Below are positions 1-64,000 of a stretch of 64,000 bases of DNA, piece by piece. Position numbers and translations under genes: made by a program. The DNA comes from an uncultured Alphaproteobacteria bacterium (GTDB lineage Bacteria > Pseudomonadota > Alphaproteobacteria > Rhizobiales > Beijerinckiaceae). The notes under the pieces are model-generated. The model had not been told where the DNA came from and made no database searches. It worked only from the letters and a program-made list of their open reading frames with translations. The number at the start of each line of letters is the position of its first letter. The stretch's first letter is position 1. The DNA lies in assembly GCA_963828185.1 (NCBI GenBank), contig CAWHDV010000008.1, positions 126,029-190,028 of the forward strand. The letters are read 5' to 3'.

Positions 1-419
1 ATCGTCCCCTGCGCGATGATCCGGGAGCCCTGGGCGTCACGCAGCTCCACGCCGATTTTTGGCGCGCGGCGATCGAGCAGCGCCAGAACGGCGGCGGCAG
101 GGTCGGGCGATCCGTCAAAAAGCGGACGCAGCACGGCCACGCCGTCGCTTCCCTGCGTCTCCGCCGCCGCGCCCGACAAATCGATAACGAAGGAAGCGGC
201 GCTCGCTGGCCCGGCGTCAAGGTCGACGCGCTGCAGCGGCGAATGGCCCGCGCGATAGGCGAGCCGTTCGAACGCCAGCAGGAGGTCGAGGCCGGCGATC
301 CTCGCGCCGCCCTGCGCGCTCCTGACTACGGTCGCGGCGAAACCTGCCCTTTCGCAGGCATGCTTGACGTGGGCCTGCCAGCGCAAGGCGGCGGGGCCTA
401 TCAAGAGGTCGACTTGCAT
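1..419 (-). CDS. Hypothetical protein, N-terminal part only (runs off the window start)
   Basis: Open frame from ATG at 419 (MQVDLLIGPAALRWQAHVKHACERAGF...) with no stop before position 1; protein-like composition. Not in the ORF track because it is truncated. Confidence 0.55.
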   Translation of the reverse strand, partial: MQVDLLIGPAALRWQAHVKHACERAGFAATVVRSAQGGARIAGLDLLLAFERLAYRAGHSPLQRVDLDAGPASAASFVIDLSGAAAETQGSDGVAVLRPLFDGSPDPAAAVLALLDRRAPKIGVELRDAQGSRIIAQGT

Positions 420-744
420 GCGCCTGTCCCGCCTGGCTCCCGATGGGGGCTAACCCCGCAAGTTTGCGCTGCTTTCGTCGTCTTGCCAAGCTGATGCGGC
501 GGCGCGGCTTTGCGCCGGGGATGGAGCCGTCGCCCGTTGCACGCCTATTGTCGAGGCCATGAATGGCGGCATACGCCTGACTACGGCCAATGGAGGTGAG
601 CGACGCCGCAAGAGGGATGTAGGATCGGCAGTAGCGCAATTGGCGTTTATTTCGAACGCTTTGCGCGAGGCGGCGCCGATGCGGCGCTTCGGCATTGGGC
701 GCGGCAAACCCGCCGGCGCTCAGCCGGCGCGAACAAGTGGCGAA

Positions 745-1566
745 TTACGCAACCCCTTGCGGCTTCAACTCATGCGTCACCACCTCGAAACGCGCGAGCG
801 TGGCTATGCCGAAGGCCGTCGAGATCGCCACGTCGGCGGCGTCGCGGCCATGTCCCATGACGACCCGGCCGATGCGCGGCTCATTGTGGCGCGCGTCGAA
901 GGTGAACCAGCGCCCGTCGAGATAGACCTCGAACCAGGCGCTGAAATCCATCGGCGCCGGATCGGGCGGCACGCCGATGTCGCCGAGATAGCCGGTGCAA
1001 TAACGCGCCGGGATATTCATGCAGCGGCACAGCGCGATGGCGAGGTGGGCGAAATCGCGGCACACGCCGATGCCCTCCTGCATCGAATCGCTGGCGCAGC
1101 GCGTAGGCCGGGCGTCCGGGTAGCTGAAGCGGATCTTCCCATGAACGAAATCGCAGATGGCCTGCACGCGGCGATAACCGCCGGTTATCTTGCCGAATTT
1201 CTCCCACGCGAAATCGGCCAGTTTGTCGCTGTCGCAATAGCGGCTCGAAACGAGGTAGAGCAGCACCTTGTCGGGAAGGCGCGAGATCGGCGCCAATTCG
1301 GTATCGGGCGGCGTCGCTTCCCGCTCGCCTGAATCGGCGATCGTGAACCGGTTGCTGAAAGTGACCAGCCCAGGCGGAACGACAAGGCGGGTGACGCGAT
1401 TGCCGAAAATATCGAGATAGGCGGTGGCGGGAAGCGAAGGATCGCTGCGGAGCGTGTCCGGCGACCGCAAGTCGCCCTCGCGCGAGGGATGGACATTGAG
1501 CTGGAGCAGCATCGGCGTTTCCGCCGGACACTGGAACGCGATATCGAATCCGGCCTCGATGAGCAT
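745..1566 (-). CDS. Transglutaminase-like family protein
   Basis: Motifs GVCRDFAHL, ARYCTGYLGD, DFSAWFEVYL..W..FDARHN. Start reassigned to MLIEAGF (ATG 1566). Confidence 0.9.
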   Translation of the reverse strand: MLIEAGFDIAFQCPAETPMLLQLNVHPSREGDLRSPDTLRSDPSLPATAYLDIFGNRVTRLVVPPGLVTFSNRFTIADSGEREATPPDTELAPISRLPDKVLLYLVSSRYCDSDKLADFAWEKFGKITGGYRRVQAICDFVHGKIRFSYPDARPTRCASDSMQEGIGVCRDFAHLAIALCRCMNIPARYCTGYLGDIGVPPDPAPMDFSAWFEVYLDGRWFTFDARHNEPRIGRVVMGHGRDAADVAISTAFGIATLARFEVVTHELKPQGVA

Positions 1567-1622
1567 GCGGAGCGCCTTGAACCTGAGCCGCGCGAGGGCG
1601 GCGCCAACCTGTGATGAGCAAG

Positions 1623-1647
1623 AACCATTCTTCGCGCGCAAGGTTCC
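1623..1647 (-). promoter_or_regulatory. Putative EcfG/sigmaT (general stress response) promoter
   Basis: GGAAC-N16-GGTT on the minus strand, about 57 nt upstream of ATG 1566. Confidence 0.6.
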
Positions 1648-1660
1648 AGCGCGCGCCCCG

Positions 1661-2560
1661 TCAGGGCTGTAAATCCTGCTTCTCGGGAAGGCGCCTGACA
1701 TGGACCGAGACCTCCATCGCGTCTTCGTCGCTCGCCTCGCCGTAAAAGGATCCGTGCAGCGGAATGGCCTGCTGCGCTTCGCGCGCGACGGCGACGCGGA
1801 TAAGATCGCGATTGCCGACAATGCCGTTGGTCGGGTCGAATTCGACCCAGCCCGAGCCGGGCAGATAGATCTGCAGCCAGGCGTGCGTCGATCCGCCGCC
1901 GCGATAGGATTCGCCCGTGTCGCGGTCCGGAACATAAAGATATCCCGACACGAAGCGGGCGGCGAAGCCGAGGGCGCGCGCCGCCTCCATCATCAGGGTC
2001 GCGAAATCGCGGCAGGAGCCGCGCCGCAAGGCGAGCGTCTGCAGCGGGCTCTGCGTCCCCCTGGCTGAGCGACGCTGGTAGGACAGGCTCTCCTTGATCG
2101 CATAGTTCATCGTCATCAAAAGCTCGGCCGTTCCGGTCGGATGGCTCGGATTGAGGAAGCGTCGGGCCCACCGCTCCAGTTCGCCGGCCGGATCGGCAAA
2201 ATGCCGCTCGATCGAGCGGGCGAGGTCCGGCATTTCCTCGTTGTCATAGGCGAAGGGATAAGTTCGCGCCCGGTCATCGAGCTGGAATTCGGCGCCCTCG
2301 AAAGGGACATGGTCCAAGGCGATATTGCTTTCGACGCGCAGTTTTCGCGTGACGCCGGTGAAGTCCGCGACGGCGACGCAATTGTCGAACACGTCATGGA
2401 TCCAGCGCAGGCGATGCGGCTTCGGATCGACGGCCAGGCTCGACTTGAGCAGCCGCTGGTCGGCGCTGTCGCGCGGACGCAGCATCATGCGGTGCGCGCC
2501 GAGGCGGACCGGGGCGCCATAGGTGTAGGTCGTCACATGGTTGACGGAAAAGATCGGCAC
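1661..2560 (-). CDS. Transglutaminase family protein with N-terminal domain and intact Cys-His-Asp triad
   Basis: GSCRDFATL, STHAWLQIYLPGSGWVEFDPTN; N-terminal HVTTYTY motif; GTG start at 2560 inferred. Confidence 0.9.
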   Translation of the reverse strand: MPIFSVNHVTTYTYGAPVRLGAHRMMLRPRDSADQRLLKSSLAVDPKPHRLRWIHDVFDNCVAVADFTGVTRKLRVESNIALDHVPFEGAEFQLDDRARTYPFAYDNEEMPDLARSIERHFADPAGELERWARRFLNPSHPTGTAELLMTMNYAIKESLSYQRRSARGTQSPLQTLALRRGSCRDFATLMMEAARALGFAARFVSGYLYVPDRDTGESYRGGGSTHAWLQIYLPGSGWVEFDPTNGIVGNRDLIRVAVAREAQQAIPLHGSFYGEASDEDAMEVSVHVRRLPEKQDLQP

Positions 2561-3137
2561 GCGCACGCCCCGTGGTGACTCCCTGCAAAGGGTATATTGC
2601 GTGTGAATAACCGGAATCAATACGCTTGCTGGCTTGGGCGGGCAGGTCGTCCGCGCCCCGCTGATTTCGTATGGAAATTTCGCGCCGTCGCGCCGGCCGA
2701 AAAAAAGGGAGAAAGTGAAACGATTTCTTTACCATTGCGAGCAAATGCGATTATAACAACTTATGCGTGTATAAAATTCCGAATCAACAGGTTAATGATG
2801 GCTGTCGGCGACAATCTCGAGAAGATGCGGCTCAAGTGGATCAACCTTCAATTCGCGCGGGCCGACCTGAGATACGAGCAGACGCGACTTCTCAAAGCAT
2901 GCCCGATGCGATCCACTTGCGCTGCGCTGAGCGCGGCGCCGGCAGGCGATGATCTACGAAGCTTTTTTCCCTGCGTTGGCTGTAATGTCCGGCCACAGGC
3001 CATGGCTTTACAATAAACGATACGTTTTCTTGCTTGCCGCCGGCTCGAATCGGACACTTTTCCAAGTGTTCGCGGAACCGGCGGCGCGCCCGCAAAATCG
3101 ATGTTCTTAAGCCCAGCGCCCCAAAGTCATTGCCACA

Positions 3138-3206
3138 AAATCAGTGGCCCCAAATCAGTGGCCCCAAATCAGTGGCCCCAAATCAGTGGCCCCAAATCAG
3201 TGTCCC
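3138..3206. repeat. 14-bp tandem repeat (AAATCAGTGGCCCC x4 plus one variant copy) overlapping the emrB-like stop codon
   Basis: Perfect units at 3138, 3152, 3166 and 3180; variant AAATCAGTGTCCC at 3194 contains the stop (TCA 3197-3199). Confidence 0.95.
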
Positions 3207-4807
3207 ATCGTGGCGGGGCCGCCGAGCTTGACCCTGCGAAGCAGGAAGGCGAGCGGAATGGCCGCGAGCGACACCAGCATCAGCGTCCAGAACACGTCCA
3301 GATAGGCCATGAGCGACGCCTGCTGCTGCACCTGCTGGCCGATCCAGGCGATGGCCTGCTGCTTGGCGAGCAACATGGAGCTGCCCTGCGAAGCGAAATA
3401 ATGCGTCACCTGCTGCAGCGTGTCCTGGTAGGAAACTCCCGAGGGGACCAGCGCCTCGTCCAGCCGGCTCTGGTGAAACTGTTCGCGGTGCGCCAGCACA
3501 TTCGAGGCGAGCGAGACGCCGATCGAGCCGCCCGTGTTGCGCGCGGCGTTGAGCAACGCCGAGGCCTGGTCGGTCTGGTTCGGCCTGAGCCCGTCATAGG
3601 ACGCGGCCATGATCGGGATGAAGATCAGCGGCAGGCCGAGGCTGAGCAGCATGCGTGACTTGGCGAAGAACCAGAAGTCGAGATCGCCGGTCAGGTCGGT
3701 CAGGCCAAACATCGACAGCGCGACGATCGCGGCTCCGGCGGCGATCAGGTATTTCGGCTGGACGCGCCGCGACAACTGCCCCGTGACGAACATCATCGCC
3801 ATGGCGACGAGGCCGCCGGGAGAAAGCGCGAGGCCGGCCCAAGTCGCGGTGTAGCCGTAATCCTCCTGCACCAGCTCGGGCAGGAACTGCGTCGTCGCCA
3901 GCAGGATGGCGCCGGTCGAAAGCATCACCAGGAAACAGGCGCCGAACTGACGGCTGACGAGCATTCTGATGTCGATGAGGGGATTGCGGCGCGTCAATTC
4001 CCACGGGATCATCAGCAGGAAGGCGCTGACGGAGAGGATGGTGAAATCGACGATGAAGCGCGATCCGAACCAGTCGTCCACCTGGCCGCGATCCATTATG
4101 ACCTCGAGCGCGCCAAGGAAGGCCGCGATGAGCAGGAAACCGGTGAGGTCGAAGCGAACTTCGCTTTCCGTCTTCGTCTCCTTCACCAGGACGAAGATCA
4201 GCGCCATCGACACGAGGCCGACCGGCCCGTTGATGAGAAAGCACCAGTGCCAGGACAGGTTGTCGGACAGCCAGCCGCCGAGCGTCGGACCGATGACGGG
4301 CGCGACGACCACGGCGAGGCCAAACAGCGCGAAAGCCTGGCCGCGCTTGGCCGGCGGGAAACTGTCGGCGAGGATGGATTGGGCGACCGGCACCATGCCG
4401 CCGCCGGCAAAGCCTTGCAGCAGCCTGAACAGCAGCAGCGACTGGAGATTCCAGGCGAAGCCGCACAGCACCGAGCTCGCGGTGAAGAGACCGAGGCAGA
4501 AGAGGAAGAACGTCTTGCGCCCGAATTTCTTGGCCAGAAAACCCGTCGCCGTGACGATGATGGCGTTGGCGACGAGGTAGGTGGTCACCACCCAGGACGA
4601 CTGGTCCTCGCTGACGCCGAGGCTGCCGGCGATATAGCGCAGCGCCACATTGGCGATGGTTGTGTCGAGGATTTCCATGAACGAGGCCAGCGCCACCACC
4701 ATGGCGATCAGCCAGGGATTGACGCCGTCGGCCAGAATGCTCGGGTTCTGCGCAGCAGGGTTTGGCGGCGCGGCTATGGCGCGGGAATCGGAGCCGGCGG
4801 CGCTCAT
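3197..4807 (-). CDS. emrB: DHA2-family MFS multidrug efflux permease (EmrB/QacA type)
   Basis: LASFMEILDTTIANVAL, RLLQGFAGG, APVIGPTLGGWL and NAARNTGGSIG motifs; ATG 4807 overlaps the upstream stop (ATGA). Confidence 0.9.
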   Translation of the reverse strand: MSAAGSDSRAIAAPPNPAAQNPSILADGVNPWLIAMVVALASFMEILDTTIANVALRYIAGSLGVSEDQSSWVVTTYLVANAIIVTATGFLAKKFGRKTFFLFCLGLFTASSVLCGFAWNLQSLLLFRLLQGFAGGGMVPVAQSILADSFPPAKRGQAFALFGLAVVVAPVIGPTLGGWLSDNLSWHWCFLINGPVGLVSMALIFVLVKETKTESEVRFDLTGFLLIAAFLGALEVIMDRGQVDDWFGSRFIVDFTILSVSAFLLMIPWELTRRNPLIDIRMLVSRQFGACFLVMLSTGAILLATTQFLPELVQEDYGYTATWAGLALSPGGLVAMAMMFVTGQLSRRVQPKYLIAAGAAIVALSMFGLTDLTGDLDFWFFAKSRMLLSLGLPLIFIPIMAASYDGLRPNQTDQASALLNAARNTGGSIGVSLASNVLAHREQFHQSRLDEALVPSGVSYQDTLQQVTHYFASQGSSMLLAKQQAIAWIGQQVQQQASLMAYLDVFWTLMLVSLAAIPLAFLLRRVKLGGPATMGH

Positions 4808-6141
4808 GGCTTGCTCCAGAGCCGGTCGAACGAGGCGACCAGCCGTTCGTAGATCGAGGGGGCGGGATCGACGCGCACGCTCGGCACGACCGACATGCCC
4901 GGGCCGAGCGCCACATCGCCAGGCGGATTGTCCATGACGATCTTCACCGGCACGCGCTGAACGACCTTGACGTAATTGCCGGTGGCGTTTTGCGCCGGCA
5001 GCAGCGAGAAGGCTGTTCCCGATCCAGGTTGCACGCTGGCGACATGGCCCTTGATATCGCGTTCCGGATAGGCGTCGATGCTCAATGTCACGGGCTCGCC
5101 CGGCCGCATGGCGTCGAGATCGTTCTCCTTGAAATTCGCGGTGACCCAGATTTCGTCGGGGACGAACATTGCGAGGTTTGTTCCCGTCTGCGCATATTCG
5201 CCGGGCTCGGCCGTAAGCTGGACGACGCGTCCGGGCTCCGCCGCGATCACCTTGGTATAGGAGAGATTGAGCTGGGCCTGTTCGCGCTGGGCCGAGGCCT
5301 GCGCCAGGCTCGCCTGGGCGCTCGCGGCCTGCGCCTTGAGGCTGTCGATCTGGCGCTGGGCGACGACCGCCGCGGCTTCCGCGCTCTTGACCGCCGCCTG
5401 CTGCTGATCGAGCTGCGAACCATATTGCTGGGCGTTCTGCACCGAGCCCGCGCCCTTGCGCGCCAGTTCCTGGTAGCGCGCCGCCTGCTGCTGGGCGAAG
5501 GCCAACGCCGCCTTGGCCTGATCGACCTGGGCCTGGCTCGCCTCGATCTGCGCGCGCTGCACCGCGGTCTGCGCGTCGATATTCTTGACACTGGCCTGGG
5601 CGGCGGCAACTTGCGCATCCGCCTGGTCGAGCGCTACGCGGTAATCGCGGTCGTCGATGCGGGCGAGCAGGGCGCCCTTGGCGACATGCTGGTTGTCTGT
5701 CACGGATACGGACGTCACATAACCCGCGACCTTCGGCGCCACGGCGTACTGGCGCGAGGCGATGAAAGCGTCGTCGGTCGACTCGAAATGGCTGGCGTAA
5801 TCCCACCAGACGTAGCCGGCGCCGAGCGCCGCCGCCACGATCAGCGCGCCAAGCGCCGACGCGAGGGGACGGCGGCGAAGAAAGCCCTTGTTCGCCTTGC
5901 CGCTTTCGGCGACGTCTCGCAATTCCCCTTGTTCGACGGGCGCCTCGAGCTTTGGCTCTTCGCGAGCGGGGCGCTCCGCCTTCGCCGGCGCCAAGTCGCT
6001 CGCCAGGCCGGTTACGACGTCGCGCTCCGACCGTTCGCGCGCGGGCTCCCGCTCGGCGCGCGGGCTCGCGGAGGCGGCGATCTGGCTTTCGATTTCCAGG
6101 CGCTCGGCGTCGCCCCGGTCTTCGCTGCGATCTTTCAACAT
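4804..6141 (-). CDS. emrA: HlyD/EmrA-family efflux membrane fusion protein
   Basis: STDDAFI..VAPKVAGYV and GTAFSLLPAQNATGNYVKVVQRVPVKI; GGAG SD before ATG 6141. Confidence 0.92.
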   Translation of the reverse strand: MLKDRSEDRGDAERLEIESQIAASASPRAEREPARERSERDVVTGLASDLAPAKAERPAREEPKLEAPVEQGELRDVAESGKANKGFLRRRPLASALGALIVAAALGAGYVWWDYASHFESTDDAFIASRQYAVAPKVAGYVTSVSVTDNQHVAKGALLARIDDRDYRVALDQADAQVAAAQASVKNIDAQTAVQRAQIEASQAQVDQAKAALAFAQQQAARYQELARKGAGSVQNAQQYGSQLDQQQAAVKSAEAAAVVAQRQIDSLKAQAASAQASLAQASAQREQAQLNLSYTKVIAAEPGRVVQLTAEPGEYAQTGTNLAMFVPDEIWVTANFKENDLDAMRPGEPVTLSIDAYPERDIKGHVASVQPGSGTAFSLLPAQNATGNYVKVVQRVPVKIVMDNPPGDVALGPGMSVVPSVRVDPAPSIYERLVASFDRLWSKP

Positions 6142-6188
6142 GACGCTTCTCCACACTGGGCGCCCGCCCGCCGGCCAAGCTGGCGGTG

Positions 6189-6268
6189 AAACGAAACGGT
6201 ACTGTTTTGTTTATTACGCCGCATGAGAGCTTGAGTCAATAACGAAACGATACGGTAACGTTTTCTTT
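6189..6268. promoter_or_regulatory. Two 24-bp imperfect palindromes, probable TetR operators in the divergent emrA/tetR promoter
   Basis: 6189-6212 AAACGAAACGGTACTGTTTTGTTT (20/24 self-complementary) and 6245-6268 AAACGATACGGTAACGTTTTCTTT (20/24 identical to the first). Confidence 0.7.
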
Positions 6269-6328
6269 ACAAGAAGGGGTGGTTGCGCTATCTAAGAGGC
6301 AGGGACGACGTCACAGGGAGACGGCGAC

Positions 6329-7069
6329 ATGACGACGGACATCGAAGACAAACCTGCGGCGACAGGAAAGGCCGCCGCGACGCGCGGACGCATTCGCTGC
6401 GGCCGGCCGTCGAACGAGCGCGCGGGCGAAGTCGAGGAGCGCATCCTCGAGGCGGCCGGCAAGGTTTTCCTCGAACGCGGATTCGACGGCGCGAGCATCG
6501 AACTGATCGCGGAAACCGCTCGCTCCGGCAAGCCGACGATCTATTCCCGCTTTCCCAACAAGGAGGCGCTGTTCGCCGCGGCCCTCGCGCATCGAATCTC
6601 CGTCAAGAATGCGCGCGTGGGAAGCCAGAAGCCTTCCGGCGCGACCATCGAGCAGCGGTTGGCGAGCATTGGCGTCGCCGTCATTCGCGAGACGCTGACG
6701 GAAGAGTTCATTGGTTTGTTTCGCCTCGCCATCGCCGAGGCGCATCGTTTTCCCGATCTCGTCGCCAGCCTGACCCGGATGGCGCGAGAGCGCGGAACCG
6801 GCACCGTGGCGAAGCTGCTGGCCGATGTGGCGGAATGCGGCGAATTCGGGACCACTGCTTCGGAAGGCCAGGAGCGCTGCGCTATCGCGGCGCGGATCTT
6901 CTCGGATCTGATCCTGTTGCCCATGCTCATGCGCGCCCTGTATGGCGACAGCCTGAAAACGCTGCACGCGGAAAGCGACGCCCATGTCGCGCAAAGAATC
7001 GCCTTCTTCCTCGCCGCCTGCAGGAACGGCGGTTTGCGCGCTTCGTCGCCGCTGGTCAGGAATGCCTGA
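6329..7069 (+). CDS. TetR/AcrR-family transcriptional regulator
   Basis: [48 protein letters not shown] helix-turn-helix; divergent from the efflux pair. Confidence 0.92.
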
Positions 7070-7841
7070 AATTCGGCGGCCGTTTTTCGACGAAGGCGCG
7101 CATGCCTTCCTTTTGATCTTGCGTCGCGAACAGTGCGTGGAAGGCGCGCCGCTCGAACAACAGCCCCTCGGCGAGGGAAACTTCGAGCGCCCGGTTCACG
7201 GCTTCCTTGGCGGCGATCAGCGAAGGCTTGCCAAAGCGGGCGACGGTTTTCGCCACCTCCATCACCTCGTCCAAAAACGTTCCGGCGGCGACGACGCGTG
7301 ACACGAAGCCGGCTTTTTCGGCTTCAGCGGCGTCGATCATGCGTCCGGTGAGAATGAGATCCATCGCCTTGTATTTGCCAATGGCGCGGGTGAGGCGCTG
7401 CGAGCCGCCAATGGCGGGGATCACGCCGAGCTTGATCTCGGGCTGGCCGAACTTCGCCGTCTCCGAGGCGATGATCAGGTCGCACATCAGGGCGAGTTCG
7501 CAGCCGCCGCCGAGCGCAAAACCCGATACCGCGGCGATCAGCGGCGTGCGGCACCTGGCGACCGCGTCCCAGCCGGCGAACCAGTCGAGCATCAGCATTT
7601 CAGGCGCCGAGCGTTCGACCATTTCCTTGATGTCCGCCCCGGCCGCGAAGGCTTTCTCGGAGCCTGTGATGACGATGGCGCCGACGCCCTCATCCGCGTC
7701 GAGCGCCACAATCTTTTCCGCCATCGCGCGCATCACCGCGCTGTTGAGGGCGTTCAGCGCCTTCGGCCGATTGAGGCGCAAGGTGGCGACCCGGCCCGCG
7801 CGTTCTTCGACAACCACCGCGTCTTGCGTATTTTCCGACAT
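7056..7841 (-). CDS. Enoyl-CoA hydratase (crotonase)
   Basis: [46 protein letters not shown]. Confidence 0.95.
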
Positions 7842-7857
7842 CGAAAAAGTCCTTTGA

Positions 7858-8746
7858 TCAAACGCGGGTCATCGCCGCCAGCCAGGGCAGGACGCCGGAA
7901 AAATCCTTGTCCGCCCCGCCTTCGCTGACGAAGCGAGCGTAAAGTTCGGCGGCGCGCCTGCCAAGCGGCGTTTCTGCTCCGACGCCTGTCGCCGCTTCCT
8001 GGCTCAGGTTCAGGTCCTTGAGCATCAAGGGCGCGGCAAAGCCGGGCGCATAATTGTTGTCCGACGGCGATTTGGGGCCGACGCCGGGCGCCGGGCAATA
8101 GGTGTTGATCGACCAGCACTGGCCGGACGAGGTGGAGACCACGTCGAACATCGCCTGCCGGTCGAGTCCGAGCTTGTCGGCCAGAGAGAAGGCTTCGCAC
8201 ACGCCGATCATGGAAATGCCGAGCACCATGTTGTTGCAGATTTTCGCTGCCTGGCCCGCGCCGGCGTCGCCGCAATGGACGAGGTTCTTGCCCATGGCCG
8301 AGAGGGCGGGGCGAGCCGCCTCGAAAGCATCCTCGGCGCCGCCGGCCATGAAGGTCAGGGTGGCGGCCGAAGCGCCGCCCACGCCGCCCGACACCGGGGC
8401 GTCCACCGAATTGAGCCCGGCCCTGGCCGCCGTCCCGTGCGCGGCGCGCGCGCTGGCGACATCGACCGTCGAACAGTCGATCAGCAAGGCGCCGGCTTTG
8501 GCCGCCGGGATGACCTCGTCATAGACCTTGCGCAGGATGGCGCCGCTGGGCAGCATGGTGACGACAGCGTCCGCGTCCCGGACAGCCTCCTTTATGCTCG
8601 GACGCCATGGCGACGCCCGTGGACGCGGCGGCGGCGACTGCGCCTGCGGCGGTGTCGAATCCGCGCACCAAAAAACCCGCCTTGGCCAGGTTGCCGGCCA
8701 TGGGCAGGCCCATATTGCCAAGGCCGATGAAAGCGATCGTCTTCAT
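7858..8746 (-). CDS. mmsB: 3-hydroxyisobutyrate dehydrogenase, split by a +1 frameshift at about 8600
   Basis: N-terminus [10 protein letters not shown] (ORF 8519..8746) and body DAPVSGG, AKICNNM (ORF 7858..8721). Removing one base of the GG at 8600-8601 restores a 295-aa ORF. Confidence 0.9.
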
Positions 8747-9810
8747 GCTGCGTCCCCCCGCGTTTCGAATTTGAGCTCATCCGCCCCGAGCGGGCTCAAC
8801 AGCGCGCTGACCCGGTTCCATTCGAGATCTTCGAGCCGGGACGGCCGCCATTGCGGCTTGCGGTCCTTGTCGATGACCGCCGCGCGTATGCCTTCGAGGA
8901 ATTCCGCGCTCTCCTGGCAGCGGTAGGTGTAGCGGTATTCGAGAGCCAGGCATTCCTCGATCGAATTCGCGCAGCGGGCGCGGCGAATGGCCTCGAACGC
9001 CACCGCGACCGACAAGGGGGAATTACGGCGGATGGCCTTTGCGGTAGAGGACGCGAAGTCTGTCTCGCTCGCCTCGATGGTTTTGATGCTTGCGAGCGCG
9101 TCCGGCGTGGCGAAGAGCCTGTCGATTTCGTCGCCGCGATGCGAAAGCTCGCTCGCGGGCGGCGTCTCGCACAAGCCGTCGATGGTCTCGGGAGCGCCGG
9201 TTTTGCACAGCGCCGCAATCGCCTCGGCCTTCCTTGCGCTTGGCATGTAGCGGTCGGCGAAGCCGGCGTGAACAGCGTCGCCGGGTCCCATGCGCGAGGC
9301 GGTCGCCGCCAGATATTCGCCGCATCGTCCGGGAGCGCGCGACAGAAGGTAGGTGCCCCCGACATCGGGGATGAGGCCGATGCCGGTTTCCGGCATGGCG
9401 ACCATCGAGCGCTCGGTGACGACGCGATGCGACCCGTGCGCCGAGACGCCGACGCCGCCGCCCATGACGATGCCGTCCATGAAGGCGACATAGGGCTTGG
9501 CGTAGCGATGGATTTTTGCGTTCAGCCGGTATTCGTCGGCCCAGAATTTCCGGCCGTAATCGTAATCGCCATTGCGGCCTTCACGATAAAGCTCGGCGAT
9601 GTCGCCGCCGGCGCAAAACGCCTTTTCGCCCGTAGCGTCGACGACGATGACATGGACGCTCGAATCGCCGGCCCAGGCGTCGAGCGCCTTTTCGATTTCG
9701 AGCGCCATCGGCCAGGTCAGCGCGTTGAGCGCGCCGGGCCGGTTGAGCGTGATGCGTCCGGCGCGACCCTGTTTGCGGATGAGGACATCCTCGCTCACAT
9801 CTCCGTTCAT
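8743..9810 (-). CDS. 3-hydroxyisobutyryl-CoA hydrolase-like enoyl-CoA hydratase/isomerase
   Basis: AFCAGGDI, DGIVMGGGVG, AMPETGIGLIPDVG, EGIRAAVIDKDRKPQW. Confidence 0.9.
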   Translation of the reverse strand: MNGDVSEDVLIRKQGRAGRITLNRPGALNALTWPMALEIEKALDAWAGDSSVHVIVVDATGEKAFCAGGDIAELYREGRNGDYDYGRKFWADEYRLNAKIHRYAKPYVAFMDGIVMGGGVGVSAHGSHRVVTERSMVAMPETGIGLIPDVGGTYLLSRAPGRCGEYLAATASRMGPGDAVHAGFADRYMPSARKAEAIAALCKTGAPETIDGLCETPPASELSHRGDEIDRLFATPDALASIKTIEASETDFASSTAKAIRRNSPLSVAVAFEAIRRARCANSIEECLALEYRYTYRCQESAEFLEGIRAAVIDKDRKPQWRPSRLEDLEWNRVSALLSPLGADELKFETRGDAA

Positions 9811-10958
9811 GGATTGCGCTCCGCCAGCAAGGCCCGCGCCGTGATCAGGCGCATGATTTCATTGGTTCCTTCGAGGATCTGATGCACGCGCAGATCGCGC
9901 ACGATCTTCTCGACGCCAAAGTCCGCCAGATAGCCATAGCCGCCATGCAATTGCAGAGCGGCGTTGGCGACTTCTGAGGCGGCGTCGGTCACGAAGCATT
10001 TCGCCATGGCGCAAAACTTGGCGGCGTCCGGCGCCTTATTGTCGAGCTTCCACGCCGCCTGGCGCAAGAATGTCCTCGCGGCCTGCAGCGCGATCTCCAT
10101 ATCCGCCAGCTTGAATTGCAGCGCCTGGAAATGATCGAGCGTGTGGCCGAAGGCCCGGCGCTCGCCGGCGTATCGCAAGGCCTTGTCGAGCGCCGCCTGG
10201 GCGCCGCCGAGGGCGCAGGCGGCGATATTCAGCCGGCCGCCATTCAGCCCCTGCATCGCATATTTGAAGCCGTCGCCTTCGACGCCGAGAAGGTTGGCGG
10301 CGGGGACGCGGCAATCGTCGAACCGCACCTCCGCCGTTGGCTGGGCGTTCCAGCCCATCTTCTTTTCCATGGCGCCGAAGCTGAGGCCCGGAGCGCCCTT
10401 TTCCACCAGCACGGCGGAAATTCCGGCGGCGCCGGCATGGCCGGTCCTGCACATCACGATATAGAGATCGGACAGACCGGCGCCGGAAATGAACGCCTTG
10501 GAGCCGTTGAGCACAAGGTTGTCGCCGTCGCGGACCGCGCTCGTGCGCAAGGCGGCGGCGTCGGAGCCGGAGCCCGGCTCCGTCAGGCAATAGGAGGCGA
10601 TGGCCTCCATGGCGGCGAGTTTCGCAACCCAGGCGGCGCGCAGGTCTTCGCCGCCGAAAGCGTCGATCATCCAGGCGCACATGTTGTGGATCGACAAAAA
10701 GGCCGCGACCGACGGGCAGCCCATGCCAAGGCCCTCGAAGATCAACGCCGCGTCGAGGCGGCCGAGACCCGACCCGCCATGGTCTTCACGCGCGTAGATC
10801 GCGGCGAGGCCAAGGCCTGCTGCCTCGCGCAAGACATCGACCGGCAGTTTCTTGTTTTCGTCCCAAAGCCCGGCGCCGGGCGCAAGGCGTTCGGTTCCGA
10901 ACGCCTTGGCCATGTCGAAAATCGCCGACTGCTCTTCGCTCAAGCCAAAATCCAGCAT
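9807..10958 (-). CDS. Acyl-CoA dehydrogenase (isobutyryl-CoA dehydrogenase-like)
   Basis: YCLTEPGSGSDAA, KMGWNAQPT, RVHQILEGTNEIMR; context with mmsAB. Confidence 0.9.
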   Translation of the reverse strand: MLDFGLSEEQSAIFDMAKAFGTERLAPGAGLWDENKKLPVDVLREAAGLGLAAIYAREDHGGSGLGRLDAALIFEGLGMGCPSVAAFLSIHNMCAWMIDAFGGEDLRAAWVAKLAAMEAIASYCLTEPGSGSDAAALRTSAVRDGDNLVLNGSKAFISGAGLSDLYIVMCRTGHAGAAGISAVLVEKGAPGLSFGAMEKKMGWNAQPTAEVRFDDCRVPAANLLGVEGDGFKYAMQGLNGGRLNIAACALGGAQAALDKALRYAGERRAFGHTLDHFQALQFKLADMEIALQAARTFLRQAAWKLDNKAPDAAKFCAMAKCFVTDAASEVANAALQLHGGYGYLADFGVEKIVRDLRVHQILEGTNEIMRLITARALLAERNP

Positions 10959-10967
10959 TGTTTTTCT

Positions 10968-12458
10968 CTAATGCGTCGGGATGACGAAACTGGCGCCTTC
11001 CTTCGTGCCCGACGGCCAGCGCGACGTCACCGTCTTGGTTCGCGTATAAAAACGGAAAGCGTCGGGGCCGAACTGGTTCAGGTCGCCAAAGCCCGAGCGC
11101 TTCCAGCCGCCGAACGTGTAATAGGCGAGCGGCACCGGGATCGGCACGTTGATTCCCACCATGCCGACATTGATCCGCGAAGCGAAATCACGGGCCGTGT
11201 CGCCGTCTCGCGTGAAGATGGCGACGCCGTTGCCGTATTCGTGCTTCATCGGCAGTTCCAGCGCTTGTTCGTAATTGTCGGCCCGCACCACCGACAGCAC
11301 GGGACCGAAGATTTCGGTCTTGTAGATGTCCATTTCCGGCTTCACGTGGTCGAACAGGCAGGGGCCGACGAAGAAGCCGTCCTCATAGCCTTGCAAGGAC
11401 AGGCCGCGTCCGTCGACAACGAGCTTGGCCCCCTCGGCGACGCCCTTGTCGATGAGGCCCAGCACGCGCCGCTTGGCTTCAGAGGTGACGAGCGGACCGA
11501 AATCCATGTCGCCGCCGTTGTAGGGACCGACCTTCAGCGCCTCGACGCGGGGGATCAGCTTTTCCACCAGCCGGTCGGCGGTTTCGCGCCCGATCGGCAC
11601 GGCGACGGAAATGGCCATGCAGCGCTCGCCCGCCGCGCCATAGCCGGCGCCGATGAGCGCGTCGACCGCCTGGTCCATGTCGGCGTCGGGCGCGATCAGC
11701 ATATGGTTCTTGGCGCCGCCAAAAGCCTGCACGCGCTTACCATTGCCGCAACCTCGTGTGTAAATGTATTCGCCGATCGCGGTCGAGCCGACGAAGCCGA
11801 TCGCCGCGATATCGGGATCGTCGAGGATGGCGTCGACCGCCTCCTTGTCGCCGTTGACCACGTTGAGCACGCCGTCGGGCAGGCCCGCCTCCTGCATCAG
11901 TTCCGCCAGCATCAGCGGCACGGAGGGGGCGCGTTCCGACGGCTTGAGGATGAAGGCGTTCCCGGCCGTGATCGCCGGGCAGAATTTCCACATGGGGATC
12001 ATCGCCGGGAAGTTGAACGGCGTGACGCCCGCGACGACGCCGAGCGGCTGGCGCATGGAATAGAGGTCGATGCCGGGACCGGCGCCGTCGCTGAATTCGC
12101 CTTTCAGCATGTTTGGCGCGCCGATACAGAATTCCGCCACTTCGAGACCGCGGATGACGTCGCCCTTGGCGTCGGGAAGGGTCTTGCCATGTTCACGCGA
12201 AAGCGCCTCGGCCAGCTTGTCCATGTCACGGTGCAGCAGTCCGACGAAAGCCATCATCACGCGGGCCCGGCGCTGGGGGTTCACCGCCGCCCACGCCGGT
12301 TGCGCCGCCTTGGCGTTCTCGACCGCCGCGCGGACTTCGGCCTTGCTGGCGAGCGCAAGCTGCTTTTCGACCTTGCCGGTCGCCGGATTGAAGACATCGG
12401 CAAAGCGGCCGGATGCGCCCGCGACGCGTTTGCCGCCGACAAAATGACCCATTTCCAT
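10968..12458 (-). CDS. mmsA: CoA-acylating methylmalonate-semialdehyde dehydrogenase
   Basis: TPFNFPAMIP, LKPSE, GGAKNH, AGERCMA, EIFGPV, YYTFGGWK. Confidence 0.95.
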   Translation of the reverse strand: MEMGHFVGGKRVAGASGRFADVFNPATGKVEKQLALASKAEVRAAVENAKAAQPAWAAVNPQRRARVMMAFVGLLHRDMDKLAEALSREHGKTLPDAKGDVIRGLEVAEFCIGAPNMLKGEFSDGAGPGIDLYSMRQPLGVVAGVTPFNFPAMIPMWKFCPAITAGNAFILKPSERAPSVPLMLAELMQEAGLPDGVLNVVNGDKEAVDAILDDPDIAAIGFVGSTAIGEYIYTRGCGNGKRVQAFGGAKNHMLIAPDADMDQAVDALIGAGYGAAGERCMAISVAVPIGRETADRLVEKLIPRVEALKVGPYNGGDMDFGPLVTSEAKRRVLGLIDKGVAEGAKLVVDGRGLSLQGYEDGFFVGPCLFDHVKPEMDIYKTEIFGPVLSVVRADNYEQALELPMKHEYGNGVAIFTRDGDTARDFASRINVGMVGINVPIPVPLAYYTFGGWKRSGFGDLNQFGPDAFRFYTRTKTVTSRWPSGTKEGASFVIPTH

Positions 12459-12541
12459 CGCGCTCTCCCTTTTGCCGGGCCGTTGAGGCCCCTTATTGCG
12501 CTCTGCCCGCGCTTGCTTGTCCCGCTTGTTAGTTATGGCGT

Positions 12542-12593
12542 AAAAATGCAGCCATCAAGGGATAAAAATGCATTATATGAATGCAAAAATGCA
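12542..12593. promoter_or_regulatory. Probable LysR binding region in the mmsA/lysR divergent promoter
   Basis: Inverted repeat TGCATT-N5-AATGCA (12569-12585) containing a T-N11-A; AAAAATGCA occurs three times; AT-rich. Confidence 0.5.
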
Positions 12594-12631
12594 TCATTAT
12601 CCGGGGCCGGAGGTCCGTCTTGCTGTCGTCG

Positions 12632-13510
12632 TTGAACTGGAACGATTTAAAATATTTCCTGGCTCTGGCGCGGCGGGGCCGGCTTCGTCTCGCCTGTTCG
12701 GACCTCGGCGTCGACCAGGCGACGGTCGGCCGCAGGATAGCGGCTCTCGAGGAGGCGCTTGGAAGCCCTCTGTTCGACAGGAGCACCAAAGGCTATGAGC
12801 TGACCGAGATCGGATCGCGGCTGTTGCCGCTCGCCGAACAGATCGAGAGCCAGTTCATCGTCGCCCAGGCGGAAAGCCAGTCGCCCGAAGCCTTGTTGAC
12901 CGGAGCGGTGCGCGTCGGGGCGCCGGTCGCCGCCAGCGCCTACCTGATCGCCGAGGCTGCTTCCGATCTTATCCGCCGCCATCCGCGCCTGGAAATCGAG
13001 ATCGTGGCCGTGCCGCGCACGTTCAACCTGACGGTGCGTGAAGCCGATCTCGCCATCGCGGTGTCGCGGCCCGACCGCGGCCGGGTGGTGTCGCGCAAGG
13101 TCGCCGATTACAGCCTGAAGCTTTACGCGCATGAAGAATACCTCGCCTCCCGCGCTTCGATCGACACGCTGAACGATCTGCGGCGCGCGCATGGCGTCGG
13201 CTATATTTCCGACCTGATCTTCGACAAGGAGCTCGACTACGTTCCTTCGGTGGACCCCAAGCTGCATCCGCGCCTGACGAGTTCGAACCTCATCGTCCAG
13301 CTGCAATTCGTGCTGGCCGGAGCCGGCGTCTGCATCCTGCCGGAATTCGTCGCCCGGCGCCACGTCTGCCTGAAGCCCGTGCTCGCTGATAAAGTCGCTC
13401 TCACCCGCTCCTATTGGCTGGTCATCCATGAAGACGTGGCCAAGACCGAACGCGTCCGCCTCGTGGCCGAGAGCTTTGCGGAGGCGATCAAGCTGGGCGT
13501 CGACGTCTGA
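12632..13510 (+). CDS. LysR-family transcriptional regulator
   Basis: NWNDLKYFLALAR..LGVDQATVGRRIAALEEALG..LFDR; TTG start at 12632 inferred. Confidence 0.92.
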   Translation: MNWNDLKYFLALARRGRLRLACSDLGVDQATVGRRIAALEEALGSPLFDRSTKGYELTEIGSRLLPLAEQIESQFIVAQAESQSPEALLTGAVRVGAPVAASAYLIAEAASDLIRRHPRLEIEIVAVPRTFNLTVREADLAIAVSRPDRGRVVSRKVADYSLKLYAHEEYLASRASIDTLNDLRRAHGVGYISDLIFDKELDYVPSVDPKLHPRLTSSNLIVQLQFVLAGAGVCILPEFVARRHVCLKPVLADKVALTRSYWLVIHEDVAKTERVRLVAESFAEAIKLGVDV

Positions 13511-13546
13511 CGCTTCGCAGCGTTTTGCGCGATTTATTGCAAATGC

Positions 13547-13561
13547 GCGACGCGATGTCGC
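13547..13561 (+). promoter_or_regulatory. Putative RegA/RegR/PrrA box upstream of cyoA
   Basis: GCGAC-N5-GTCGC matches the GCGNC...GNCGC RegR/PrrA consensus, about 85 nt before cyoA. Confidence 0.5.
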
Positions 13562-13646
13562 ATCGCGACGCGCAGCGTGGACGAAACTTTTTCCGCAGCG
13601 CGGCATTCTAGCGGTAGCCGTAGTTCGCCGCAGCGGGGCGCCTTCG

Positions 13647-14540
13647 ATGAGCATCCTGTCGAGCCTGCTTCCTCCTGCGACGCTCGGAGCCCTCGATCCG
13701 CAGGGGCCGGTCGCCGCGGGCGAGCTGATGATCATGGAAAACGCCACCGTGGTCATGCTTGCGGTGATCGTGCCGGTCATCGTGCTGACGCTCGCCTTCG
13801 CCTGGCATTTCCGGGAGGGCAACACCAAGGCCGCCTACCGGCCGGACTGGCATTATTCCGGCGCAATCGAATTCGTCGTCTGGGCCATTCCGGCGATGAT
13901 CGTGCTTTTCCTCGGCGGCGTCGCCTGGATCGGCGCGCATGACCTCGATCCGCGCAAGCCGCTCGCCAGCCAGGCCAAGCCCCTGCGCGTCGACGTCGTG
14001 TCGATGGACTGGAAATGGCTGTTCATCTACCCCGATCTCGGCGTCGCCACGGTCAACAGGCTGGTGGCGCCGACCGGGACGCCGATCGTCTTCACGCTGA
14101 CATCGGCCACGGTGATGAACTCGTTCCTGGTCCCGAACCTCGGCGGCCAGATCTATGCCATGAACGGCATGGCGACGCACATCAGCCTGCTCGCCGACAA
14201 TCCCGGCGTCTATCCCGGCCTCTCCGCCAACATCAGCGGCGACGGCTTTTCCGACATGCGCTTTGAAGTCGACGCCGTCGATCAAAACCACTTCCAGGCC
14301 TGGACCGACGAGGCGCGCAAATCGACGGACAAGCTCGACGACCAGAGTTATGCGAGCCTGAACCGGCCGGGCGTCATCGAGCATCCCGTCACTTATGGCG
14401 CGGTCGCGCCGCACCTGTTCGACAGGATCGTGCGGAACCAGGTTCCGCCGCCGGGAGCGGACTTGCCGAAGCAATCCGCGCTCGATCCGCCGGGCCATGC
14501 CTGCCTCGCGGCGGCGAAATCCTGCAAACCGGACAACTGA
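13647..14540 (+). CDS. cyoA: Cytochrome bo3 ubiquinol oxidase subunit II
   Basis: LDPQGPVA, YRPDW.YS..IEFVVW.IP, DWKWLFIYP, SATVMNSF, GLSAN.SG.GFSDM.F; no CuA cysteines. Confidence 0.92.
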   Translation: MSILSSLLPPATLGALDPQGPVAAGELMIMENATVVMLAVIVPVIVLTLAFAWHFREGNTKAAYRPDWHYSGAIEFVVWAIPAMIVLFLGGVAWIGAHDLDPRKPLASQAKPLRVDVVSMDWKWLFIYPDLGVATVNRLVAPTGTPIVFTLTSATVMNSFLVPNLGGQIYAMNGMATHISLLADNPGVYPGLSANISGDGFSDMRFEVDAVDQNHFQAWTDEARKSTDKLDDQSYASLNRPGVIEHPVTYGAVAPHLFDRIVRNQVPPPGADLPKQSALDPPGHACLAAAKSCKPDN

Positions 14541-14541
14541 C

Positions 14542-14575
14542 ATGCTCGGAAAACTGACATGCTTGGAAAACTGAC
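14542..14575 (+). repeat. 17-bp tandem duplication of the cyoB start region
   Basis: ATGCTCGGAAAACTGAC (14542-14558) followed by ATGCTTGGAAAACTGAC (14559-14575). Confidence 0.9.
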
Positions 14576-16607
14576 TTGGTCCGCGCTCCCGCTGGGACAG
14601 CCAATTCCGCTGGCGGCCGGAGCGTTCGTCGTCCTCGTCATGTTCGGCTTTGTCGCGCTGGCGACGGTGAAGGGCTGGTGGCCTTATCTGTGGCGCGAAT
14701 GGATCACCAGCGTCGACCACAAGCGGATCGGCGCCATGTATGTGCTGCTGGCGCTCGTCATGCTGCTGCGCGGCTTTGTCGACGCGCTGATGATGCGCAC
14801 GCAGCAGGCGCTCGCCGCCAACAACGCGCCCGGCTATCTGCCGCCGGAACATTACAACCAGATCTTCACGGCGCATGGGACGATCATGATCTTCTTCGTC
14901 GCCATGCCCTTGATGGTCGGGATGATGAACATCGTCATGCCGTTGCAGCTCGGCATCCGCGACGTCGCCTTTCCCGTGCTCAATTCGACCAGCTTCTGGC
15001 TGACCGCGAGCGGCGCGCTGCTCGTCAACATGTCGCTCGTCGTCGGCAATTTCGCCCGCACCGGCTGGCTCGCCTATCCGCCCTTGTCCGAGTTGCGCTT
15101 TTCGCCCGACGAGGGCGTCGATTATTACCTGTGGTCCCTGCAGATCGCCGGCGTCGGCTCGCTGCTATCGGGCGTCAATCTCACGACGACGATCCTCAAG
15201 GTGCGGGCGGTGGGCATGACCTATGCCCGCATGCCGATCTTCTGCTGGACCGCGCTCTCCTCGAACATGCTGATCATCGCGGCCTTTCCGATCCTGACCG
15301 CGACTTTCGCCATGCTGCAGCTCGATCGCTACCTCGGCTTCCACTTCTTCACCAATGACGGCGGCGGCAACGCCATGTTCTACGTGAACCTGATCTGGGC
15401 CTGGGGCCACCCGGAAGTCTATATCCTCATCCTGCCGGCCTTCGGGGTCTATTCCGAAATCGTCGCGACCTTCTCCAGCAAGGCGCTGTTCGGCCGCCGC
15501 TCGATGATCGCGGCGACGCTCGGCATCACCGTCATCTCGTTCATGGTGTGGCTGCATCACTTCTTCACCATGGGCGCCGGCGCCGACGTCAACGCCTTCT
15601 TCGGCATCGCCACCATGATCATCGCCGTGCCGACCGGCGTGAAAGTGTTCAACTGGCTGTTCACCATCTACGGCGGCCGCGTGCGCTTTACGGCGGCGAT
15701 GCACTGGACGATCGGCTTCATGGTCACCTTCGCCATCGGCGGCCTGACCGGGGTGCTGCTCGCCATTCCGCCGGTCGATTTCCTGGTGCACAACAGCCTG
15801 TTCCTGGTGGCGCATTTCCATAACGTGCTGATCGGCGGCATGCTGTTCGGCGCTTTCGCGGCCTACATGTTCTGGTTTCCCAAGGTGTTCGGCTTCACGC
15901 TCGACGAGAGGCTCGGCAAGGCCAGCTTCTGGTGCTGGTTCACAGGCTTCTATCTCGCCTTCATGCCGCTTTACGTGCTGGGCCTGTTCGGCGCGACCCG
16001 CCGCCTGCAGCATTACGCCGATCCGCGCTGGCTGCCGCTCAATCTCGTCGCGCTTGCCGGGGCATTGCTGATCCTCGCCGGCATCAGCCTGCTGATCGCG
16101 CAACTCGTCGTCAGCATCCGCACGCGCGAACGGCGGCGCGACCTCAGCGGCGATCCGTGGAACGGGCGCACGCTCGAATGGGCGACGCCCTCGCCGCCGC
16201 CGCCGTGGAATTTTTCCCGCGCGCCGCGCGTCGACGCCGCCGACGCCTTCTGGGTCGCCAAACGCAGGCAGGGCGGCAATGGACAAGAGGCAGGAACGCC
16301 TGCGGAAGGGACGCCGCAAGGCGGGCGTCGCGCCGGCATGCTGAAGCCCGACGCCTACGCCGATATCGAAATGCCGCGCAATTCCCCGCTGGGCGTCGTG
16401 ATCGCCTTTTTCGCCTTCATTCTCGGTTTCGCCATGGTCTGGCATATCTGGTGGGCGGCGGCTTGCGGGTTGGCCGGCGTGCTTGCCGCGGTGCTGGTCC
16501 ACGCCTGGCGCACCGATGTCGAAATGACCATTCCTGCGGAACAGGCCGCGCGCTTCGACCGCGAACGCGACGATGCGTGGCCCGTCATCACGGAGGCGGC
16601 GCAATGA
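14559..16607 (+). CDS. cyoB: Cytochrome bo3 ubiquinol oxidase subunit I (A1 type)
   Basis: [42 protein letters not shown]. Confidence 0.97.
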
Positions 16608-17239
16608 GCGTTGCCGGGGTCGATTTCGACGGACTGGACGCGAGCCGGGAGACTGGAGACATTTCTGTCGAGCGCCCCGATGCGAAGGCGGTGATCGCAG
16701 GCTTTGGCTTCTGGCTGTTCCTGCTGAGCGACATCGTGGTGTTCGGCGCGCTGTTCGCCGCCTTTTCCGTGCTGTCGCATGCGACGGCCGGCGGTCCCCG
16801 GGGCGCGCAGATCTTCGACCTGCGCCATGTCGGCCTCGAGACCGCTGCGCTTCTGACCTCGAGCCTGACCTGCGGCCTGTGCTCGCTCGCCGGCGATATC
16901 GGCCGCCCGCGGCAGTTCTATCTCTTCGCGGTGCTGACGCTGGCGCTCGGCGCGCTTTTCCTTGGCCTCGAAATCTCGGAATTTTCCCGCATGGTGGCGC
17001 GCGGCGACGGCCCGACGCGCAGCGCCTTCCTCTCGGCCTTCTTCACGCTTGTCGGCACGCACGGCCTGCATGTCACCTCGGGCATGCTCTGGCTCGTCGT
17101 GATGATGGCGCAGGTGGCGACGCTCGGCTTCCGCCCGATGGTGCTGCGGCGCCTGCGCGCCTTCGCCTTCTTCTGGCATGCGCTCGACATTGTCTGGATC
17201 GGCGTGTTCACCATCGTTTATCTCGGAGCCTTCTCATGA
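16604..17239 (+). CDS. cyoC: Cytochrome bo3 oxidase subunit III
   Basis: [42 protein letters not shown]; ATGA overlap with cyoB. Confidence 0.95.
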
Positions 17240-17646
17240 CTGAAGCGCGAGACCAATTCGCCAAAAACCCCGACGGCGATTTCGACATCGCCCCCGACGC
17301 GCAGCGCGCCCCCGATGTCGTGCGCTCATACCTGTCGGGCTTCTTCATCGCGGCCCTGCTGACAGCTGCGAGCTTCTGGAGCGTCATGACGCACTCGATT
17401 TGGCCCGCCGGCCTGCCCGTGCTGCTTGCGGCGCTGGCCATATCGCAGATGGGCGTGCACCTGGTCTTCTTCTTCCACATCTCCTCCAGCCCGGATCGCG
17501 TGAATTCCTTTCTCGCGCTGGCCTTCGGCGTTTTCGTGGTCGGCCTGATCGTGTTCGGCTCGATGATCATCATGGCCAATCTCAACGCCAACATGAGCAT
17601 CCACGCAACGAACGGGCAAATGATCGGCCCGCAGACGCAGCGCTGA
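17236..17646 (+). CDS. cyoD: Cytochrome bo3 oxidase subunit IV
   Basis: [35 protein letters not shown]; ATGA overlap with cyoC. Confidence 0.92.
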
Positions 17647-17740
17647 CGCTTGCGGGGTCGGATCACCGAAATGCATGGCGCGGCTTCAACAATGCGCGCC
17701 GCGACACCATATCGGCAGCGTCCGAGCGCGTCGGGCGGGC

Positions 17741-20700
17741 ATGCAACCGGACAGGGCGCCTTTGCTTCATTCAGACAGTTTCCAGCCAATTCTGGCGCAG
17801 GACGAGCCAAGGCGCGACTGGCGAAAGCTTTTTCATCCCGCCGTGGCGGGCTGGTTCAGCGAGCGTTTTGTCGCGCCCACTCCCGCGCAGACCGAGGCCT
17901 GGGAGGCGATAAAGGCCGGCAAGCACACGCTGATCGCCGCCCCCACTGGCTCGGGCAAGACGCTGGCCGCTTTTCTGGCGGCGATCGACGATCTCGTTCG
18001 CCAGGGCGTCGAGGGCCGCCTGACCGACGAGACGCAGATCGTCTATGTCTCGCCGCTCAAGGCGCTGTCCAATGACATCCACCGCAATCTGGAGGCTCCG
18101 CTCGAGGGAATAACCGAGAAGCTGCGGCTTGGCGGCTGGCCCGACGCCGCCATCCGGACATGGGTCAGGACCGGCGACACACCGGCGTCCGAGCGTGAAA
18201 AAATGCGCCGGCGCCCGCCGCATATCGTCGTGACGACGCCGGAATCGCTTTACGTCCTGCTCGGCTCGGAATCGGGCCGCAAGATGCTGGCGAGCACGCG
18301 CACGGTGATCGTCGACGAAATCCATGCGGTGGCGCCAAACAAGCGAGGCTCGCACTTGAGTCTTTCGCTCGAGCGCCTGTCGGCCCTGTGCGGCGACGGA
18401 CTGCTGCGCATCGGCCTGTCCGCGACGCAAAATCCGATCGGCGCCGTCGCGCATTTCCTCGTCGGCGCGGGCGCGGACGGCGAGGCGCCGCAAGCGACGA
18501 TCATCGACAGCGGCCACCAGCGCCTGCGCGATCTCGGCGTCGAAGTTCCGGACTCGCCGCTCGAGGCGGTGATGTCGGGCGAAGTCTGGCGCGAGGTCTA
18601 TGACCGGCTGGCCCGCCTGATCGAGGCGCAGCGCACGACCCTCGTCTTCGTCAACACCAGGCGCATGGCCGAACGCATCGCGCGGGAACTGTCGCAACGG
18701 CTGAATGAGGACGCCGTGACGGCGCATCACGGCAGCATGGCGAAGGACAAGCGTCTTGCCGCCGAGCAGAGGCTCAAGCGCGGCGAGTTGCGGGCGCTGG
18801 TCGCCACCGCTTCGCTGGAGCTGGGCATCGATATCGGCGAGGTCGATCTGGTCTGCCAGCTGGGCTCCCCGCGTTCGATCTCGGCTTTCCTGCAGCGGGT
18901 CGGACGCTCCGGCCACGCCATCGACGGCACGCCGAAGGGGCGGCTGTTTCCGCTGTCGCGCGACGACCTTGTCGAATGCGCAGGCCTGCTTGACAGCGTG
19001 CGGCGCGGCGAACTCGATCGCCTGGCGATGCCCGACCAGCCGTTGGACGTGCTCGCCCAGCAGATCGTGGCTGAAGTTTCGGCGCAGGATTGGCCGGAAG
19101 ATGCGCTCTACGATCTGCTGCGCCGCGCCTGGCCTTTCCGTTTGCTGCCGCGAAAAAATTTCGACGCGGTCGTCCGCATGCTGGGCGAAGGATTTTCAAC
19201 CCGCCACGGCCGGCGCGGAGCGCTGGTCCATCGCGACGCGGTCAACAAGATCCTGCGCGCCCGGCGCGGCGCGCGCACGACCGCCCTGACATCAGGCGGG
19301 ACGATCCCCGACACGGCCGATTACCAGGTGGTGCTCGAGCCGGAAAACCACGTCATCGGCACGGTCAACGAGGACTTCGCCGTCGAGAGCATGCAGGGCG
19401 ACGTGTTCCAGCTCGGCAACGCCTCCTACCGCATCCAGCGCGTCGAGCGGGGGACCGTCCGGGTCGAGGACGCGCATGGCCAGCCGCCGAGCATTCCGTT
19501 CTGGATCGGCGAGGCGCCGGGACGAACGGATGCGCTCTCCGCCTCGGTTTCGCGTCTGCGCGCCGAGGTCGAGGCGCGTCTGCGCTGCGATCCCTCGGGC
19601 GAAGAGGCCTTGCGCGCGCTGGAAGAGCTCGGCCTCGGCCCGGCCGCCGCCTTGCAGCTGCGCGACTATCTCGCCTCGGCCTTCGCGGCCCTTGGCAAGC
19701 TGCCCACCCAGGACGCCGTCGTCTTCGAGCGTTTCTTCGACGAGGCGGGCGGCATGCAGCTCGTCATCCACTCGCCGTTCGGCAGCCGCATCAACCGCGG
19801 CTGGGGCCTGGCCCTGCGCAAGCGCTTCTGCCGCAAATTCAATTTCGAATTGCAGGCGGCGGCGACCGAGGACACGATCATCCTGTCGCTCACCACCGCG
19901 CATAGTTTCGAACTCGCCGACGTCGCGCGCTATCTCAACGCGAAAAGCGTGCGCGACGTGCTGATCCAGGCGATGCTGACCGCGCCGATGTTCACGACGC
20001 GCTGGCGCTGGGTCGCCGGCGTGGCGCTCGCCTTGCCGAGGTTTCGGGCCGGCAAAAAGGTTCCGCCGCAAATCATGCGCATGCAGGCCGAGGATCTGAT
20101 GGCGGCGGTGTTCCCCGACCAGGTGGCCTGCGCCGAGAATCTCGTCGGCGAGCGTGAGGCGCCGATCATCCGCTGACCAACCAGGCGATCGACGATTGCC
20201 TGCACGAGGCGATGGATATTGACGGGCTGGAGCGGCTGCTGGCGCGCGTCGAAGCGGGCGAAATCGAGATTGTCGCCCGTGATCTCACCCAGCCGTCGCC
20301 GCTGGCGCTCGAGGCCCTGTCGGCGCGCCCCTACGCCTTCCTCGACGACGCGCCGCTGGAAGAACGGCGGACGCAGGCGGTTCTGGCGCGGCGCTGGCAG
20401 GATCCGCAAAGCGCCTCCGAACTCGGACGCCTCGACATCGAGGCGATTGAAAAATCCGCGCCGAAGCTTGGCCGGACCCGGCCAACGCCGAGGAATTGCA
20501 CGACGCGTTGTTATGGCTCGGCTGGCTGACCGAAAAGGAGGCGCAGGCGACGCCCGAGTGGACAGGCTGGCTCGACGCGCTGGCCCGCGACAAGCGCGTC
20601 GCCCGCTTGCGGATACAGCGGTCGGCCCTTTGGATCCCCGCCGAGCGAGCGGCGCATTTTGTCGCCGTCTGGCCGCAGGCGCGGCTGCAGCCTCCGGTCG

Positions 20701-22160
20701 TCCAGCCGACCGAGGCCGAAACGATTTGGACGCAGGAGCAGGCGCTGGTCGAAATCTTGCGTGGCCGGCTCGAGGGGCTTGGCCCGGTCACAGCGACGGC
20801 GCTCGCGGCGGGGCTGGGACTCGAGCCTCTGACAATCGGCGCGGCTCTGGCGGCGCTGGAAGTCGAGGGGACCATCCTGCGCGGACGCTTCCTGCCCGGC
20901 GTCAATGACGAGCAATGGTGCGACCGGCGCCTGCTCGCCCGCATCCACCACGCGACGATCAGGCGCCTGCGCTCGGAAATCGAGCCTGTCGCCGCGCGCG
21001 ATTTCCTGCGCTTCCTGTTCGCGTGGCAGCATGTGTCCGAGGACACGCAACTGGAGGGTCCGGCGGCGCTGCCGGCGGCGCTCGCGGTTCTCGACGGTTT
21101 CGAGGCGCCGGCCCGCGCCTGGGAGACGGAAATCCTGCCGGCGCGCATCAAGGCCTACCAGCCGTCCTGGCTCGACGCCCAGTGCCTCGCCGGCCGGACG
21201 ATTTGGGCGCGGCTTGCGCCGCCGTCCGGCGCAAAGGAGCTTCACGCTGGGCGCGCTCGCCCAGCCGGGTCGATCCGCTCGACGCCGATCGCGCTGCTGG
21301 ATCGGCGCGACGCGCAGGCCTGGATGGCGTTCGCTTCAAGGATCGATGCGCCCCAACCGAGTCCGCGTGGAAAAATCGTGCTGGAGCAACTGGCCGGGCA
21401 GGGCGCGCTGTTTTTCGACGAACTTGCGGCCTCGGCGCGCCTGTTGCGCTCGCAGGTTGAAGAGGCGCTGAGCGAATTGGTGGCGTTGGGGCTGGTGACG
21501 TCGGACAGTTTCGGCGGATTGCGCGCGCTGCTGACGCCGTCGGCCCAGCGAAAGCCGATCAACGGCGCAAAGCGGCGCGGCCGGGTGCTGGCCTTCGACA
21601 TGGAAAGCGGCGGGCGCTGGGCGCTGGTTCGACGCGCCCCGGCAGGCCAGATTGAGGTTCACGGCCAGATCGAGGAGCAGGGCGCGATCGAGACCGTCGC
21701 GCGCGCCCTGTTGCGCCGCTATGGCGTGGTGTTTTTCCGCATGCTGGCGCGCGAGAGCGGATTTCTGCCGCCCTGGCGCGACCTGCTGCGCGTCTATCGT
21801 CGCCTCGAAGCGCGTGGAGAAATTCGCGGCGGCCGTTTCGTCGCCGGTTTTTCGGGCGAGCAATTCGCGTTGCCCGAGGCGATCGGCCTGCTGCGGCAGA
21901 TCCGCCGGAAACCCGCCGCCGATGAATGGATATCGCTGTCGGGCGCCGATCCGCTCAATCTTGTCGGCGTTCTGACCCCCGGGGAAAGGCTGGCGGCGCT
22001 GACCGGCAACCGGATCGTCTTTCGCGACGGACTGCCCGTCGCGGCGCTTTCAGGCGGAAGGTTGCAGTTTTTCGCCCCGCTCGGCGGCGCCAGCCGGGCG
22101 GAGGCGGAGAGAAGGCTCATTCGCTCGGCCGCGCGAGGCGTGCTCGTTCCTTTCGCCTGA
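17741..22160 (+). CDS. lhr: Lhr-family SF2 (DEAD/DEAH-box) helicase, about 1470 aa, split by two -1 frameshifts (about 20164 and 20452)
   Basis: [37 protein letters not shown], and C-terminal [17 protein letters not shown]. Adding one G at 20164 gives [22 protein letters not shown]; adding one A to the run at 20450-20454 gives [21 protein letters not shown]. Confidence 0.9.
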
Positions 22161-22194
22161 CGATGACGCCATCACATCATCACGCCTTGCCGGA

Positions 22195-22219
22195 GGAACC
22201 GATGCGGCGCGGCAATGTT
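22195..22219 (+). promoter_or_regulatory. Putative EcfG/sigmaT promoter
   Basis: GGAAC-N16-TGTT, about 33 nt before ATG 22252. Confidence 0.5.
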
Positions 22220-22251
22220 AAGCGCCCTGAATGTGGGCGAGGGGCATGCGG

Positions 22252-23744
22252 ATGACGGGGTGGGTGCGGTTGCTGATGGCGGCGGCGTTATGGGCTTTTT
22301 CCGCCCTCTCGCCTCAAGACGCCATTGCCCAGGACAATTCGGTCCTGACCTACCATGGCGCCGGCAGCCGGAGCGGCCTGTTTGTCACGCCGGGGCTTTC
22401 ATTCGACAAGGCGAGGTCCGCGCGCCTTGACCGCGCCTTTGACGCCCATGTCGCAGGACATCTCTATGCCCAGCCGCTCTACTGGCATGCTTTGGAGTCG
22501 ACTGCGGCGATGCTGCTTGTCGCCACGGAGGACGACGTCGTCCAGGCCTTCGATGCGAAAAGCGGCAAGGAATTGTGGCGACGCGCGATTGGGCGGCCGG
22601 TCGCCGGTTCGTCCTTGCCATGCGGAAACGTCGATCCACTCGGGATCACCGGCACGCCGGTGATCGACCCCGCGACGCAGGCGATCTATTTCGACGCGGC
22701 GGTCGAGCGCGCGAACGGTCCTCGCCATGAGATATACGGGCTTTCGTTGACGGACGGCGCCGTCCTGCCCGGCTGGCCGGTCGATGTCGCCGAAGCCTTG
22801 GAGAAAAGCGGCAAACATTTTGATCCGCGCGTCCAGAACCAGCGCGCGGCCCTCAGCCTTCTCGGCGACACCGTCTATGTGGCGTTTGGCGGACATTTCG
22901 GCGATTGCGGCGATTACCATGGCTGGGTGGTCGGGTTGCCGGTTCGCGCTCCGGGCAAGCCTGTCAGTTTTGAAACGCGCGCGCGGGGTGGCGGCGTCTG
23001 GGCTCCGGGCGGAATGAGCGCCGTCGGACATGATCTCTATTTCGCGACCGGCAACACTTTCGGCGCCGCAACCTGGAGCGATGGCGAAGCTTTGTTCCGC
23101 GTCGGCGCCGACTTGCGCCGCGGCGACGCCAAAAAGGATTATTTTGTCCCGTCGGACTGGAAAGCGCTCGACGCCGACGATCTCGACCTCGGAGGCGCCA
23201 ATCCGCTTCCGCTCGACATTTCCGGCGCTGGCGGCGGGCGCCCCTGATGTTGGCGCTGGGCAAGGATGGCAAGGCCTATCTTCTCGATCAAGACAGACTC
23301 GGCGGCGTCGGCGGCCAATTGCTCGCCGAAACAATATCCCGATCGCGGATCATCACCTCACCGGCCGCCTTTCCTGTGGGCAAGGATGTCTTCGTCGCGG
23401 TGCAGACGCCGGGAGCGCATTGTCCGGAACCAAACTCAGGTGAAGGATTGCTGGTCCTCAAGATCACCGGAAGCCAGCAACCGACAATGACGACAGCCTG
23501 GTGCGGCGCCGTCCGCGGCCGCGGCTCGGCAATTGCGACCACCACGGACGGGCGTTCCAATCCGATCGTCTGGGCGCTTGGCGCGGAGGGCGACAACCGG
23601 CTGCACGCGTTTCGCGGCGATACGGGGGAACCGATCTTCACCAGTGAACCCTTGCGTGGACTACGACACTTGCAAACGCTGATCGCGACGCCGGACCGCC
23701 TCTATGTCGGCGCCGATGGACGCGTTTACGCATTTGATTTCTAA
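22252..23744 (+). CDS. Secreted PQQ-like beta-propeller repeat protein, split by a -1 frameshift at about 23243
   Basis: Signal peptide ending QDAIA-QD; VLTYHG, YAQPL, GITGTPVID, QNQRAAL, D.DLGG motifs. One extra C in the run at 23241-23244 joins the two ORFs (497 aa). Confidence 0.7.
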
Positions 23745-23810
23745 TTCGCGCGAACGCGTCCGACCGGCTCCCGACGCCATGGGCGAAGGCGACAAAACTG
23801 GAGAAATCGC

Positions 23811-24683
23811 ATGAAAATCGGATTTATCGGGCTTGGCCAGATGGGAAGCGCCATCGCTCATAATCTCGTCAAGGCGGGGCACGAGGTTGCTGTCTGGAAC
23901 CGCAATCCCGCCAAGATCGCGCCGCTCGTGGCGGCCGGGGCGCGCAAGGCCGAAACGCCTCGAGAAGCCGCCGGCGGCGCGATCGTCTTCACCATGCTGG
24001 CCAACGACGAGGCGGTCGAACGCGTGGTGTTTGGCGCCGACGGCGTCCTGGCGTCCACGGCGCGGCCGATCCATGTGTCGTTGAGCACGATCGGCGTCGC
24101 GCTCGCCGAGCGCCTGACCAAAGCGCATGCCGAGTTGGGCGGCGCTTACATTTCAGCGCCCGTGTTCGGCCGGCCGAGCGCCGCCGAGGCGGCGAAGCTT
24201 TTCGTGGTCGCGGCGGGCTCCGCCGACGCATTGGCCAAATGCGCGCCGCTGTTCGAGGCGGTCGGCCAGCGCACCTTCAACGTCGGCGAAACGCCCAAGG
24301 CCGCGAATGCGATCAAGCTATGCGGCAATTACATGATCATGGCCGCCATCGAGTCACTGGGCGAAGCCATGACCCTCGCCGCGAAGACCGGCGTGGACAA
24401 GGCCGTGCTGCTCGATGTCCTGACCAGCACGTTGTTCAATGCGCCGATATTCAAGACCTACGGCGCTATCCTGCTCGGCGAGAAATTCGAACCGGCTGGA
24501 TTTGCGGCTCCCCTCGGCCTCAAGGACATGAACCTGGTCGATGCGGCGGCGCTGGACGCCAGGGTTTCGATGCCAATTCTCGGCGTCCTGCGCGGACAGC
24601 TCGTGACCACGATCGCCAGGCATGGCGAGGGCGTCGATTGGTCGGCCATCGCCAAGGTCGTTGAGGAAAACAGCGGACGATGA
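23811..24683 (+). CDS. NAD(P)-dependent oxidoreductase, 3-hydroxyisobutyrate/6-phosphogluconate dehydrogenase family
   Basis: IGFIGLGQMG, VWNR, SAPVFGRP, KLCGN, GLKD; GGAG SD. Confidence 0.9.
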   Translation: MKIGFIGLGQMGSAIAHNLVKAGHEVAVWNRNPAKIAPLVAAGARKAETPREAAGGAIVFTMLANDEAVERVVFGADGVLASTARPIHVSLSTIGVALAERLTKAHAELGGAYISAPVFGRPSAAEAAKLFVVAAGSADALAKCAPLFEAVGQRTFNVGETPKAANAIKLCGNYMIMAAIESLGEAMTLAAKTGVDKAVLLDVLTSTLFNAPIFKTYGAILLGEKFEPAGFAAPLGLKDMNLVDAAALDARVSMPILGVLRGQLVTTIARHGEGVDWSAIAKVVEENSGR

Positions 24684-24729
24684 CGCGGCGGACGAAGCCG
24701 GCGATGTCGCGCGGAAAAGCGTCCGCACA

Positions 24730-24768
24730 TTGACGATCGCAAACCGCGGCGGCAATCTGTAGATTGCC
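24730..24768 (+). promoter_or_regulatory. Putative sigma70 promoter of the greA-like gene; the -10 lies inside a 7-bp inverted repeat
   Basis: TTGACG-N17-CAATCT; GGCAATC-TGTA-GATTGCC at 24751-24768. Confidence 0.45.
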
Positions 24769-24848
24769 CGCATGGAGAAAATCGGATTTCTCTGTTTGAC
24801 GGGCGCTGACGAGGCGGGTCGGTCCGTCTGGCTTGAAAGGAGCCCAGG

Positions 24849-25331
24849 ATGAGCGTCGCCTTCACCAAGGAAGACAGTGCGGAAACGGCGTCGGAGACTT
24901 TGCTGCCTGACCGCCCGGTTTCGCCTCATCCGAACCTTGTTACGGCAACGGGATTGAAGGCTCTTGAATTGCAACTCGAACAGGCTCGCGAGGCGTACGA
25001 GACGGCGCAGAAAATCGAGGACCTGAATGAACGACGGCGGCAGGCGGCAATTCCCTTGCGCAATATGCGCTACTTTGTGGCGAGAGTTCGGACCGCTCAG
25101 GTCATCGCCGATCCCGTGTCAACCGAAACCGTCGCCTTTGGCGGCACGGTGACGTTTAGACGCGAGGATGGGCGCGTGCAGACATACCGCATCGTCGGTG
25201 AGGACGAAGCGGACCCCAAGTCCGGCTCCATTTCCTTCGTATCCCCAGTGGCGCGGCTTCTGATGAGCAAGGCTGTTGGCGATGAAGCCGGCGCATCCGG
25301 TCAAGAGCTTGAGATCATTTCGATCTCCTAG
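24849..25331 (+). CDS. GreA/GreB-family transcription factor-like protein
   Basis: C-terminal VAFGGTV..YRIVGEDEADPKSGSISFVSPVARLL is the GreA C-domain; the N-terminus is the short MSVAFTKE type. Confidence 0.85.
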   Translation: MSVAFTKEDSAETASETLLPDRPVSPHPNLVTATGLKALELQLEQAREAYETAQKIEDLNERRRQAAIPLRNMRYFVARVRTAQVIADPVSTETVAFGGTVTFRREDGRVQTYRIVGEDEADPKSGSISFVSPVARLLMSKAVGDEAGASGQELEIISIS

Positions 25332-26632
25332 CATGCCTGGTCGCGCGTTTCTCCTAAGGTCGCGAGAACTGGAAGGACGCAAATGGCGACCGCCGCAATC
25401 ATCGCTCCGGGGATCAAGAGACAGCCAGTCCTCTCGATGAGGTATTGTGAGAGAAAGGGCGTGAAACCACCGAAAATTGCGGTCGCCAGCGTCGATCCGA
25501 GCGCCAGCCCGCTGAGGCGCCCCTCGCCAGGCAGCAACTCGGCGCTCGTCACGGCGCCGACTGCGCTGACCCCGCCGCCCAGAGCCGCCAGGATCAACGC
25601 GCCTGCCAGTATTTGCGCAGCCGACCCGCTGGCCATGAGCGCGAACATCGATATGGGCAAGACGGCCGCGCCGCCGCACAGGATGATCAGGACCGGCTTG
25701 CGCCCCAGGGCATCGGCCGCCGCGCCTGCAAATGGCGTGACGAGGACGACCGCGCAGGCGGCGATCGTCGAAATCCAGAGCGCATCGCCCTCATGCATCG
25801 AGTGCGCCGCCAGCAAAAACGCCGGGACATAGGTGATGCCGACGTAATAGGTCACCGACCCCAAAGCTGAAATCGCAAAGCCTCGGATGATCGCCGCACG
25901 GTAATCGCGCAATGCGAGCCGGAGCGGAGAAGCCGGCACGACGCCCCGGGCTCGCTGATTCGTGAAGACCGGCGATTCCTGCATCGCCGAGCGAAGGATC
26001 CATACCGCGCCCGCAAGCGCGGCGCCGACAAAAAAAGGGATCCTCCACCCCCATGACGCCAGCTCCGCGCTGCTCATCGACGCCGCGGTGACCGCGCAGA
26101 CGCTCGCCGCCATCAATCCGCCGACTTCGCTGGCCGCGGCGGCCAGGGACGCGATGAGGCCCCGACGATGTCGCGGCGCTCCCTCCAGAAGATAGACCAC
26201 GACACCCGCGTACTCGCCTCCCACCGAGAACGCCATGACGCAGCGAAGCAGGACCAGAAGCCAGCCGGCGGCCGGGCCTATCTCGGCTCGCGTGGGCAAC
26301 AGGGCCATGGCGAGCATGGCGGCGGTGATCAGGAACATGGAAATCAGCATCGTGCGGCGCCGCCCATAGCGGTCGCCGATGTGCCCGAACACAACCGCGC
26401 CGACAGGCCGCATGGCATAGGCAAGGGCAAAGCCGCCGAGCGCAACCAGCGTCGAGGCGTCGCCGTTCTCGAAGAAGACCCTCGACAACACCGTGATCAT
26501 GTAGAGATAGAGCGTGAAATCGTACCATTCGACAATTGTCGAGAAGGCGGCAATCGCCATCGAGGTTGGCGAGACGGTTTCCGGCGTGCCGGCGCTCTCG
26601 CTTGCGACGCGCCGCGATTCACGAACAGCCAC
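25328..26632 (-). CDS. MFS transporter, metabolite:H+ symporter (MHS, ProP-like) family; start uncertain (26632 or 26560)
   Basis: STIVEWYDF, MRPVG..FGHIGDRYGRR, SVGGEYAG, WGWRIPF. Confidence 0.88.
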   Translation of the reverse strand: MAVRESRRVASESAGTPETVSPTSMAIAAFSTIVEWYDFTLYLYMITVLSRVFFENGDASTLVALGGFALAYAMRPVGAVVFGHIGDRYGRRRTMLISMFLITAAMLAMALLPTRAEIGPAAGWLLVLLRCVMAFSVGGEYAGVVVYLLEGAPRHRRGLIASLAAAASEVGGLMAASVCAVTAASMSSAELASWGWRIPFFVGAALAGAVWILRSAMQESPVFTNQRARGVVPASPLRLALRDYRAAIIRGFAISALGSVTYYVGITYVPAFLLAAHSMHEGDALWISTIAACAVVLVTPFAGAAADALGRKPVLIILCGGAAVLPISMFALMASGSAAQILAGALILAALGGGVSAVGAVTSAELLPGEGRLSGLALGSTLATAIFGGFTPFLSQYLIERTGCLLIPGAMIAAVAICVLPVLATLGETRDQAC

Positions 26633-26843
26633 TTCCAAGCAAAGCCTCGGCAAATATTTGCAAGGGAACGCGGAAAGGGCCGTTTGGTTGCGGTTCGCTG
26701 GCCAGAAAGCCAGCCTCAAGCTCGCCATCGAAGCGCTCGACCAGGCGTTGGAAGCGCGCAATCCCGCGGGAGGTTCGCCTCGTAGCCGAATATTGGCGGC
26801 GCGGCGACGGGGAACAGCGAATGATAATTTTCCCTGGCAAGCG

Positions 26844-26869
26844 TGAACGCAACCTGTTGTCCAGGCGTT
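26844..26869 (+). promoter_or_regulatory. Possible EcfG-type promoter of the USP gene
   Basis: TGAAC-N17-CGTT, 37 nt before ATG 26906. Confidence 0.4.
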
Positions 26870-26905
26870 TGAAAGATGCTCTCTGGCATATTGGAGTTTG
26901 TTCCG

Positions 26906-27775
26906 ATGGCTGAGAAGTCCGGCTCGGCCCATGAATCCGCCGTCCCTCCCGACAGCCTGCATGTCTGCGCGCTTTTACCCGAGGTCGAAACCGCGTTGTC
27001 GACGCTGCGATGCGCTGTCGCCGCCAGCAAAGGCTTTGCGGCGGATATCTGCGCCGTACACGTCGGTTTTGACCCAAAACACACCTTCGTCGACGCCGAA
27101 GAGCAGGACGTCCAGCAGTTGCGGGACATTTACGAAGGCGCGCCGGAAGTCCGGACCGCCCGCATCAAGGCGATTGTCGACGCCTTCCAGATTTCGTCGC
27201 CGGACGCGCCGCACATCGATTGGCGCAATGACGAGGGAGACATCGCCGCCAATGTCGTGTTCGAAGCCTATGTGGCGAGCCTCGTCGTCATCGGCCGCCC
27301 CGTTCACATGGACGCAGCCGACGCCTTCCACAGCGTGCTGTTCGGCGCGCACCGCCTTGTGCTTTTGGCGCCTCGCGATGTCGGCGGCGCGGAAAGAACG
27401 ATAGGGCGGCGTATCGTCGTCGGCTGGAAGCCTGGAAAGGCGGCGGAGCAAACGGTGAAGGCCGCGCTGCCCTGGTTGAGGAAAGCGGAAAAAGTCAGCG
27501 TCGTCTGGACGGCAAAGGCGGGCGCCGAACCCTATGATCAAAGCGCGCGCGCCTTTTTCGCGAAAACCGGGATCGAAGCCAATATCATCCGCCTTGAACC
27601 GGGTCGCCAAAGCGTGGGCTTGCAATTGCTCGACGAAACGAAGCGCCTCGGCGGCGACTGCCTGTTGATCGGAGCCTTCCGGCGCAGCGCTCTATGGGAA
27701 ACCCTGCTTGGCGGCGTCACTCATGACGTTCTCAACCACGCGGAACTCCCGGTCTTTCTGATGCGGGCCAAATGA
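26906..27775 (+). CDS. Universal stress protein (tandem Usp domains)
   Basis: IVVGWK..AVKAALPWL, LLIGAF..LWETLLGGVTHDVLNHAELPVFLM; GGAG SD. Confidence 0.88.
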   Translation: MAEKSGSAHESAVPPDSLHVCALLPEVETALSTLRCAVAASKGFAADICAVHVGFDPKHTFVDAEEQDVQQLRDIYEGAPEVRTARIKAIVDAFQISSPDAPHIDWRNDEGDIAANVVFEAYVASLVVIGRPVHMDAADAFHSVLFGAHRLVLLAPRDVGGAERTIGRRIVVGWKPGKAAEQTVKAALPWLRKAEKVSVVWTAKAGAEPYDQSARAFFAKTGIEANIIRLEPGRQSVGLQLLDETKRLGGDCLLIGAFRRSALWETLLGGVTHDVLNHAELPVFLMRAK

Positions 27776-27815
27776 AGGTCTGACGCTGGGTTCCATTTTG
27801 TCCCATTCCTTCGGG

Positions 27816-29798
27816 TTAAAACAGCGTCAATCCCAGCACGAGCACGAGCAGGAAGCCGATCAGGCCGATGTAAAAGTTCAAGCTTCCCGACTGGAGCAAT
27901 CGAAGTTTGCCGGAAACGGCGCGCACGGCGCGCACCGAGGGCTCGAACAGGTGGGGACCAAAAATCGGCGCCACGTCGTGTTCGAAACTGAGTTTCTTCA
28001 CGAAATAGCCGCCGGCGTCGGCATCCCGCTCGGTGATCGCCGTCGGGCGATAGACGAAACTGTAGAATGTGCGCATGGCGTTCGAGAAAGTCAGGGCGGT
28101 CGTCGCGGCCCGCGCCGGATCGTGCGAGAGCCCGCCGTACCAGACCCGGGATCGACGGACGGGATAGCGTCGACTGGCCAGGATGAGCCCCACCGGCACG
28201 AGCGCCAGAAGCGGCATGACGACGACAAGCAGCGTCGGCGAAATGAACGCGAAATGCGCGGTGAGGGGAACGAGAAGCGGACCGTCGTGCATCAGGCGTG
28301 ATACGGAAGCGCCAAAATGGTTCGCCGTCGCCACATCGAGCGCGTCCAGCCAGATCGGCATGCCCGCCCCGAGGGCAAGGACCGAAAGTCCCAGCAAGCC
28401 GACGGTCAACGCGTAGGGGCGCGAGATCGGCGCGGCGCGACTGGCGTCTCGCCCGAGAGCGCCAATGCCGAACAGCTTCACGAAAGTGGCGAATGCGATG
28501 GCCGCGGTAAGAGCCAGTCCGGCGCCGGTGAGCGCCAGCACGAGACGGCCGGCGAGGTCGGGCAGATGAAAACCCTGGAAGACCGTCTGGAACATGAACC
28601 ATTCGCTGACGAAGCCGGCGACCGGCGGCATGGCCGCGAGACTCATGGCGCTGAACAGGGCGCCGACGCCGAACAGCCAATTGCGTCCCGCCCCGCTCGT
28701 CGTGATCGCATAGGTTCCCGACGAGCGATACAATCCGTCCGCCGCCAGGAACAACGAACCCTTCGCCAGCGCATGGCCGGCGAGATGCAGCAGCGCGACG
28801 GTCCAGGCAAGCCCGGCGAGATCGGCCATGCGATAGTGGCGAAAGAGCATCGCGGCGCCGAGGGCGACGACAGCGATCGACGCGTTTTCCGCGGAAGAAA
28901 AGCTCAGGAGCCGGCGCCAGTCATCCTGCTGGAACGCATAGAGGATGGTCAGGATAGCGCTGATCGTTCCAACCACGATGACAATGATGGAAAGCAACGG
29001 GAACGAATGATCGGGCGCCGCGGGCAGCCATTCGACCAATCCGCGCGATAGCCCGAAGAACGCCGCATTCAATACGACCCCGGAAAGGATCGCGCCCGTC
29101 GCGCCGCTGCCGGAGCCGTAAGCGCCCGGAAACCACTCGTAAAACGGCGCCAACCCGAGCTTCGCGCCGAAGCCGGCCAGCAAGAGAAGGCCGACGCCAA
29201 GCCGCATTGCCGGCGTCAAACCCGACGCGCCCTTGACGAAGCCCGCGAAGCCGAGCGAATTGGCTCCAAGGCTTAAAATTGCGACGGCAAGGACAAGGGC
29301 GACAGCGCCGACTTCCAGCAGCGCAAGCATGAACAGGATCGTCCGTCCGGGCGACGGCTCCATCCGCTCCGACAAGATCATCACGGCGCCGCCGAGACCT
29401 ATCGCCTCCCAGGCGACAAGCAATGCGGCTCCGTTTTGCAGCCCGAACACGCCGAGCGCGCCGAGCAGGCTGAAGGCCGCGCCGAAAAACCAGCCGCCTC
29501 GGCCGCGCTCCGACGGACTAGCAAACGCACACGCGAACACGGCCGGCGTCAAACCGAACCCGAGCAGCCACAGGGCCTCCGGCGCCAGATGGAAGGCCAC
29601 GGCTTCCCCCGCGAGCCGGACCGGCAGCCGAACCGGGTCGGCCGCATTCGGAAGCGCGAGACTGGCGGCGGCAACGCCAGCGACGGCGCCGATGGCCAGC
29701 AGAACGCCGCTGAGCCTAGCCCAACGCTTCGACAGCGCAGCGACGGCCGCTCCTGCCCACAGCACGAAGGATGCCAGAAGGAGCCAGTCAGCCGCCAA
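27816..29798 (-). CDS. Proton-conducting membrane subunit, HyfB/NuoL-like (Ehr complex)
   Basis: AWEAIGL, GFGAKLGLAPFYEWFP.AY, LLSFSSAEN, HALAKGSLFL, LAAMPPVAGFVSEW; TTG start with GGAGG SD, overlapping the upstream gene. Confidence 0.9.
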   Translation of the reverse strand: MAADWLLLASFVLWAGAAVAALSKRWARLSGVLLAIGAVAGVAAASLALPNAADPVRLPVRLAGEAVAFHLAPEALWLLGFGLTPAVFACAFASPSERGRGGWFFGAAFSLLGALGVFGLQNGAALLVAWEAIGLGGAVMILSERMEPSPGRTILFMLALLEVGAVALVLAVAILSLGANSLGFAGFVKGASGLTPAMRLGVGLLLLAGFGAKLGLAPFYEWFPGAYGSGSGATGAILSGVVLNAAFFGLSRGLVEWLPAAPDHSFPLLSIIVIVVGTISAILTILYAFQQDDWRRLLSFSSAENASIAVVALGAAMLFRHYRMADLAGLAWTVALLHLAGHALAKGSLFLAADGLYRSSGTYAITTSGAGRNWLFGVGALFSAMSLAAMPPVAGFVSEWFMFQTVFQGFHLPDLAGRLVLALTGAGLALTAAIAFATFVKLFGIGALGRDASRAAPISRPYALTVGLLGLSVLALGAGMPIWLDALDVATANHFGASVSRLMHDGPLLVPLTAHFAFISPTLLVVVMPLLALVPVGLILASRRYPVRRSRVWYGGLSHDPARAATTALTFSNAMRTFYSFVYRPTAITERDADAGGYFVKKLSFEHDVAPIFGPHLFEPSVRAVRAVSGKLRLLQSGSLNFYIGLIGFLLVLVLGLTLF

Positions 29799-30586
29799 CG
29801 CGACCTCCCCTGACCCGTTGAGGCGCGCGATCGAGAAACATCAGCAGCGCCTCGATGATCGCCGCAGGATTCGGAGGGCATCCTGGCAAATAGAGATCGA
29901 CCGGAAGCACGCCTTCAAGTCCTGTGCCGCAAGCATAATTCCCGCCGGCGATTCCTCCCGACACCGCGCAGGTCCCTACCGCCATGACCCATCGCGGTTC
30001 CGGCATGGCCTCATAGGTCGCCCGGAGCGGCTCGAGCATTGGCCGCGTGACCGGCCCCGTCACCAGCAACAAATCGGCGAAGCGCGGCGAAGGCGTGAAA
30101 AAGACGCCGAAGCGGTGCAGGTTGTAGAAGGGATTGTCCAGGCCTTGCAACTCGGATTCGCAGCCATTGCACGAGCCGGCGTCAACGTGGCGAACATGCA
30201 GGCTGCGGCGGAACGCTTGACGGTCTTGGCGCTCTTGCTTGCCCGCGGCCTGCGGCGCCTTGGCGTCCGCAGCCCACACGAGGTCATCGCGGCTGCGGAC
30301 GCCGAACGCCCAATCGCCGGACGGCGCCATGGCCCCGGTCGGACAGGCCTCGGTGCAAAGCTGGCAGACGACGCAACGTCCATAATCCAGCGCGATCTTG
30401 CCGTCGCGCGCTTCGATTGCATGGGTGGGGCAGGCGGCGGCGCAGTCGTCGCAACCTTGCTGGCACGCCTCGGGATTGAATTCGAGGCATGCCGAGAAAC
30501 CCGGCCTGCCCGTCGTCGCCCTTCGCAGCGGGCCAGGCCGTGGTGGCCTTGCCGCTCGCCAGTCCAAACAAGGTCCAAAGCGCCAT
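29788..30586 (-). CDS. Small subunit, NuoB/HyfI-like, fused to an N-terminal 2x[4Fe-4S] ferredoxin; +1 frameshift at about 30481
   Basis: The true N-terminus MALWTLFG (ORF 30284..30586, SD GAGG) joins CQQGCDDCAAACP / CVVCQLCTEACP and GSCNGCE..SPRFAD..GTC..GCPPNP. Confidence 0.88.
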
Positions 30587-30596
30587 CCTCGTCCCC

Positions 30597-32063
30597 CTAA
30601 CGGTCGCAGCCTGCCACGGTCAGCCCGAAGCTCGCCTCGTTGATTGCGTAATCCATCATGTTCGAGTCATGCACGGTGAAGGGAAAGGCGCGCCAGTTCG
30701 AGAACGAGGGAGACTTGATTTTTACTCGCGCCAGTTTGCCGTCCGTACCGACATGAATAGCGTAGAAGACCGATCCGCGCGGTCCCTCGGCCCATCCCAA
30801 TCCTTCGGACAAGGCGGGCGCATCACAGGGCGAGCGCACCTCTCCCGGCTCAAGCAGGAGGAGGACGCGCTGGCAGAGAACAAAGGCCGCTTCGACTTCC
30901 GCGATGCGAATTCGCGCGCGGGCGTATGCGTCGCCTTCGCCAAGCGTCATCACCGTCAAGGGAAGCTCGGCGTAATGCGCATAGGGATGGTCGCGGCGCA
31001 GATCGCGATCGAGGCCGGAAGCGCGCTCCACCGGCCCTGTCGCGCCCTGGTCGAAAGCGATGTGCTGGCGAAGCCGCCCCGTCGTGATCAGGCGGTCGAG
31101 ATGGCTTTCCGATGCTTCCAGGCGACCAACATAGGACACGAATTCGCCCCGCAACGCCTCCAGCGCCTCTCCCAGCCATTGGCCAGGCGCCAGGTCGCGG
31201 CGCAAGCCGCCTGGCGTGAGAAGGCTGCGCAGGAAGCGACTGCCGGTCAACCGCGCGTTCAGTTGCTTGGCCTTTTCCTCAAGCAGCTTTCCCTGCGCCT
31301 CGCCGACTTTGAGCGTCGTGGTGTGGCAGAGATGGCCGAAATAATGCAGATGGTTGTAAAGACGTTCAAGCTCCGCGAGCAGAACGCGAAGAGCGCGGGC
31401 GCGAACGGGTATTTCGCATTCCGCCGCGCTTTCCACCGCCTGGCAATAGGCCAAAGCATGCGCGACGGAGCCGACGCCGGAGACGCGTTCCGCCACCACG
31501 ACCGCAGGACCCGGCGAACAGCCTTCAAACCGCGTCTCCATCCCTCGGTGTTTGAAGAAAAGCCGCGGCTGATAGTGGATGATGTGCTCGCCGACATAAA
31601 AGAACACAAATTCCGCGGATTCGAAAACGTCTCCCCTTACCGGCCCGAACGGGAGTTGCTGCACGTCCTTTGCGTCGAGGGCTGGAAGGTGCTGCCGGCC
31701 GTTCAACGGCTTACGTTCAACCAGCTCCTCCCCGTTGACCTGCGACGCAGCGCCCTCGCGAAGCACCAGCCGGTAAGGCTCGGGATGATCGGTGAATTGC
31801 ACACCGTGGAGATCCATCATTTCGCGTTCGTACCAGGACAGGAGCGGCCATATTTGCGCGAGACTCGGGACCGTGGCCGCCGATGGCAGGATCCAGATTT
31901 CGAAACCTTGCCGGCCGGGCAACGCGACGACATAGCGGATTTCGATTTCGCCATCTTGCGACCACGCATAGGCGAACTGCATGCGACCGCCCGCATCGCG
32001 CAGCGCCTGCGCGTGCGCGGCGAGCGCGTCTGTGGTGATCGCTTTGATCCGCGCGCCTTTCAT
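30597..32063 (-). CDS. Large subunit, NuoC/D-HyfG-like, lacking both [NiFe]-binding CxxC motifs (EhrL type)
   Basis: ERVSGVGSVAH in place of RxCGxC; C-terminus SFGLTVAGCDR in place of DPCxxC; EGPRG and KSPSFSNW retained. Start MKGARIK at 32063. Confidence 0.9.
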   Translation of the reverse strand: MKGARIKAITTDALAAHAQALRDAGGRMQFAYAWSQDGEIEIRYVVALPGRQGFEIWILPSAATVPSLAQIWPLLSWYEREMMDLHGVQFTDHPEPYRLVLREGAASQVNGEELVERKPLNGRQHLPALDAKDVQQLPFGPVRGDVFESAEFVFFYVGEHIIHYQPRLFFKHRGMETRFEGCSPGPAVVVAERVSGVGSVAHALAYCQAVESAAECEIPVRARALRVLLAELERLYNHLHYFGHLCHTTTLKVGEAQGKLLEEKAKQLNARLTGSRFLRSLLTPGGLRRDLAPGQWLGEALEALRGEFVSYVGRLEASESHLDRLITTGRLRQHIAFDQGATGPVERASGLDRDLRRDHPYAHYAELPLTVMTLGEGDAYARARIRIAEVEAAFVLCQRVLLLLEPGEVRSPCDAPALSEGLGWAEGPRGSVFYAIHVGTDGKLARVKIKSPSFSNWRAFPFTVHDSNMMDYAINEASFGLTVAGCDR

Positions 32064-32070
32064 CGCTTGC

Positions 32071-33541
32071 TCACATTGGGTTGCCGGGCGTGAGGGCTTG
32101 GGCGATGGTGACGAAATGGTCCCACAATTGCTGCGGCCACCACAGACCCAGGAAAAAAAGCGGCAATATCGCCAGCCACATGGGCGCGAGGCGCCAGGCG
32201 TCGATCGGGGGCGGCGCCTTGCGTCTCGCGCCGCCGCTCTCGAAATACATCTGCCGGAAGTGATTGAGGAATCCGACAAATATCACGACGAGAAGGACGG
32301 CGATCAGCGCGACCAGCGGCCAATGCGATTGCGTGAGACCAGCGCGCATGATCGTTAACTCGCTTTGGAACAGCCCGAAGGGGGCGCCCGGTAATGGCGA
32401 CGGCTCCGGCGAGCCAGAGCCCGCCGAGAACCGGCAGCCTCTCGCCGACGAGGTGAATGCCGTGAATGCGCTTGGCGCCATAGGCGCGCATCACGCTGCC
32501 CGCTCCGAAGAACATCGCCGACTTGTTGAGGGAATGATTCAGCATGTGGTAAAGCGCGCCCGCGACGCCGAGCGAGCCGCCGAGTCCGAAGCCGATGGCG
32601 ATCATTCCCATGTGCTCCACGCTCGAATAGGCCATCAACCGCTTGATCCCGGTCTGGCGAACGATGAAGAGCGCGGCCACGAACAGCGAGACGGCGCCCA
32701 ATGTGATGACGGCGCCACGCGCCAGCGCCGCAATTCCCACGGCGTCGGCGATGGCGAGGTAACGCACGATCCCGACCATGGCCGTGTTGAGCAGCGCGCC
32801 CGACAGCAAGGCCGACACAGGCGCGGGACCTTCGCTATGGGCGTCGGGCAGCCATGTATGCATGGGGGCGAGGCCGGCTTTCGTGCCGTAGCCGATGAGC
32901 ACAAGCAAAAATGCAAGCGAGACCAGGGCGGGATTGAGGCGCGGCGCGACCTGGCGCAGCACATCCCAGGTCATGTCGTAGGTCGGGCCGAGGACGAATG
33001 TCCCGCTCCAATAGAACAGGACCGTGCCCAGCAGCGCCAGGCTGATCCCCGCCGAGACGATGATGATGTATTTCCAGGCGGCTTCGATGCTGGCCGCCTC
33101 GTGCTCGAATGCGACGAGGAAAGTGCTGATGAGGGTCGTCAGCTCGATCGCGATCCAGTAAAGCCCGGCGTTGTTCATCAACGGGGCGATCAACGTGCTC
33201 AGAGCAAATCCCGCGAACATCGCGTAAAAGCGATTGAGGCGTTGGGGTTTGTCGAGGAGGCGCATGTAGCCGACGGCATAGATCGACGCCAGGAAGTAGA
33301 CGATCGCCGCACAAAAAATCGACCAGGCGCCGAGCCCGTCGATGACGATGTAGCCATCCAGGAATGTGGTCGGCCCGCATGGCGCGATCAGCAGAATGGC
33401 GCAGATCGAGGCCAGCGAGACGGCGCTCGCTGACAGGTTGAGCAGTTCCGCGGCGCGCGGCCCTCTCGTGACCGCGATAAGGAAGATTGCGACCGCGGGC
33501 GCCAGGGTCATCGTTGCAACGAGTGGTCCGACCGCGCCCAT
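32071..33541 (-). CDS. Proton-conducting membrane subunit, HyfF/NuoM-like; frameshift at about 32385
   Basis: WIAIELTTL, EAAWKY, GYGTKAGLAPMHTWLPDAHSE, MAYSSVEHMG. AITG-APPFGLFQSE is restored by two extra bases in the G/C runs at 32380-32389. Confidence 0.88.
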
Positions 33542-34221
33542 CAGCCCACCAGACGCTTGAGGTGGAGGGAGCTGGTCGTGCCGACGTGGGTCAAAAGGTA
33601 CTGAACCAGGACGCCAAAGCACGCCACGACGATGAGAAGATCGAAGAGGATGACGATCTCGATCAGAAGCGGCATGCCCGGCACGAGGATTTGCGCGCCG
33701 AGGAAAACGCCGTTCTCCAAGACGAGCAGGCCGAGAATTTGACTGACCGCCTCATGGCGAACCGAAAGCATCAAAAAGCCGATGAGTTTCATCGACAACA
33801 TCACGGTTAGCGCGAGGACCGCGACCGTTCCGGCGAGACCCAACGCTTCGCCGATACGATAGGAGACGGCCAGCGCAAAGATCACGGCAAAGGCGCCGAC
33901 GACGAGGCTCGAACTCGCCTGCAAGATGACATGCGCTTCGCGGCTGACCTCGAGGCGGCGGATGATCCTGAGGATCAGATAGGGCAGCAGCAGTCCGCGG
34001 AATGCGGCAGTGAGAATGGCGACAATGTAGAGTTCGGCATAGTTTCCATAGAACCCGACGGCGGCCGATAATGCAGCGATCAGCCACGACTGGGCTGCGA
34101 AGGCGAACATGTAATGGCGCAATGAATGCGACCCGAGCATCACGAAGGCGAGCAGCAGGCTGCCAATCGCCAACAGGCTGAACAGCGAAGCAGGAAGAGG
34201 AGCGAGGTGCGCTGCAAGCAT
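33541..34221 (-). CDS. HyfE-like membrane subunit (C-terminal NuoK-like region)
   Basis: Hydrophobic; SQILGLLVLENGVFL and EIVILFDLL motifs; position between hyfC- and hyfF-like genes. Confidence 0.85.
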   Translation of the reverse strand: MLAAHLAPLPASLFSLLAIGSLLLAFVMLGSHSLRHYMFAFAAQSWLIAALSAAVGFYGNYAELYIVAILTAAFRGLLLPYLILRIIRRLEVSREAHVILQASSSLVVGAFAVIFALAVSYRIGEALGLAGTVAVLALTVMLSMKLIGFLMLSVRHEAVSQILGLLVLENGVFLGAQILVPGMPLLIEIVILFDLLIVVACFGVLVQYLLTHVGTTSSLHLKRLVG

Positions 34222-34225
34222 GGGG

Positions 34226-35173
34226 TCAACTCAGCTGCGTGCCGACGATGGCGAGGATTGCGAGAAGAAACGACGCGGCAAGCGGCTCCTGGTAACGGTA
34301 AAATCGAAGGCGCGACTGGACGGTCTCGACAAAGACCACGACGCAGCCGACGACAAGAAATTTGGCGAGAAGTGCGGCGATCGATCCGACGACGCCGAGC
34401 GCCGTTCCCTCGGTGGACAAGGCCCAGGGAAAGAGCAGCACATTCGAGAAAATCGTGTAGAGGATGAACTGCTTCATCATCGAGGCCCACTTCAGGATGG
34501 CGAGCATCGGACCGGAATATTCGAGGATGCGCGCCTCGTCGATCATGTAGATTTCGATATGCGTGCTGGAATGGATCGGCAGCCGGTCGGTCTCGACAAG
34601 CAGCAGGACGAAGAAGGCGGCGACCAGGAACAAGTGCGTCGGCCCCCAGTAGATCGAGGGCTGCGCCACCAGCAGGTGATTGACGACAAAAGGGAGCATC
34701 GCCTTCGCCAGCAACGTGATTCCGACGAAGACCAAAATCAGCGTGGGCTCGGCGAGAATGGTGACCATGACGGCCCGGCTCGAGCCGATGCCGCCATAGG
34801 CGCTACGGGTGTCGAGACCGGCGAGCGTGAACATGAACGAGCCGAGCGTGAGTATCAGGCCGCCGCCAAGGATATCGCCCATGTCGGACAGCGGCAGCGG
34901 ATAGTTCGTCAGGACGGGAATGAGAATTGGAACCGTCAAGGTCGTGGTGAACGCGACGATCGGCGCCACCCAATACAACCACGACGCGGTGTCGGGAAAG
35001 ACGATCTGCTTGTGGAACAGCTTCCAGAGGTCGCGATAGGGTTGGAGGACGCCCGGCCCCTGGCCTCTCTGCGCCCGTTCTTCAAACTGGAGGATGACGC
35101 CCTGCAGGAGAGGAGCGAACAGCAGCGTCGCGAGAACCTGTGCTATCTGCAGAAGAACGTCCCGAACGGTCAT
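34226..35173 (-). CDS. HyfC/HycD/NuoH-like membrane subunit
   Basis: GPGVLQPYRDLWKLFHK, GGIGSSRAVM, ETDRLP, LEYSGP, ETVQSRLRF. Confidence 0.9.
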   Translation of the reverse strand: MTVRDVLLQIAQVLATLLFAPLLQGVILQFEERAQRGQGPGVLQPYRDLWKLFHKQIVFPDTASWLYWVAPIVAFTTTLTVPILIPVLTNYPLPLSDMGDILGGGLILTLGSFMFTLAGLDTRSAYGGIGSSRAVMVTILAEPTLILVFVGITLLAKAMLPFVVNHLLVAQPSIYWGPTHLFLVAAFFVLLLVETDRLPIHSSTHIEIYMIDEARILEYSGPMLAILKWASMMKQFILYTIFSNVLLFPWALSTEGTALGVVGSIAALLAKFLVVGCVVVFVETVQSRLRFYRYQEPLAASFLLAILAIVGTQLS

Positions 35174-35250
35174 TGGACAGTTCTCGGCAAGCCGCGCCAA
35201 ATGGCTGCGAACTGCGAACGATCAGGGACAAGGGGAAATCGCTCTTTCAA
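35170..35250 (-). CDS. Putative 26-aa leader ORF between the riboswitch and the hyfC-like gene
   Basis: SD GGGAG (35263-35259), 8 nt, TTG 35250; MKERFPLVPDRSQFAAIWRGLPRTVQ; its TGA overlaps the hyfC-like ATG (ATGA). Confidence 0.45.
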   Translation of the reverse strand: MKERFPLVPDRSQFAAIWRGLPRTVQ

Positions 35251-35281
35251 GGCGCACACTCCCATCTGCCAAAATTGGCTC

Positions 35282-35333
35282 GACAGGAGTCATCAGCCCT
35301 GGGGGCGGTTAGATGGCGAACTCCATCACCACG
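35282..35333 (-). ncRNA. Fluoride riboswitch (crcB motif) aptamer
   Basis: GGUGA-U-GGAGU-UCGCC-AUCUAACC-GCCC-CCA-GGGC-UGAUG-ACUCC-UGUC. P1 GGUGA/UCGCC, pseudoknot GGAGU/ACUCC, P2 GCCC/GGGC and the conserved URAUG are all present. Confidence 0.92.
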
Positions 35334-35339
35334 GCGCTT

Positions 35340-35368
35340 AGGCTGCGCGCGGCGCCATGACTTGTCAA
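35340..35368 (-). promoter_or_regulatory. sigma70-type promoter driving the riboswitch-Ehr transcript
   Basis: Perfect TTGACA (35368-35363), 17 nt, CAGCCT (nAnnnT-type -10), placing +1 a few nt before the aptamer. Confidence 0.7.
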
Positions 35369-35577
35369 GAGGCGTCGCCGTCCAGTTCGGATCGATCTTT
35401 GCTGACAATCTGATGCCCCTGCCAAGCCGACGGTCTATCCAACATTCAGGGGCGACCCATCGTTCCATGGTTCTCGTTGGCGCATTCGGCTTCAGCTTCC
35501 AGGCGCGAACGCTTCCGACTGACGAGCAGACGATCATGACGAGAAACCGAGGTCTGTTCAGGCGCGGGACTCGGCCT

Positions 35578-35640
35578 GCGCCGCCATGAGCGCGGGCGAT
35601 TTCCGAGGCGATATAAAGCCCCAGCCCCGATCCCTGTTTG
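35578..35640 (-). pseudogene. Histidine kinase ATPase-domain remnant
   Basis: Encodes KQGSGLGLYIASEIARAHGG (G2 box) with no kinase-like sequence on either side. Confidence 0.65.
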
Positions 35641-35806
35641 CTTGGACTGTTACGCTCAATTTTAGCGGCGCCCGACGCGTCCGTCCTTCGCGCCATGTGT
35701 CAGGGCGTTCGCGACCAGATTGGAAAGCAACCGCGTCACGTTGCTCCATGTGCACGGACGCGAATGGGAGCTTTGCAATCCGCATATCGCGGACAAAGAC
35801 ATCCGC

Positions 35807-36169
35807 TCAACGGCCTTGCAGAGGAGCGTGGAAACTCTGCCCGGCGGGATTGTACAGCGCCGGCCAGCCCCGGCGGTTGGAATAGTCGGTCATGCTGAGG
35901 CCAAACAGGAACAACAGCCAGAAGAAGCCGCTGGCCGCGAACATCCACTTCAGCGTCGGCGGCCCCTTCAAGCGCATGAACAGGCTGAACAGGATCGCGG
36001 TCTGGGTCGCAGCGACGCAGAACTCGGCGATCGGCCCCCACTTGCCGAGCCCGAGGAAAGCCGTCCACAAACTGGCGCCGCCGAGCAGCATCATGACCAG
36101 CCAGGCGACGACGAAGGGCGCCGCCCGCGCGCGCCTCGCGTCGGTCTCGATTTTCGGCGCGGCGCTCAT
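35807..36169 (-). CDS. Cytochrome c oxidase subunit IV family protein
   Basis: Small three-TM protein (ILFSLFMRLK..FFWLLFLFGLSMTDY); last gene of the cox cluster, ATGA overlap. Confidence 0.8.
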   Translation of the reverse strand: MSAAPKIETDARRARAAPFVVAWLVMMLLGGASLWTAFLGLGKWGPIAEFCVAATQTAILFSLFMRLKGPPTLKWMFAASGFFWLLFLFGLSMTDYSNRRGWPALYNPAGQSFHAPLQGR

Positions 36170-36816
36170 GAGCGGCCTACCAGGTAAATGCACGGGTAGA
36201 GGTAAAGCCAGACCGTATCGACGAAGCTCCAGTAGATGCCGACAACTTCGATCGGCGCGAAATAGGCGGGCGTGATCTCGCCCCTGCGAATTTTCCACAG
36301 CAGGATATAGAGGACGAGGCCGATGCCGATCGTCAGATGGATGGCGTGCAGCCCGGTCGCGACCCAATAGAACACCCAGAACAATTCGCCGGCCGGCCCT
36401 TCGCCCGGCTTCGCCACGTAATTGACGACCGGAACGACCTTGTCCTGAAAGTCGAGATAATATTCGAAGCCCTTGACCCCCAGGAAGAGGAGGCCGAGCG
36501 CCACGGTCGCCACGAGCCAGCGGACCATGGTCTTGCGCCGCCCCTGCGCCGCGGCGTTGACGGCGAGCACCATGGTCAGGCTGCTGGTCAGCAGCAGCGC
36601 AAAATTGACGCTGCCGCACCACAGCACGGCCTCCTTGCCCGCGACGGCGAAATCATGCGGATAGGCCAGGCGGTAGATGAAATAGGCGAAGATCAACGCG
36701 CCGAAAAAAATCGTTTCATTGACCAGGAACACCCACATGCCCAGTTCAGCCGTATCGCCTTGCTGCTCGAGGCTCGCATATTGCACTTCGGGGCGCAGGA
36801 CGACGTCAGCCGGCAT
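36166..36816 (-). CDS. coxC: Cytochrome c oxidase subunit III
   Basis: LGMWVFLVNETIFFG, LLTSSLTM, ATGLHAIH, YWSFVDTVW. Confidence 0.92.
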   Translation of the reverse strand: MPADVVLRPEVQYASLEQQGDTAELGMWVFLVNETIFFGALIFAYFIYRLAYPHDFAVAGKEAVLWCGSVNFALLLTSSLTMVLAVNAAAQGRRKTMVRWLVATVALGLLFLGVKGFEYYLDFQDKVVPVVNYVAKPGEGPAGELFWVFYWVATGLHAIHLTIGIGLVLYILLWKIRRGEITPAYFAPIEVVGIYWSFVDTVWLYLYPCIYLVGRS

Positions 36817-38476
36817 GCGTGACTCCTTCCTGGGTAGTATAACGGCCATCTTCTGGATCGTAGGCATAGGGTCCGCGCGTGACGACCGGCGTTCGTTCGA
36901 AATTGTGCTTGTGCGGCGGCGACGGCGTGGTCCATTCGAGACCGGTGGCGCCCCACGGATTGGCCGTCGCCTTGCGGCCCCAGATCAGCGACCAGCCGAG
37001 ATAGAGGAGCGGCAGGACATAGGCGACGGCGAGGATCGAGGCGCCCGCTGACGACAGGAGGTTCCACGACTGCCATTCGGCCGGATAGGTGTAGGACCGC
37101 CTGGGCATGCCGAGATAGCCGAGGATGAATTGCGGGAAGAAGGTGAGGTTGAAGCCGACATAGGTGAGGATGGCCGCCAGCCGCGCCCAGCTTTCCGGAA
37201 ACATCCGTCCCGTCATTTTCGGCCACCAGTAGTGCAGCGCGCCGAAGAAGGCGCTCACGGTGGCGCCCACCATGATGTAGTGGAAATGGGCGACGACAAA
37301 ATAGGTTCCGTGCACGTCGACATCGATGGCCAGCGTCGCCAGCATCAGGCCGGTGAGGCCGCCGAGCGTGAACAGGAGAACGAAGCCCAGCGCATAAAGC
37401 ATCGCCGCGTCGAAGACGATTTTGCCCTTGTGCAAGCTGACGGTCCAGTTGAACACCTTGATCGCCGAGGGCACGGCGACGAAGAACGTCAGCAGGGAAA
37501 AGACGATGGCGGAATAGATCGAAATTCCGGCCACGAACATGTGATGCGCCCATACGAAGAAGCTGAGGATGGCGATCGACATCAAGGCGATGGTCATGCC
37601 CCTGTATCCGAAAATCGGCCGGCGGGCGAAACAGGGAATGATCTCGCTCACCACGCCCATGCCGGGCAGGATCATGATGTAGACGGCAGGATGCGAGTAG
37701 AACCAGAACATGTGCTGCCACAGCAGCGGATCGCCACCGTGGGCCGGGTCGAACAGCCCGACGCCGATGAACCTCTCGACCGCGAGCAAAAACGTGTCCA
37801 TCGCCAGGACCGGCGTCGCCGTCAGCATCACCACGCTCACCGCGTAAATGGCCCAGACGAACAGCGGCAAACGCATCCAGGTCATGCCCGGCGCGCGCAT
37901 GCGGTGGATCGTGACGACGAAGTTCAACCCGGTCATGATCGACGAGAAGCCGTTGATGAAAACCGCGAAGGCCGCCGCGAACATGTAGCCGTTGGCGTAG
38001 ATGGTCGAGAGCGGCGGGTAGAACGTCCAGCCGGCGTTGGCGCCGCCCATGATCAGCGCGTAAAGCACGACCAGCCCGGACAGGTTGAACACGTACCAGC
38101 TGAGCAGATTGAGGCGCGGGAAGGCGAGATCGCGCGCGCCGATCATCATGGGGATGAAGAAATTGCCGAAGGTCGCGGGTATCGACGGGATCAGGAAGAA
38201 CCAGACCATGATGATCCCGTGCATGGTGAACATGCGGTTGTAGACAGCGGGCTGCAGCAGGCCTCCCGGCGTTGCGAGGTTCAATCGCATCAGCGTCGCG
38301 GCGAAGCCGCCGATGAAGAAGAAAAACGTGATCGAGGCGAAGAAGAGCAGCGCAATGCGCTTGTGATCCTTGGTCAGGAGCCACGAGCCGATGGTGTTCT
38401 CCACGCCCAGGTAGCTGGGTTCGGCCGATGCGGGCGCCTCGCCCGGTGGGACGCGTTCGACGGCGGTCGCTGTCAT
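36806..38476 (-). CDS. coxA: Cytochrome c oxidase subunit I, A2 type (YSHPAVY)
   Basis: TKDHKRI, FTMHGIIM, WFYSHPAVY, VWAHHMF, VAHFHYIM. Confidence 0.96.
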   Translation of the reverse strand: MTATAVERVPPGEAPASAEPSYLGVENTIGSWLLTKDHKRIALLFFASITFFFFIGGFAATLMRLNLATPGGLLQPAVYNRMFTMHGIIMVWFFLIPSIPATFGNFFIPMMIGARDLAFPRLNLLSWYVFNLSGLVVLYALIMGGANAGWTFYPPLSTIYANGYMFAAAFAVFINGFSSIMTGLNFVVTIHRMRAPGMTWMRLPLFVWAIYAVSVVMLTATPVLAMDTFLLAVERFIGVGLFDPAHGGDPLLWQHMFWFYSHPAVYIMILPGMGVVSEIIPCFARRPIFGYRGMTIALMSIAILSFFVWAHHMFVAGISIYSAIVFSLLTFFVAVPSAIKVFNWTVSLHKGKIVFDAAMLYALGFVLLFTLGGLTGLMLATLAIDVDVHGTYFVVAHFHYIMVGATVSAFFGALHYWWPKMTGRMFPESWARLAAILTYVGFNLTFFPQFILGYLGMPRRSYTYPAEWQSWNLLSSAGASILAVAYVLPLLYLGWSLIWGRKATANPWGATGLEWTTPSPPHKHNFERTPVVTRGPYAYDPEDGRYTTQEGVTHAG

Positions 38477-39414
38477 TGCACGGTCTCCTTTGCCAGCGAT
38501 TTGATGTAGGCGACCAGCTTCAGGATATCGCCCTCGCTGAGCTGGCCAGCGAAATCGGGCATGAGCGGCGCGTAGCCGGCGACGGTGAAGCTGCGCGGAT
38601 TGACGATGCAGTCATGGATATACGCTTCGTTGGCGACGCGGACGGATTGATCCTCCATGTGGACCATCGTGCCGTAGAGCCCGACGAGCGAAGGCGCATG
38701 CACCGTGCCGCCGGGATCGTGGCAGCCGCTGCAGCCATGCGCGCGAAACAGCGCCTCGCCCTGCTCGGCGAGCGACGCGCGCACGCCTTGCCCGGTGAGC
38801 CAGCGCGCGTAATCGGGCGCCGACATGACGATCACCTCGCCCTGCATTTTAGCGTGCCGGAGCCCGCAGAACTGAGTGCAGGCGAGAAAGTAGGAGCCTG
38901 TCTTGTCGGCCTTGAACCACAAGGTCTCGAGCGTGCCCGGCACGACGTCGTGCTTGACGCGGAAAGCGGGCACGAAGAAGCTGTGAATGACGTCCTGCGA
39001 CGCCATCGCCAGCCGGATGGTCTTGTTGACCGGCACGTGGAGCGTGTTGATCTCGCGCTGGCCGCCGGGATGCTCGATCTTCCACATCCAGCGCTTGCCG
39101 ACGACATAGATCTCCTCGTCGCCCGCGGGCGCCTGGAACAGCCAGACATAGAGCTCCGCGCCCCATACGAAAAGGACGAGAAAAAGGCCCAGCGTCGCCG
39201 TGGTCCAGCCGAGTTCGAAACGCCAGGTTTTCGCGGCGAGATTGGCGCGCGAAGCGCTGCTGTCGCGACGATAGCGGACGCAGAAGACCAGCATCATCGC
39301 GACGACGGTCGCCATGATCAGTCCGCTCAGCATCAGTTCGGCGACGAAGAGGCGATTGACCGCCGTGGCGTTGATGGCGGCCGTGTCGGGCCAGAACGGG
39401 ATCCAGCGCCCCAT
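38473..39414 (-). CDS. coxB: Cytochrome c oxidase subunit II with fused cytochrome c (caa3 type)
   Basis: CuA ligands HSFF..CTQFCGLRHAKM; C-terminal heme c motif CSGCH and Met in LMP. Confidence 0.95.
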   Translation of the reverse strand: MGRWIPFWPDTAAINATAVNRLFVAELMLSGLIMATVVAMMLVFCVRYRRDSSASRANLAAKTWRFELGWTTATLGLFLVLFVWGAELYVWLFQAPAGDEEIYVVGKRWMWKIEHPGGQREINTLHVPVNKTIRLAMASQDVIHSFFVPAFRVKHDVVPGTLETLWFKADKTGSYFLACTQFCGLRHAKMQGEVIVMSAPDYARWLTGQGVRASLAEQGEALFRAHGCSGCHDPGGTVHAPSLVGLYGTMVHMEDQSVRVANEAYIHDCIVNPRSFTVAGYAPLMPDFAGQLSEGDILKLVAYIKSLAKETVQ

Positions 39415-39418
39415 GGAG

Positions 39419-40333
39419 TTAGCCCTTCCGTCCAGAGCCTTTTCCGATCCGATGGAATTGGATCAGGGCTCCAGGTTTTTGTTTTGACGCGCTTTCTTCA
39501 CGCGAACCGGTGTCCGCTTCGCTTGAGAACGCTCCGATTGCGGCGAACAGCGCGATGAGCGCAAGGCCCGCCGCCAGGTTGGCCAACATCAGCGCCGCCA
39601 TGACGGGGGCGGTGAAGCGACCGAGCGCCACGCCCTGGATATGGCACAGCAGCACGATCCGGGTGAGCAGCCCCGGCGATTTATCCTGCTCGGCGTCGGC
39701 GAAGGCGCCGGTCAGCTCCTGCGGCGAGACCGCGACGCCTTCCATGTAGCGGCTGATCGCGCCATCGGGCGAGGCGATGATGAAGCCCGCCGGATGGATA
39801 TAGGCGTCGAGGAAGGCGTCGTAGCGGTAGTGAAACCCGGCCGTGTCGGCGATCTCCCGCACCGCGCCCGGCGCGCCGCTGAGAAAGTGCAGGCCGGCTG
39901 CGCCGCCGCGATCGAGCAATGCGGCGAGGCGCGCCCGGGCCGCCGCGGCGTCAACCGCCTTGTCGCGCGGATCGATGCTCACCGCGACAAGCTGGTAATC
40001 GCGTCCGGCTTCAAACGGCAGGCGATCGAGCGCAGTGACGAGATCGCGCAGGGTGACGCCGCACAGCGACGTGCAACGGAGATATTCGAACACCAGGATG
40101 ACCGGCGTCTTGCCGAAAAAATCACCGAGCGCGACTGGCCGCCCCGCCTCGTCGACGAGCTTCGCGCCCAGCGGCATGAGCGCCCCGGGATGCGGTGAAA
40201 AGGCCAGGTTATTGTCGTCCTTCGCAATCTCGGACACAGGCCTCGGCAAGGCGCGCACGAACACCGCGGCGGTGACGCACACCGCGAAGGAAACCAGCAA
40301 GACAGGGGCCGCAATCCCTCTCGTCCGTCTCAT
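39419..40333 (-). CDS. SCO1/SenC copper chaperone with a repeat-derived C-terminal tail
   Basis: YLRCTSLC (CxxxC), VSIDP, YIHPAG; start MRRTRG at 40333 (ATGA overlap). Confidence 0.88.
   Translation of the reverse strand: MRRTRGIAAPVLLVSFAVCVTAAVFVRALPRPVSEIAKDDNNLAFSPHPGALMPLGAKLVDEAGRPVALGDFFGKTPVILVFEYLRCTSLCGVTLRDLVTALDRLPFEAGRDYQLVAVSIDPRDKAVDAAAARARLAALLDRGGAAGLHFLSGAPGAVREIADTAGFHYRYDAFLDAYIHPAGFIIASPDGAISRYMEGVAVSPQELTGAFADAEQDKSPGLLTRIVLLCHIQGVALGRFTAPVMAALMLANLAAGLALIALFAAIGAFSSEADTGSREESASKQKPGALIQFHRIGKGSGRKG
39432..39535. repeat. About 105-bp Rhizobiales-type interspersed palindromic element, in frame within the SCO 3' end
   Basis: Minus strand GGAGCGTTCTCAAGCGAAGCGGACACCGGTTCGCGTGAAGAAAGCGCGTCAAAACAAAAACCTGGAGCCCTGATCC..GGATCGGAAAAGGCTCTGG, forming two hairpins; resembles the dispersed repeat I recognise from Rhizobiales genomes. 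Confidence 0.75.
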
Positions 40334-40842
40334 GGGCGCGTTCCCGCAAAGCCCGGAATTCCCGACGCAACGAGTTTCTTCATCGCCTGCTCGATCGGGA
40401 CGTGCACGATCCCCTTCGACCTGTCGATCCAGTAATAGCCGTTGAGGCGCTTGTCCTCTTCGGCGCGGAAGCGCCTGAGGTCGCCCTGGGGGTCGGTTTG
40501 CAGGTTGGGGCCCGGCGGCGTGAAGCGCAGCGTGCGCGCGACGTCCGGCAGCGATTTGGGATAGGCGGCCATCAGCGCGAAACAGGAGACGACCAGCAGC
40601 GCCAGCGTCCCGACGTAGACCGTCGCGACCGGCGCCAGCCTCCAGTCGGAAGGCTCGAATGCGGTGTCCGGATTCTCGCGCTGAGCGCCTTCGATCTCCG
40701 CGAGGCCGGGCCGTGTCGCGTCTTTGGAGCTTCGCGCCATTGTGATCCTCCATGTCGCAACCGCAAGCAGCAAAACGAGCGCCGCCCACAGCCGGTTCAG
40801 CCAGACCGCCCTCCGGCTTTTTGTCTTCTCCGGCTCAGCCAT
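40330..40842 (-). CDS. ActG-like small membrane subunit of alternative complex III
   Basis: TM helix plus P..P.LQ.DP..DL..FRAEED..LNGY.WID..KG.V.VPIEQAM; lies between actF and sco. Confidence 0.7.
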   Translation of the reverse strand: MAEPEKTKSRRAVWLNRLWAALVLLLAVATWRITMARSSKDATRPGLAEIEGAQRENPDTAFEPSDWRLAPVATVYVGTLALLVVSCFALMAAYPKSLPDVARTLRFTPPGPNLQTDPQGDLRRFRAEEDKRLNGYYWIDRSKGIVHVPIEQAMKKLVASGIPGFAGTRP

Positions 40843-41951
40843 GATCCGCCGCCCGTATCGGCGCGCCGGGAGACGATCCGCGCGGCGCGTGGCGCCATCT
40901 CGAGGCGAACATCATCGCCATGCCGCCGCCGAGCGCCAGCACGGCGGCGACATCGAGCCAGATTGGCGTCCCTTGCTTGAACTCCGGCATGACCAGCAGC
41001 CAGGTGTCGGCGATGCGGCTGATCAGGATCGATACGCACATCGCTGCGACGATGGCGCGATGGCGCTTCGCCGGCGTCCACAGAAGCACGAGGAACGGCA
41101 GGACGAATCCAAGCCCCGCCGAGCTGGCGAGCGCCGGCCGCCAGCGCCGGATCCAGCCGCTTGACGTACCAGGGGATTTCGGTTCTGAGATTCTCTTCCC
41201 AGATGATCAGGTACTGGATGAATTCGACATAAGCCCAGAACATCGTCATCGCGAGCAGGATTTGCGCGAGATCGGCCATATGCGCGCGCCGCTCGCCCAA
41301 TTGCCGGCCTGCCGAAGCGACGGCCAGCACGACCATCGCCATGCCCGTGTTGAACCAGCTCGCCCCTTGCGTGTACGGGAAAATGGAGGACCAGAACTTC
41401 GGCTCCAGCGACAGGATCCAGTCGATGGCGGCAAAGCTCATCGACAGCGCCAGCGCGACGAGGCCGAGGCCGCTGATCCAGGACTGACGGGGAGCGATCG
41501 GACGCAGGCCCTGGCGCGGCCCCAAGACGGCAAACGCCGCGAGGAGATTCCAGACGACGACATAGGCCCCATAGCGGAGGAAGAAATCCGTCCTGTTGAG
41601 ATAGAACAGATTGCCGAGACCGGACGCGGGATGCGTCCAGCCATAGATCGTATCGAGACCGATGAAGGCGGGAATGCCGGCGAGACTCGCCAGCGGCATG
41701 GTCGCGATCGCCGCGTTGAGCGCCGGACGCGCGGCTTCCATCCATTCGCCGCCGGTGAGGTCATGCACGAGAGTCAAGGTCACGCCAGCGAGCGGCAAGC
41801 CGAGCCAGAACAGAAAGCTGCACAGCCAGGCGCGGTAAAACTCCCCCGGCGAAATGGACAGGCCGACGACGCATCCGAGCAGGCCGACTCCAAGAGCGGC
41901 TGCGGCGAGCAGGATCACGGGCGGCTGTCTTTCGCGCATGGCGGCGTTCAT
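40835..41951 (-). CDS. actF: Alternative complex III subunit ActF (NrfD-like membrane protein); +1 frameshift at about 41148
   Basis: FAAIDWILSLEPKFWSSIF, FWAYVEFIQYLIIW.EN..EIPWY; the C-terminus continues in ORF 40835..41089. Confidence 0.85.
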
Positions 41952-42463
41952 TGCAGCTCCTTGCGTCTGTCTGCTGGAACGTCCTCGAGCTTCGCGCCGG
42001 CGCTCGCCTGAAGCGCGCGAATATAGGCGGCGATAGCCCAGCGATCGGCGGGCTCAACCCGATCGGCGTAGGAATACATCACGCCATAGCCATGCGTGAT
42101 CACGTCATAGAACAGCTTGTCGGGCGCGCTTCGCAGGGCCTTGCTGTAATAGGAGGGCGGGGGCGGAAAGCCGCGCTGCACGATCACGCCGTCACCGGCG
42201 CCGGTGCGGCCGTGGCAGGGCGCGCAATTGATGTCGAAGCGCTGCCGGCCGCGCTCGAGCAAGGCCATCGTCACGGCCGGCGCCTGGGGCGGCCTGAGCG
42301 GCGCATCGCGCGCGATCGTGTGCGCAACCGGCGTGATCGGCCAATGCGCTTGCGAGCCGTAAGGCAGTTCGTAGGGATTGCGCCTTGGTTGGTTGGCCAT
42401 GTTGTCACAACCCGCCAGGGCCGCCGTCGCGCACGCCGCAGCGATGAGCCGAGCGCGTTTCAT
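41948..42463 (-). CDS. actE: Alternative complex III subunit ActE, monoheme cytochrome c lipoprotein
   Basis: Lipobox LAGC; FDINCAPCHG; GYGVM.SY..DRWAIAAYIRALQ. Confidence 0.9.
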   Translation of the reverse strand: MKRARLIAAACATAALAGCDNMANQPRRNPYELPYGSQAHWPITPVAHTIARDAPLRPPQAPAVTMALLERGRQRFDINCAPCHGRTGAGDGVIVQRGFPPPPSYYSKALRSAPDKLFYDVITHGYGVMYSYADRVEPADRWAIAAYIRALQASAGAKLEDVPADRRKELQ

Positions 42464-42993
42464 GCGCGGACCTCCTCGATGCGCTCCGCGCCGAGTTGCA
42501 CCAGCAATTCGCGCACGGCGGTCGCCTCGAAGCGCGGGTCTCCCGCTTCGATGCAGATGAGGAATTGATCGCGCGAGGCGCGCGCGAAGCATTTGGCGTC
42601 GGAGATCGGATGGTAGAGCTTCGGCAATCGGCGCGTCGCCAGAAATCCGAACAGGCCGGCCGCCACCGCGAACAGCAGCATGAATTCGAAGGTCGAGACG
42701 GCGAAGGCCGGCCAGCTGTCGTGCGGACGGCCGCCGACGTTGATCGGATAGCTCACCGCCTCGTCCCAGTATTGAATCCAGTAGCCCAGCGCCGCTCCGA
42801 CGATCGCGCCGGCGAACATCAGCAGCGGCAGCAGGCGGCGAGGTCCCGGATAGATGATCTCCTCCAGCCCCTCGACCAGATGCGGCGTATAGGCGTCAAA
42901 GGCGCGATAGCCTCTCTCGCGGATGCTCGCCGCAGCGTCCCGCACCGCATCCGGCGTCGCGAAAACGCCGATGACGCCGAAGAGATCGCTCAT
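42460..42993 (-). CDS. actD: Alternative complex III subunit ActD
   Basis: MSDLFGVIGVF..DAYTPHLVEG..YPINVGGRP..WPAF..FEFMLL; ATGA overlap with the actC stop. Confidence 0.88.
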   Translation of the reverse strand: MSDLFGVIGVFATPDAVRDAAASIRERGYRAFDAYTPHLVEGLEEIIYPGPRRLLPLLMFAGAIVGAALGYWIQYWDEAVSYPINVGGRPHDSWPAFAVSTFEFMLLFAVAAGLFGFLATRRLPKLYHPISDAKCFARASRDQFLICIEAGDPRFEATAVRELLVQLGAERIEEVRA

Positions 42994-44358
42994 CGCGATT
43001 TCTCCTCTTCGATGATTTCGCGCACCTCCGCCAGCGAGACGATCGGCGCGAACCGCAGGAACAAAAAGAACAGGGTGAGGAACAGCCCGATCGTCCCCGC
43101 GAGCGCCGCCCAGTCCCATGCGGTGGGGTAATAATGGCCCCAGTAGGAGGGCATCCAGTTGTGCTCGAGGCTCGCCGTCGTGAAGACCGAAACGCTCCTG
43201 CCACATGCCGACGATGACGCCGCCCGAGATCAGGAACAACAGCGGCAGATTGCGGCGGACGACCGGAAACCACAGGAGCTGGGGAACGACGACGGTGAGG
43301 ACCTTCTCGGACCAGAACGGGACGGCTGTGAAGCCGAAGACGCGGTGAAAGAATTCCGTCTTGTCGGCGACGCTGCTTCCATAAAGCGGTCCGAACGCTT
43401 CCCAGACATAGGCGTAGGCGAGAAACAGGCTTCCGGCGAGCATGAGTTTTGCCATCGCGTTCATGTGATATCCGGTCAGCACGTTTTGCAGGCCGTAGCC
43501 CCAGCGCACGACGATGGTGAGCATGATGATCACGGCGGTTCCGGAGACGATCGCGCCGAAGAAGAAATAGGGCGGGAATTGCGTGTCGTGCCAGCCGGGA
43601 GTCAGTCCGCCGGCAAAATCGAGTCCGACCACGCTATGGACCGAAATGACCATTGGAGCCATGATCGCGGACATGATGGCGTAGACGACGCGCTGGGAGC
43701 CCCATTCGCGCGCCGAACCGCGCCAGCCAAGCGCCAGGACGCCATAGAAGATCTGCTTGCCCCGGCTCTGCGCGAGGTCGCGGACGGTCGCGAGATCCGG
43801 CAGGATGCCGACGTAATAATACATCAGCGACATCACGATGTAGAAAAGCAGGCAGACGAAATCCCACCACAGCGGACTGCGCACCTGCGGCCATACGCCC
43901 ATCACGTTCGCGTAGGGAAACAGCCAATAGAAGAACCCCGGCCGTCCCAGATGCATGATCGGCATCAGGCCCGCGCAAGGGGCGGCCGAAAGCAGCATGC
44001 TTTCGGCGATGCGATTGGTCGCCGAGCGCCACGGCGAGCGCGTCACGAAGAACAGCGCCGAGACGATCGTGCCGCCGCTGGCGAGCGCGATCCACCATAC
44101 GTATTCCGACAGCGCCAGGCCCCAGGCCACGGGGATTTCCACGCCCCATATGCCGACGCCCCTGGTGAACAACCAGAACATTTGCACGAGCAGCACGATG
44201 AGCAGCAGGAAGGAAACCGAGAAGCCCACCCACCACCATCGCGGCGCGCGCGGCGCCAGAACCCGGCTCGAGACCTCGTCGCTCAGCGAGGCAAGCGTGA
44301 CCTCAGGCGCGATGATCGGCGCGTCATTGGGCAGTTCGTCCGAGAATGTCGTCGTCAT
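42990..44358 (-). CDS. actC: Alternative complex III subunit ActC (NrfD/PsrC quinol-binding subunit); +1 frameshift at about 43187
   Basis: WWIALASGGT, HLGRPGFFYW, RSPLWWDF, SVHSVVG.DF. Removing one base gives QERFVFTTASLEHNW..YYPTAWDW and a stop at 42990. Confidence 0.88.
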
Positions 44359-44390
44359 CGGCCAAGTTCCTCAATGTCTTGCCCTGAACG

Positions 44391-47324
44391 TCACGAAGGC
44401 TTGCCCTTGATGGCGGGATTCCGGTTGCGGATCAGCGCGCTGTAACTCGTGCGCGGCCGTGTGTTCAAATCCTCGAGCAGCACGTAATCGATCGGCGAGC
44501 CCTTGCGCCGGGACACCGCGCTGGCGCGATCGTTGCGGTCGCCGAAAACGATCGCCTGCGTCGGGCAGGCTTGCTGGCAGGCGGTGACGATCTCGCCGTC
44601 GCGAAGCGGCCTGTCGTCGCGCGCGGCGGCGATCTGCGTGGTGCGGATGCGCTGGATGCAATAGGTGCATTTCTCCATCACGCCGCGCTCGCGGACCGTG
44701 ACCTCCGGATTCCAGGATTCGTCGGGCCGTTCGTTCTGGTCCGCATAGCCGAAGAAATTGAAGCGGCGCACCTTGTAGGGGCAATTGTTGGAGCAGAATC
44801 GCGTGCCGACGCAGCGATTGTAGACCATGAGATTGAGGCCCTCATGGTCGTGAACCGTCGCGTGCACAGGGCAAACCACCTCGCACGGCGCCTCCTCGCA
44901 ATGCATGCAGGGCATCGGCTCGAAGGCGATGTCGGGATCGTCGCTCGGACCAGAATAATAGCGGTCGATGCGGAGCCAGTGCATCACGCGTTCGGCGAGC
45001 ACCTGGTCCTTGCCGACCACCGGCACGTTATTCTCCGCCTGGCAGGCGATGGCGCAGGCCTGGCAGCCGATGCACGAGTTGAGGTCGATCGCCATCGCCC
45101 ACGCCCGGTCGGGATATGCGTAAGCGCGATAAAGCAACTCCGGCTTTTCCGGCTTCCTGACGATAGAGCGGGGATCGCTGTTGAACTGGTCGAGGCTGCC
45201 CTCTTGAACGAGATCGCGTCCTGCGACGTGATCGTGCCCCTGCGTCGTGGCGAGCCGACAAGTCTCCCCGGTCTTGCTGATCGAAGACAGGACGGCGGTC
45301 CATGGATCGGACCGGATCCGCAACCGATAGGCGTCAAATCCCGCTCCGGCGCCGAGGCCGCCGGCGGCGCGTCCCCAGCCGAGCGGCAAGGTGACGCAAT
45401 TTTCCGCCTGGCCCGGCAGGACGAATACCGGCGCCTTCAGCGTCCGGCCGTTGGCGGTGATTTCGACGACATCGTCGGTCGCGAGGCCAAGCCGTTTCGC
45501 CGTGGCCGGCGCGATCAGCGCGGCATTGTCCCAGGTGAGCCGGGTGAAGGCGCGCGCCATCTCCAGAAGCCAGGGATTATCCGCATAGCGCCCGTCCCAA
45601 TTTCCTTCGTCGGGACGAAACAGCGCCTGAATCTCGCCCCGCCGCGCCGTCGCCGGCGGCGGCAAGCCCTTGACGGCGTTGGCGTTCAGCGTGACGTTCA
45701 GGACTGACGATGCGGTGTTCGGCACAGCGCCCAATCGCACGGCGCCGCGCCAAAAAACGTCTGGATCGCCTTCTTGCTGTTTCTGGGCGCGTCGGCGCCA
45801 AAAATCGCGCGTCAGGGCGTAATCGTCAGGCGTCAGGTTTCCGAGCAGGACGGAGAGGACCTGCCGCGGCGAATGGCCGCCATAGAGAGGGCGCGCTTGC
45901 GGCTGCAGGATGGTCGCCGTTCCATCGAAAGCGCGGGCGTCGCCCCAGGTTTCGTAGTCGTGCGTCGCAGGCAATCGCCACTTGCAGGCGAGCGCGGTCT
46001 CGTCCTCGTAAAGCGACAGGCAGGCCGAAAACGGCACGTGGCGCAGCGCCGAGGCGAATTCGCTGTCGGCGGGCGCGTCATAAACCGGATTGGCCCCGAG
46101 GATGAGCAGCGTGTCCACCTTGTCCGCAGCCATTTCCTGCGTGAGTTCGGACAGTTGCTGTTGCTTTGCCGCGGCGCCCGCGTCGATGGGCGCGATCAGT
46201 CGCACCGTCTTGCCGAAAGCGCCGAGCGCATTGTTGATTGCGTCCGCGAGGAGGTGGACTTCGACAGGCTGCTCGCATCCCGCATGGACCAGCGAGGCGC
46301 CCTTGTGCTGGAGCAGATCGTCGGCGGCGGCCTTAAGCCAGTCCGCTTGCAGGTGCTCTTGCCCGGCCCATTCCTGCGGCCCGGCGCCCACATGCGCCGC
46401 CAAATGGCGCAGCGAAGCGACGATGTCGTCCGGCCGCAGCGGCAGGCGATGGTCCGCCTTGGCGCCGAGCAGGGTCGGCGTGCTTTCTATGGCGTAGACG
46501 CGGCTCATCTTGCCGCCGGTCTCAAACGGGCGCCTGGCTGCGGCGAAGGCGCGGGCGTAAGCGAGCCAGCCGGGCGCCGACGAGATGAGATCGCTGCCGA
46601 CGCCGAAGATTCTTTCGGCTGCGCCGACGTCGAAGATCCTTTCGGTCGCGGTCCCGAAGCTGGCCGCCGCCGCGATCAGTTCGTTGTCGCGATGGAGCGG
46701 CTCCCACTGCCGCCAGACCATGGCCGGGTACTGCTTTTGCAGGTCCGCGAGCAACGATTGAAGCAGCGGCGAACCCGTGGCGCCGGTCAGGATGCGAAGC
46801 CCCGCCCCTTTGCTGTGCAAGAGCGCGTCGCGGCGGTCGTGGAGAGCGCTGACGAAGCCTTCCCACGTCGCGATTTGCCCAGCGCCGACAATCGTCTGCG
46901 CGCGTCGCGGGTCGTACAATCCGAGGATGCTGGCCTGCATGATCGCGCTGGCCGCGCCCAGGCTCGCCGGATGGTCCGGATTGCCTTCGATCTTGATCGG
47001 CCGCGCCATCTGATGGGCGACGAGGACGCCGGTCGCGTAGGCCCCTTGCGTCATCGCCGTGGCGAAGTAGCTGTTTTTGCCAGGAATGACATTTTCCGGC
47101 TCTTCGACATAGGGCAGAAGCTGGCGTCGATCGACTTCCGGCCCGCAGCCCGCCAATCCGCCGAGCGCCATCGACGCGGCCATCAGTTGCAGGAAGCGAC
47201 GGCGGTCGAACGAATTGACGATGTCGCGGAAGCGCGGCGCCTCGCGCTCGACAAACGCGACGAACGCCTCGGTCTCCGCGAGTTCTTCAAGACTTCGCCA
47301 GTATGTGCGCGGCGATTCCGTCAT
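44391..47324 (-). CDS. actB: Alternative complex III subunit ActB (molybdopterin-oxidoreductase-like B1 plus Fe-S B2), Tat substrate
   Basis: YWRSLEEL, DRRRFLQLM..LAGC, KIEGNPDHP; CIGCQAC, CMHCEEAPC, CVGTRFCSNNCP, CTYC. Confidence 0.93.
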   Translation of the reverse strand: MTESPRTYWRSLEELAETEAFVAFVEREAPRFRDIVNSFDRRRFLQLMAASMALGGLAGCGPEVDRRQLLPYVEEPENVIPGKNSYFATAMTQGAYATGVLVAHQMARPIKIEGNPDHPASLGAASAIMQASILGLYDPRRAQTIVGAGQIATWEGFVSALHDRRDALLHSKGAGLRILTGATGSPLLQSLLADLQKQYPAMVWRQWEPLHRDNELIAAAASFGTATERIFDVGAAERIFGVGSDLISSAPGWLAYARAFAAARRPFETGGKMSRVYAIESTPTLLGAKADHRLPLRPDDIVASLRHLAAHVGAGPQEWAGQEHLQADWLKAAADDLLQHKGASLVHAGCEQPVEVHLLADAINNALGAFGKTVRLIAPIDAGAAAKQQQLSELTQEMAADKVDTLLILGANPVYDAPADSEFASALRHVPFSACLSLYEDETALACKWRLPATHDYETWGDARAFDGTATILQPQARPLYGGHSPRQVLSVLLGNLTPDDYALTRDFWRRRAQKQQEGDPDVFWRGAVRLGAVPNTASSVLNVTLNANAVKGLPPPATARRGEIQALFRPDEGNWDGRYADNPWLLEMARAFTRLTWDNAALIAPATAKRLGLATDDVVEITANGRTLKAPVFVLPGQAENCVTLPLGWGRAAGGLGAGAGFDAYRLRIRSDPWTAVLSSISKTGETCRLATTQGHDHVAGRDLVQEGSLDQFNSDPRSIVRKPEKPELLYRAYAYPDRAWAMAIDLNSCIGCQACAIACQAENNVPVVGKDQVLAERVMHWLRIDRYYSGPSDDPDIAFEPMPCMHCEEAPCEVVCPVHATVHDHEGLNLMVYNRCVGTRFCSNNCPYKVRRFNFFGYADQNERPDESWNPEVTVRERGVMEKCTYCIQRIRTTQIAAARDDRPLRDGEIVTACQQACPTQAIVFGDRNDRASAVSRRKGSPIDYVLLEDLNTRPRTSYSALIRNRNPAIKGKPS

Positions 47325-47971
47325 CGATGACATATCCCGCAATCGGAAAGGTTATCTGGATGAATGTGATAGGCGGCCATCAAGGCGTGGCCGGATGGCG
47401 TCGCGGGCGTGCGGCGCCAATGCGGATCGAAGATCTTGTCCTTGGGGCGCAGCCGTTGCGCCGGATCGCGGTGGCAGGAAAGGCACCACCCCATGTAAAG
47501 CGTGCTGGCCTTCCAGGTGAGGTCCATGTCGCCGATCGGGCCGTGGCATTCCGTGCAGCCCACGCCCTTGGCGATATGGATGCTGTGGTCGAAATAGACA
47601 TAGTCGGGCAAAGTATAGACGCGCGTCCAGCGCAGGGGCTTGTCCTCGGCGAGGCTCTGGCGATCCGGCGCGAGCATTGCGGCGTTGGTCCAGATCTGCG
47701 AATGACAGGTCATGCAAATCGCCGTCGAAGGCATGCCGGCGTCGGACGATTTCTCGACCATCGTATGGCAATAGCGGCAATCGAGGCCGAGGCCGCTGAC
47801 GTGATGCTTATGGCTGAACGGCACGGGTTGTTGGGGCGCGAACCCCACCAGCGTATTGTAATTCATATAAGGAACGACCGAGATCGAGGCGATCAATCCG
47901 AGACCTGCGCACGCCGCGGCGACGAGGGCCGCGTTCATGAACAGGTTGGCTCTCGGGCCGAAGATTCCCAC
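47321..47971 (-). CDS. actA: Alternative complex III subunit ActA, pentaheme cytochrome c
   Basis: Five CxxCH motifs (CRYCH, CMTCH, CTECH, CLSCH, CGICH); QQPVPFSHKHH; GTG start with GAGGA SD. Confidence 0.93.
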   Translation of the reverse strand: MGIFGPRANLFMNAALVAAACAGLGLIASISVVPYMNYNTLVGFAPQQPVPFSHKHHVSGLGLDCRYCHTMVEKSSDAGMPSTAICMTCHSQIWTNAAMLAPDRQSLAEDKPLRWTRVYTLPDYVYFDHSIHIAKGVGCTECHGPIGDMDLTWKASTLYMGWCLSCHRDPAQRLRPKDKIFDPHWRRTPATPSGHALMAAYHIHPDNLSDCGICHR

Positions 47972-48173
47972 TCGGCTTTCCTCGCGTTCCGGCGCTCCGG
48001 GCGCTGCCCGCACGACAATTCCCAAGCCGACGTTTTCGTTCCCGACGCAGGCGGGGAAGGCTCCGCCGTAACCGCGCTGAACCGCGCTGGGGCGCATCGA
48101 AGGCGGGGCTTGGCGGCCGTGAGCAGCAGGTTGTTCACCACCAGCGTTGCCCTCGCCTTTTTTGCTCCGGCGC

Positions 48174-48198
48174 GGAACATCACATTGTGCGCCGGGTT
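48174..48198 (+). promoter_or_regulatory. Putative EcfG/sigmaT promoter of ndh
   Basis: GGAAC-N16-GGTT, about 52 nt before TTG 48250. Confidence 0.6.
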
Positions 48199-48249
48199 TC
48201 AGGGCGAACTGACGCGGCCAACGCGCCGTTGGTTTTGTGGAGCAAGCGC

Positions 48250-49551
48250 TTGCTTCCTAAAGTCGTGATCCTCGGAGCAGGCTTTGGCGGCATTGCGGCT
48301 GCGAAGGCGCTGTGCAATTGCCGCGCGGACGTTTTGCTCATCGATAAAACCAACCATCACCTGTTTCAGCCGCTGCTTTATCAGGTCGCGACCGCCGCGC
48401 TGGCGCCTTCAGACATCGCGGCGCCGGCGCGGGCGCTGCTGCGGCGCGGAAAAAACGTCAAAGTCTTGATGGCGGCAGTCATTGGAATCGACACGAAGTC
48501 TCGTCGCGTTCGGCTCGATGACGGCGCGGCTGTCGATTTCGATTTTCTTATCATCGGCACAGGTTCGGTCTATGGTTTTTTTGGCCACGATCGCTGGGCG
48601 AAACATGTCCGCGTCCTCAAGACGCTGGAAGACGCGCTCGAAATCAGGTCGGTGTTGCTTTTCGCGTTCGAATTGGCCGAGCGCTGCGCCGATGCGCAAA
48701 AAACGCAACATCTTCTCACGTTCGTGATTGTCGGCGGCGGTCCGACCGGGGTTGAACTGGCCGGCACAATCGCCGAGTTGGCGCAGGCGACGCTGGCGCG
48801 CGACTTCCGCAACATCGACGCGCGCGCGTCGCGCATAATCCTTTGCGAGGGCGGCGACCGCTTGCTGCCCGCCTTCACTGCGGCTCAATCCGCCTATTGC
48901 CTCAAGGCGTTGCAGTCGCTCGGCGTGCAAGTCCGGCTAGGCGCGATGGTCAGCGAGATCGACGGCTTGGGCATTCGTCTCGGCGAGGAGTTCATTTCGG
49001 CTTCGACGATCCTGTGGTGCGCGGGAACCGAGGCGACGCCGGCGGCGCGATGGCTTGCGGCCGCGGCGGCGAAAAACGGTTGCGTGACGGTTTCAACCGA
49101 TTGCTCCGTTCCCGGCCATCCCGAAATTTTCGCGATTGGCGATGTCGCCAACTTCGACGATGGGACCGGCCGGCCGCTTCCCGGCCTCGCTCCGGTCGCC
49201 AAGCAGCAGGGTCGATATGTCGGCGCGCTGGTGCGCGCGCGCGTGTCCGGCGACCCAGCGCCGTTGCCGTTTCGCTATCGCGACTACGGGATCATGGCGA
49301 TCATTGGCCGCTCGCGCGCGGTCGCCCGCATCGCCGGCCTGGCGCTGACCGGCTTCATCGCCTGGCTGACATGGTCACTCGTCCATCTGATGCTGCTGGT
49401 GGATTTCCGCAGCCGCCTGATCGTCTATGTCAACTGGGCCTGGGCCTGGTTTACCTATGGGCGCGGGGCGCGGCTTTTGACCGAAACGCCGGCGCGCACA
49501 GCGCGCATGAACGTTCCGAAAGACCCGGCAGACGGAATTGGCGCCGGATGA
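48250..49551 (+). CDS. ndh: Type II NADH:quinone oxidoreductase (NDH-2)
   Basis: VILGAGFGG, HLFQPLLYQVAT, IVGGGPTGVELAG, AIGD, LAPVAKQQG, F.YRDYG.MA.IG. Confidence 0.92.
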   Translation: MLPKVVILGAGFGGIAAAKALCNCRADVLLIDKTNHHLFQPLLYQVATAALAPSDIAAPARALLRRGKNVKVLMAAVIGIDTKSRRVRLDDGAAVDFDFLIIGTGSVYGFFGHDRWAKHVRVLKTLEDALEIRSVLLFAFELAERCADAQKTQHLLTFVIVGGGPTGVELAGTIAELAQATLARDFRNIDARASRIILCEGGDRLLPAFTAAQSAYCLKALQSLGVQVRLGAMVSEIDGLGIRLGEEFISASTILWCAGTEATPAARWLAAAAAKNGCVTVSTDCSVPGHPEIFAIGDVANFDDGTGRPLPGLAPVAKQQGRYVGALVRARVSGDPAPLPFRYRDYGIMAIIGRSRAVARIAGLALTGFIAWLTWSLVHLMLLVDFRSRLIVYVNWAWAWFTYGRGARLLTETPARTARMNVPKDPADGIGAG

Positions 49552-49640
49552 CCCGGCACGCGCTGAACCTTGAGCTTGTGCGGCGCTCGCCACACCCGTC
49601 AGCATTCGAGGCGCGCTGCGGACAAAAAGACGGTCGCGTC

Positions 49641-49665
49641 TGAACCGCTACGGCTTCGCCGGGTT
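49641..49665 (+). promoter_or_regulatory. Putative EcfG-type promoter
   Basis: TGAAC-N16-GGTT, 35 nt before ATG 49700. Confidence 0.45.
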
Positions 49666-49699
49666 TCAAGGGCGACATGTTTTCCATCGCGAGCGGAAT

Positions 49700-50227
49700 A
49701 TGGATCGAACCCACATCCAGCATCAGCTTCAGGAATTGATCGGCGCCGGCGGCAGCGACAACATCCTCTGGTGGCAGATGTGCGTGAGGGGCGCGCTGGT
49801 CTTCCTGTTCGGCCTGGTCATCATCCGCCTTTTCGGGCGCAAGGCTTTTGGCAAGCAGACGCCGCTCGACATCGTCCTGGCGATCGTCATGGGCTCCAGT
49901 CTCAGCCGTACGCTGACAGGCAACGCGCCCTTCGTGGCCACGCTCGCGGCCATGACGCTGATCGCCTTCCTGTTCTGGCTGCTGGAGCATCTGGCGATCC
50001 GCTGGCGCGGCTTCAGCCGTCTGGTCAAGGGCGAGCCCATCCCGCTGGTGCGCAATGGTCGCTGCGACCAACAGCAAATGCGACGAGCAGCTATCGGCGC
50101 AGCGGATCTCGAGGAGGCCGCCAGGCAGTCCGGCCTTGGCGGCCTGGACGAAATCGGCGAAGCCGTTCTGGAAAGAAGCGGCAAGATCAGCGCAAAACGC
50201 CGGGACGACAGCCGCCAATCCCCTTGA
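49700..50227 (+). CDS. DUF421/YetF-family membrane protein
   Basis: RLFGRKAF...TPLDIVLAIVMGS..LVKGEPIPLVRNG..AVLERSGKIS. Confidence 0.8.
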   Translation: MDRTHIQHQLQELIGAGGSDNILWWQMCVRGALVFLFGLVIIRLFGRKAFGKQTPLDIVLAIVMGSSLSRTLTGNAPFVATLAAMTLIAFLFWLLEHLAIRWRGFSRLVKGEPIPLVRNGRCDQQQMRRAAIGAADLEEAARQSGLGGLDEIGEAVLERSGKISAKRRDDSRQSP

Positions 50228-50456
50228 TCCCTTGCGTTTGCAGGAGAGCGCGCGAGATTTACGCCTTTATCGAAGAGTCGGGAGCCTTGATGCGCTCGTC
50301 GGGTGTTCGTCGAGTTCGCGCGAGTTCGGCCATTCCGTGCAGGGCGCTCCAACCTGTCATCGTCGCCGCGGCCTATTGTGCCGGCGATGCGTGAGTCAGG
50401 CAGAATCCGCTCTCGACGCTTCTCCCTCCCGGTGGCATGATGCATCTGAGGCTTGG

Positions 50457-51665
50457 ATGTCGAAATTCGACCACGTCACAAGGAGCGAAATCGAAGCCGC
50501 CGCCGCCCATCTTGCGGCGGTCGTCGGCGCCTCCTCCGACGCCATTATCAGCAAGACGCTCGACGGGGTGATCCTCAGCTGGAACCCCGGCGCCACGCGG
50601 ATTTTCGGCTACGGCGCCGAGGAAATGATCGGGCAGCCGATCATGCGGCTGATCCCGCCGGACCGCGCCCAGGAAGAGATTGTCATCCTGGCGCGGCTCA
50701 AGGCTGGCGAGCGCTTCGACCAATACGAAACCGTTCGCGTTGCGAGGGATGGACGAAAGCTTGACGTCTCCGTGACGATTTCGCCCATTTATAATGCCTC
50801 GGGCGAGATTGTGGCTGCGTCGAAAATTGTTCGCGACATCACCGATCGCAAGCGCGCCATCGAGCGGGAGGCTGAAACTCTAAAGGCGCATATCGCCGAG
50901 CAGACTCGCATTGCTGCCTTGTTGCAAGAGAGTGAGGCGAGGGTTAGGGCGATCAACCTTGAACTGGAGCGGCGCGTAGGCGATCAGACGGCAGAGCTTC
51001 GAGCCGCCAACGCCTATTTGACCGACGCGCTTGAGCAGCGCAGCAGCGCGCTCGCGCAGCGCGATATCCTGCTTCGCGAGGTTTATCATCGCGTGAAGAA
51101 CAACCTGCAGATGGTCGATGCTCTGCTCGTGGCGGAGTCCCGACATCTTGGCGACGCAGAAGCGGCCAGCGCCTTGTTCAGCCTGCGTCAGCGGATTTAC
51201 GCGCTGGGGCTGGTTCACCAGCAGCTGATGGAATCGAGAGACTTGAAAACGTTCGACATTGCGCCCTTCCTGCGAGAACTTGCCGACAAGATTGTTCGCG
51301 CCGCCGGAAAACGAGGCGTCAACGTCGCGGTGAACTCAATTCCGTTGGCGGTCGGTCTGGATTTCGCCATTCCGATCGGACTGCTGGTGACGGAGCTGCT
51401 GACCAATTCACTCAAACATGCCTTCCCGACCGGGACAGGACATATTTCCGTCTTGCTGCGACGGGACGCAGCGCGAAAGCTTGTCCTCATCATATCTGAC
51501 GATGGTCAGGGTCGGCCAAACGGCCCAACCTCGCGTGAGGCCGCTCCGGGTCTTGGAATGAAGATAATTGCGGGTCTTGTCGCCCAGCTCAATGGCGTCA
51601 TGACCGCAAGGAGCGAGAACGGCATGCGCACTGAAATTCAAGTCGACGAACCGGCAACGTCATGA
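50457..51665 (+). CDS. PAS sensor histidine kinase, HWE/HisKA_2 type
   Basis: PAS (SSDAIISKTLDGVILSWNPGA); EVYHRVKNNLQ; ELLTNSLKHAF; GLGMKII. Confidence 0.92.
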   Translation: MSKFDHVTRSEIEAAAAHLAAVVGASSDAIISKTLDGVILSWNPGATRIFGYGAEEMIGQPIMRLIPPDRAQEEIVILARLKAGERFDQYETVRVARDGRKLDVSVTISPIYNASGEIVAASKIVRDITDRKRAIEREAETLKAHIAEQTRIAALLQESEARVRAINLELERRVGDQTAELRAANAYLTDALEQRSSALAQRDILLREVYHRVKNNLQMVDALLVAESRHLGDAEAASALFSLRQRIYALGLVHQQLMESRDLKTFDIAPFLRELADKIVRAAGKRGVNVAVNSIPLAVGLDFAIPIGLLVTELLTNSLKHAFPTGTGHISVLLRRDAARKLVLIISDDGQGRPNGPTSREAAPGLGMKIIAGLVAQLNGVMTARSENGMRTEIQVDEPATS

Positions 51666-52039
51666 ACGAACTGCATGACAAGGTGCTGATCGTCGACGAC
51701 GAGTTCTTGATCGTCATGGGGCTGTCCATGCAGGTTGAGGATATGGGCAGGGAAGTCTGTGGCACGGCGGCGACCGCGGATGAGGCGGTCGCGCTCGCCC
51801 AGAAATATCGGCCATCGATCGTGCTGATGGATATGCGTCTGATGGGCCAGAAGGACGGCGTCGATGCGGCGCTTGCAATCCATGAAACCGTGGGCTCGAA
51901 AGTCATATTCATCACGGGGTCGCGCGAACCGGCGACGGTGGCGCGTATTCATCTCGATCATCCCTCGGCGGTGCTTTTCAAGCCGGTGACTGATGAGGAG
52001 CTTCGGTCGGCGATTGACGCGGCCGGAGCGGCCGCCTGA
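51662..52039 (+). CDS. Single-domain response regulator
   Basis: VLIVDDE, VLMDMRL, VIFITG, LFKP; ATGA overlap with the kinase. Confidence 0.92.
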   Translation: MNELHDKVLIVDDEFLIVMGLSMQVEDMGREVCGTAATADEAVALAQKYRPSIVLMDMRLMGQKDGVDAALAIHETVGSKVIFITGSREPATVARIHLDHPSAVLFKPVTDEELRSAIDAAGAAA

Positions 52040-52081
52040 CGGCGCTCACAACGGCGGCCAAGGACGCGGCGCAGCAGCGCC

Positions 52082-52318
52082 TCACGCCCAAGCCGCATGG
52101 CGCAATGACGAAGCCGCAGAAAGCGCGGTGGCGACGCCGACGCGTATGATCATGTCGCCGCGATGATCGAGCACCTGCAGAGACTCGCCTGGCCGACCGT
52201 GTTCTTGCGCAACGTCGGCCAGAGCACGCCATATTGCCGCAGTCGACGGAAACACAGCCGCCTCCTCATAACGAACTTCGCCGTTGGAGGTAACCAGTCG
52301 CAAATTCATTTTTTGCAT
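52082..52318 (-). CDS. Small hypothetical protein (DUF6894-like)
   Basis: 78-aa ORF with LQVLDHRGDMIIRV pattern; family assignment is tentative. Confidence 0.45.
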   Translation of the reverse strand: MQKMNLRLVTSNGEVRYEEAAVFPSTAAIWRALADVAQEHGRPGESLQVLDHRGDMIIRVGVATALSAASSLRHAAWA

Positions 52319-52364
52319 GAATTATCGCTTTTTCGCAATATTTAACAGAAAGTTGCGTGCCGTC

Positions 52365-52679
52365 TTATCGCGGGCAAAACGCGCCAACGTAGGACGGGGG
52401 CAAATATCGTTCAGCAGGGAAGCCGGTCTTTTTGCGCAAATCGGCATAAGCCATGATCAAAGCTGAGCGGGAAAAGGCGCGCGGCGCCGCCCATTCCGGC
52501 TCATCGAGCAGCCATTGCTCGATCGTTTCGTCGGCGCATTCTTCATCGGAATGCGACGCCAGATACGACTGTTGATCGACGATGTCATTGAGTCCGCCGT
52601 CCGCGAGGTAGGCTTGGGCGATGGCGCGGTGCATTTCGGCAGCGGATTGATGAATTTTCGACTGGAATTCGAAATGCAT
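52365..52679 (-). CDS. Hypothetical protein (104 aa)
   Basis: AAGGA SD before ATG 52679 (MHFEFQSKIHQSAAEMHRAIAQAYLADGG...). Confidence 0.55.
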   Translation of the reverse strand: MHFEFQSKIHQSAAEMHRAIAQAYLADGGLNDIVDQQSYLASHSDEECADETIEQWLLDEPEWAAPRAFSRSALIMAYADLRKKTGFPAERYLPPSYVGAFCPR

Positions 52680-52946
52680 CTGCAATTCCTTTTTTGTTGT
52701 GGGTCGCCACGTCCTCTCGACTTGAGATGCCTCAAAGCGCCTAAATTGAGAAATAAATAGATTGTGATCGCGGTTGGGGCGCCGTGTCAGGAAAGTTCTG
52801 ACTTGCCAGCGCCGGACTCCCAGCGCCTTGTCGCTTCCCAACCGCATCGCCTTAGGCTTTGCTTGCCGCAAGCCGAAATGATTGCAAGCTTGACGCTTAT
52901 GCCTGAACCGTAGCCTTTTATGACCTAAAGTCTTGTGAGTTTCAGA

Positions 52947-53247
52947 ATGCCCCAGCTCAAGAAAATATCGAGTGGCGATACGGTCGTTCCCGAAGTCGGC
53001 GACGCCCTGGCGGCGGAACTCTGGAGCCTGCGGCTTTATGTTGCGGGCCAGACCGACAAGTCGATCCGGGCGATCAGGAACCTCTCCCGGATTTGCGCCG
53101 AGCATACTGGCGGAGGGCGATCAGATCCTGGCGATTCCGACCCTGGTGCGTCGGCTGCCCGAGCCGATCAAGAGAATCATCGGCGATCTGTCAAATGAAG
53201 AGCGCGTTCTGGTCGGCCTCGACATTCGCCCGCTCGCAAGCGCATAA
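52947..53247 (+). pseudogene. kaiB: KaiB-like gene with an internal frameshifting deletion (about 50 nt) at 53105/53106
   Basis: [26 protein letters not shown] in one frame and [29 protein letters not shown] in another; the GxYxLxVID segment is missing. Confidence 0.85.
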
Positions 53248-53271
53248 AGGTGGATTAACCGGGGAAGCGCA

Positions 53272-53553
53272 GTGTCCGAAATTCGCCATTCCCTGACTTT
53301 GTTCGTGACCGGGATCACGCCGCGCTCGCTGCGCGCGGACGCCAATGTGCGCGCATTTTGCGAGTGCGAGCTGCACGGCGGCTACGATCTCGAAATTGTC
53401 GATCTCCACGAACATCCCGAAAGGGCGCAGCAAGCCAATGTGGTGGTTTCGCCGACCCTTGCGCGCGCGCATCCCAAACCCGTCCGGCTGCTGTTCGGCG
53501 ACATGTCCGACAAGGACAAGCGGAGTTCCCTGCTAAGTCTGGCGCAAACATGA
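53272..53553 (+). CDS. kaiB: KaiB-like protein
   Basis: LTLFVTGITPRSLRA..N..YDLEIVDL..P..A....SPTL....P.PVR.LFGDMSD. Confidence 0.85.
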   Translation: MSEIRHSLTLFVTGITPRSLRADANVRAFCECELHGGYDLEIVDLHEHPERAQQANVVVSPTLARAHPKPVRLLFGDMSDKDKRSSLLSLAQT

Positions 53554-56500
53554 GCAAAAAGCCCCAGATCTCGCCTCAGGAACTGGCAACGCTGCGCGGA
53601 AAACTGGCCGAAGCCGAGGACATGCTGCGCGCCATTCGCGCCGGCGAAGTCGACGCCATCGTCGTCGAGGGACCGCACGAGCACGCTCCTTCGATTTATA
53701 CCCTCAAAGGCGCTGCCGACCCTTATCGGCTGCTGGTCGAGCAAATGGCGGAAGGCGCGCTGACGGTTTCGTCGGATGGCCTCATTCTCTATTGCAACGC
53801 CGCCTTAGCCCGAATGATCGGCCGTCCGCGCGAGCGTCTGGTCGGCACGGCGATCGCCAACTTTGTCGTGAGCGACGATTCCAAGTCAATCGAGAAGCTT
53901 TTCGCGCCCTCGGCATTGGCGGGGCAGGCTGTCCGGCTGAAAGCCGACGACGGCGCGATCAAGCACGCGCACGTCTCGGTGACGCCGATGACAACGGCGG
54001 GAGAGCCGGTCCATTGCGTGGTTGTGACCGATCTCAGCCGGCAGGAGCTGCGCGTCCTGCATGAAGCGGTCGTCAATGCTTCGGCGGATGCGATCTACGC
54101 GCTGCGTCTCGATGGAACGATCAAGAGCTGGAACGCCGGCGCGCAAAGGCTTTACGGCTATACGGCGCAAGAGGCGATCGGCCGCAACATCCGCATGGTC
54201 ATCCCGGAAGATCAGCAAGAAAATGCCGACGAGTTGTTTCGTCGTGTGGCGCGGGGAGAAACCGAGCGGCGCGAAGTCGTCCGCCGCACGAAATCGGGCG
54301 CAGCGGTCGATATCGCGCTCAGCGTTTCGCCAATCATCGGCGTCGACGGGCGCGCAAGCGGCATAGCTACGATCGCGCGCGACGTCAGCAAGCGCAAGGC
54401 GGCCGAGGCGGCGCTGCGCGCCAGCGAGGCGCGGCTGCGCAACATGGGCGACAATCTGCCCGACAGCGCCATTTACGAATATGCTCATGATCCAAGCGGC
54501 ATACCACGCTACCTTCATGTCAGCGACGGCATCGAGAAGCTGACCGGCATCCGCGCCGAAGAGCTGTTGCGCGATGGAACGCTGTTCGCCAGGCAAATTC
54601 CGCCCGAATATTTGCTCGATATCTTGCAGGCGATGGAGCGCAGCAGGCGTGACCTGACGCCCTTCGCCATGGACGTGCCGATCCAGCACAGAGACGGCGA
54701 ATTGCGCTGGCTGCGCATCCAGGCGCGTCTGCGTCGCCTGCCTGACGGCAGCGTTGTCTCGGACGGCGTCAAGACCGACATTACCGCGCGCAAGCGGGCC
54801 GAAGCGAAGCTGCTCGAAAGCGAGGAGCGTTTCCGGGTGGCGCTCGGCAAGTCGCCGACCGCTCTTTTTGAGCAGGGCCTCGATCTTCGCTATACCTGGA
54901 TTTACAATCCCAAACTCGGCAATGCCGCCGATGCGGTCATCGGCAAGACCGACGCCGACATCATGGATCCGTCTTGCGCGCCGGCGCTGGAAGCGATCAA
55001 GCGCCGGGTTATCGCCACCGGCCAGCCCGAACGCCGGGAAGTGGCTTCGGCCGCTCACGGCGCGCCGATGGAATATCACGATCTCTACGTCGAGCCCCGT
55101 CGCGACGCATCGGGGCGGATCGTTGGCGTTATCTGCGCGGCGACCGATATCACCGCAGCGAAAAACATGCGCGACGCCTTGCAGCTCAGCGATGATCGCT
55201 TCCGTCTGGCTTTGGCGACCGGGCAAACCGCGGCCTTCACGATGGATCGGGAGCGGCGCATCACCTGGGCGCATTCCAACCGGGTCGGTCTTCGCGATGC
55301 GGAGATGACGAACAAGACATTGTTCGATATTTTCGCCAGGCCGGATGCGGAGAGGCTCGACGCCCTCTATCGCAAGGTGATCGAAACGGGCGTCGGAATT
55401 CGTCAGGACGAGGACGTGCAAAGCCTCGCAAAACCGACCCGACAACATCTCCAGATTTGCGCCGAGCCGCTGCGGGACGGCGACGGCGAAATCGTCGGCC
55501 TCGTGGCCGCCGCGTCGGACGTCACTTCCCGCAAGCAGGCTGAAGCGAAACTGCTCGAAAGCGAGCAGCGGACGCGGCTCGCCACAGAGGCGACGGAGGT
55601 CGGCATCTGGGAGTGGAATGTCGCGACGGACGAAATTTTGTGGGACGCCCAGATGTTTCGCATCTATGGCGTCGCGACAACCAGGGATGGGCTTCTGACT
55701 TACGCGGACTGGGCTGATTTCGTCCACCCGGAAGATTTCGCGGAACAGGACGCGATGTTGCGAAAGCAGGCGCGCGAAGGCGGAAATAGCCAACGCGAGT
55801 TTCGCATTCGCCGACCCGACGGTCAGGTTCGCTATATCCAGGCCAGCGAGACGCTCCGCGCCAATGCGCAAGGTCAAAAAGAATGGGTGGTGGGGACCAA
55901 TCTCGACGTCACCGAGCGCAAGCACGCGGAACAGGCGTTGCGCGCCAGCGAGGCTTATAGCCGCAGCGTGTTCGAGGCGAGTCCTGATTGCGTCAAGATC
56001 CTCAGCCTCGACGGTTGTCTCGAATGGATGAACGACAACGGCCTCCGGCTCCTGGAGATTTACGATTTCGATGCGGTCCGCGGCAAGTATTGGCCCGATC
56101 TGTGGCCGACGGAGGCGCGAAAGACGATGGAGGCGGCGCTGGCCGACGCCCGCGCAGGCCGCGGCGCGCATTTCTCGGGATTTTGCCCGACGTGTAAAGG
56201 CGCGCCAAAATGGTGGGACGTGATGATCACCGCCGTTCCCGGCCCGGATGGATCGCCCGTTCGTCTCGTCGCCGCCTCGCGAGACGTCACCGAGAAAAAA
56301 TATTCCGAGGACGCGCTCGCCGCCGCGAAGGCCGAAGCCGAACGCGCCAGCGAAGCCAAATCGAAATTTTTGGCGGCGGCGAGCCACGATCTGCGCCAGC
56401 CGGTGCAATCGCTGACCATGTTGATGGCCGTCCTGCAACGCCAGGTCGCCGACAAGCCCAAGGCCGCCGAAGCCGTAGCCATGGCGAACATGGCGGTGAA

Positions 56501-57476
56501 AAGCCTGTCCGGCTTGCTGACCGGCATTCTCGACATTTCCAAGCTCGACGCCGGTGTTGTGGAGCCCCGCGTCGCCAGCGTCGACCTGGGCGCGCTCGCC
56601 GAGAAGCTGGCCAACGAATATCGCCCGCGCGCGGCGGCGAACGGGCTCTCCTTGCGCCTCGCGTCCTGCGCTCTCTGCGGGTGCGCCGACGAAGAGATGC
56701 TGGAGCGGATCTTGCGCAATCTGCTCGAAAATGCGCTGCGCTACACGGCCAGCGGCGGCATCCTCCTTGGCGTTCGCCGACGCGGCGAAACCGTCAGGAT
56801 CGACGTAATCGACACGGGCGTCGGTATTCCGGCCGACAAACAGGCCGAGATTTTCGAGGAATTCCGCCAGCTCAACAACCAGGCGCGCGATAGCAGCCAG
56901 GGACTTGGCCTCGGCCTTTCCATCGTTTCCCGCCTCGCCCGTCTGCTGGGCGCCGAAGTTCAGGTCGCCTCGCGCCTCGGGCGTGGCTCACGCTTCTCGC
57001 TGTCTCTGCGGCGGGACCACGCCGCGCCGCCGGCGAAATGCATCAAGCCGGTGCTCGGCGATCCCGGCGGACGCGTCCTCGTCATCGAGGACAACGCCGA
57101 TCTGCGCCGGGCCTTCGAGGTCATGCTGAGCGAGTGGGGCTATACCACGCTCAGCGTCGCCACCGCCGGCGAGGCTCTCGCTCGGGCCGAGGCGGAGGAC
57201 TGGCGGTTCGACGCCATTTTAGCCGATCATCGGCTTGGCCCCGGTCTCAACGGCGCCGGCGCGGCTGCGGAAATCCTGCGTCGCGCGCAGCGGCCTATCC
57301 CAACCTTGATCGTGACAGGAGACACCGCCAAGGAGCGGATCGCCGAGATCCACAAAAGCGGCTTCGTCATGCTGCACAAACCGGTGGAGGCCGCGGATTT
57401 GCGGCAGCGTCTGGCGCAGGCGCTGCGGGGGCGCCTGTTTCCCCAGGCCCGTCTCAGTTCCGGCGATCGCGGCTGA
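53550..57476 (+). CDS. Hybrid sensor histidine kinase with about 7 PAS domains, HisKA, HATPase and receiver
   Basis: N-terminal KLAEAEDMLRAIRAGEVDAIVV; repeated PAS/PAC segments; FLAAASHDLRQP; GLGLGL; receiver DAILADH..LHKP. ATG overlaps the kaiB stop. Confidence 0.93.
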   Translation: MSKKPQISPQELATLRGKLAEAEDMLRAIRAGEVDAIVVEGPHEHAPSIYTLKGAADPYRLLVEQMAEGALTVSSDGLILYCNAALARMIGRPRERLVGTAIANFVVSDDSKSIEKLFAPSALAGQAVRLKADDGAIKHAHVSVTPMTTAGEPVHCVVVTDLSRQELRVLHEAVVNASADAIYALRLDGTIKSWNAGAQRLYGYTAQEAIGRNIRMVIPEDQQENADELFRRVARGETERREVVRRTKSGAAVDIALSVSPIIGVDGRASGIATIARDVSKRKAAEAALRASEARLRNMGDNLPDSAIYEYAHDPSGIPRYLHVSDGIEKLTGIRAEELLRDGTLFARQIPPEYLLDILQAMERSRRDLTPFAMDVPIQHRDGELRWLRIQARLRRLPDGSVVSDGVKTDITARKRAEAKLLESEERFRVALGKSPTALFEQGLDLRYTWIYNPKLGNAADAVIGKTDADIMDPSCAPALEAIKRRVIATGQPERREVASAAHGAPMEYHDLYVEPRRDASGRIVGVICAATDITAAKNMRDALQLSDDRFRLALATGQTAAFTMDRERRITWAHSNRVGLRDAEMTNKTLFDIFARPDAERLDALYRKVIETGVGIRQDEDVQSLAKPTRQHLQICAEPLRDGDGEIVGLVAAASDVTSRKQAEAKLLESEQRTRLATEATEVGIWEWNVATDEILWDAQMFRIYGVATTRDGLLTYADWADFVHPEDFAEQDAMLRKQAREGGNSQREFRIRRPDGQVRYIQASETLRANAQGQKEWVVGTNLDVTERKHAEQALRASEAYSRSVFEASPDCVKILSLDGCLEWMNDNGLRLLEIYDFDAVRGKYWPDLWPTEARKTMEAALADARAGRGAHFSGFCPTCKGAPKWWDVMITAVPGPDGSPVRLVAASRDVTEKKYSEDALAAAKAEAERASEAKSKFLAAASHDLRQPVQSLTMLMAVLQRQVADKPKAAEAVAMANMAVKSLSGLLTGILDISKLDAGVVEPRVASVDLGALAEKLANEYRPRAAANGLSLRLASCALCGCADEEMLERILRNLLENALRYTASGGILLGVRRRGETVRIDVIDTGVGIPADKQAEIFEEFRQLNNQARDSSQGLGLGLSIVSRLARLLGAEVQVASRLGRGSRFSLSLRRDHAAPPAKCIKPVLGDPGGRVLVIEDNADLRRAFEVMLSEWGYTTLSVATAGEALARAEAEDWRFDAILADHRLGPGLNGAGAAAEILRRAQRPIPTLIVTGDTAKERIAEIHKSGFVMLHKPVEAADLRQRLAQALRGRLFPQARLSSGDRG

Positions 57477-57787
57477 ATTTTAAGTTGCCTGTAGACCGCG
57501 GCGATCGCTCAATCGTAGAGGCCGTTTTGGGCGACATGGTCGACGAGTTCGCATAGCTTTTCGCGCACTTTGACCGAAAGCGTCATGCCCCGGAAATATT
57601 CCTTGACGCGGTCAGCCACCGAGGGATGGCTGTTGATTGCGGATTCCGACGAAGCCGGCCACCTATTCCAATCTGAAGCCGGCCAGGATTCCGATCTGAA
57701 GCCGGCCGGGTGTTCCGACGCGAAGTCGGCCACCTTGGAAGCGCCCTTTGGGTCGTTGGTTGAAGTTGCTGGTTCCTGTTCAGCGCG

Positions 57788-58531
57788 TCAAGCGGCGATC
57801 TCTTTTCGCTTGGCTTTTCGCAAGCTCTCGCCGTCGAGCGCGATGCGATAGGCGTTGTGCACGACGCGGTCGAGGATGGCGTCGGCGTGGGTCGGGCTGC
57901 CGATAATTTCGTACCAGCGGTCGACCGGCAACTGGCTGGTGATGAGGATTGAGCCGACATCGTAGCGATCTTCGACGATTTCCAGCAGATCGCGCCGCTG
58001 GTCGGCGGTGAGCGGCTCTGGCCCCCAATCGTCCAGAATGAGCAGCTTGGAGCGCGCGATCGAACGCAAGACCTTGTTGTAGCGCCCCGTTTCACGGGCG
58101 GCTTCGAGTTCGGAGAAGAGCCGCGGCGAGCGGCGGTAAAGCACCGAGAGGTCGTCGCGGCACGCCTTGTGGCCAAGGGCGCAGGCAAGCCAACTCTTGC
58201 CGACGCCGGCTGGCCCGGTAATCAGGCAGTTGCGCCGCTCGCGGATCCAATCGCATGCCGCGAGCTTGAGGAAAAGCGCGCGATCGAGGCCGCGCGCGGC
58301 GCGATAATCGACGTCCTCCACGCTGGCGGCGTGGCGCAGATTGGCCGCCTTGGCCCGCGCCTCGAAGCGCTTCTGCCGGCGCAGAAGAACTTCGCGGTCG
58401 AGCACCAGGCCGAGCCATTCGGCGTGGGTCAGCGCGCCCGCTTCCGGACTGGCCTGCAAATCCGTAAAGCCCTTGGCCATGCCATGGAGGCCGAGTTCAT
58501 GCAGCTGATCGAGCGTGGGGTGGTTCAACAT
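57788..58531 (-). CDS. istB: IS21 helper ATPase IstB
   Basis: GPAGVGKS, LLILDDWG, ITSQLP, ADAILDRVVHNA. Confidence 0.96.
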   Translation of the reverse strand: MLNHPTLDQLHELGLHGMAKGFTDLQASPEAGALTHAEWLGLVLDREVLLRRQKRFEARAKAANLRHAASVEDVDYRAARGLDRALFLKLAACDWIRERRNCLITGPAGVGKSWLACALGHKACRDDLSVLYRRSPRLFSELEAARETGRYNKVLRSIARSKLLILDDWGPEPLTADQRRDLLEIVEDRYDVGSILITSQLPVDRWYEIIGSPTHADAILDRVVHNAYRIALDGESLRKAKRKEIAA

Positions 58532-58542
58532 AAGGTTCCCTT

Positions 58543-60078
58543 TCATTGGAAGTAGTCGGGTTTGCGCAGGTTTTCATGGAACAGCAGCGGCGCCTCCTCG
58601 CTCGCCGGCGGTCGCCGCGGCTTGGCGTCGATGAGGCCGACGATGGCTTTGTAGGAGAGCGCGCCGATCGCCACCGCGCGCGCGGCAGCTGCTTCGACCC
58701 TCTCCTTCGGCAGGCCGCGGATATGGCGGAGCACGCCGAGACAGGTGCGAAAGCCCTGCTGGGGATGGCGTCTTGACGCGATGACGGCGAGGATCAGCGC
58801 CTCCATGTTCGGCCCTGTCGCGGCGGCCCAGGAGCGGAAGCGTTCGGTGGTCCAGGACGCATAACCGCGATGGTCTTTGGGCATGTGCGCCGGATCGGTT
58901 CCATGCGCCGCGCCGCCATAACGGCGCTCATGAGCGGCGACGCGCCGGCCCTTGTGGAAGATTTCGATGGTGCGCTGCGTGACGCGCGCGTCGACCTGCT
59001 CGCGGATCAGGCCATAGGGGACCGAATAGAAAAAGCCGTGAACCTCGATGTGATAATCGATGCCGACGCGCGCCAGCAGCCATTCGGCGGCGACAAAATC
59101 CTCCGCCGGCGGAGAATGAAGCGCTGCTTTCTCAATCGTTTCGAACAATTGCCGGCGACTGACGCCGATCCGGCGCATGACGGCGCCGTTCATCCGCGCA
59201 AGCGCCTCGCCGATGGCGGCGTTGGCCTCGGCCAGCGAGAAGAACGTCCTGTTGCGCAGCCGGCCGAGAATGTAGCTCTGGGCGAAGCGCACGCCGGCCT
59301 CGACCTTGGCCTTGTCGCGCGGCTTGTAGGGCCGCGCCGGCAACACGCCGACGCCGTAATGGTCGGCCATCTTGCCATAGCTGCGGTTGATCTCTGGATC
59401 GTAGAACGAGGCCTTGTTGACGCCGCTCTTGAGGTTGTCGGGTACGATCAGCTTCGGAACGCCGCCGAAAAAGCCGAACATGCGCACATGCGAGCCGATC
59501 CAGTCCGGCAGTTGTTGCGTCCAGGTCGCCTCGGAAAAGGTCAGGTTCGAGGCGCCGAGCACGGCGACGAAAATCTCCGCCTCGCGGATTTCGCCGGTGG
59601 CCGGATCGACGATCGGAAGCTTCTTGCCGGAATAGTCGACGAAGACTTTTTCGCCGGGCTCATGACGCTGGCGCATGGTCGGCGACAGGCGCCGCTCGAA
59701 CTCGCGAAACAGATCGCAAAACCGCGAATAGCCATAGCCCGCCGAATGAGCCTCGCGATATTCCTCCCATAAAATCTGGAGGTTGACGCCAGGCCGCTTC
59801 AACTCCCGCGCCAGCGCCGCCCAATCGGGCTCGGGGCGCAAGCGCTTGCCAGCGCCCACGCCGGCCCGCGCAAACAATCTTTCTTCCAAAACCGCGTCGG
59901 TGAGTTCCGCCGGCAATGGCCAGGAAAGGCCAGCCGCCGCCGCGCGTTTGATTGCGTCTTGAACCGTCGAGCGCGCCACGCCGATTGTGCGGCAGATTTC
60001 GCGCGCGCTCGCGCCGTTCGAATGAAGACGCAGCAAATGCCGCATCTGTCTCATGGTCAGCTCTCTCTTTGCCGGCAT
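58543..60078 (-). CDS. istA: IS21 transposase IstA
   Basis: VFVDYSG, VPDNLKSGV, RDKAKVEAGV; AGGAGG SD before ATG 60078. Confidence 0.96.
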   Translation of the reverse strand: MPAKRELTMRQMRHLLRLHSNGASAREICRTIGVARSTVQDAIKRAAAAGLSWPLPAELTDAVLEERLFARAGVGAGKRLRPEPDWAALARELKRPGVNLQILWEEYREAHSAGYGYSRFCDLFREFERRLSPTMRQRHEPGEKVFVDYSGKKLPIVDPATGEIREAEIFVAVLGASNLTFSEATWTQQLPDWIGSHVRMFGFFGGVPKLIVPDNLKSGVNKASFYDPEINRSYGKMADHYGVGVLPARPYKPRDKAKVEAGVRFAQSYILGRLRNRTFFSLAEANAAIGEALARMNGAVMRRIGVSRRQLFETIEKAALHSPPAEDFVAAEWLLARVGIDYHIEVHGFFYSVPYGLIREQVDARVTQRTIEIFHKGRRVAAHERRYGGAAHGTDPAHMPKDHRGYASWTTERFRSWAAATGPNMEALILAVIASRRHPQQGFRTCLGVLRHIRGLPKERVEAAAARAVAIGALSYKAIVGLIDAKPRRPPASEEAPLLFHENLRKPDYFQ

Positions 60079-60559
60079 CCGGGGCCTCCTGGTTGGAAGC
60101 TCCCGCAATGCCTGATCAGCTGACCCTTGGGGCGTCGTTCTTACACTTCTCCGTTTCCGAAAAAACCGCCGGCGGAGGTGGCCGGCTTCACGTCGGAATG
60201 GTGGCCGGCTTCAGATCGGAACGGTGGCCGACATCAAATCGGAATACATGGCCGGCTTCGCGTCGGAATAGGTGGCCGGATTGAATTGGAATTCGCATGT
60301 TGATGACGGACAAGGCGATCGCCATGCCTGAAACGACGCGCTCTGGCTTTCCTTTTGGCATGAGGTTTCTCGCAAATTGTCTGAAATATGAGCGACCGAC
60401 AACCCGCCCCGTCGAAGGCGTCTCACGCGAGTACGAAACAGGGATGAAAAAGTTCTCGCGTCCGTCCGCTTTCCGCGGCCGATTGACAATTATATCGCTC
60501 CTGTCGGGGGAGAGCGCAGAGCGAATTTGCGCGTCGTTAACCGGCTGACTTGCGAGCCA

Positions 60560-60880
60560 TCAGCGCCGCGACCGTAAAAGGCGGCGCCGGCGAAGCAGGA
60601 TTTTGATGGCGGCGCAGGCCTCCTTGAGGGCGGACGTTTTCTGGCTGGCCTCAACGCTGTCAAACGGGGCGCTCGCGCTTAGGTCATGATCCAGCATCCG
60701 TGCGGCCTTCAAAACCGCTTCCTTGGCTCTCGTCAGGGACGTTTCTGGCATCGGCGATTCACTATGAAGTTGCCAGCGCCAAGTCTCGTTAATACCTTCG
60801 ATGGAACCGATCTCTTCACCGCCATGCGACATGACGAGATAAAGTCCAGGGCGGCCGACCACTTCCGCGATATAAGCCAT
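60560..60880 (-). CDS. Hypothetical protein
   Basis: 106-aa ORF with GGGGGA SD before the ATG; no recognised family. Confidence 0.5.
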   Translation of the reverse strand: MAYIAEVVGRPGLYLVMSHGGEEIGSIEGINETWRWQLHSESPMPETSLTRAKEAVLKAARMLDHDLSASAPFDSVEASQKTSALKEACAAIKILLRRRRLLRSRR

Positions 60881-60922
60881 TATCCCCCCGATTTTTTCGC
60901 GTCGCGACGAGGCGCAAATTCC

Positions 60923-61303
60923 TCAATGGCTTTCGACCAATCTCGCGCTCGCCCGTTCCGCAGCAATCAAGCTTCCGACACGCACGATGAGCCGGTCGTC
61001 CTCGAAGGGCTTTGCGACGATTCCCTTGTCTCTGAAGCCTGACGGCAGATGCTCGCGCCTCTCAGCTGTCACGAAGAAAAACGGAATGCCGCGATCCGCC
61101 AAAGCTTCAGCGACGGCGTCGATGGGGCCGCCGACGATGTTGACGTCGAGCAGGGCGGCGTCGATTTGCGCGCGGCTTGCGAGCGCCACCGCTTCGTCCA
61201 GCGTTCCCGCAGGTCCGATCACCTCATGCCCGTTGTTTTCCAGCAATTCAGCGATGTGATCCGCCAAAAGGAACTCGTCCTCGACGACCAGTATCCGGCC
61301 CAT
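60923..61303 (-). CDS. Single-domain response regulator (FATGY-like class)
   Basis: ILVVEDEFLLA, ALLDVNI, IPFFFVTA, VAKPF. Confidence 0.9.
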   Translation of the reverse strand: MGRILVVEDEFLLADHIAELLENNGHEVIGPAGTLDEAVALASRAQIDAALLDVNIVGGPIDAVAEALADRGIPFFFVTAERREHLPSGFRDKGIVAKPFEDDRLIVRVGSLIAAERASARLVESH

Positions 61304-61399
61304 GATCTCATCCCATCGCAGTAAGAATGCAATATTGCCGCCGCATCGAACTGGCGGCGAGGCGCGAGCGCCGGCGGAGTTGCCGGCGCTCGCCTGAAA

Positions 61400-61825
61400 T
61401 CAACGCTTTGCGGCGATCTCGATCTGCGATTGCAAGGGCTTGAAAGCCTCATCGGCGATCTTGCGCGCCAGCGACGAAATATCCTTCGCCTGGCTGCTCA
61501 GGGCCTGAAACTGCTTGTTGGCGTGCGCCGAGGGCAGGGCGACGACATCGGACAGGGTCTTGGCCTTGGAAAGGGCGCCAGCGAATTCCAGCGTCAATTC
61601 CGCGTTCGCCTTCGCCGCTTCAAATGACTTGGCGGCCAATTCATTCCATCCCTTCGTAAGAATCGAAGAGCTGGCGAAAATAGCGTCGAGGCCACCCTTG
61701 GCGGACGCATTGAATTTATCGAGGCCTTCTTGGCCCTGCTGCAGTCCATTCTTCGCCGCTTCACGGACGGCATTGCCCTGCTTCTCGACGAATTCATTGT
61801 GATTTTGGATAGCGGCGTTCTGCAT
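61400..61825 (-). CDS. Phasin-family (PHA granule) protein
   Basis: Ala/Lys-rich helical protein; FAGALSKAKTLSDVVAL....KQFQAL..QAKDISSLA.K pattern; start MQNAAIQ at 61825. Confidence 0.8.
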   Translation of the reverse strand: MQNAAIQNHNEFVEKQGNAVREAAKNGLQQGQEGLDKFNASAKGGLDAIFASSSILTKGWNELAAKSFEAAKANAELTLEFAGALSKAKTLSDVVALPSAHANKQFQALSSQAKDISSLARKIADEAFKPLQSQIEIAAKR

Positions 61826-62272
61826 GTGATGGAACCCTTGTGCTTGTCTAAATTTTGCGGGCGTATCGTTCACGCCCGGCTGCATGCATTTCAAAACCTT
61901 TGCCGCAGCGCAACAATTTTGTGCAGCGCCGTCGAAGGGCGCGACGCAGCAAGATCGGCCTATGCCGCGCAAAGGCGCGCGTTTGCGGGCTCTCGGCGCT
62001 GGAGCAGAAGGAAGCCCAGGATATTCAATTAATTGTGATCGCCCGCCAGCCTGCGGCGCGAGAGTGAAGTTCAGCAGCCAGTTGGATCGACTGGAACGCC
62101 AGCATTTGCGGGACAGACCGAGTTAAGCCTCAGCTTTTGTTCGACAGTTTTCGGCCGCGCGCGCCAAATCCCGCGGGGTCGCGCGGCCTTTCCGATTCTG
62201 ATGCGATAGCTTATCAGCGCTCGGCGTGCGGGCCGCGCCAATGTGCGGGCTCAGGTATCGAAAGGCGTCGCC

Positions 62273-62812
62273 ATGACTTACATTGACCTTGGATGCGGCG
62301 GCGGCTCAAAGGGCGCGATCAGCGCGGCGCGTGGACGGGCGGCGGCTTCGATCTGCGCCTGCGAGCGGTCGGTCCTCGACGCGCTCAATGAAATCGCCAA
62401 TCTTTCCCGCGGCGAAGATCTTCACGCGGATTGCGGCGCCGACTCGTCGTTCTCGAACGCGACAGCCGAGCGACTTGAATTGTTCCTGGCCGCGGCGAAC
62501 GATTTGGTCGCGGTCCTCAAGAATGAACCCGGGCGACGGCCAGTGGTGAAATTGAATGTTGGTCGCGCGCCTGTGGATGCGGAACTGAAGGCGCGGATCA
62601 GCAAACTTACGGAGCGCCAGAAGCATGTCTTGCGGCTGGTGTTACAGGGTTTGCAAAACAAGGCCATCGCGTTCCAGTTGAACATCACCGAGACGACAGT
62701 GAAAGCGCATGTCGGGACGATGCTAAAAAAAATGGGCGTGTACAGTCGTGCGCGGGCTATCGCCCTTTGCGCCAATGTCGATTGGGAAGAAATCGTCGCG
62801 CTGGGCGATTGA
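62273..62812 (+). CDS. LuxR-family HTH transcriptional regulator with an atypical N-terminus
   Basis: LTERQKHVLRLVLQGLQNKAIAFQLNITETTVKAHV; start at MTYIDL inferred. Confidence 0.85.
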   Translation: MTYIDLGCGGGSKGAISAARGRAAASICACERSVLDALNEIANLSRGEDLHADCGADSSFSNATAERLELFLAAANDLVAVLKNEPGRRPVVKLNVGRAPVDAELKARISKLTERQKHVLRLVLQGLQNKAIAFQLNITETTVKAHVGTMLKKMGVYSRARAIALCANVDWEEIVALGD

Positions 62813-62841
62813 AGGCGTCAGCCTGCGCGCCGCGGCAAATT

Positions 62842-63228
62842 TCACTCCGCCGCCCAGGCTCGCATTTCCGGCGACGTGGCCCTGGAAATGGAATCGAACA
62901 AGCCTTCAGCGGAGAACGGCTTGGCGAGATAGTCGCGCGCGCCGAGTGCGAAAGACGCGGACCGGAAAGCGTCGTCGCCCCGTCCTGTCATGACGATGAC
63001 CGGGCAGTCGGGAGCAAGCTTCGCAACCTCGGCCAGAAGGTCGAGACCGCTGCGGCCGCCGGGCATTTCGACATCGGTCAGAATGCAATCAATCCGCATA
63101 GACGCCCTGTGTTGGAAGAATTCGGAAGCCGAGGAAAAGCATTTTGCCTCGTAGCCTTCGGTCTCAAGCAACATTTCTATGGCGTTGCGCGTAATGGCGT
63201 CGTCGTCGATCACACAGATAGCGCCCAT
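62842..63228 (-). CDS. Single-domain response regulator (FixJ-like receiver)
   Basis: ICVIDDD, ILTDVEMPG, VIVMTG, YLAKPF. Confidence 0.9.
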   Translation of the reverse strand: MGAICVIDDDAITRNAIEMLLETEGYEAKCFSSASEFFQHRASMRIDCILTDVEMPGGRSGLDLLAEVAKLAPDCPVIVMTGRGDDAFRSASFALGARDYLAKPFSAEGLFDSISRATSPEMRAWAAE

Positions 63229-63849
63229 ATCGATCCTCCCTGCGGACTCAAGACGTCAGGCTGCATGGACAATAGTTGAGGCGCCAGGTGGTTAACGGTC
63301 AATTAACGTACGGTGTCTATCCACATAAATCGTGCAGCAAAGCAAATCAGTCACAAATAAAACCGCGTCCTGAATCAAGGAGATAAAGCAGAATCGTAGC
63401 AATCGACTTCAGCGATCACATGATATTGAACGCAGGATGCGGCAATAGGCCTGGGCCGGTTTTTGTTTGCGGCGAACAGCTCAGCTAAAGATAAATTGCG
63501 CTCAAGTCTATGCTTGGCGCGAGCGCTCGAAGAGGCATTGCGGCGCCGGGTAAGTCGTTGCCGCCCTTTTGCCACTCCCGGTGGAACATTGCAAAAACCT
63601 TGGTTCCTCGCTGCGACAGACATTGCGTGAACGCGCAAATGTTCCCTCGCCAAGCTCCTGACACGATCATCGACCTCTGCGGGCGTCGATTCAGCAAGCG
63701 TCATGCGATTGGCGCGGAAAACGGACAAGCGGGGGCTGGAAGGGGAATTCGTGGGGAGCGGTTTGCGTGGGCTGATCGCTGCTTAGCACGCCGAGCGACG
63801 GCGTTGATCAGCAACCGCCGAACCTTCGTCGTTCTTTATATTTCGCCAG

Positions 63850-63874
63850 GGAACATCCGAGCGATCCAGTGGTT
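63850..63874 (+). promoter_or_regulatory. Putative EcfG/sigmaT promoter
   Basis: GGAAC-N16-GGTT, about 58 nt before ATG 63933. Confidence 0.55.
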
Positions 63875-63932
63875 TGCACAGCCGTGGCCGTTCGCTCCGC
63901 TGCGGCGATTATCGGGAATTGTGGGGGGCCTG

Positions 63933-64000
63933 ATGGGCTATTCGCTGTTGAGCCGGCGCGTCTTGGTGGTTGAGGACGACATCATGTTGAATGAGGTCTT
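63933..64000 (+). CDS. Response regulator receiver, N-terminal fragment (truncated by the window end)
   Basis: MGYSLLSRRVLVVEDDIMLNEV... Confidence 0.75.
   Translation, partial: MGYSLLSRRVLVVEDDIMLNEV

Follow-up and report, generated by a model that had tools for sequence, protein, structure and literature searches.

A fluoride riboswitch ahead of a NiFe-less, complex-I-like operon that adjoins crcB in most relatives

The crcB-motif aptamer was reported to have "genes encoding formate hydrogen lyase" among its targets (Weinberg 2010, PMC2864571), and in many of the examples described it overlaps an intrinsic terminator (PMC2864571). A 2024 review, citing its reference 67, places formate hydrogen lyase genes among the commonest targets, gives Na+/H+ antiporters as the commonest after exporters, and states that fluoride lowers both the pmf and the cytoplasmic pH (PMC11139923). 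The link between the riboswitch and "formate hydrogen lyase" genes, correctly noted in an earlier, sequence-only reading of the present DNA, is therefore not new and has been in print since 2010.

The machinery to which the complex described below belongs also has relatives or offshoots in Pyrococcus MBS/MBX, DAB2 and NDH-1MS. MBS/MBX have lost the hydrogenase active site and other chemistry has been proposed for them. In E. coli, formate hydrogenlyase and hydrogenase-4 are regulated by FhlA and HyfR. The term Ehr (energy-converting hydrogenase-related) reportedly goes back to Marreiros et al. in 2013, and to our knowledge Ehr complexes have been assigned neither a signal nor a role. DAB2 and NDH-1MS are described as coupling CO2 hydration to membrane potential or redox turnover.

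In the stretch of DNA analysed here (64 kb, the window), RF01734 was the sole family above its gathering threshold (Rfam cmscan). The match covers positions 1-64 of the 64 in the model, with 50.8 bits against a threshold of 34 (E 3.8e-11). The aptamer and the features around it are as follows.

35340-35368, minus strand: putative promoter, with -35 TTGACA at 35368-35363, a 17-nt spacer and a weak -10 CAGCCT at 35345-35340
35277-35339, minus strand: fluoride riboswitch aptamer (crcB motif, RF01734), full length
35258-35290, minus strand: predicted expression platform hairpin, in which the pseudoknot 3' strand ACUCCUGUC would pair with GAUGGGAGU and hide the ribosome-binding site GGGAGU (35263-35258)
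35170-35250, minus strand: leader ORF (uORF), TTG at 35250, 26 codons (LKERFPLVPDRSQFAAIWRGLPRTVQ), stop TGA at 35172-35170
34226-35173, minus strand: hyfC/NuoH-like membrane subunit, 315 aa, PF00146 NADHdh 113.5 bits, start set by orthologue comparison
33541-34221, minus strand: hyfE-like small membrane subunit, 226 aa, NCBIfam NF008556 "hydrogenase 4 membrane subunit" 47.6 bits, below cut-off
32060-33541, minus strand: hyfF-like antiporter-like subunit (NuoM/N type), 493 aa, PF00361 146 bits
30597-32063, minus strand: hyfG/NuoCD-like large subunit without NiFe ligands, 488 aa, Pfam Complex1_30kDa, NiFeSe_Hases N-terminus and Complex1_49kDa
29788-30586, minus strand: hyfH-hyfI fusion, 2x[4Fe-4S] ferredoxin plus NuoB-like domain, Pfam Fer4 families and Oxidored_q6 104.5 bits
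27816-29798, minus strand: hyfB-like antiporter-like subunit (NuoL type), 660 aa, NCBIfam hydrogenase 4 subunit B 266.6 bits full-length, below cut-off
26876-27775, plus strand: convergent universal-stress-protein gene, PF00582 Usp 30.4 bits

Within the aptamer, P1 is formed by 35330-35327 with 35318-35315 and P2 by 35306-35303 with 35299-35296 (minus strand), while the pseudoknot joins GGAGU (35324-35320) to ACUCC (35290-35286) and the URAUG element is present as UGAUG. The aptamer reaches 72.3 bits under clade model R1, and both stems covary in alignment A2 (126 sequences). These stems, the pseudoknot and the conserved loop nucleotides are shared with the fluoride riboswitch class, and the 5'-UTR location and ON-switch logic are common to both. 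A consensus scan (E. coli-type consensus) made no promoter call at 35340-35368. In 50 of about 70 orthologous leaders TTGACA keeps its spacing to P1, and the hexamer that comes after it is CAGCCT, CAACCT or CAGCTT; this constancy indicates that the promoter site is conserved and its -10 weak. The sequence-only reading had proposed both a complete aptamer with these elements and a TTGACA-N17-CAGCCT promoter just ahead of it; all of these sequences are present, and the riboswitch ahead of the six-gene operon is genuine.

The leader differs from many described fluoride riboswitches in the step on which it would act. Those have an overlapping terminator (PMC2864571), whereas no intrinsic terminator was found in this leader; here the pseudoknot 3' strand is predicted to double as an anti-ribosome-binding-site strand, and the regulated start would be that of a short leader ORF coupled to the first structural gene. 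The minimum free energy (MFE) fold of the 53-nt platform segment (-21.7 kcal/mol) contains the ACUCCUGUC/GAUGGGAGU pairing. Of 74 orthologous leaders, 62 bring ACUCC and GGAG(U) together in their MFE folds, and the helix is conserved with compensatory changes (RNAalifold), covariation being seen between clades. In the orthologous leaders the ribosome-binding site lies 3-9 nt upstream of an NUG start, a column that is conserved in alignment A3 as TTG, GTG or ATG. The stop of the uORF in the window overlaps the hyfC start (35173-35171) as ATGA, and 48 of 50 evaluable leaders contain a uORF, out of frame, that ends on or right next to the hyfC start, the commonest length being 26 codons; no conservation of the peptide sequence was seen among these leaders. 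Predicted folds and conservation thus suggest a translational switch, in which a leader transcript holding the aptamer would be made from a sigma-70-type promoter and, when fluoride is absent, ACUCC would pair with GGGAGU and block the ribosome-binding site of the leader ORF. Binding of Mg-F would allow the pseudoknot to capture ACUCC, freeing that site, and ribosomes translating the leader ORF would continue through the ATGA overlap into hyfC and the remainder of the operon. A switch that frees the ribosome-binding site of an ORF of about 26 codons, translationally coupled to hyfC, may be new.

Pfam and NCBIfam assign all six downstream genes, in agreement with their first description as co-oriented hyfC/E/F/G/I/B-like genes with short or overlapping junctions. 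Going from hyfC to hyfB, the genes are first separated by 4 nt, then joined at TGATG and at ATGA, then separated by about 10 nt, and the last two overlap by 11 nt; the hyfF-like start (ATG 33541) overlaps the hyfE stop, and hyfB is the last gene of the operon in the window. The hyfE-like gene is unchanged in position and length in the orthologous operons examined, and the top NCBIfam matches of the hyfF-like gene are to models of hydrogenase 4 subunit F and fall short of the respective cut-offs. The call of a hyfI-like gene stands as regards the Fer4/NuoB gene itself, with one correction: relative to three orthologues there is a 1-nt insertion near 30482, so that ORF 29788-30567 is no longer in the reading frame of the conserved start (ATG 30586, MALWTLFGLASGKATT).

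When compared with E. coli FHL-1 (Hyc, PDB 7Z0S) and hydrogenase-4 (Hyf), the operon has homologues of HycE/HyfG, HycD/HyfC, HycC/HyfB, HyfF and HyfE, and of HycF/HyfH and HycG/HyfI, these last two being fused. It differs in its gene order (C-E-F-G-HI-B), in lacking the NiFe cysteines, FdhF, HycB/HyfA, HyfD and nearby maturation genes, and in possessing a riboswitch in place of FhlA/HyfR control. With complex I (NDH-1) and the ferredoxin-dependent NDH-1/Fpo-like enzymes it shares equivalents of NuoB, NuoC, NuoD, NuoH and NuoI together with NuoL/M/N-like subunits, and it likewise has in common with them the cluster-N2-type cysteines, the TM5 Glu, the TM7 Lys and the TM12 Glu, but NuoEFG and separate NuoA, NuoJ and NuoK are missing and a HyfE-like subunit is found instead. 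The large subunit also matches chain 6u8y_L of Pyrococcus MBS/MBX (PDB 6U8Y, 1.9e-24); in contrast to MBS/MBX, DAB2 and NDH-1MS, the operon has no sulfur- or CO2-related genes nearby, and its regulation and genomic partners are fluoride-specific. These comparisons support a group-4-hydrogenase/complex-I-like complex that is NiFe-less and has two antiporter-like subunits. The operon fits the description of Ehr complexes, from which its clade stands apart in that its inducer is defined and crcB-DUF190 is conserved as its genetic partner.

The L1 segment of hyfG reads ERVSGVGSVAH, where HycE has DRVCGICGFAH (motif RxCGxC), and its C-terminus reads LTVAGCDR in place of DPCxxCxxR. Of 82 orthologues, 80-82 share this Cys-less motif, so that the claim that the complex is not a hydrogenase stands. 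HycE is still the best solved relative of the large subunit (7z0s_E, 5e-46). The core residues of the large subunit, among them E148, R143, D145 and H202, are invariant across 55-82% identity. All 12 Fe-S cluster cysteines are present in the HI fusion and are conserved in 77-80 of 80 orthologues. In the HyfB-like subunit (HycC 7z0s_C, 3.8e-19), E131, K213, H338, H342, K346 and E399, which represent the TM5 Glu, the TM7 Lys, the TM8 His/His/Lys and the TM12 Glu, are invariant in 67-68 of 68. The canonical quinone-site Tyr/His of complex I were not found in the large subunit, in which a Gly stands opposite Nqo4 Tyr87 and the His38 loop is unconserved. Since it possesses neither the NiFe nor the quinone ligands, no known catalytic site can be named, and no electron-input module or partner enzyme is conserved beside the operon. 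A complex that is not a hydrogenase and yet conserves the 12 Fe-S cysteines and the charged antiporter residues may be new.

Among species-representative genomes (62-83% protein identity), the riboswitch lies about 3.27 kb upstream of hyfG in all 73 alphaproteobacterial loci with enough upstream DNA to be evaluated, and it occupies the equivalent position on two Burkholderia plasmids (55-57% identity); the curated Rfam model supports it in a 7-locus sample. This distribution places the operon in a conserved fluoride regulon. No riboswitch was found near distant NiFe-less homologues (31-37% identity; Cupriavidus, Rhodococcus, Rhizobium, Allomeiothermus). Their genes are arranged in another order, in some cases behind a gene for an HTH or ArsR-type regulator, and lack the crcB-DUF190 partner. 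The fluoride signal therefore belongs to one clade, and the suggestion that it would serve Ehr complexes in general must be narrowed accordingly.

Directly 3' of hyfB, 56 of the relatives' 75 loci carry crcB (PF02537, 89.8 bits), and in 55 of the 75 a DUF190 gene (PF02641, 79 bits) continues the operon; independent gene calls in Bradyrhizobium leave gaps of 22 nt and 12 nt between the hyfB, crcB and DUF190 genes. In the window, profile HMMs for CrcB and DUF190 matched no six-frame ORF even at E<=10, phmmer with a plasmid CLC query bearing the GREGT and GEVTP motifs found no CLC at E<=10, and Pfam scans found neither CRCB nor Voltage_CLC among the ORFs. Fourteen relatives are likewise without crcB within 10 kb. 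The remark that no exporter is in view is thus true of the window but atypical of the family. The relatives' neighbourhoods are packed with further riboswitch-led fluoride genes, those in alphaproteobacteria including MutS-like genes, enolase-Usp, His-phosphatase, an MFS transporter and CFA synthase, to which the Burkholderia plasmids add inorganic pyrophosphatase, a HAD hydrolase, a CLC gene and a separate crcB. As neighbours, crcB, CLC, MutS-like, enolase, pyrophosphatase, HAD and Usp genes agree with published targets of the class.

The reading that we favour, with moderate confidence, is that of a fluoride-induced ion pump which compensates for the protons left behind when HF enters and F- leaves, and which probably helps cells to survive fluoride. 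The six genes would form an Ehr-type membrane complex retaining a three-cluster Fe-S wire, two antiporter-like channels and NuoH without a NiFe site. Entry of HF and exit of F- via Fluc would leave one proton inside per cycle and drain the membrane potential, and the complex would act as a probably redox-driven H+ (or Na+) pump that counters this load. Most relatives would encode this pump and the crcB channel, along with DUF190, in one transcription unit, of which the window retains the pump part only. The presence of crcB in the same operon argues for a partner role with Fluc and against the complex being itself the exporter, so that of the two tasks first suggested for a fluoride-response machine, restoring pmf or pH is favoured and exporting F- is not. 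A NiFe-less complex that is co-operonic with Fluc may be new. Its co-transcription with crcB may reflect shared regulation only, rather than functional coupling.

Export of fluoride by the complex, the anion passing through the antiporter-like subunits in place of Fluc or CLC-F, would suit the window and the 14 relatives without crcB. It is nevertheless very unlikely, as a second exporter would be redundant beside the operonic crcB of most relatives and the crcB and CLC of the Burkholderia islands, and the conserved channel residues, Glu and Lys, are the cation/proton set of NuoL/M/N. Rather unlikely is a redox-independent, Mrp-like secondary cation/proton antiporter with a structural or regulatory hydrophilic arm. 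Its task would equal that of the riboswitch-controlled Na+/H+ antiporters; these and Mrp presumably share with our complex the maintenance of pH and pmf under fluoride. Homology links the membrane subunits to MrpA and MrpD, two Proton_antipo_M subunits being accompanied by the NuoH- and HyfE-like ones, neither a recognisable catalytic site in the large subunit nor a conserved electron-donor partner is seen, and Na+/H+ antiporters are common riboswitch targets (PMC11139923). The Fe-S arm, which these antiporters do not have, is conserved to the cysteine and points to a primary (redox-driven) transporter as the more probable, and if no electrons were transferred it would be difficult to account for the invariant large-subunit core. 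A fluoride-induced alternative respiratory entry, for example from ferredoxin or another low-potential donor to quinone, is also unlikely. It would sustain energy metabolism while fluoride blocks enolase and other phosphoryl-transfer enzymes, and would be a counterpart to the additional riboswitch-led copies of the enolase and pyrophosphatase genes. The riboswitch-led enolase, pyrophosphatase and His-phosphatase genes of the same islands, the conserved Fe-S wire and NuoH subunit, and the cytochrome oxidase, alternative complex III and NDH-2 genes adjoining the window copy are in its favour, but these respiratory neighbours are window-specific and unconserved in relatives, and the Tyr and His quinone ligands of NuoD are missing. 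We know of no fluoride-sensitive respiratory enzyme that the complex would replace.

A true formate hydrogenlyase or hydrogenase-4, making H2 from formate as fluoride shifts metabolism toward anaerobic fermentation, is the literature's view of riboswitch-led hyf-like genes. The review treats them so (PMC11139923), the names given in databases, among them "formate hydrogenlyase subunit 5" and "Ni,Fe-hydrogenase III large subunit", agree, as do the top NCBIfam matches to hydrogenase 4 subunits B and F and the closeness of HycE. We find this hardly credible because the sequence contradicts it: both L1 cysteines and the L2 DPCxxC are gone in the window and in nearly all orthologues, every NCBIfam match is far below its family cut-off, and FdhF, HycB/HyfA, HyfD, hyp maturation and protease genes are absent from the window and from the annotated plasmid and Bradyrhizobium loci. 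The named hosts, moreover, belong mostly to aerobic or phototrophic alphaproteobacterial genera. Whatever the family does, the copy in the window may have lost function, given the missing crcB-DUF190 tail and the insertion in its Fe-S gene, and it could be a decaying remnant of the usual eight-gene unit, which we consider improbable. Where relatives have that tail, the window has the inverted Usp gene, which clusters with the Usp part of their neighbouring riboswitch-led enolase-Usp genes, and just upstream of the promoter lies the end of a 149-aa ORF (no Pfam match) that by eye resembles a histidine-kinase 3' fragment. Against decay, the aptamer scores on a par with those of orthologues, the platform, the uORF and five of the genes show neither damage nor truncation, and the closest relative, L022, is also tail-less but has an intact Fe-S gene. 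The Lhr helicase gene of the window is likewise broken, into three ORFs, which points to assembly indels as an alternative to decay.

The fluoride riboswitch read from the sequence in the leader of the six-gene operon is complete. Rfam, searched with the entire window at its curated thresholds, returned a single match, to RF01734 at 35277-35339 (-), which covers model positions 1-64 of 64 with a score of 50.8 bits (gathering score 34; E 3.8e-11), and the sequence-only reading of a complete crcB-motif aptamer was thereby borne out. No non-canonical pairs were flagged in P1, in P2 or in the GGAGU/ACUCC pseudoknot, which joins the P1 loop with the 3' tail; the UGAUG segment is placed as in the earlier reading, and covariation of P1 and P2 is seen across 126 related aptamers. 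The aptamer occupies a 5' leader position, its 3' end 103 nt from the start of hyfC, and orthologous riboswitch-led operons include crcB and DUF190, which are fluoride-related genes. We infer a fluoride-binding ON switch upstream of hyfC, as predicted from sequence. The promoter proposed just upstream of the aptamer stood in part. A scan based on the E. coli promoter consensus called nothing at the TTGACA/CAGCCT site, and the -10 element is weak. However, the distance from TTGACA to P1 is constant in 50 of about 70 orthologous leaders, with CAGCCT, CAACCT or CAGCTT next. It is because of this conservation of the -35 site, and not from the consensus scan, that we accept the site as a putative promoter, in which the -35 element is strong and the -10 element weak. 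The promoter and the genes that follow are listed here.

Putative promoter and genes of the riboswitch-led operon
TTGACA 35368-35363, 17-nt spacer, CAGCCT 35345-35340 (-), putative promoter just upstream of the aptamer
34226-35173 (-), NuoH/HyfC-like subunit (PF00146)
33541-34221 (-), HyfE-like subunit (NCBIfam NF008556, 47.6 bits, under its cut-off)
32060-33541 (-), HyfF-like antiporter subunit (PF00361)
30597-32063 (-), NuoC+NuoD/HyfG-like large subunit (Complex1_30kDa, 49kDa and the N-terminus of NiFeSe_Hases)
29788-30586 (-), fusion of a 2x[4Fe-4S] ferredoxin domain and a NuoB-like domain (Fer4 families and PF01058)
27816-29798 (-), HyfB-like antiporter subunit (NCBIfam hydrogenase 4 subunit B, 266.6 bits)

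These Pfam and NCBIfam assignments agree with the earlier description of six co-oriented genes resembling hyfC, E, F, G, I and B, and the junctions between them are short or overlapping. At L1 the large subunit reads ERVSGVGSVAH, where HycE has DRVCGICGFAH, and its C-terminus is LTVAGCDR rather than DPCxxCxxR. Since the cysteines of L1 and of the C-terminus are replaced, the NiFe ligands are gone. The same loss of the L1 and L2 cysteine pairs is common to 80-82 of 82 orthologues, and the Cys-less active-site motif is itself invariant, so that the claim that the complex is not a hydrogenase holds for the window and its orthologues alike. In an alignment with Nqo4 of Thermus (2fug_4), Tyr87 falls opposite Gly, and the GPQHPSTHG loop that carries His38 falls opposite GPVRGDVFE. 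With neither NiFe ligands nor quinone-site residues, the protein does not fit a hydrogenase, nor does it fit a canonical quinone reductase, which agrees with the published account of Ehr complexes (PMC6349859). The NuoB-like domain keeps 4 cluster cysteines (GSCNGCE, GTCA, PGCPP), conserved in 80/80 orthologues, and the ferredoxin domain keeps 8; for the 12 Fe-S cysteines as a whole, conservation is 77-80 of 80 orthologues. HyfB retains the residues of NuoL-type channels (TM5 Glu, TM7 Lys, TM8 His/His/Lys, TM12 Glu) in 67-68 of 68. This conservation of Fe-S cysteines, channel residues and Cys-less motif argues for a working electron-transferring ion translocator.

Comparison with known systems leads to the same view of the complex. 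It shares with the group 4 [NiFe]-hydrogenases (Hyc/Hyf/Ech/Mbh) the proximal [4Fe-4S] cysteines of the small subunit but lacks both of their cysteine pairs, L1 RxCGxCxxxH and L2 DPCxxCxxH/R. Unlike NDH-1, it has no equivalents of the quinone ligands Tyr87/His38 of Nqo4, and no NuoE/F/G module is present in the operon or the window. It does conform to the definition of Ehr complexes (PMC6349859), in which a homologue of the group 4 large subunit without Ni/Fe-coordinating residues is combined with antiporter-like and NuoH/NuoB-like subunits; the six-gene cluster encodes two PF00361 proteins, one PF00146 and one PF01058.

The alternative, that the operon encodes a formate hydrogenlyase, has a history. 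'Genes encoding formate hydrogen lyase' were already among the crcB-motif targets in 2010 (PMC2864571), and a 2024 review counts this enzyme among those most commonly associated with the riboswitch and explains it through anaerobic formate metabolism (PMC11139923). The closest homologues of the window large subunit bear names such as 'formate hydrogenlyase subunit 5'. The lost L1 and L2 cysteine pairs nevertheless rule out a NiFe hydrogenase and contradict the formate hydrogenlyase reading. Hyp maturation genes and the endopeptidase were found neither in the scanned window ORFs nor in the neighbourhoods of annotated relatives, and neither the operon nor its flanks encode formate dehydrogenase H or a HycB/HyfA-type Fe-S connector. 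The sole large Fe-S protein in the window belongs to an alternative complex III gene cluster, beside an ActD/NrfD gene. The window locus is a further example of an already known, uncharacterised kind, and its non-hydrogenase reinterpretation is the interesting part. A search that covered the subscription literature only in part found nothing that ties fluoride to NiFe-less or Ehr complexes, hydrogenase 4 or DUF190, and nothing on co-transcription of crcB-DUF190 with these genes or on a leader-ORF mechanism.

Homologues of the large subunit number in the thousands; the closest, 70-82% identical, are from Hyphomicrobiales (Roseiarcus, Rhodoblastus, Bradyrhizobium, Afipia, Labrys). When one genome per species was scanned, relatives turned up in 538 genomes; the best 80 of these 538 (62-83% identity) were analysed. 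All 80 loci are from Alphaproteobacteria or unclassified Proteobacteria; cultured carriers among them include Ancylobacter dichloromethanicus, Rhodopila globiformis and Mesorhizobium composti, and Nitrobacter is represented by metagenome-assembled genomes. A covariance model made from the 126 aptamers was run over all loci and cross-checked against Rfam. It was used in place of an initial pattern screen, which had missed the riboswitches of two related loci (L005, L073) and given false matches in two others (L066:17786, L079:13086). A riboswitch is present at the orthologous place in 73/73 of the loci that extend 3.3 kb or more 5' of hyfG; in the remaining 7 of the best 80 the upstream sequence is too short to evaluate. 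Between 2 and 6 riboswitches lie within 21 kb in 40 of the 74 sources with any match (the 73 loci and the window), and the Rfam model found 37 fluoride riboswitches in a seven-locus sample of 143 kb. More distant NiFe-less homologues, 31-37% identical, occur in Cupriavidus metallidurans, Rhodococcus, Rhizobium and Allomeiothermus, and in 4/4 of these loci a riboswitch is absent at E<=0.1. Three annotated records of such loci have another gene order, B-C-E-F-G preceded or followed by the NuoB gene, and in two of the three an HTH or ArsR-type regulator gene lies upstream. The fluoride signal is thus a property of one clade, not of Ehr complexes generally, and the suggestion that the riboswitch would supply Ehr complexes with an inducing signal can be retained for that clade alone.

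A consensus scan of 34900-35800 detected no intrinsic terminator. A terminator was therefore dropped as the expression platform, and sequestration of the ribosome-binding site was preferred. A hairpin is conserved 3' of the aptamer, with the same architecture throughout and clade-specific stem sequences. In the window it pairs ACUCCUGUC, consisting of the 3' strand of the pseudoknot and the following nucleotides, with GAUGGGAGU (-21.7 kcal/mol). The ACUCC:GGAG(U) pairing appears in the minimum-energy fold of 62/74 leaders, and GGAG(U) lies 3-9 nt 5' of an NUG codon. This codon (TTG 35250 in the window) begins a short ORF, commonly of 26 codons, the peptide sequence of which is without conservation. 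Of 50 leaders that could be evaluated, 48 have the stop codon of the ORF overlapping or directly adjoining the start of hyfC, mostly in the form ATGA or GTGA; in the window, TGA 35172-35170 overlaps ATG 35173-35171. In two loci the conserved NUG is itself the hyfC start. We consider it likely that the leader is a translational ON switch that works through this ORF. Fluoride would hold ACUCC in the pseudoknot, the ribosome-binding site would then be exposed and the leader ORF translated, and ribosomes would reinitiate at hyfC. An additional influence on Rho-dependent termination is possible.

In most relatives a CrcB gene (PF02537, 89.8 bits) directly follows hyfB and is itself followed by a DUF190 gene (PF02641, 79 bits). 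Among 75 alphaproteobacterial loci with enough downstream sequence, six-frame HMM matches placed a crcB tail in 56 and DUF190 in 55; 14 had neither, and in 3 crcB was elsewhere in the locus. Six loci scored 'DUF190 only' do contain CrcB matches in long open frames. Independent gene calls around a Bradyrhizobium protein (393 assembly blocks) give the order NADHdh, a 226-aa protein, antiporter, large subunit, Fer4/NuoB, antiporter, CRCB, DUF190, with final gaps of 22 and 12 nt and a riboswitch-type enolase-Usp gene further downstream. The notion that riboswitch-led Ehr loci might go without Fluc thus fails in most relatives, where the channel gene belongs to the operon itself. For the window, the reported absence of crcB/fluc and CLC-F from the 64 kb was upheld. 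CrcB and DUF190 profile HMMs made from related loci had no match in any reading frame at E<=10, a CLC sequence with fluoride-type motifs from a Burkholderia plasmid had none at the same limit, and Pfam scans of the window ORFs found no formate dehydrogenase, hyp, crcB or CLC genes. As every main branch of a neighbour-joining ordering of the loci includes the crcB-DUF190 tail, the lack of this tail in the window and in L022, a close relative, looks like loss. In its place the window has a free-standing, convergent Usp gene, 26876-27775 (+), related to the Usp part of enolase-Usp genes in relatives. Those genes (709-716 aa), riboswitch-led and with the Usp part C-terminal, stand right after crcB-DUF190, for example in the related loci L011 (15933-18083) and L088 (13931-16060). 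Two CrcB types were seen near the Ehr operon, one common to loci L079, L003, L007 and L008 (mutual matches of ~1e-65), the other being the common operon-tail type, which matches the L079 protein at only ~1e-9. This divergence suggests that crcB has been replaced in some lineages.

Taken together, we are confident that the locus encodes a NiFe-less complex that is regulated by fluoride and belongs to the fluoride regulon. The universal riboswitch, the operon shared with Fluc and the surrounding fluoride genes argue for a role in fluoride stress. In the review literature (PMC11139923), fluoride is linked with loss of pmf and cytoplasmic acidification, and the Na+/H+ antiporters that are common among riboswitch-led genes are linked with pH homeostasis. 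Fluoride enters the cell as HF, and exit of F- through a channel leaves the proton inside and spends membrane potential; a fluoride-induced complex that expels protons or sodium would offset this load. Such a pump for pH or pmf homeostasis under fluoride is a serious candidate for the role, though one we hold to be a little short of probable. No partner enzyme conserved near the operon was found. It is also conceivable, though on balance doubtful, that the Ehr clade is a dedicated partner of Fluc under one riboswitch, the pair exporting HF at the cost of redox energy; the co-transcription with crcB may reflect shared regulation alone. If the partnership with Fluc were true, a signal and a physiological role would for the first time be defined for an Ehr complex, and the 'formate hydrogenlyase' reading of a common member of the fluoride regulon would be overturned. 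The locus offers a handle on two questions, the function of Ehr complexes and the means by which cells bear what fluoride export costs them in protons and charge. Culturable carriers (Bradyrhizobium, Ancylobacter, Mesorhizobium, Rhodopila) and a plasmid-borne island can be used for tests.

The operon, 55-57% identical and with a riboswitch in front, is also carried by two Burkholderia plasmids, one of them conjugative. The B. cenocepacia locus (L081; NZ_CP073671.1, 93094-112578) has seven RF01734 riboswitches in 19.5 kb, which also lead an inorganic pyrophosphatase and HAD hydrolase pair, crcB, a CLC gene, a gene for a 370-aa hypothetical protein, and one for a 206-aa hypothetical with a dynamin-family gene behind it; the island also contains DUF190 and His-phosphatase genes. 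The B. multivorans island (L082) also includes MFS transporter, CFA synthase and MutS-like genes. These fluoride-response islands are on plasmids of clinical isolates, the conjugative one being 134 kb. A seven-riboswitch island on a conjugative plasmid shows that the whole response, including the complex, is transferable between strains, which bears on the engineering of fluoride-tolerant organofluorine degraders. Tandem pairs of MutS domain V genes (~516 aa) stand behind a fluoride riboswitch in 24 loci (including L005, L010, L012, L014, L026 and L028) and represent the known but unexplained 'mutS' target class. Conserved proteins without Pfam matches also recur near the Ehr operon, namely L036 19131-19505 (~124 aa), L042 6174-6629 (~151 aa), L023 15011-15676 (~221 aa, after crcB-DUF190) and L081 13495-14607 (~370 aa). 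Some are directly behind a fluoride riboswitch of their own, and these proteins are uncharacterised candidate members of the fluoride regulon.

The window copy has peculiarities of its own. Its hyfH-I gene has one extra base near 30482 (30475-30490, -), reading CGAATTC where L022 and two other related loci, L002 and L011, have CG-ATAC, and the insertion places the conserved start (ATG 30586, MALWTLFGLASGKATT) in a different frame from the ferredoxin and NuoB part. Either the frameshift is genuine or the assembly is in error here. An Lhr-type helicase gene at 17675-22160 (+) is likewise split, into three ORFs (833, 105 and 554 aa) with the Lhr domains running on between them, which suggests further assembly indels or a pseudogene and makes an assembly indel a real possibility for hyfH-I. 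Judged by the insertion and the lost crcB-DUF190 tail, the window copy may be less than fully functional. A 149-aa ORF without Pfam match, 35247-35696 (-), overlaps the promoter and aptamer; near 35590-35650 one frame reads GSGLGLYIASEIARAHGG by eye, resembling the G2-box end of a histidine kinase, and this stretch may be what is left of a truncated gene on the 5' side of the promoter. Beside the operon lies a respiratory block, 36166-49551, with subunits III, I and II of an aa3-type oxidase (II with a cytochrome c domain), SCO1/SenC, an alternative complex III (ActA-F-like) and a type II NADH dehydrogenase (48187-49551); a cyo quinol oxidase is at 13428-16607. These respiratory neighbours are not conserved in relatives. 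Further window ORFs with Pfam matches include valine-catabolism genes, an MFS transporter and sensor-regulator genes, and an IS21-family element, 57788-60108 (-), with an IstB-like ATPase and an IstA-like transposase, sits amid response-regulator and LuxR-type genes.

Follow-up and report, generated by a model that had tools for sequence, protein, structure and literature searches.

Introduction

Riboswitch expression platforms are generally portrayed as controlling the regulated gene itself. In trp-type operons, and in the case of mgtL of mgtA, a short translated ORF in the 5′ leader sets operon expression; in leader-peptide attenuation, the choice between alternative RNA folds is made by how far the ribosome has advanced over particular codons, or by a stalling peptide that is conserved. 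Canonical fluoride riboswitches (RF01734) have terminator or direct SD-sequestering platforms, and Weinberg et al. (2010, PMC2864571) had already noted an association of the crcB motif with 'formate hydrogen lyase' genes. The closest described system is the B12 riboswitch of M. tuberculosis, which masks the SD and start of the uPPE2 uORF and not those of ppe2 (Kipkorir et al., NAR 2024, PMC11260477). The ppe2 gene has no obvious SD, the uPPE2 stop overlaps the ppe2 start as AUGA, and ppe2 expression needs uPPE2 translation, mainly via termination-reinitiation (PMC11260477). In E. coli, CsrA is reported to act on the iraD leader ORF, with translational coupling reaching the main gene (PMC5574718). 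A literature search combining the fluoride riboswitch with leader peptide, leader ORF or uORF found no paper.

Here we analyse a window of 64,000 nucleotides (the whole stretch of DNA under study, from an uncultured member of the Beijerinckiaceae), together with 81 orthologous loci from alpha-, beta- and gammaproteobacteria; 507 relatives were detected. As in ppe2/uPPE2, a uORF with a putatively riboswitch-controlled SD has a stop that overlaps the main start (ATGA, 35173-35170). Unlike in that system, the ligand belongs to another class and the expected sign is opposite (B12 OFF; fluoride expected ON), and the role of anti-SD falls to the pseudoknot strand of the aptamer itself. Moreover, ppe2/uPPE2 has been tested, whereas the present arrangement is known by sequence, from at least 76 loci in three proteobacterial classes and with a drifting peptide. 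The aptamer is that of canonical fluoride riboswitches, and the ligand would likewise pull the 3′ pseudoknot strand out of a repressive helix, but here the controlled start is predicted to open a 26-codon relay ORF. The locus resembles CsrA/iraD in having putatively regulated initiation at a short upstream ORF with a coupled main gene, and differs from it in that the regulator there is a protein and here a ligand-binding RNA. Unlike trp and mgtL attenuation, it has no conserved codons, conserved peptide or terminator/antiterminator pair. It seems to be a new example of the relay already shown for the B12 switch.

Results

A fluoride aptamer precedes a hyf-like operon

All feature coordinates refer to the minus strand of the window. 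The aptamer, its putative promoter and the downstream genes are as follows.

35363-35368, minus: hexamer TTGACA, read from the sequence as the putative −35 element of the promoter for the operon
35339-35345, minus: putative −10 region, CAGCCTA box, 17-18 nt past the −35
35277-35339, minus: fluoride riboswitch aptamer (crcB motif), Rfam RF01734
35330-35327 / 35318-35315, minus: P1, 99.1% paired, with compensatory changes
35306-35303 / 35299-35296, minus: P2, 96.0% paired, with compensatory changes
35324-35320 with 35290-35286, minus: pseudoknot, GGAGU with ACUCC, full complementarity read in the window
34226-35173, minus: first operon gene, hyfC-like, encoding a 315-aa membrane subunit of the NuoH/HyfC family, Pfam PF00146, 1.3e-32
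27816-34221, minus: genes after the hyfC-like gene in the six-gene hyf-like operon, from Pfam and NCBIfam matches
33541-34221, minus: HyfE-like (Pfam/NCBIfam)
32060-33622, minus: HyfF-like (Pfam/NCBIfam)
30597-32279, minus: NuoC/D-like large subunit (Pfam/NCBIfam)
29788-30567, minus: NuoI+NuoB-like (Pfam/NCBIfam)
27816-29798, minus: HyfB-like (Pfam/NCBIfam)

The RF01734 match (35339-35277) is full-length, covering model positions 1-64, and at 50.8 bits it clears the gathering score of 34 (E = 3.8e-11). By its sequence it is a genuine fluoride aptamer, and would be expected to bind fluoride. In 52 of the 81 loci P1 is preceded, at 35-38 nt, by a TTGAC-type box, and a CAGCCT-like box recurs at equal spacing in relatives; from the position of the putative −10, the transcript would start a few nucleotides ahead of P1. 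A consensus promoter scan of the window gave no promoter match, so that the putative −35 is to be taken as a lead only. No intrinsic terminator was found in the window.

None of the subunits encoded by the operon reaches an NCBIfam equivalog cut-off. In the large subunit the NiFe cysteines of the N-terminal region are missing (ERVSGVGSVAH in the window, DRVCGICGFAH in HycE) and the C-terminus, ...LTVAGCDR, has one Cys; the NiFe-binding cysteine pairs of group 4 [NiFe]-hydrogenase/formate hydrogenlyase (Hyf/Hyc) are therefore absent from it. Given the missing cysteines and the sub-cut-off scores, 'hyfC-like' denotes homology only. Homologues of the hyfC-like protein are mostly 315 aa long, align from residue 1 and are up to 92% identical, which identifies the ATG at 35173 as the true hyfC start. 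The 315-aa homologues also rule out the TTG at 35200, which would give a protein of 324 aa. The sequencing runs that contain the window are all DNA runs, from soil and wetland, and a search for expression data turned up neither Ribo-seq nor RNA-seq of a strain. A related Nitrobacter locus is covered from the riboswitch to hyfC by contigs from sludge metatranscriptomes, in which neither a transcript start nor translation is visible.

The pseudoknot strand is predicted to sequester the SD of a leader ORF

Downstream of the aptamer core, the following elements were delineated.

35258-35290, minus: SD-sequestering (OFF-state) hairpin, predicted from the minimum-free-energy fold and covariation
35259-35263, minus: SD1 (GGGAG), the putative riboswitch-controlled ribosome-binding site, in the 3′ arm of the hairpin
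35170-35250, minus: leader ORF, TTG start 35250-35248, 26 codons, TGA stop 35172-35170
35224-35238, minus: C-rich stretch UUUCCCCUUGUCCCU within the leader
35170-35173, minus: ATGA, overlap of the leader stop (TGA 35172-35170) with the hyfC-like start (ATG 35173-35171)

The outer helix of the hairpin joins ACUCCUGUC (35290-35282) to GAUGGGAGU (35266-35258) with 9/9 pairs, of which 35285-35263 and 35284-35264 are G-U. It encloses an inner helix, GCCA (35279-35276) with UGGC (35271-35268), closed by a loop of 4 nt. This is the minimum-free-energy fold in both 51-nt and 181-nt contexts (−18.9 kcal/mol, z = −3.3), and only 1 of 200 shuffles folded as well. SD1 pairs with the 16S anti-SD tail at −7.7 kcal/mol and is separated from the TTG by a spacer of 8 nt. 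The original prediction, which had described this SD-burying helix, a GGGAG located 8 nt ahead of the TTG at 35250, and a 26-codon ORF whose TGA overlaps the hyfC-like ATG, was confirmed on all three points.

Support for the hairpin extends across the family. Every one of the 73 distinct relatives whose pseudoknot is of the ACUCC type has it. Compensatory changes were judged across 108 distinct sequences, using a platform covariance model built from 10 in-register sequences with which 110 matches were re-aligned. In this alignment the outer helix is 89.7% paired, with both sides changed in 6 of 10 pairs, and the inner helix is 95.1% paired, with both sides changed in 4 of 4; the observed pairing was reached by none of 500 shuffles and by no slid register. 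Duplexes with their own partner were also more stable than those with swapped partners (energy −12.79 vs −11.18 ± 0.21; 0 of 5000 permutations). RNAalifold returned no structure on MAFFT alignments of the platform because the 3′ arms there are out of register.

Since ACUCC serves as both pseudoknot strand and anti-SD, the two folds are mutually exclusive. Predicted accessibility of the start region averages 0.34, and 0.44 once ACUCC is locked in the pseudoknot; of 76 loci, 61 show a rise on locking. The opening of SD1 upon locking is modest in equilibrium folding, and co-transcriptional kinetics probably underlie the switching. Other fluoride riboswitches in related loci either carry the same hairpin directly 5′ of a long ORF or have a terminator-type platform.

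The leader ORF would encode the peptide MKERFPLVPDRSQFAAIWRGLPRTVQ, for which no Pfam match was obtained. About a third of comparable frames in the window's G+C-rich DNA are stop-free, so that the ORF is unremarkable in the window alone and owes its significance to the comparative data. Two further in-frame starts, ATG at 35265 and GTG at 35259, were rejected: they lie inside or against the SD, have no SD upstream and are absent in most relatives. Pyrimidine pentamers are enriched at leader positions +12 to +23 (present in 38 of 75 loci; background, 0.20 per window). That the C-rich motif is another pairing partner of SD1 was rejected, the expected number of base pairs being 2.5 as against 2.62 for a shuffled leader (p = 0.44). 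The interior of 27 leaders of equal length yielded no consensus structure, and leaders overall fold no more stably than shuffles (mean z = −0.33).

Leader translation, and not the leader peptide, appears to be conserved

The riboswitch is present in all 81 orthologous loci, and in 76 of them a leader ORF starts at the switch-controlled SD, 27-37 nt past the aptamer; these sequences share ancestry, so locus counts overstate the number of independent events. An NTGA overlap of the leader stop on the hyfC start is found in 69 of the 76 leader-bearing loci, including those with a strong SD before hyfC. Most of the remainder have a stop close by; in loci with a base other than A at hyfC position +4, it lies at TGATG or is displaced upstream by 3 or 13 nt. 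In 71 of 76 loci the start codons of leader and hyfC are 2 modulo 3 apart, across 16 different lengths. The leader frame contains no stop in 74 of the 76 loci, as compared with 26-28 for either of the alternative frames.

At the level of the peptide the picture is different. Leader columns have entropies of 1.68, 1.75 and 1.68 bits at codon positions 1, 2 and 3, against 0.66, 0.43 and 1.29 in hyfC, and no codon periodicity was detected in the leaders. Changes in the leader are 27 synonymous to 171 non-synonymous, those in hyfC 69 to 45. Hardly any mid-leader column is conserved among the 27 leaders of equal length, and tests for frame-locking of the leader C-run found none. What is conserved, as judged from these alignments, is the act of translation, with the peptide sequence drifting freely. 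The comparison bears out, in related genomes, the overlap whose conservation the original prediction had proposed to check. Leader length, which it proposed to check as well, has modes at 26, 25 and 31 codons, and 16 different lengths occur with the frame kept. As to its relay via a leader peptide, the leader frame, start and overlap are conserved and the peptide sequence is not.

The leader has been lost in 4 loci, which form one clade nested among leader-bearing loci, and in all four hyfC starts at the riboswitch-controlled start codon. This suggests that the target of the riboswitch is translation into hyfC; if these four loci work, the leader is dispensable.

Discussion

We consider it probable that the platform is a translational ON switch aimed at the short leader ORF and relayed to hyfC. 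When fluoride is absent, ACUCC and the next four bases would pair with GAUGGGAGU, burying SD1 and blocking ribosome loading. Fluoride binding would hold ACUCC in the pseudoknot, so that SD1 and the TTG at 35250 are exposed and the 26-codon leader can be translated. Ribosomes at the UGA that overlaps the hyfC AUG (AUGA) would then restart there; in relatives with an hyfC SD, often in a local hairpin, the arriving ribosome probably opens that SD too. Translating the leader would be what counts, the peptide being irrelevant. That the RNA binds fluoride, that the leader is translated and that hyfC depends on it are inferred steps of this model.

How ribosomes on the leader would promote hyfC expression could be read in other ways. 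Leader translation might melt a hairpin over the hyfC SD and start so that new 30S subunits initiate, with the overlap ensuring that ribosomes travel far enough. The claim that hyfC has no strong SD of its own bears directly on this. It stands in the window, where pairing of the region 5′ of hyfC (SD2) with the anti-SD tail reaches −3.0 kcal/mol (34th percentile of the coding background). It does not extend to the relatives, 48 of 75 of which have an SD2 of −6 kcal/mol or better, against 4% of background windows. Across the family, pairing is also denser in the hyfC start region than elsewhere in the leader (unpaired fraction 0.32 vs 0.44), and many loci have a local CUUCCC...GGGAGG hairpin. 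Pure reinitiation would therefore not be the rule for the family, and coupling may act partly by unmasking a structured start region. As a full account, however, unmasking is on balance unlikely: the window is without an SD2, its hyfC start is about as open as the remaining leader (0.40 vs 0.45), NTGA is kept even in loci with a strong SD2, and the leaders have no consensus structure. That the leader is a chance open frame in G+C-rich DNA, with SD1 and the TTG unused or acting as a standby site and hyfC initiating alone, would fit the ordinary length of the ORF in the window and the number of alternative frames that are stop-free. It is nonetheless highly improbable in view of a frame kept through at least 16 lengths, its freedom from stops, the overlap, the shift of the leader stop to an adjacent place where hyfC +4 is not A, and, again, the missing SD2 of the window. 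We give equally little credence to a functional micropeptide or an attenuation-type stalling peptide. Leader length is fairly constant at its modes and proline is frequent at codons 6-8, but the substitution pattern, the lack of codon periodicity, the barely conserved middle of equal-length leaders, the C-run that is not frame-locked and the missing Pfam match all argue against selection on the peptide. An alternative terminator/antiterminator pair is absent, and the terminator, conserved peptide and conserved codons of leader-peptide transcription attenuation were all lacking at this locus.

Untranslated leaders expose mRNA to Rho, and the leader might serve mainly to carry ribosomes that block Rho termination, turning the translational decision of the riboswitch into transcriptional control of the 7.4-kb operon. 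This is compatible with translational coupling, and we entertain it tentatively. The general behaviour of Rho, the C-rich stretch at +12 to +23 in many leaders and the strongly C-rich, G-poor composition of some of them (L012, L024 and L044) speak for it. On the other hand, leader composition across the family equals that of hyfC coding sequence (C 0.329 vs 0.325, G 0.291 vs 0.286), for which reason a rut-like C>G bias was rejected as a family feature, and translation of hyfC itself would give the leaderless loci equal protection. Slightly less likely is the specific version in which the leader would load ribosomes on the first ~80 nt only with fluoride, giving Rho-dependent control of the operon, with the C-rich +12 to +23 segment and the length of ~25-31 codons serving as a rut-like or pause device.

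If the translational relay through the leader is correct, the small and well-studied fluoride riboswitch can act via a translated relay ORF, as the ppe2 B12 switch does, and the design would be ancient and widespread (76 of 81 examined loci in three proteobacterial classes, with 507 relatives detected). The family also offers a natural system for comparing termination-reinitiation with start-site unmasking, as close relatives occur with and without a main-gene SD and with and without a leader. For annotation, the true regulated start codon would lie 78 nt upstream of the annotated gene, in a leader that is unrecognisable as a gene by sequence similarity. The relay, if true, would also single out a complex that is related to hydrogenases but lacks a NiFe site as a module dedicated to the fluoride response.

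Fluoride riboswitch and putative promoter upstream of hyfC

The fluoride riboswitch that precedes the hyfC-like gene (hyfC) is the sole Rfam match in the 64-kb window. Its pseudoknot complementarity is formed by GGAGU (35324-35320) in the P1 loop and ACUCC (35290-35286), the 3' strand, and a scan of the window identified no intrinsic terminator 3' of the aptamer.

35363-35368 (-): putative -35 TTGACA box, from sequence and recurrence in relatives
35339-35345 (-): putative CAGCCT-like box, from sequence and recurrence in relatives
35339-35277 (-): fluoride riboswitch aptamer, Rfam RF01734, full-length (50.8 bits; gathering score 34)
34226-35173 (-): hyfC-like gene, NuoH/HyfC-family protein, 315 aa

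One genome per species was scanned, giving 507 stretches that encode a HyfC-like relative, and the best 80 were fetched. These derive from Alphaproteobacteria (Nitrobacter, Roseiarcus, Ancylobacter, Bosea, Enterovirga, Acetobacteraceae, Stellaceae and others), Betaproteobacteria (Candidimonas) and Gammaproteobacteria (Steroidobacteraceae). A fluoride riboswitch lies directly upstream of hyfC in 81/81 loci (the 80 best relatives and the window), as detected by motif search in 62 loci and by Rfam in the remaining 19; in the relatives it lies some 100-220 nt 5' of the hyfC match. In 52/81 loci a TTGACA box is found 35-38 nt upstream of aptamer helix P1, followed by a CAGCCT-like box. Judged by this recurrence the two boxes probably represent the operon promoter, and their position would put transcription initiation immediately 5' of the aptamer; a consensus promoter scan of the window did not call them. 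For a Nitrobacter relative (L042:2726-3470), sludge metatranscriptome contigs of ~88-92% identity run unbroken from upstream of the riboswitch via the leader into hyfC, consistent with a single transcript, DNA carry-over being possible. An ORF at 35247-35696 (-) enters the riboswitch region. On visual inspection its segment GSGLGLYIASEIARAHGG looks like the ATP-binding end of a histidine kinase and might be what remains of a gene; Pfam gave no match for the ORF.

A predicted SD-sequestering helix maintained by covariation

According to the original prediction, the 3' pseudoknot strand can instead pair with the Shine-Dalgarno region of a short leader ORF. This helix is exact in the window: ACUCCUGUC (35290-35282) pairs 9/9 with GAUGGGAGU (35266-35258), two of the pairs being G-U, and encloses the GCCA/UGGC inner hairpin (35279-35276 / 35271-35268). 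The leader SD (SD1, GGGAG, 35263-35259) lies in the 3' arm, with TTG 35250 following 8 nt on. Minimum-free-energy folding gives this hairpin in the 51-nt and the 181-nt context alike (-18.9 kcal/mol, z = -3.3), and only 1/200 shuffles folded as well.

When the distinct ACUCC-type sequences were folded singly, ACUCC plus 3-6 further bases paired with the SD region in 73/73, enclosing a small inner hairpin. The extension beyond ACUCC is variable (UGUC, UCCU, UUUC, UCCG, UUCU and others) and its partner changes in step, so that duplex energy is more favourable with a locus's own 3' arm than with the arms of other loci (-12.79 vs -11.18 +/- 0.21 kcal/mol; 0/5000 permutations). A covariance model was built from ten in-register sequences, and 110 matches in the loci were re-aligned with it. 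In this alignment, which is fitted to the structure and contains sequences related by descent, pairing is 89.7% in the outer helix, with both-side changes at 6/10 pairs (for example GC 42, CG 24, AU 9, UA 9), and 95.1% in the inner helix, with both-side changes at 4/4 pairs. None of 500 shuffles came near the observed pairing, and slid registers were 41-55% paired. The comparison indicates that the SD-sequestering helix is kept by covariation.

With ACUCC locked in the unpaired state, the start region at SD1 was predicted to be more accessible in 61/76 loci, although mean accessibility rose only from 0.34 to 0.44. This gain at equilibrium is modest; we propose that the real switch is probably kinetic, in which case the aptamer would be transcribed and able to bind fluoride ~30 nt ahead of emergence of the SD.

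The leader is conserved as a reading frame

TTG 35250 opens a 26-codon frame, MKERFPLVPDRSQFAAIWRGLPRTVQ, and its TGA (35172-35170) overlaps ATG 35173 of hyfC, as had been claimed. Among the 120 best homologues, almost every one has 315 aa and aligns from residue 1, which rules out TTG 35200 as the hyfC start and identifies ATG 35173 as the real one.

A spacer of 32-124 nt between an SD1-proximal start codon and the hyfC start is present in 76/81 loci. In these the leader start codon (TTG 38, GTG 24, ATG 14) lies 27-37 nt 3' of the aptamer. The overlap proved to be widely conserved, the leader TGA lying over the hyfC start (ATGA, GTGA, TTGA) in 69/76. The stop occurs as TGATG in three loci, 3 nt upstream of hyfC in two and 33 nt upstream in one; the loci in which the fourth base of hyfC is not A are the same loci whose leader stop sits elsewhere. 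With respect to leader length, the frame is conserved but the exact length is not: 71/76 loci have a start-to-start distance of 2 mod 3, yet this distance takes 16 different values from 32 to 110 nt, most often 77 nt (26 codons, n = 27), 92 nt (n = 11) or 74 nt (n = 11). On the HyfC protein tree these length changes recur many times, in frame. The leader frame is stop-free in 74/76 loci, compared with 28/76 and 26/76 for the other two frames.

Column entropies at codon positions 1/2/3 were 1.68/1.75/1.68 bits in 27 equal-length leaders, as against 0.66/0.43/1.29 in the next 18 hyfC codons, and close pairs differ by 27 synonymous to 171 non-synonymous changes in the leader and 69 to 45 in hyfC. 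Neither a conserved interior sequence nor a consensus structure emerged from the equal-length leaders. These patterns indicate that the leader is conserved as a frame and not as a peptide, which is unconstrained. C-rich pentamers are enriched at leader +12 to +23 (window 35224-35238 (-)), the C-rich element, often YCCCCAA, occurring in about half of leaders vs a background of 0.20. Across the related loci it displays neither frame-locking nor preferential or conserved pairing with SD1, and leader composition has no rut-like signature across the family.

Proposed handover from the leader to hyfC

The claim that hyfC has no strong SD of its own holds in the window, where pairing between the 16S tail and the 15 nt that precede ATG 35173 is worth -3.0 kcal/mol (34th percentile of the coding background), compared with -7.7 kcal/mol for SD1. 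Given this weak binding, hyfC in the window should depend on ribosomes from the leader. The claim does not extend to the family, since the ribosome-binding site directly before hyfC (SD2) reaches -6 kcal/mol or below in 48/75 loci vs 4% of background windows. The hyfC start region is also more paired than the remaining leader (0.32 vs 0.44 unpaired across the family), often within a local hairpin such as CUUCCC...GGGAGG. As SD2 is present in many loci and the start region is paired, we propose a combined coupling, probably reinitiation at the overlap together with unmasking of the start region. From the sequences, the balance between the two probably differs between lineages.

Leaderless and variant loci

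In four leaderless loci (L001, L002, L027, L039; about 2995-3003) the TTG or ATG next to SD1, 34 nt 3' of the aptamer, serves as the hyfC start (TTG ACC GTG CGG GAT, MTVRD), which suggests that SD1 controls translation into hyfC. Together they make up a single clade that sits within leader-bearing clades and adjoins that of the window; the leader is therefore ancestral and underwent a single loss, consistent with a precise deletion from the TGA of the leader's TTGA to the TGA of ATGA.

Four beta- and gammaproteobacterial loci have a variant aptamer whose pseudoknot is GGCAU/AUGCC. Here too the SD is hidden in a hairpin, with no obvious use of the pseudoknot strand among these four. Leaders in Candidimonas (L047, L080) have 34-36 codons and stop 13 nt short of hyfC, an SD lying in the gap, and those in Steroidobacteraceae (L067, L071) have 11 and 29 codons with a GTGA overlap. 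In L026 (about 2920-3004) a TTG located 34 nt 3' of the aptamer is in frame with hyfC (340 aa), alongside a 27-codon overlapping leader from GTG, and the hyfC start of L028 (about 2900-3060) is frameshifted; these oddities could be MAG assembly errors or genuine variants.

Comparison with other riboswitches

A further 29 fluoride-riboswitch matches occur around the operon in relatives, many of them divergently transcribed (for example L022:2678-2752(-), L045:2614-2682(-), L009:2634-2705(-), L052:6347-6418(+) and L012:241-312(-)). The majority are followed immediately by a long ORF and some belong to the terminator type, which suggests that the relay is particular to the hyf-like operon.

The closest tested system is ppe2 of Mycobacterium tuberculosis, in which a B12 riboswitch masks the start region of the upstream ORF uPPE2; an obvious SD is lacking for ppe2, its frame and that of uPPE2 overlap as AUGA, and PPE2 expression requires uPPE2 translation, mainly through termination-reinitiation (PMC11260477). 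The architecture is the same as in the present case, whereas the aptamer class differs, the sign is opposite and the comparative support is much broader here. A search of open-access papers and preprints found none linking fluoride riboswitches to leader ORFs. The original observation is upheld, and the conserved helix, frame and overlap in related loci support its interpretation, from which we infer that fluoride would free SD1 and allow the leader to be translated.

The regulated operon

Six same-strand genes follow the riboswitch in the window, with hyfC first:

33541-34221 (-): HyfE-like
32060-33622 (-): HyfF-like
30597-32279 (-): NuoC/NuoD-like large subunit
29788-30567 (-): ferredoxin-NuoB fusion
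27816-29798 (-): HyfB-like

All six proteins fall below NCBIfam equivalog cut-offs. In an alignment with Escherichia coli HycE (7z0s_E), the large subunit of the window has ERVSGVGSVAH at the position of the NiFe-binding motif DRVCGICGFAH, and its C-terminus (...LTVAGCDR) has one Cys. The absence of the NiFe cysteines points to a hydrogenase-related complex without a NiFe site, so that by sequence the fluoride-controlled complex is Ehr-like and not a hydrogenase. The crcB motif was linked to 'formate hydrogen lyase' genes already at its first description (PMC2864571). With the riboswitch present in all 81 operons, the operon looks like a dedicated fluoride-response module.
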